A DNA stretch of 21,007 nt. Origin: Macrostomum lignano (lineage: Eukaryota). The stretch lies in the NCBI GenBank assembly GCA_002269645.1, contig NIVC01003735.1, positions 1-21,007 of the forward strand, read 5' to 3'. Shown one piece after another: positions 1 through 21,007 of the stretch. Every line of letters begins with the position of its first letter. The first letter of the stretch is position 1. Both the position numbers and the translations under genes were made by a program. The notes under the pieces were generated by a model, which worked only from the letters and a program-made list of their open reading frames with translations, searched no databases and was not told the DNA's origin.

Positions 1-604
1 GTGCAGGCAGTCAGTCTATTTGTGAATTTTCTGGGTGGATCTGAAGAAACCCGTCCGGCACAGGATTAAAGAGAAAGAGACGATCTGTTTTGGGTGAGTA
101 TTATCTGCTGTAGAAAGTATTGTACACCAGAGTAACTTGTGTTTACTTGGTAGAGCACAATTCAAAAGCAATGCAACAATCTCAGTGGCATTGTTGGGAC
201 ACAAGCTACAAACGCAATGAATAGTAAACACAGCCCAGCCTAGCTCAAGGCTAGTAATTTGTTGGGCATTTATTGGGACATTGCAGCCAGGCCTATTTTT
301 TGAACAGCATTTGTTGGGTCGCACTTATTGGGACAATACTGATTCTAATCGCGACTACTTCTGAGTTCTGACTTTTCAAAACAGACCCAGCATTAGTTGA
401 ACACGTTCTATTAAAGGGTTCCTTTATAGCCTATTAATGATTACTAAAGCAAGCCTATCTTAATTGATTTCTTTTCCTCGCAGATTCTGAAGTCAGCCAC
501 GCCAGCGACATGCCTAAGAGACAAGAATGCGCTTAACGATCAGCAGCGAGCATTCTGATCTCGCCGCTGCATCCGTCATTTGGTTCACTTGCTGCTCACA
601 AGCC

Positions 605-640
<36 letters not shown>

Positions 641-1260
641 AGCAGCAGCGCAGCAGCTCCGTGCAGGCAGTCAGTCTATTTGTGAATTTTCTGGTGGATC
701 TGAAGAAAACCCGTCCGGCACAGGATTAAAGAGAAAGAGACGATCTGTTTTGGGTGAGTATTATCTGCTGTAGAAGTATTGTACACCAGAGTACTTGTGT
801 TACTTGGTAGAGCACAATTCAAAAGCAATGCAACAATCTCAGTGGCATTGTTGGGACACAAGCTACAAACGCAATGAATAGTAAACACAGCCCAGCCTAG
901 CTCAAGGTAGTAATTTGTTGGCATTTATTGGGACATTGCAGCCAGGCCTATTTTTTGAACAGCATTTGTTGGGTCGCACTTATTGGGACAATACTGATTC
1001 TAATCGCGACTACTTCTGAGTTCTGACTTTTCAAAACAGACCCAGCATTAGTTGAACACGTTCTATTAAAGGGTTCCTTTATAGCCTATTAATGATTACT
1101 AAAGCAAGCCTATCTTAATTGATTTCTTTTCCTCGCAGATTCTGAAGTCAGCCACGCCAGCGACATGCCTAAGAGACAAGAATGCGCTTTAACGATCAGC
1201 AGCGAGCATTCTGATCTCGCCGCTGCATCCGTCATTTGGTTCACTTGCTGCTCACAAGCC

Positions 1261-1302
<42 letters not shown>

Positions 1303-3805
1303 GCTATCCGTGCAGGCAGTCAGTCTATTTGTGAATTTTCTGGTGGATCTGAAGAAAACCCGTCCGGCACAGGATTAAAGAGAAAGAGACGATCTGTTTT
1401 GGGTGAGTATTATCTGCTGTAGAAGTATTGTACACCAGAGTACTTGTGTTACTTGGTAGAGCACAATTCAAAAGCAATGCAACAATCTCAGTGGCATTGT
1501 TGGGACACAAGCTACAAACGCAATGAATAGTAAACACAGCCCAGCCTAGCTCAAGGCTAGTAATTTGTTGGGCATTTATTGGGACATTGCAGCCAGGCCT
1601 ATTTTTTGAACAGCATTTGTTGGGTCGCACTTATTGGACAATACTGATTCTAATCGCGACTACTTCTGAGTTCTGACTTTTCAAAACAGACCCAGCATTA
1701 GTTGAACACGTTCTATTAAAGGGTTCCTTTATAGCCTATTAATGATTACTAAAGCAAGCCTATCTTAATTGATTTCTTTTCCTCGCAGATTCTGAAGTCA
1801 GCCACGCCAGCGACATGCCTAAGAGACAAGAATGCGCTTTAACGATCAGCAGCGAGCATTCTGATCTCGCCGCTGCATCCGTCATTTGGTTCACTTGCTG
1901 CTCACAAGCCGCAGCAGCAGCAGCAGCAAGCAGCCGCTATCCGTGCAGGCAGTCAGTCTATTTGTGAATTTTCTGGTGATCTGAAGAAAACCCGTCCGGC
2001 ACAGGATTAAAGAGAAAGAGACGATCTGTTTTGGGTGAGTATTATCTGCTGTAGAAGTATTGTACACCAGAGTACTTGTGTTACTTGGTAGAGCACAATT
2101 CAAAAGCAATGCAACAATCTCAGTGGCATTGTTGGGACACAAGCTACAAACGCAATGAATAGTAAACACAGCCCAGCCTAGCTCAAGGCTAGTAATTTGT
2201 TGGGCATTTATTGGGACATTGCAGCCAGGCCTATTTTTTGAACAGCATTTGTTGGGTCGCACTTATTGGGACAATACTGATTCTAATCGCGACTACTTCT
2301 GAGTTCTGACTTTTCAAAACAGACCCAGCATTAGTTGAACACGTTCTATTAAAGGGTTCCTTTATAGCCTATTAATGATTACTAAAGCAAGCCTATCTTA
2401 ATTGATTTCTTTTCCTCGCAGATTCTGAAGTCAGCCACGCCAGCGACATGCCTAAGAGACAAGAATGCGCTTTAACGATCAGCAGCGAGCATTCTGATCT
2501 CGCCGCTGCATCCGTCATTTGGTTCACTTGCTGCTCACAAGCAGCGCAGCAGCAGCAGCAGCAGCAGCCGCTATCCGTGCAGGCAGTCAGTCTATTTGTG
2601 AATTTTCTGGTGGATCTGAAGAAAACCCGTCCGGCACAGGATTAAAGAGAAAGAGACGATCTGTTTTGGGTGAGTATTATCTGCTGTAGAAGTATTGTAC
2701 ACCAGAGTACTTGTGTTACTGGTAGAGCACAATTCAAAAGCAATGCAACAATCTCAGTGGCATTGTTGGGACACAAGCTACAAACGCAATGAATAGTAAA
2801 CACAGCCCAGCAGCCTAGCTCAAGGCTAGTAATTTGTTGGGCATTTATTGGGACATTGCAGCCAGGCCTATTTTTTGAACAGCATTTGTTGGGTCGCACT
2901 TATTGGGACAATACTGATTCTAATCGCGACTACTTCTGAGTTCTGACTTTTCAAAACAGACCCAGCATTAGTTGAACACGTTCTATTAAAGGGTTCCTTT
3001 ATAGCCTATTAATGATTACTAAAGCAAGCCTATCTTAATTGATTTCTTTTCCTCGCAGATTCTGAAGTCAGCCACGCCAGCGACATGCCTAAGAGACAAG
3101 AATGCGCTTTAACGATCAGCAGCGAGCATTCTGATCTCGCCGCTGCATCCGTCATTTGGTTCACTTGCTGCTCACAAGCCAGCAGCAGCAGCAGCAGCAG
3201 CAGCCGCTATCCGTGCAGGCAGTCAGTCTATTTGTGAATTTTCTGGTGGATCTGAAGAAAACCCGTCCGGCACAGGATTAAAGAGAAAGAGACGATCTGT
3301 TTTGGGTGAGTATTATCTGCTGTAGAAGTATTGTACACCAGAGTACTTGTGTTACTTGGTAGAGCACAATTCAAAAGCAATGCAACAATCTCAGTGGCAT
3401 TGTTGGGACACAAGCTACAAACGCAATGAATAGTAAACACAGCCCAGCCTAGCTCAAGGCTAGTAATTTGTTGGGCATTTATTGGGACATTGCAGCCAGG
3501 CCTATTTTTTGAACAGCATTTGTTGGGTCGCACTTATTGGGACAATACTGATTCTAATCGCGACTACTTCTGAGTTCTGACTTTTCAAAACAGACCCAGC
3601 ATTAGTTGAACACGTTCTATTAAAGGGTTCCTTTATAGCCTATTAATGATTACTAAAGCAAGCCTATCTTAATTGATTTCTTTTCCTCGCAGATTCTGAA
3701 GTCAGCACGCCAGCGACATGCCTAAGAGACAAGAATGCGCTTTAACGATCAGCAGCGAGCATTCTGATCTCGCCGCTGCATCCGTCATTTGGTTCACTTG
3801 CTGCT

Positions 3806-3843
<38 letters not shown>

Positions 3844-4447
3844 GCTATCCGTGCAGGCAGTCAGTCTATTTGTGAATTTTCTGGTGGATCTGAAGAAAAC
3901 CCGTCCGGCACAGGATTAAAGAGAAAGAGACGATCTGTTTTGGGTGAGTATTATCTGCTGTAGAAGTATTGTACACCAGAGTACTTGTGTTACCTGGTAG
4001 AGCACAATTCAAAAGCAATGCAACAATCTCAGTGGCATTGTTGGGACACAAGCTACAAACGCAATGAATAGTAAACACAGCCCAGCCTAGCTCAAGGCTA
4101 GTAATTTGTTGGGCATTTATTGGGACATTGCAGCCAGGCCTATTTTTTGAACAGCATTTGTTGGGTCGCACTTATTGGGACAATACTGATTCTAATCGCG
4201 ACTACTTCTGAGTTCTGACTTTTCAAAACAGACCCAGCATTAGTTGAACACGTTCTATTAAAGGGTTCCTTTATAGCCTATTAATGATTACTAAAGCAAG
4301 CCTATCTTAATTGATTTCTTTTCCTCGCAGATTCTGAAGTCAGCAACGCCAGCGACATGCCTAAGAGACAAGAATGCGCTTTAACGATCAGCAGCGAGCA
4401 TTCTGATCTCGCCGCTGCATCCGTCATTTGGTTCACTTGCTGCTCAC

Positions 4448-4479
<32 letters not shown>

Positions 4480-5711
4480 GCTATCCGTGCAGGCAGTCAG
4501 TCTATTTGTGAATTTTCTGGTGGATCTGAAGAAAACCCGTCCGGCACAGGATTAAAGAGAAAGAGACGATCTGTTTTGGGTGAGTATTATCTGCTGTAGA
4601 AGTATTGTACACCAGAGTACTTGTGTTACCTGGTAGAGCACAATTCAAAAGCAATGCAACAATCTCAGTGGCATTGTTGGGACACAAGCTACAAACGCAA
4701 TGAATAGTAAACACAGCCCAGCCTAGCTCAAGGCTAGTAATTTGTTGGGCATTTATTGGGACATTGCAGCCAGGCCTATTTTTTGAACAGCATTTGTTGG
4801 GTCGCACTTATTGGGACAATACTGATTCTAATCGCGACTACTTCTGAGTTCTGACTTTTCAAAACAGACCCAGCATTAGTTGAACACGTTCTATTAAAGG
4901 GTTCCTTTATAGCCTATTAATGATTACTAAAGCAAGCCTATCTTAATTGATTTCTTTTCCTCGCAGATTCTGAAGTCAGCACGCCAGCGACATGCCTAAG
5001 AGACAAGAATGCGCTTTAACGATCAGCAGCGAGCATTCTGATCTCGCCGCTGCATCCGTCATTTGGTTCACTTGCTGCTCACAAGCCGCAGCAGCAGCAG
5101 CAGCAGCAGCCGCTATCCGTGCAGGCAGTCAGTCTATTTGTGAATTTTCTGGTGGATCTGAAGAAAACCCGTCCGGCACAGGATTAAAGAGAAAGAGACG
5201 ATCTGTTTTGGGTGAGTATTATCTGCTGTAGAAGTATTGTACACCAGAGTACTTGTGTTACTGGTAGAGCACAATTCAAAAGCAATGCAACAATCTCAGT
5301 GGCATTGTTGGGACACAAGCTACAAACGCAATGAATAGTAAACACAGCCCAGCCTAGCTCAAGGCTAGTAATTTGTTGGGCATTTATTGGGACATTGCAG
5401 CCAGGCCTATTTTTTGAACAGCATTTGTTGGGTCGCACTTATTGGGACAATACTGATTCTAATCGCGACTACTTCTGAGTTCTGACTTTTCAAAACAGAC
5501 CCAGCATTAGTTGAACACGTTCTATTAAAGGGTTCCTTTATAGCCTATTAATGATTACTAAAGCAAGCCTATCTTAATTGATTTCTTTTCCTCGCAGATT
5601 CTGAAGTCAGCAACGCCAGCGACATGCCTAAGAGACAAGAATGCGCTTTAACGATCAGCAGCGAGCATTCTGATCTCGCCGCTGCATCCGTCATTTGGTT
5701 CACTTGCTGCT

Positions 5712-5750
<39 letters not shown>

Positions 5751-6984
5751 GCTATCCGTGCAGGCAGTCAGTCTATTTGTGAATTTTCTGGTGGATCTGA
5801 AGAAAACCCGTCCGGCACAGGATTAAAGAGAAAGAGACGATCTGTTTTGGGTGAGTATTATCTGCTGTAGAAGTATTGTACACCAGAGTACTTGTGTTAC
5901 TGGTAGAGCACAATTCAAAAGCAATGCAACAATCTCAGTGGCATTGTTGGGACACAAGCTACAAACGCAATGAATAGTAAACACAGCCCAGCCTAGCTCA
6001 AGGCTAGTAATTTGTTGGGCATTTATTGGGACATTGCAGCCAGGCCTATTTTTTGAACAGCATTTGTTGGGTCGCACTTATTGGGACAATACTGATTCTA
6101 ATCGCGACTACTTCTGAGTTCTGACTTTTCAAAACAGACCCAGCATTAGTTGAACACGTTCTATTAAAGGGTTCCTTTATAGCCTATTAATGATTACTAA
6201 AGCAAGCCTATCTTAATTGATTTCTTTTCCTCGCAGATTCTGAAGTCAGCACGCCAGCGACATGCCTAAGAGACAAGAATGCGCTTTAACGATCAGCAGC
6301 GAGCATTCTGATCTCGCCGCTGCATCCGTCATTTGGTTCACTTGCTGCTCACAAGCCGCAGCAGCAGCAGCAGCAGCAGCAGCCGCTATCCGTGCAGGCA
6401 GTCAGTCTATTTGTGAATTTTCTGGTGGATCTGAAGAAAACCCGTCCGGCACAGGATTAAAGAGAAAGAGACGATCTGTTTTGGGTGAGTATTATCTGCT
6501 GTAGAAGTATTGTACACCAGAGTACTTGTGTTACTGGTAGAGCACAATTCAAAAGCAATGCAACAATCTCAGTGGCATTGTTGGGACACAAGCTACAAAC
6601 GCAATGAATAGTAAACACAGCCCAGCCTAGCTCAAGGCTAGTAATTTGTTGGGCATTTATTGGGACATTGCAGCCAGGCCTATTTTTTGAACAGCATTTG
6701 TTGGGTCGCACTTATTGGGACAATACTGATTCTAATCGCGACTACTTCTGAGTTCTGACTTTTCAAAACAGACCCAGCATTAGTTGAACACGTTCTATTA
6801 AAGGGTTCCTTTATAGCCTATTAATGATTACTAAAGCAAGCCTATCTTAATTGATTTCTTTTCCTCGCAGATTCTGAAGTCAGCCACGCCAGCGACATGC
6901 CTAAGAGACAAGAATGCGCTTTAACGATCAGCAGCGAGCATTCTGATCTCGCCGCTGCATCCGTCATTTGGTTCACTTGCTGCT

Positions 6985-7023
<39 letters not shown>

Positions 7024-7626
7024 GCTATCCGTGCAGGCAGTCAGTCTATTTGTGAATTTTCTGGTGGATCTGAAGAAAACCCGTCCGGCACAGGATTAAA
7101 GAGAAAGAGACGATCTGTTTTGGGTGAGTATTATCTGCTGTAGAAGTATTGTACACCAGAGTACTTGTGTTACTGGTAGAGCACAATTCAAAAGCAATGC
7201 AACAATCTCAGTGGCATTGTTGGGACACAAGCTACAAACGCAATGAATAGTAAACACAGCCCAGCCTAGCTCAAGGCTAGTAATTTGTTGGGCATTTATT
7301 GGGACATTGCAGCCAGGCCTATTTTTTGAACAGCATTTGTTGGGTCGCACTTATTGGGACAATACTGATTCTAATCGCGACTACTTCTGAGTTCTGACTT
7401 TTCAAAACAGACCCAGCATTAGTTGAACACGTTCTATTAAAGGGTTCCTTTATAGCCTATTAATGATTACTAAAGCAAGCCTATCTTAATTGATTTCTTT
7501 TCCTCGCAGATTCTGAAGTCAGCCACGCCAGCGACATGCCTAAGAGACAAGAATGCGCTTTAACGATCAGCAGCGAGCATTCTGATCTCGCCGCTGCATC
7601 CGTCATTTGGTTCACTTGCTGCTCAC

Positions 7627-7661
<35 letters not shown>

Positions 7662-10171
7662 GCTATCCGTGCAGGCAGTCAGTCTATTTGTGAATTTTCT
7701 GGTGGATCTGAAGAAAACCCGTCCGGCACAGGATTAAAGAGAAAGAGACGATCTGTTTTGGGTGAGTATTATCTGCTGTAGAAGTATTGTACACCAGAGT
7801 ACTTGTGTTACTTGGTAGAGCACAATTCAAAAGCAATGCAACAATCTCAGTGGCATTGTTGGGACACAAGCTACAAACGCAATGAATAGTAAACACAGCC
7901 CAGCCTAGCTCAAGGCTAGTAATTTGTTGGGCATTTATTGGGACATTGCAGCCAGGCCTATTTTTTGAACAGCATTTGTTGGGTCGCACTTATTGGGACA
8001 ATACTGATTCTAATCGCGACTACTTCTGAGTTCTGACTTTTCAAAACAGACCCAGCATTAGTTGAACACGTTCTATTAAAGGGTTCCTTTATAGCCTATT
8101 AATGATTACTAAAGCAAGCCTATCTTAATTGATTTCTTTTCCTCGCAGATTCTGAAGTCAGCACGCCAGCGACATGCCTAAGAGACAAGAATGCGCTTTA
8201 ACGATCAGCAGCGAGCATTCTGATCTCGCCGCTGCATCCGTCATTTGGTTCACTTGCTGCTCACAAGCCAGCAGCAGCAGCAGCAGCAGCAGCCGCTATC
8301 CGTGCAGGCAGTCAGTCTATTTGTGAATTTTCTGGTGGATCTGAAGAAAACCCGTCCGGCACAGGATTAAAGAGAAAGAGACGATCTGTTTTGGGTGAGT
8401 ATTATCTGCTGTAGAAGTATTGTACACCAGAGTACTTGTGTTACTTGGTAGAGCACAATTCAAAAGCAATGCAACAATCTCAGTGGCATTGTTGGGACAC
8501 AAGCTACAAACGCAATGAATAGTAAACACAGCCCAGCCTAGCTCAAGGCTAGTAATTTGTTGGGCATTTATTGGGACATTGCAGCCAGGCCTATTTTTTG
8601 AACAGCATTTGTTGGGTCGCACTTATTGGGACAATACTGATTCTAATCGCGACTACTTCTGAGTTCTGACTTTTCAAAACAGACCCAGCATTAGTTGAAC
8701 ACGTTCTATTAAAGGGTTCCTTTATAGCCTATTAATGATTACTAAAGCAAGCCTATCTTAATTGATTTCTTTTCCTCGCAGATTCTGAAGTCAGCCACGC
8801 CAGCGACATGCCTAAGAGACAAGAATGCGCTTTAACGATCAGCAGCGAGCATTCTGATCTCGCCGCTGCATCCGTCATTTGGTTCACTTGCTGCTCACAA
8901 GCGCAGCAGCAGCAGCAGCAGCAGCAGCCGCTATCCGTGCAGGCAGTCAGTCTATTTGTGAATTTTCTGGTGGATCTGAAGAAAACCCGTCCGGCACAGG
9001 ATTAAAGAGAAAGAGACGATCTGTTTTGGGTGAGTATTATCTGCTGTAGAAGTATTGTACACCAGAGTACTTGTGTTACTGGTAGAGCACAATTCAAAAG
9101 CAATGCAACAATCTCAGTGGCATTGTTGGGACACAAGCTACAAACGCAATGAATAGTAAACACAGCCCAGCCTAGCTCAAGGCTAGTAATTTGTTGGGCA
9201 TTTATTGGGACATTGCAGCCAGGCCTATTTTTTGAACAGCATTTGTTGGGTCGCACTTATTGGGACAATACTGATTCTAATCGCGACTACTTCTGAGTTC
9301 TGACTTTTCAAAACAGACCCAGCATTAGTTGAACACGTTCTATTAAAGGGTTCCTTTATAGCCTATTAATGATTACTAAAGCAAGCCTATCTTAATTGAT
9401 TTCTTTTCCTCGCAGATTCTGAAGTCAGCCACGCCAGCGACATGCCTAAGAGACAAGAATGCGCTTTAACGATCAGCAGCGAGCATTCTGATCTCGCCGC
9501 TGCATCCGTCATTTGGTTCACTTGCTGCTCACAAGCCGCAGCAGCAGCAGCAGCAGCAGCAGCAGCCGCTATCCGTGCAGGCAGTCAGTCTATTTGTGAA
9601 TTTTCTGGTGGATCTGAAGAAAACCCGTCCGGCACAGGATTAAAGAGAAAGAGACGATCTGTTTTGGGTGAGTATTATCTGCTGTAGAAGTATTGTACAC
9701 CAGAGTACTTGTGTTACTTGGTAGAGCACAATTCAAAAGCAATGCAACAATCTCAGTGGCATTGTTGGGACACAAGCTACAAACGCAATGAATAGTAAAC
9801 ACAGCCCAGCCTAGCTCAAGGCTAGTAATTTGTTGGGCATTTATTGGGACATTGCAGCCAGGCCTATTTTTTGAACAGCATTTGTTGGGTCGCACTTATT
9901 GGGACAATACTGATTCTAATCGCGACTACTTCTGAGTTCTGACTTTTCAAAACAGACCCAGCATTAGTTGAACACGTTCTATTAAAGGGTTCCTTTATAG
10001 CCTATTAATGATTACTAAAGCAAGCCTATCTTAATTGATTTCTTTTCCTCGCAGATTCTGAAGTCAGCCACGCCAGCGACATGCCTAAGAGACAAGAATG
10101 CGCTTTAACGATCAGCAGCGAGCATTCTGATCTCGCCGCTGCATCCGTCATTTGGTTCACTTGCTGCTCAC

Positions 10172-10203
<32 letters not shown>

Positions 10204-10803
10204 GCTATCCGTGCAGGCAGTCAGTCTATTTGTGAATTTTCTGGTGGATCTGAAGAAAACCCGTCCGGCACAGGATTAAAGAGAAAGAGACGATCTGTTT
10301 TGGGTGAGTATTATCTGCTGTAGAAGTATTGTACACCAGAGTACTTGTGTTACTGGTAGAGCACAATTCAAAAGCAATGCAACAATCTCAGTGGCATTGT
10401 TGGGACACAAGCTACAAACGCAATGAATAGTAAACACAGCCCAGCCTAGCTCAAGGCTAGTAATTTGTTGGGCATTTATTGGGACATTGCAGCCAGGCCT
10501 ATTTTTTGAACAGCATTTGTTGGGTCGCACTTATTGGGACAATACTGATTCTAATCGCGACTACTTCTGAGTTCTGACTTTTCAAAACAGACCCAGCATT
10601 AGTTGAACACGTTCTATTAAAGGGTTCCTTTATAGCCTATTAATGATTACTAAAGCAAGCCTATCTTAATTGATTTCTTTTCCTCGCAGATTCTGAAGTC
10701 AGCCACGCCAGCGACATGCCTAAGAGACAAGAATGCGCTTTAACGATCAGCAGCGAGCATTCTGATCTCGCCGCTGCATCCGTCATTTGGTTCACTTGCT
10801 GCT

Positions 10804-10844
<41 letters not shown>

Positions 10845-11447
10845 GCTATCCGTGCAGGCAGTCAGTCTATTTGTGAATTTTCTGGTGGATCTGAAGAAAA
10901 CCCGTCCGGCACAGGATTAAAGAGAAAGAGACGATCTGTTTTGGGTGAGTATTATCTGCTGTAGAAGTATTGTACACCAGAGTACTTGTGTTACTTGGTA
11001 GAGCACAATTCAAAAGCAATGCAACAATCTCAGTGGCATTGTTGGGACACAAGCTACAAACGCAATGAATAGTAAACACAGCCCAGCCTAGCTCAAGGCT
11101 AGTAATTTGTTGGGCATTTATTGGGACATTGCAGCCAGGCCTATTTTTTGAACAGCATTTGTTGGGTCGCACTTATTGGGACAATACTGATTCTAATCGC
11201 GACTACTTCTGAGTTCTGACTTTTCAAAACAGACCCAGCATTAGTTGAACACGTTCTATTAAAGGGTTCCTTTATAGCCTATTAATGATTACTAAAGCAA
11301 GCCTATCTTAATTGATTTCTTTTCCTCGCAGATTCTGAAGTCAGCACGCCAGCGACATGCCTAAGAGACAAGAATGCGCTTTAACGATCAGCAGCGAGCA
11401 TTCTGATCTCGCCGCTGCATCCGTCATTTGGTTCACTTGCTGCTCAC

Positions 11448-11485
<38 letters not shown>

Positions 11486-14400
11486 GCTATCCGTGCAGGC
11501 AGTCAGTCTATTTGTGAATTTTCTGGTGGATCTGAAGAAAACCCGTCCGGCACAGGATTAAAGAGAAAGAGACGATCTGTTTTGGGTGAGTATTATCTGC
11601 TGTAGAAGTATTGTACACCAGAGTACTTGTGTTACTTGGTAGAGCACAATTCAAAAGCAATGCAACAATCTCAGTGGCATTGTTGGGACACAAGCTACAA
11701 ACGCAATGAATAGTAAACACAGCCCAGCCTAGCTCAAGGCTAGTAATTTGTTGGGCATTTATTGGGACATTGCAGCCAGGCCTATTTTTTGAACAGCATT
11801 TGTTGGGTCGCACTTATTGGGACAATACTGATTCTAATCGCGACTACTTCTGAGTTCTGACTTTTCAAAACAGACCCAGCATTAGTTGAACACGTTCTAT
11901 TAAAGGGTTCCTTTATAGCCTATTAATGATTACTAAAGCAAGCCTATCTTAATTGATTTCTTTTCCTCGCAGATTCTGAAGTCAGCCACGCCAGCGACAT
12001 GCCTAAGAGACAAGAATGCGCTTTAACGATCAGCAGCGAGCATTCTGATCTCGCCGCTGCATCCGTCATTTGGTTCACTTGCTGCTCACAAGCCGCAGCA
12101 GCAGCAGCAGCAGCAGCCGCTATCCGTGCAGGCAGTCAGTCTATTTGTGAATTTTCTGGTGGATCTGAAGAAAACCCGTCCGGCACAGGATTAAAGAGAA
12201 AGAGACGATCTGTTTTGGGTGAGTATTATCTGCTGTAGAAGTATTGTACACCAGAGTACTTGTGTTACTGGTAGAGCACAATTCAAAAGCAATGCAACAA
12301 TCTCAGTGGCATTGTTGGGACACAAGCTACAAACGCAATGAATAGTAAACACAGCCCAGCCTAGCTCAAGGCTAGTAATTTGTTGGGCATTTATTGGGAC
12401 ATTGCAGCCAGGCCTATTTTTTGAACAGCATTTGTTGGGTCGCACTTATTGGGACAATACTGATTCTAATCGCGACTACTTCTGAGTTCTGACTTTTCAA
12501 AACAGACCCAGCATTAGTTGAACACGTTCTATTAAAGGGTTCCTTTATAGCCTATTAATGATTACTAAAGCAAGCCTATCTTAATTGATTTCTTTTCCTC
12601 GCAGATTCTGAAGTCAGCCACGCCAGCGACATGCCTAAGAGACAAGAATGCGCTTTAACGATCAGCAGCGAGCATTCTGATCTCGCCGCTGCATCCGTCA
12701 TTTGGTTCACTTGCTGCTCACAAGCCGCAGCAGCAGCAGCAGCAGCAGCAGCAGCCGCTATCCGTGCAGGCAGTCAGTCTATTTGTGAATTTTCTGGTGG
12801 ATCTGAAGAAAACCCGTCCGGCACAGGATTAAAGAGAAAGAGACGATCTGTTTTGGGTGAGTATTATCTGCTGTAGAAGTATTGTACACCAGAGTACTTG
12901 TGTTACTTGGTAGAGCACAATTCAAAAGCAATGCAACAATCTCAGTGGCATTGTTGGGACACAAGCTACAAACGCAATGAATAGTAAACACAGCCCAGCC
13001 TAGCTCAAGGCTAGTAATTTGTTGGGCATTTATTGGGACATTGCAGCCAGGCCTATTTTTTGAACAGCATTTGTTGGGTCGCACTTATTGGGACAATACT
13101 GATTCTAATCGCGACTACTTCTGAGTTCTGACTTTTCAAAACAGACCCAGCATTAGTTGAACACGTTCTATTAAAGGGTTCCTTTATAGCCTATTAATGA
13201 TTACTAAAGCAAGCCTATCTTAATTGATTTCTTTTCCTCGCAGATTCTGAAGTCAGCCACGCCAGCGACATGCCTAAGAGACAAGAATGCGCTTTAACGA
13301 TCAGCAGCGAGCATTCTGATCTCGCCGCTGCATCCGTCATTTGGTTCACTTGCTGCTCACAAGCCAGCAGCAGCAGCAGCAGCAGCAGCCGCTATCCGTG
13401 CAGGCAGTCAGTCTATTTGTGAATTTTCTGGTGGATCTGAAGAAAACCCGTCCGGCACAGGATTAAAGAGAAAGAGACGATCTGTTTTGGGTGAGTATTA
13501 TCTGCTGTAGAAGTATTGTACACCAGAGTACTTGTGTTACTGGTAGAGCACAATTCAAAAGCAATGCAACAATCTCAGTGGCATTGTTGGGACACAAGCT
13601 ACAAACGCAATGAATAGTAAACACAGCCCAGCCTAGCTCAAGGCTAGTAATTTGTTGGGCATTTATTGGGACATTGCAGCCAGGCCTATTTTTTGAACAG
13701 CATTTGTTGGGTCGCACTTATTGGGACAATACTGATTCTAATCGCGACTACTTCTGAGTTCTGACTTTTCAAAACAGACCCAGCATTAGTTGAACACGTT
13801 CTATTAAAGGGTTCCTTTATAGCCTATTAATGATTACTAAAGCAAGCCTATCTTAATTGATTTCTTTTCCTCGCAGATTCTGAAGTCAGCCACGCCAGCG
13901 ACATGCCTAAGAGACAAGAATGCGCTTTAACGATCAGCAGCGAGCATTCTGATCTCGCCGCTGCATCCGTCATTTGGTTCACTTGCTGCTCACAAGCCAG
14001 CAGCAGCAGCAGCAGCAGCAGCCGCTATCCGTGCAGGCAGTCAGTCTATTTGTGAATTTTCTGGTGGATCTGAAGAAAACCCGTCCGGCACAGGATTAAA
14101 GAGAAAGAGACGATCTGTTTTGGGTGAGTATTATCTGCTGTAGAAGTATTGTACACCAGAGTACTTGTGTTACTTGGTAGAGCACAATTCAAAAGCAATG
14201 CAACAATCTCAGTGGCATTGTTGGGACACAAGCTACAAACGCAATGAATAGTAAACACAGCCCAGCCTAGCTCAAGGCTAGTAATTTGTTGGGCATTTAT
14301 TGGGACATTGCAGCCAGGCCTATTTTTTGAACAGCATTTGTTGGGTCGCACTTATTGGGACAATACTGATTCTAATCGCGACTACTTCTGAGTTCTGACT

Positions 14401-16643
14401 TTTCAAAACAGACCCAGCATTAGTTGAACACGTTCTATTAAAGGGTTCCTTTATAGCCTATTAATGATTACTAAAGCAAGCCTATCTTAATTGATTTCTT
14501 TTCCTCGCAGATTCTGAAGTCAGCCACGCCAGCGACATGCCTAAGAGACAAGAATGCGCTTTAACGATCAGCAGCGAGCATTCTGATCTCGCCGCTGCAT
14601 CCGTCATTTGGTTCACTTGCTGCTCACAAGCCGCAGCAGCAGCAGCAGCAGCAGCCGCTATCCGTGCAGGCAGTCAGTCTATTTGTGAATTTTCTGGTGG
14701 ATCTGAAGAAAACCCGTCCGGCACAGGATTAAAGAGAAAGAGACGATCTGTTTTGGGTGAGTATTATCTGCTGTAGAAGTATTGTACACCAGAGTACTTG
14801 TGTTACTGGTAGAGCACAATTCAAAAGCAATGCAACAATCTCAGTGGCATTGTTGGGACACAAGCTACAAACGCAATGAATAGTAAACACAGCCCAGCCT
14901 AGCTCAAGGCTAGTAATTTGTTGGGCATTTATTGGGACATTGCAGCCAGGCCTATTTTTTGAACAGCATTTGTTGGGTCGCACTTATTGGGACAATACTG
15001 ATTCTAATCGCGACTACTTCTGAGTTCTGACTTTTCAAAACAGACCCAGCATTAGTTGAACACGTTCTATTAAAGGGTTCCTTTATAGCCTATTAATGAT
15101 TACTAAAGCAAGCCTATCTTAATTGATTTCTTTTCCTCGCAGATTCTGAAGTCAGCCACGCCAGCGACATGCCTAAGAGACAAGAATGCGCTTTAACGAT
15201 CAGCAGCGAGCATTCTGATCTCGCCGCTGCATCCGTCATTTGGTTCACTTGCTGCTCACAAGCCGCAGCAGCAGCAGCAGCAGCAGCAGCAGCCGCTATC
15301 CGTGCAGGCAGTCAGTCTATTTGTGAATTTTCTGGTGGATCTGAAGAAAACCCGTCCGGCACAGGATTAAAGAGAAAGAGACGATCTGTTTTGGGTGAGT
15401 ATTATCTGCTGTAGAAGTATTGTACACCAGAGTACTTGTGTTACTTGGTAGAGCACAATTCAAAAGCAATGCAACAATCTCAGTGGCATTGTTGGGACAC
15501 AAGCTACAAACGCAATGAATAGTAAACACAGCCCAGCCTAGCTCAAGGCTAGTAATTTGTTGGGCATTTATTGGGACATTGCAGCCAGGCCTATTTTTGA
15601 ACAGCATTTGTTGGGTCGCACTTATTGGGACAATACTGATTCTAATCGCGACTACTTCTGAGTTCTGACTTTTCAAAACAGACCCAGCATTAGTTGAACA
15701 CGTTCTATTAAAGGGTTCCTTTATAGCCTATTAATGATTACTAAAGCAAGCCTATCTTAATTGATTTCTTTTCCTCGCAGATTCTGAAGTCAGCCACGCC
15801 AGCGACATGCCTAAGAGACAAGAATGCGCTTTAACGATCAGCAGCGAGCATTCTGATCTCGCCGCTGCATCCGTCATTTGGTTCACTTGCTGCTCACAAG
15901 CCGCAGCAGCAGCAGCAGCAGCAGCCGCTATCCGTGCAGGCAGTCAGTCTATTTGTGAATTTTCTGGTGGATCTGAAGAAAACCCGTCCGGCACAGGATT
16001 AAAGAGAAAGAGACGATCTGTTTTGGGTGAGTATTATCTGCTGTAGAAGTATTGTACACCAGAGTACTTGTGTTACTTGGTAGAGCACAATTCAAAAGCA
16101 ATGCAACAATCTCAGTGGCATTGTTGGGACACAAGCTACAAACGCAATGAATAGTAAACACAGCCCAGCCTAGCTAAAGGCTAGTAATTTGTTGGGCATT
16201 TATTGGGACATTGCAGCCAGGCCTATTTTTTGAACAGCATTTGTTGGGTCGCACTTATTGGGACAATACTGATTCTAATCGCGACTACTTCTGAGTTCTG
16301 ACTTTTCAAAACAGACCCAGCATTAGTTGAACACGTTCTATTAAAGGGTTCCTTTATAGCCTATTAATGATTACTAAAGCAAGCCTATCTTAATTGATTT
16401 CTTTTCCTCGCAGATTCTGAAGTCAGCCACGCCAGCGACATGCCTAAGAGACAAGAATACGCTTTAACGATCAGCAGCGAGCATTCTGATCTCGCCGCTG
16501 CATCCGTCATTTGGTTCACTTGCTGCTGCCAAGCTGCAGCAGCATCAGCAGCAGCAGCAGCAGCAGCAGCAGCCGCTAACTGTGCAGCAGTCAGTTATTT
16601 CATGAGTTTTCTGGCGGAGCTGGTTATTTTTTTAATTTTCTGA
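1..16643 (+). CDS. Candidate multi-exon gene (5' part outside window) made of tandem symmetric phase-1 exons encoding DSEVSHASDMPKRQECALTISSEHSDLAAASVIWFTCCSQ(A)nIRAGSQSICEFSGGSEENPSGTGLKRKRRSVL; no recognised homologue
   Basis: Every unit has an AG acceptor with a polypyrimidine tract and a GTGAGT donor. The donor-side G plus acceptor-side AT forms an in-frame GAT (Asp). The other two frames stop early (CTT TAA; TTC TGA). Frame-intact exons: 1139-1402, 4331-4579, 7510-7761, 9416-9667, 10055-10303, 10690-10944, 11973-12218, 12605-12856, 14511-14756, 15143-15394, 15781-16026. The other 14 full copies have 1-nt indels. There is no transcript evidence. Confidence 0.55.
1139..1402 (+). CDS. Representative intact repeat exon (264 nt, 88 codons, 16-Ala tract), phase 1 to phase 1
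   Basis: It is preceded by TTTCTTTTCCTCGCAG (ending 1138) and followed by GTGAGTA (from 1403). The length is divisible by 3 and there is no stop in the frame containing the ATG at 1165. Confidence 0.55.
1261..1299 (+). repeat. (GCA)n trinucleotide tract embedded in every unit; representative copy
   Basis: A GCA run is visible in each unit. The ORF track shows 10-16 consecutive Ala depending on the copy. Confidence 0.97.
1403..1788 (+). other. Representative repeated GT-AG intron (~386-387 nt)
   Basis: It starts GTGAGTA and ends CTTAATTGATTTCTTTTCCTCGCAG, a branch-point-like CTTAAT followed by a pyrimidine tract and CAG. It is repeated almost identically in every unit. Confidence 0.65.
16414..16643 (+). 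CDS. Diverged terminal copy; candidate last coding exon ending AAAANCAAVSYFMSFLAELVIFLIF*
   Basis: It has the same acceptor and the 26-nt spacing to the ATG at 16440. It carries several substitutions, loses homology after about 16620, has no GTGAGT donor, and stops at TGA 16641-16643. Confidence 0.45.
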
Positions 16644-16718
16644 ATCGAGAAGCCGATTAACTGTTGTGTGCTTCACTGGAATATTATTTAGAAGACGCAT
16701 TTTTTGCAGTCTTTTTCT

Positions 16719-16724
16719 AATAAA
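16719..16724 (+). promoter_or_regulatory. Candidate polyadenylation signal AATAAA
   Basis: AATAAA lies about 75 nt after the terminal stop. It is followed by T/GT-rich sequence (TTTGCTTTTTATAGTATTTGTGTATATTCTTTTT, about 16758-16791). AATAAA is common in AT-rich DNA. Confidence 0.35.
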
Positions 16725-16794
16725 ATCCGGTGCAATGACCGCGGTAGAGCTCTAGCATTTGCTTTTTATAGTATTTGTGTATATTCTTTTTCAA

Positions 16795-17660
16795 GCTATG
16801 CTGGAATTGTTGGGACAGCCCCATCCACACTGGCTATGGTGGAATTGTTGGGACAGCCCCATCCACACTGGCTATGGTGGAATTGTTGGGACAGCCCCAT
16901 CCACACTGGCTATGCTGGAATTGTTGGGACAGCCCCATCCACACTGGCTATGCTGGAATTGTTGGGACAGCCCCATCCACACTGGCTATGGTGGAATTGT
17001 TGGGACAGCCCCATCCACACTGGCTATGCTGGAATTGTTGGGACAGCCCCATCCACACTGGCTATGCTGGAATTGTTGGGACAGCCCCATCCACACTGGC
17101 TATGCTGGAATTGTTGGGACAGCCCCATCCACACTGGCTATGGTGGAATTGTTGGGACAGCCCCATCCACACTGGCTATGCTGGAATTGTTGGGACAGCC
17201 CCATCCACACTGGCTATGGTGGAATTGTTGGGACAGCCCCATCCACACTGGCTATGCTGGAATTGTTGGGACAGCCCCATCCACACTGGCTATGGTGGAA
17301 TTGTTGGGACAGCCCTATCCACACTGGCTATGGTGGAATTGTTGGGACAGCCCTATCCACACTGGCTATGGTGGAATTGTTGGGACAGCCCTATCCACAC
17401 TGGCTATGCTGGAATTGTTGGGACAGCCCCATCCACACTGGCTATGCTGGAATTGTTGGGACAGCCCTATCCACACTGGCTATGGTGGAATTGTTGGGAC
17501 AGCCCCATCCACACTGGCTATGCTGGAATTGTTGGGACAGCCCCATCCACACTGGCTATGCTGGAATTGTTGGGACAGCCCTATCCACACTGGCTATGGT
17601 GGAATTGTTGGGACAGCCCTATCCACACTGGCTATGGTGGAATTGTTGGGACAGCCCCAT
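16795..17660. repeat. 38-bp minisatellite, ~23 copies: GCTATG(C/G)TGGAATTGTTGGGACAGCCC(C/T)ATCCACACTG
   Basis: Read directly from the sequence. The 38-aa periodicity of the three overlapping ORFs equals 3 x 38 nt. There are two recurrent variant positions and no spacers. Confidence 0.97.
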
Positions 17661-18277
17661 ACTATAGTGTGTGCTGGCTTCTGCTATAGTGTGGTTCATT
17701 TCCGCATCCTTTTACGTAGCATTCTGTGGGTCCGAATAGCTGACATGTACCTTTTGAGTAATTCTAGTGATTGTGTCATAATCAATAAAGTACATTTTTA
17801 TGAACAGTGGAGTTTCGCTACAGAATTGTTTTTTCCCAGTGGCACTAAATGTAGCAAATTTTGTTTATTCAGATCGTAAAATTTTTTTGATATGTGTCAA
17901 TGTCGTTTGTCTTCGATAACCTTAAAGTCCCTTGCCATTTACCATCCTGTCTTCTATAATCTATGATCGCTGAAATTATCTGGTGAAATTTGACGCGCTG
18001 ATATTATTGCCTTAGTGGAATTCAGCAAGACACCAGGGTTTTTAAATTCTGTTTTAGACAAGTATACATGTACAATCTGTTGTGAGTTCAATGCACCTCG
18101 AAAAATGCTTTCCAACTGTTTTCAGTAAGCCAAAAGCATGTTGTCAATAAAAATCTATTTGGTGGGTTGAAAATTGCCTGTGTGGGGACGTGTGTGTGTG
18201 TGATTTTTCGTGTGTCGGAGCAGTCCCAATATGTGCAAGTTTTTGCACACTTGGCCAATAAGTGCCTCGTGCACGTT

Positions 18278-18419
18278 TGTGTGTGTGTGTGTGTGTGTCT
18301 GTCTGTCTGCCTGTCTGTCCGTCTGTCTTTCTGCCTGTCTTAGTGTCTGTCTGTCTGCCTGTCTGTCTGTCTGCCTGTCTGTCTTTCTGTCTGTCTGTCT
18401 GTCTGCCTGTCTGTATTAG

Positions 18420-18490
<71 letters not shown>
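18278..18490. repeat. Compound microsatellite: (GT)n, then degenerate (GTCT/GCCT)n, then pure (GTCT)n at about 18421-18490
   Basis: Read directly from the sequence. Confidence 0.97.
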
Positions 18491-18494
<4 letters not shown>

Positions 18495-18945
18495 TTTTCT
18501 GTGTATTTGGCTGACTTGGTGCCCGTCTTTATCATATCATACTCCAAATGATACTTTCTATTTTCCTTTTACATGCAATGAAAAATCAATAACCAAAGAA
18601 CTGGATCTGTCAGCAGAGACAAGTCCTTTATTTGCGATTATAAATTATCACAGACATCTTGTTCGAGAATATAAATAATCAAATAAAGTAAAATGTCAGT
18701 AAGAATTTTGGCATTCAGGTTTTTCTGCAATTATCAGTTAAAATTATAGAATCACAATGCTGTGTGTACGTCGCAGATAAACTTTTTGAAATTTGACAAA
18801 GGTAAAATTCCAAATGGCAAGGAATTACATGTAAAATACGAATTAATAAATTTAGCTATACTACTGCATTGAATAATATATTATATCACGAAAAATGGTA
18901 GAGAGGCACTTGCTTTAGAAAGACCGAAAGGAGAATCCTAAAAAT
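18419..18945 (+). repeat. Copy 1 of a ~500-bp diverged direct duplication (GTCT tract plus AT-rich flank)
   Basis: It shares identical blocks with 20385-20892, for example AAGAATTTTGGCATTCAGGTTTTTCTGCAA (18701-18730 vs 20656-20685) and AAGGTAAAATTCCAAATGGC (18799-18818 vs 20761-20780). Boundaries are approximate. Confidence 0.85.
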
Positions 18946-18950
18946 TCAGG

Positions 18951-20196
18951 AGCCAGGCACTCATTTTGGCGCCACAGACAGGCTCTTATTTTGGCGCCAC
19001 AGCCAGGCTCTCATTTTGGCGCCACAGACAGGCTCTTATTTTGGCGCCACAGCCAGGCTCTCATTTTGGCGCCACAGACAGGGGCTCATTTTGGCGCCAC
19101 AGCCAGGCTCTCATTTTGGCGCCACAGACAGGCTCTTATTTTGGCGCCACAGCCAGGCTCTCATTTTGGCGCCACAGACAGGCTCTTATTTTGGCGCCAC
19201 AGCCAGGCTCTCATTTTGGCGCCACAGACAGGGGCTCATTTTGGCGCCACAGCCAGGCTCTCATTTTGGCGCCACAGACAGGGCTCATTTTGGCGCCGCA
19301 GCCAGGCTCTCATTTTGGCGCCACAGACAGGGGCTCATTTTGGCGTCACAGCCAGGCTCTCATTTTGGCGCCACAGACAGGCTCTTATTTTGGCGCCACA
19401 GCCAGGCTCTCATTTTGGCGCCACAGACAGGGGCTCATTTTGGCGCCACAGCCAGGCTCTCATTTTGGCGCCACAGACAGGCTCTCATTTTGGCGCCACA
19501 GCCAGGCTCTCATTTTGGCGCCAAAGACAGGCTCTTATTTTGGCGCCACAGCCAGGCTCTCATTTTGGCGCCACAGACAGGGGCTCATTTTGGCGCCACA
19601 GCCAGGCTCTCATTTTGGCGCCACAGACAGGGGCTCATTTTGGCGCCACAGCCAGGCTCTCATTTTGGCGCCACAGACAGGAGCTCATTTTGGCGCCACA
19701 GCCAGGCTCTTATTTTGGCGCCACAGCCAGGCTCTTATTTTGGCGCCACAGCCAGGCTCTCATTTTGGCGCCACAGACAGGGGCTCATTTTGGCGCCACA
19801 GCCAGGCTCTCATTTTGGCGCCACAGACAGGGGCTCATTTTGGCGCCACAGCCAGGCTCTCATTTTGGCGCCACAGCCAGGCTCTCATTTTAGCGCCGCA
19901 GACAGGCGCTCATTGTGGCGCCGCAGACAGGCACTTATTTTGGCGCCGCAGACAGGCACTCATTTTGGCGCCGCAGACAGGCGCTCATTTTGGCGCCGCA
20001 GACAGGCGCTCATTGTGGCGCGCAGACAGGCACTCATTTTGGCGCCGCAGACAGGCGCTCATTGTGGCGCCGCAGACAGGCACTCATTTTGGCGCCGCAG
20101 ACAGGCGCTCATTGTGGCGCCGCAGACAGGCACTCATTTTGGCGCCGCAGACAGGCGCTCATTGTGGCGCCGCAGACAGGCACTCATTTTGGCGCC
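18951..20196. repeat. 25-bp minisatellite, ~50 copies, core CTCATTTTGGCGCC(A/G)CAG(A/C)CAGG, with alternating subunits
   Basis: Read directly from the sequence. ORF starts at 18966, 18991 and 19016 are spaced by 25 nt. AGACA and AGCCA units alternate in the 5' part, and a GGCGCCGCAGACA variant takes over after about 19890. Confidence 0.97.
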
Positions 20197-20384
20197 CTGA
20201 AGTGAAATTATTGATTTCGATAACAGTTCAAAAAGCGGGGCGGGTGGGGTGGTGGCAAAGCCCCTGCACAATCATCAAACAAAGTGAAATTCTGCCCATT
20301 CCGCTCACTCCTGAGCACATACCAGCGCACCAATATAGCTATGCCCCTAAGCGAGAACGTTTCATAATCAAAAAATAAATTATA

Positions 20385-20385
20385 G

Positions 20386-20463
<78 letters not shown>

Positions 20464-20892
20464 CTTGGTTGGCCATCTCCTATAACATAATATTTCAAAT
20501 GATACTTAGTATTTACCTTCTATAGGCATAGAAAAACCAATAACTAAAAAATACGAGTATTATTCTGTCATCAGAGAAGTTTTATTTCAACGATTACGAC
20601 TTGTCACAGACATCTGGTTCGAGAATATAAAAAGAATAAATGTAAAGGTGTAAGGAAGAATTTTGGCATTCAGGTTTTTCTGCAACTAGGAGCGTATTAG
20701 TTAAAACTATGAAACAACATGCTGTGTGTACATCGCAAATAAACTCTGAAAAAATTGACGAAGGTAAAATTCCAAATGGCTAGGAATTATTATACTACTG
20801 GATAAACTGGACTTTACTACTGCATTGAATGATTATATTAGGCAAAAAGGCACTTGAGCCTCAGAAAGGACGGAAGGAAAAGCTTTAAAAAA
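20385..20892 (+). repeat. Copy 2 of the ~500-bp diverged direct duplication
   Basis: Blocks are colinear with copy 1 at an offset of about 1.96 kb: CAAATGATACTT, TCACAGACATCT-GTTCGAGAATATAAA, ATGCTGTGTGTAC, TACTACTGCATTGAAT and AGGCACTTG. Confidence 0.85.
20387..20462. repeat. (GTCT)19 microsatellite
   Basis: A pure 76-nt tract preceded by TATAGT. Confidence 0.98.
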
Positions 20893-21007
20893 TAGATCTG
20901 TAAAAAGATACGACCAAAATACACAACTGGAAACCAAATGGATCAATAATAATTGGTTCTAATTGTGTATATTAAAAAATCAAAACATATCACTTGGATA
21001 TATAAAT

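What the first reader, a model, noticed from the sequence alone, without database searches (positions are those of the whole stretch)
1..16643. The 637-bp 'satellite' is an amplified exon+intron cassette that splices into one long repeat protein
Seen: each unit has a strong acceptor (CTTAAT...TTTCTTTTCCTCGCAG) and a GTGAGT donor. The enclosed exon is a multiple of 3 in intact copies whatever the GCA count. Only one frame is open, and the junction G|AT rebuilds an in-frame Asp codon. Established: symmetric same-phase exons can be tandemly duplicated without disturbing the frame. Inference: this is the 3' part of a gene with at least 26 near-identical exons (over 2000 aa if all are used). Single-exon ORF calling shows only 79-85-aa fragments, and repeat maskers would probably hide it.
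Basis: partly seen in the sequence, partly recalled or inferred. Interest (0 to 1): 0.8.

Follow-up and report, generated by a model that had tools for sequence, protein, structure and literature searches.

The report
Spliced exon–intron repeat array in flatworm
The 636-bp "satellite" in this Macrostomum lignano (flatworm) window is a tandemly amplified exon-plus-intron cassette that public RNA-based gene models already show spliced unit to unit, but it is one copy of a young element dispersed to at least 16 contigs and shows no sign of selection for a protein.

Summary
Observation confirmed. All 26 units carry the acceptor CCTCGCAG and the donor TTGG|GTGAGT. Only one of six frames is open across the exon, and the junction gives ...RSVL|DSEVS....

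Interpretation partly supported. The window is Macrostomum lignano DNA. Gene models in the Mlig_3_7 annotation, built from RNA-seq and de novo transcripts, already contain exactly this junction. The last unit is a true terminal exon with a stop at 16641-16643 and AATAAA at 16719-16724.

Three results weaken the idea of one gene encoding more than 2000 aa.
- As assembled, only 11 of 25 complete exons here are intact, the longest intact run is 3, and the longest open stretch of the fully spliced RNA is 388 codons.
- The array sits in a discrete element: a 2.46-kb left arm, the array, the terminal exon, a 38-bp satellite and a 0.62-kb right arm ending at window 18285. It recurs with identical boundaries but different flanks on at least 10 fetched contigs, and annotated models place it on at least 16.
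- Exon substitutions look neutral (5 synonymous, 11 nonsynonymous, 3 stop). The exon diverges more than the intron between copies, and one array has spread a nonsense codon through 11 of 16 units.

One cleanly assembled copy (L004) is open for 726 codons, so a modular, secretory-looking polyprotein remains possible but unproven. No relatives were found outside this species.

The parts
1..93 (+). 3' part of a repeat exon cut by the window edge; broken as assembled
   Evidence: Ends at donor TTGG|GTGAGT. The translation contains a stop caused by local 1-bp indels.
484..753 (+). Repeat exon 1 (270 nt); length is a multiple of 3 but the frame is shifted internally and hits a stop
1139..1402 (+). 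Repeat exon 2 (264 nt); intact; 16 Ala
1789..2034 (+). Repeat exon 3 (246 nt); internal shift and stop
2422..2669 (+). Repeat exon 4 (248 nt); frameshift at the edge of the GCA tract
3059..3305 (+). Repeat exon 5 (247 nt); frameshift
3693..3943 (+). Repeat exon 6 (251 nt); frameshift (AGCCAC>AGCAC)
4331..4579 (+). Repeat exon 7 (249 nt); intact
4967..5211 (+). Repeat exon 8 (245 nt); frameshift
5598..5850 (+). Repeat exon 9 (253 nt); frameshift
6237..6484 (+). Repeat exon 10 (248 nt); frameshift
6871..7123 (+). Repeat exon 11 (253 nt); frameshift
7510..7761 (+). Repeat exon 12 (252 nt); intact
8149..8394 (+). Repeat exon 13 (246 nt); two compensating shifts with a stop between them
8782..9029 (+). 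Repeat exon 14 (248 nt); frameshift
9416..9667 (+). Repeat exon 15 (252 nt); intact; used as the reference module
9668..10054 (+). Representative intron (387 nt), GTGAGT...TTAAT...TTTCTTTTCCTCGCAG. It carries TGTTGGGAC and TTATTGGGAC motifs and a 21-nt inverted copy of the element's left subterminal sequence.
10055..10303 (+). Repeat exon 16 (249 nt); intact
10690..10944 (+). Repeat exon 17 (255 nt); intact
11332..11585 (+). Repeat exon 18 (254 nt); frameshift
11973..12218 (+). Repeat exon 19 (246 nt); intact
12605..12856 (+). Repeat exon 20 (252 nt); intact
13244..13490 (+). Repeat exon 21 (247 nt); frameshift
13877..14123 (+). Repeat exon 22 (247 nt); frameshift
14511..14756 (+). Repeat exon 23 (246 nt); intact
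15143..15394 (+). Repeat exon 24 (252 nt); intact
15781..16026 (+). Repeat exon 25 (246 nt); intact
16414..16643 (+). Coding part of the terminal exon. It follows the module up to the Ala tract, then diverges and has no donor. The stop TGA is at 16641-16643.
   Evidence: The homologous terminal exon is used in NCBI model P0002.
16719..16724 (+). AATAAA polyadenylation signal in the 3' UTR
   Evidence: Read directly from the sequence.
16795..17660 (+). 38-bp satellite, 22.8 copies, part of the same dispersed element. It shares TGG(A/C)ATTGTTGGGACA with the intron.
   Evidence: The corresponding stretch is far shorter in other copies (about 180 bp in L001 and about 105 bp in L002).
17661..18285 (+). 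Right arm of the element (about 0.62 kb), 98.6-99.6% identical in six other copies. The common right boundary ...CTCGTGCACGTTTG(TG)n lies at about 18285.
18232..18249 (.). Palindrome TGTGCAAG-TT-TTTGCACA near the right end of the element
   Evidence: Read directly from the sequence.

Best explanation
The 636-bp repeat is a tandemly amplified exon-intron cassette: a phase 1-1 exon of about 246-255 nt and an intron of about 387 nt. It lies inside a discrete, young, multicopy element of the Macrostomum lignano genome.

Order of the element: (TG)n, a 2.46-kb left arm, a truncated first unit with its own acceptor, N cassettes, a terminal exon with stop and AATAAA, a 38-bp satellite, a 0.62-kb right arm, (TG)n.

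Shown:
- The arrays carry canonical splice sites.
- Public transcript-derived models join each donor to the next unit's acceptor, giving a modular reading frame: ...DSEVSHASDMPKRQECALTISSEHSDLAAASVIWFTCCSQ(A)nIRAGSQSICEFSGGSEENPSGTGLKRKRRSVL....
- The last exon ends the frame.
- At least one well-assembled copy is open through the whole spliced array.

Inferred:
- The cassette arose from a small secreted-protein gene. Each module starts with a Met followed by a signal-peptide-like stretch, MPKRQE...LAAASVIWFTCCSQAAAA.
- Unequal crossing-over expands and homogenises the array, and the whole element is copied to new sites by an unknown route.
- If the spliced RNA is translated from the first in-frame Met, it would give a secretory-type polyprotein of variable length with furin-type RKRR and KR sites between modules.
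- The sequence shows no constraint on that protein, so it is best seen as a recently born, possibly non-functional, coding repeat rather than a conserved giant protein.
- Most 1-bp frameshifts in this window are probably assembly errors, but this is not proven.
For: Species and prior annotation: all real hits are M. lignano models carrying the predicted junction.

RNA basis of the NCBI models: PMC5730564. Model boundaries lie in mid-exon and each model spans two junctions.

Splice motifs match the species consensus. One frame of six is open, and 0.25% of random units pass the cassette test.

Terminal exon, stop and AATAAA. The terminal exon is used in P0002.

Dispersed element: the same left arm (95.5-97.5% identity by BLAST) and right part (96-99.6% by BLAST; 98.6-99.6% for the arm proper), with identical boundaries but different flanks, occur on at least 10 contigs. 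Further models sit on other contigs.

Whole-array ORF of 726 codons in L004. Cleanly assembled arrays are 5/6, 8/9, 7/7 and 10/13 intact.

Youth and neutrality:
- 19 exon substitution events: 5 synonymous, 11 nonsynonymous, 3 stop, against an expected synonymous share of 22%.
- Variant density is 0.088 per site in the exon and 0.070 in the intron.
- Between copies the exon consensus diverges 0.96% and the intron 0.31%.
- TGG>TAG is spread through 11 of 16 units in L003.

UniProt's automatic name for models that start at MPKRQ is 'Secreted protein'.
Against: - I saw no RNA reads. Splicing rests on public gene models and the published description of how they were built.
- 59 of 147 exons across 11 arrays are broken, including 14 of 25 here. 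If these breaks are real, most transcripts carry premature stops.
- No initiator ATG in the module frame and no 5' exon was found upstream of the first unit. The spliced-leader ATG would be out of frame (own reading).
- The element's mode of spread is unknown. A terminal inverted repeat is not supported above shuffled controls, there is no transposase-size ORF, and any target-site duplication is masked by (TG)n.
- The neutrality test rests on few events, some of which may be sequencing errors.
- The structure model is uninformative (pLDDT 42).
Confidence: 0.6

Rival explanations
1. One reading: this is the 3' part of one genuine protein-coding gene whose 26 or more identical exons are all used, giving a functional repeat protein of more than 2000 aa. 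All frameshifts are assembly errors.
For: - The junction, phase and single open frame are confirmed.
- Transcript-based models use the junction.
- A terminal exon and poly(A) signal are present.
- L004 is open for 726 codons through all of its 9 exons.
- The breaks in this window are 1-bp indels at a homopolymer and at the edges of the repeat tract. Intron indels rise in the same 'messy' arrays, as expected of long-read consensus errors.
Against: - Only 11 of 25 exons are intact here, and the longest open stretch is 388 codons.
- No start was found.
- The substitution pattern is neutral and the exon is less conserved than the intron.
- A nonsense substitution, which is not an indel error, is fixed in most units of L003.
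- The locus is one of many dispersed copies.
- There is no homologue outside the species among 1.84 billion representative proteins.
- No Pfam domain is detected.
Confidence: 0.2
2. Each unit is a small gene of its own. The array is transcribed as a polycistron, the 'acceptor' receives the spliced leader, and each mRNA encodes a secreted peptide of about 80 aa: MPKRQ...KRKRRSVLGEYYLL*, reading 6 codons into the 'intron'.
For: - Each module begins with a Met followed by a signal-peptide-like stretch.
- The unspliced frame stops 6 codons after the donor.
- An ATTAAA lies about 70 nt before the acceptor.
- About 30% of M. lignano genes are trans-spliced and operons are common.
- An acceptor without an upstream donor is enough for trans-splicing.
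Against: - A perfect GTGAGT donor lies upstream of every acceptor, which by the same rule favours cis-splicing.
- Transcript-derived models join unit to unit.
- None of the 48 retrieved proteins ends in GEYYLL.
- Model boundaries are not at acceptors or in the intron.
- The leader's ATG joined to ATTCTGAAG... opens a different frame that stops after 18 codons (own translation of the junction; leader sequence).
Confidence: 0.07
3. This is an ordinary non-coding satellite. The splice-like motifs and the open frame are fortuitous or leftovers of a captured gene fragment, and the gene models are artefacts of multi-mapping reads or of read-through from host genes.
For: - The repeat is dispersed at many loci, homogenised, and in one copy lies in the intron of a myosin gene on the same strand.
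- Exon evolution is neutral and the intron is better conserved than the exon.
- 40% of exons are broken.
- All models are 'partial'.
Against: - The joint occurrence of splice sites, symmetric phase and an open frame is rare by chance (0.25%).
- A dedicated terminal exon with stop and AATAAA follows every array.
- Model P0002 has an Ala tract shorter than the genomic copy it is placed on. This suggests it was built from a real spliced transcript that came from another copy.
Confidence: 0.1

Closest known systems
Coding VNTRs made of exon-intron cassettes, e.g. the kringle IV type 2 repeat of human LPA (from memory, not tested here); tandem exon duplication in general
   Same: A head-to-tail repeat unit holds complete exon(s) plus intron(s). 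The phase is symmetric, so any copy number stays in frame. Copy number differs between copies or alleles. Short-read assemblies and annotations collapse or fragment the array.
   Different: - Here the unit is a single 250-nt exon and a 387-nt intron.
- The encoded module has no recognised domain.
- The whole gene-like unit is itself dispersed to many loci.
- No protein-level constraint is detectable.
Mobile or dispersed elements that carry internal tandem repeats and seed satellites: Tetris in Drosophila virilis (PMC4079207), pearl/CvA MITEs and Helentron-borne repeats in bivalves (PMC5139131, PMC7492417)
   Same: Discrete multicopy units with fixed ends hold an internal array whose copy number varies between insertions. 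Short motifs are shared between the ends and the internal repeats (TTGGGAC, CCAATAAGTGC). The transitions to the flanking DNA are abrupt.
   Different: - The internal repeat here is spliceable and has an open frame and a terminal exon.
- The hallmarks of those families (clear TIRs, Helitron ends, a transposase) were not found.
- Both ends lie in (TG)n.
Multi-copy prohormone/polyprotein precursors with dibasic processing sites (from memory)
   Same: Repeated modules are separated by KR and RKRR sites. There are acidic spacers and a signal-peptide-like N-terminus if translation starts at MPKRQ.
   Different: - Every module, not only the first, contains the signal-like hydrophobic stretch.
- There is no amidation Gly before the basic sites.
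- The peptide is not conserved in other species.
- There is one module per exon, not many per exon.
Exon shuffling by phase 1-1 symmetric modules (Patthy; from memory)
   Same: The cassette is a phase 1-1 exon flanked by intron sequence. In at least one case it is inserted into an intron of a host gene in the sense orientation (L004).
   Different: There is no evidence here that host transcripts include the cassette exons.

Membership tests
Tandemly duplicated exon-intron cassette (coding VNTR) | Canonical acceptor and donor in every unit | tested here: met
   26 of 26 units. The motifs match the species consensus.
Tandemly duplicated exon-intron cassette (coding VNTR) | Symmetric phase and one frame open across the exon | tested here: met
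   Phase 1-1, and 1 of 6 frames open in intact units.
Tandemly duplicated exon-intron cassette (coding VNTR) | Unit-to-unit junction present in RNA | tested here: met
   The evidence is indirect. RNA-seq- and transcript-derived NCBI models contain RSVL|(D/A)SEVS twice per model. No reads were inspected.
Tandemly duplicated exon-intron cassette (coding VNTR) | Frame uninterrupted through the array | tested here: inconclusive
   The window has 11 of 25 exons intact, L004 has 9 of 9 and 726 open codons, and overall 88 of 147 are intact. Assembly error cannot be separated from real mutation.
Functional protein-coding gene | Purifying selection on the reading frame | tested here: not met
   5 synonymous, 11 nonsynonymous and 3 stop events; exon divergence 0.96% against intron 0.31%. 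A nonsense allele is homogenised in L003.
Functional protein-coding gene | Start codon or 5' exon in frame | tested here: not met
   There is no in-frame ATG between the last upstream stop and the first unit in L001, and no annotated 5' exon. The first in-frame Met is the MPKRQ of unit 2.
Functional protein-coding gene | Homologues in other taxa or a known domain | tested here: not met
   Only M. lignano hits were found, plus one spurious bacterial PKD protein. Pfam hits are all below cut-off.
Satellite DNA | Long head-to-tail arrays, homogenised, at several loci | tested here: met
   At least 26 units here and 7 to 19 or more at other loci, with units 97.5-99.2% identical to the window consensus.
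Satellite DNA | Non-coding | tested here: inconclusive
   An open modular frame and spliced models argue against, but no constraint on the frame is seen.
TIR DNA transposon (autonomous or not) | Many copies with identical ends in different genomic contexts | tested here: met
   At least 6 different left flanks and at least 6 different right flanks with the same boundaries.
TIR DNA transposon (autonomous or not) | Terminal inverted repeats | tested here: inconclusive
   The best alignment of the left end with the reverse complement of the right end scores 24, equal to the maximum of 300 shuffles.
TIR DNA transposon (autonomous or not) | Target-site duplication | tested here: inconclusive
   Both ends abut (TG)n, which hides any short duplication.
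TIR DNA transposon (autonomous or not) | Transposase ORF | tested here: not met
   The longest ORF in the 2.46-kb left arm is 143 aa. A non-autonomous element is not excluded.
Helitron/Helentron | 5' TC and 3' CTRR ends with a hairpin 10-12 nt from the 3' end (criteria from memory) | tested here: not met
   The ends read TTTGTGCA... and ...GCACGTTTG, and the palindrome lies about 36-53 nt from the end.
SL trans-spliced operon of small genes | Leader added at each unit's acceptor and poly(A) site in each spacer | not testable with these tools
   This needs leader-containing and 3'-end reads. The indirect evidence is against it: models join units in cis and their boundaries are not at acceptors.
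Prohormone-type polyprotein | N-terminal signal peptide, repeated peptides flanked by dibasic sites, conserved peptides | tested here: inconclusive
   KR and KRKRR sites are present in every module. The label 'Secreted protein' is an automatic one only. The N-terminus is undefined and there is no conservation.

The most novel reading that the evidence does not exclude
A mobile-like, dispersed element of a flatworm carries an expandable array of phase 1-1 exon cassettes. The array is transcribed, spliced and translated into a secreted, furin-processed polyprotein of variable length. When the element lands in sense orientation in a host intron (as in the myosin gene at L004), it could donate in-frame exons to host genes. 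That would be a natural vehicle for making and spreading new repeat proteins.
Probability: 0.15. Interest if true: 0.7.

Novelty: new member of a known kind. Interest (0 to 1): 0.4.

Why it matters
It is a clear case of sequence that repeat finders would call a satellite, and that a repeat masker might hide, yet which is a spliced, frame-preserving exon array. Annotation pipelines cut it into dozens of 'partial hypothetical proteins' (at least 39 gene IDs in one cluster).

The new point is that the whole gene-like unit is a discrete dispersed element. This links three processes usually studied apart: satellite expansion, dispersal of repeats, and the birth of repeat proteins by exon duplication.

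For M. lignano users there are practical consequences. The arrays break assemblies, inflate gene counts, and sit inside introns of real genes. Whether a protein is made is directly testable with existing RNA-seq, long-read cDNA and proteomics.

Tried and rejected
- **Rfam scan of the whole window:** no family matched, so this is not an RNA-gene array.
- **Pfam on a single module and on the three-module model P0002:** nothing above the cut-offs.
- **phmmer of one module against 1.84 billion representatives:** only M. lignano proteins, one spurious bacterial PKD protein (P0047), and one diverged module, P0048.
- **Locating P0048:** its locus could not be fetched and it is not in any fetched locus, so no dN/dS against a diverged copy was possible.
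- **AlphaFold2 on P0004 without an alignment:** pLDDT 42, so no fold search was run.
- **Literature search for the gene IDs Mlig026960, Mlig003618 and Mlig029855:** none found. The search for a described Macrostomum satellite found nothing relevant.
- **Terminal inverted repeats:** not above shuffled controls. Helitron ends are absent.
- **Spliced-leader ATG as start codon:** it is in the wrong frame at the first-unit acceptor. There it would open a 56-codon frame ending before the exon end. It is also in the wrong frame at the unit acceptors (leader sequence; frames).
- **Exon against intron indel rate as a test of selection:** 1.00 against 1.47 per kb per unit. This is not decisive, because assembly errors would give the same picture.
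- **The window as the same insertion as L002:** rejected. They share the terminal-exon type, but the right flanks differ.
Full report
**What is in the window**

Positions 1-16413 hold 26 head-to-tail units with a period of 631-660 bp. Each has the acceptor ...TTTCTTTTCCTCGCAG and, about 250 nt later, the donor TTGG|GTGAGT. This bounds 25 complete exons of 245-270 nt, a 5'-truncated exon (1-93) and a last unit (16414 onward) that has no donor.

The units are more than 99% alike. Only 54 of 671 alignment columns vary, mostly around the (GCA)n tract. With the phase-1 base added, intact exons read DSEVSHASDMPKRQECALTISSEHSDLAAASVIWFTCCSQ(A)7-16IRAGSQSICEFSGGSEENPSGTGLKRKRRSVL.

Only this one of the six frames is free of stops. 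Because the units are copies, the evidence counts once. In 20,000 random units of the same first-order composition, 50 (0.25%) had a comparable acceptor, donor, length divisible by 3 and open frame. The donor and acceptor fit the GT[G/A]AG and CAG motifs reported for M. lignano cis-introns (PMC8629364). Rfam finds nothing in the window.

The last unit follows the module up to the Ala tract and then diverges. It reaches TGA at 16641-16643 and is followed by AATAAA at 16719-16724. That makes it a terminal exon with a 3' UTR.

**Whose DNA it is, and what is already known**

A three-module query found 25 proteins, all from the flatworm Macrostomum lignano. Many contain the predicted junction ...KRKRRSVL|DSEVS..., or ...RSVL|ASEVS... 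in a variant whose exon starts with C.

The UniProt entries come from the older ML2 annotation. The NCBI BOX15_ entries belong to assembly Mlig_3_7 (GCA_002269645.1). Its annotation was built from STAR-mapped RNA-seq assembled with StringTie/TACO and from BLAT-mapped de novo transcripts, with ORFs called by TransDecoder (PMC5730564).

Three details fit models built from real spliced transcripts rather than ab initio prediction:
- The coding ranges of these models start and stop in mid-exon, at unit offset about 213 and then at offset 116 two exons further on. Each model therefore represents a contig of about 390 nt with two junctions that breaks at the variable Ala tract.
- Model P0002 uses the terminal exon and its stop.
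- P0002 carries an Ala tract shorter than the genomic copy it is placed on, so it appears to come from another copy.

I could not inspect reads, so the evidence for splicing is indirect. All the models are 'partial hypothetical proteins'. One cluster alone carries gene numbers up to g39. No paper in the library mentions these gene IDs.

**The frame in this window**

As assembled, 11 of 25 complete exons are intact. Eleven have lengths that are not a multiple of 3, and three have compensating shifts with a stop between them. The longest run of intact exons is three. The fully spliced 6589-nt RNA has a longest open stretch of 388 codons. 'Over 2000 aa' therefore cannot be read from this sequence.

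The breaks are 1-bp changes at two hot spots: AGCCAC>AGCAC and the edges of the (GCA)n tract.

Across 11 arrays, 88 of 147 exons are intact.
- Some arrays are clean: L001 5/6, L002 8/9, L004 7/7, L008 10/13.
- Others are not: L003 3/16, L012 6/17, and the window.
- The arrays that are not clean also have more 1-bp indels in their introns, as expected of long-read consensus errors.

In L004 the whole spliced array, 9 exons, is open for 726 codons from the first acceptor to the stop. A continuous modular ORF therefore exists in at least one copy, and many breaks in the window are probably errors. That is an inference, not a result.

**The array belongs to a dispersed element**

Twelve loci were fetched from Mlig_3_7, representing 10 contigs. 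Wherever the stored sequence reaches that far, they show the same architecture. A 2.46-kb left arm is 95.5-97.5% identical between copies by BLAST and differs by 1.5-2.1% when only substitutions are counted. It is followed by a truncated first unit with its own acceptor (cacgcacag|GTTCATCC...). Then come 7 to 19 or more cassettes, the terminal exon, the 38-bp satellite and a 0.62-kb right arm that is 98.6-99.6% identical.

The boundaries are the same to the base: (TG)n-TTTGTGCATTAGGCATTTCTTGGGAC... on the left and ...CTCGTGCACGTTTG-(TG)n on the right. The right boundary is at window 18285. The DNA beyond the boundaries differs: there are at least 6 different left flanks and at least 6 different right flanks.

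The genomic contexts also differ:
- One copy lies within the span of a myosin heavy-chain gene model on the same strand, presumably in an intron (L004).
- One lies within the span of a TIR-domain gene model on the opposite strand (L002).
- One lies next to a cathepsin-L-like gene (L008).

Further models sit on other contigs, bringing the total to at least 16. The window's right flank matches none of the fetched copies, so it is yet another insertion, and it has the longest array seen.

These are not whole-genome-duplication paralogues. The unit as a whole has been copied to new places. How is unknown:
- The left arm has no ORF over 143 aa.
- A terminal inverted repeat is not better than shuffled controls.
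- Helitron ends are absent.
- Any target-site duplication is hidden by the (TG)n.

Short motifs recur in the arms, in every intron and in the 38-bp satellite. TGTTGGGAC occurs 49 times in the window against 0.4 expected, although nearly all of these are repeat copies. A 21-nt stretch of the intron is a 90% inverted copy of the left subterminal sequence.

**Is the frame under selection?**

I found no sign of it.
- Among 144 aligned units, and outside the Ala tract, there are 19 distinct substitution events in the exon (0.088 per site) and 27 in the intron (0.070 per site).
- The exon events are 5 synonymous, 11 nonsynonymous and 3 nonsense, spread evenly over codon positions (6, 7, 6). A synonymous share of 22% is expected without selection.
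- Between the consensus units of different copies, the exon differs by 0.96% and the intron by 0.31% (the Ala tract was not masked in this comparison).
- The terminal exon plus UTR differs most, at 2.9%.
- In L003 a TGG>TAG change in the module frame has spread to 11 of 16 units. That is a substitution, not an indel artefact.

With copies this young, an open frame is expected with or without selection.

There is no homologue outside M. lignano among 5.8 billion clustered proteins or 1.84 billion representative proteins. No Pfam domain is detected, and the structure model is not confident (pLDDT 42). A single diverged module (P0048, 52% identical, UniProt A0A1I8FV09) shows that older copies exist. 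Its DNA could not be reached.

**How it most likely works**

Shown: the cassette structure, its phase, the terminal exon, the dispersed element, and unit-to-unit junctions in transcript-derived models.

Inferred:
- Unequal crossing-over expands and homogenises the arrays. Array length and Ala-tract length differ between copies.
- The pre-mRNA is cis-spliced from each GTGAGT to the next acceptor.
- The first in-frame Met is the MPKRQ of the second exon, because the module frame has no ATG upstream.
- That Met is followed by a signal-peptide-like stretch. UniProt automatically names such models 'Secreted protein'.
- Every module ends in KRKRR and also contains a KR site. If translated, the product would be a secretory polyprotein cut into pieces of about 80 aa.
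- Every module, not only the first, contains the Met and the signal-like stretch. This suggests the cassette descends from the first coding exon of a small secreted-protein gene.

The M. lignano spliced leader ends in ATG. Joined to the first-unit acceptor or to the unit acceptors, that ATG opens other, short frames, so it does not supply the start.

**Rivals**

- The 'one small gene per unit, trans-spliced' reading is attractive, given the Met and signal stretch in each unit and a stop 6 codons into the intron. The donor upstream of each acceptor and the cis-joined models argue against it.
- A purely non-coding satellite with accidental motifs is unlikely, given the 0.25% chance estimate and the dedicated terminal exon.

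**Comparison with known systems and verdict**

In mechanism this resembles coding VNTRs built from exon-intron cassettes and tandem exon duplication. In genomic behaviour it resembles dispersed elements with internal tandem repeats: Tetris (PMC4079207) and the bivalve pearl/CvA and Helentron-borne repeats (PMC5139131, PMC7492417). It fails or leaves open the defining tests of any named transposon class.

It is a new member of known kinds rather than a new kind. The most useful new fact is that the 'gene' is a young, dispersed, multicopy element whose coding function is unproven.

Noticed in passing
window 16795-17660: A 38-bp satellite (22.8 copies, 97% matches) lies directly after the 3' UTR. 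It alternates GCTATGCTGG and GCTATGGTGG variants and contains ATTGTTGGGACA, the same motif as the cassette intron. The corresponding stretch is only about 180 bp (L001) or about 105 bp (L002) in other copies of the element.
   Followed up: partly
window 18280-18502 and 20386-20462: (TG)n/(TGTC)n microsatellites begin exactly at the right boundary of the element. In most copies both element ends abut TG repeats, which may point to microsatellite-mediated insertion or recombination.
   Followed up: partly
window 18954-20196: A 25-bp satellite (49.8 copies) is organised as a 50-bp dimer (CAGCCAGGCTCTCATTTTGGCGCCA / CAGACAGG(G/C)GCTCATTTTGGCGCCA). It has a distinct variant block in its last 300 bp or so. 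It is unrelated to the cassette.
   Followed up: no
window 18530-18827 versus 20481-20789: Two direct copies (77-85% identical over the matched 71- and 79-nt blocks) each follow a (TGTC)n tract about 1.95 kb apart and bracket the 25-bp satellite. They look like another composite repeat.
   Followed up: no
window 16540-16643 (terminal exon): Relative to the L001-type terminal exon (...IRAGSQLIDEFSGRAGYFLSF*), the copy here lacks one G (GCAGGCAG>GCAGCAG) and has T7 where L001 has T6. The frame therefore shifts for about 17 codons and returns to the same TGA. The same exon type in L002 and L004 has a stop inside that stretch.
   Followed up: partly
L003 2449-11476 (NIVC01001277.1): A nonsense change, TGG>TAG in the module frame, is present in 11 of 16 units of this array. 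This is concerted evolution spreading a stop codon.
   Followed up: yes
L004 5424-14794 (NIVC01001124.1): A complete element with 9 exons, all in frame (726 codons), lies inside a myosin heavy-chain gene model on the same strand. L002's copy lies inside a TIR-domain gene model on the opposite strand.
   Followed up: partly
unit consensus, all loci: Between copies of the element the cassette intron is better conserved (0.31% divergence) than the exon (0.96%), the left arm (1.8%) and the terminal exon plus UTR (2.9%). I have no explanation. The causes could be homogenisation between loci or a constraint on the intron motifs.
   Followed up: partly
UniProt A0A1I8FV09 (P0048), locus not retrievable: A diverged module (52% identical; ...TINSEHSDIADALATSCLLAAQEQQRTLLMQTGCSQSIDDLSCGAKDNSSGKGLKRKRRSVL) is spliced to a canonical ASEVSNASDMP exon. 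This is the only sign of an older relative of the cassette.
   Followed up: partly
window 601-657 and 1257-1301: The two 5'-most complete units have the longest (GCA)n tracts (19 and 15 repeats, against 8-13 elsewhere). The first 1.3 kb or so carries more small indels than the rest of the array.
   Followed up: no
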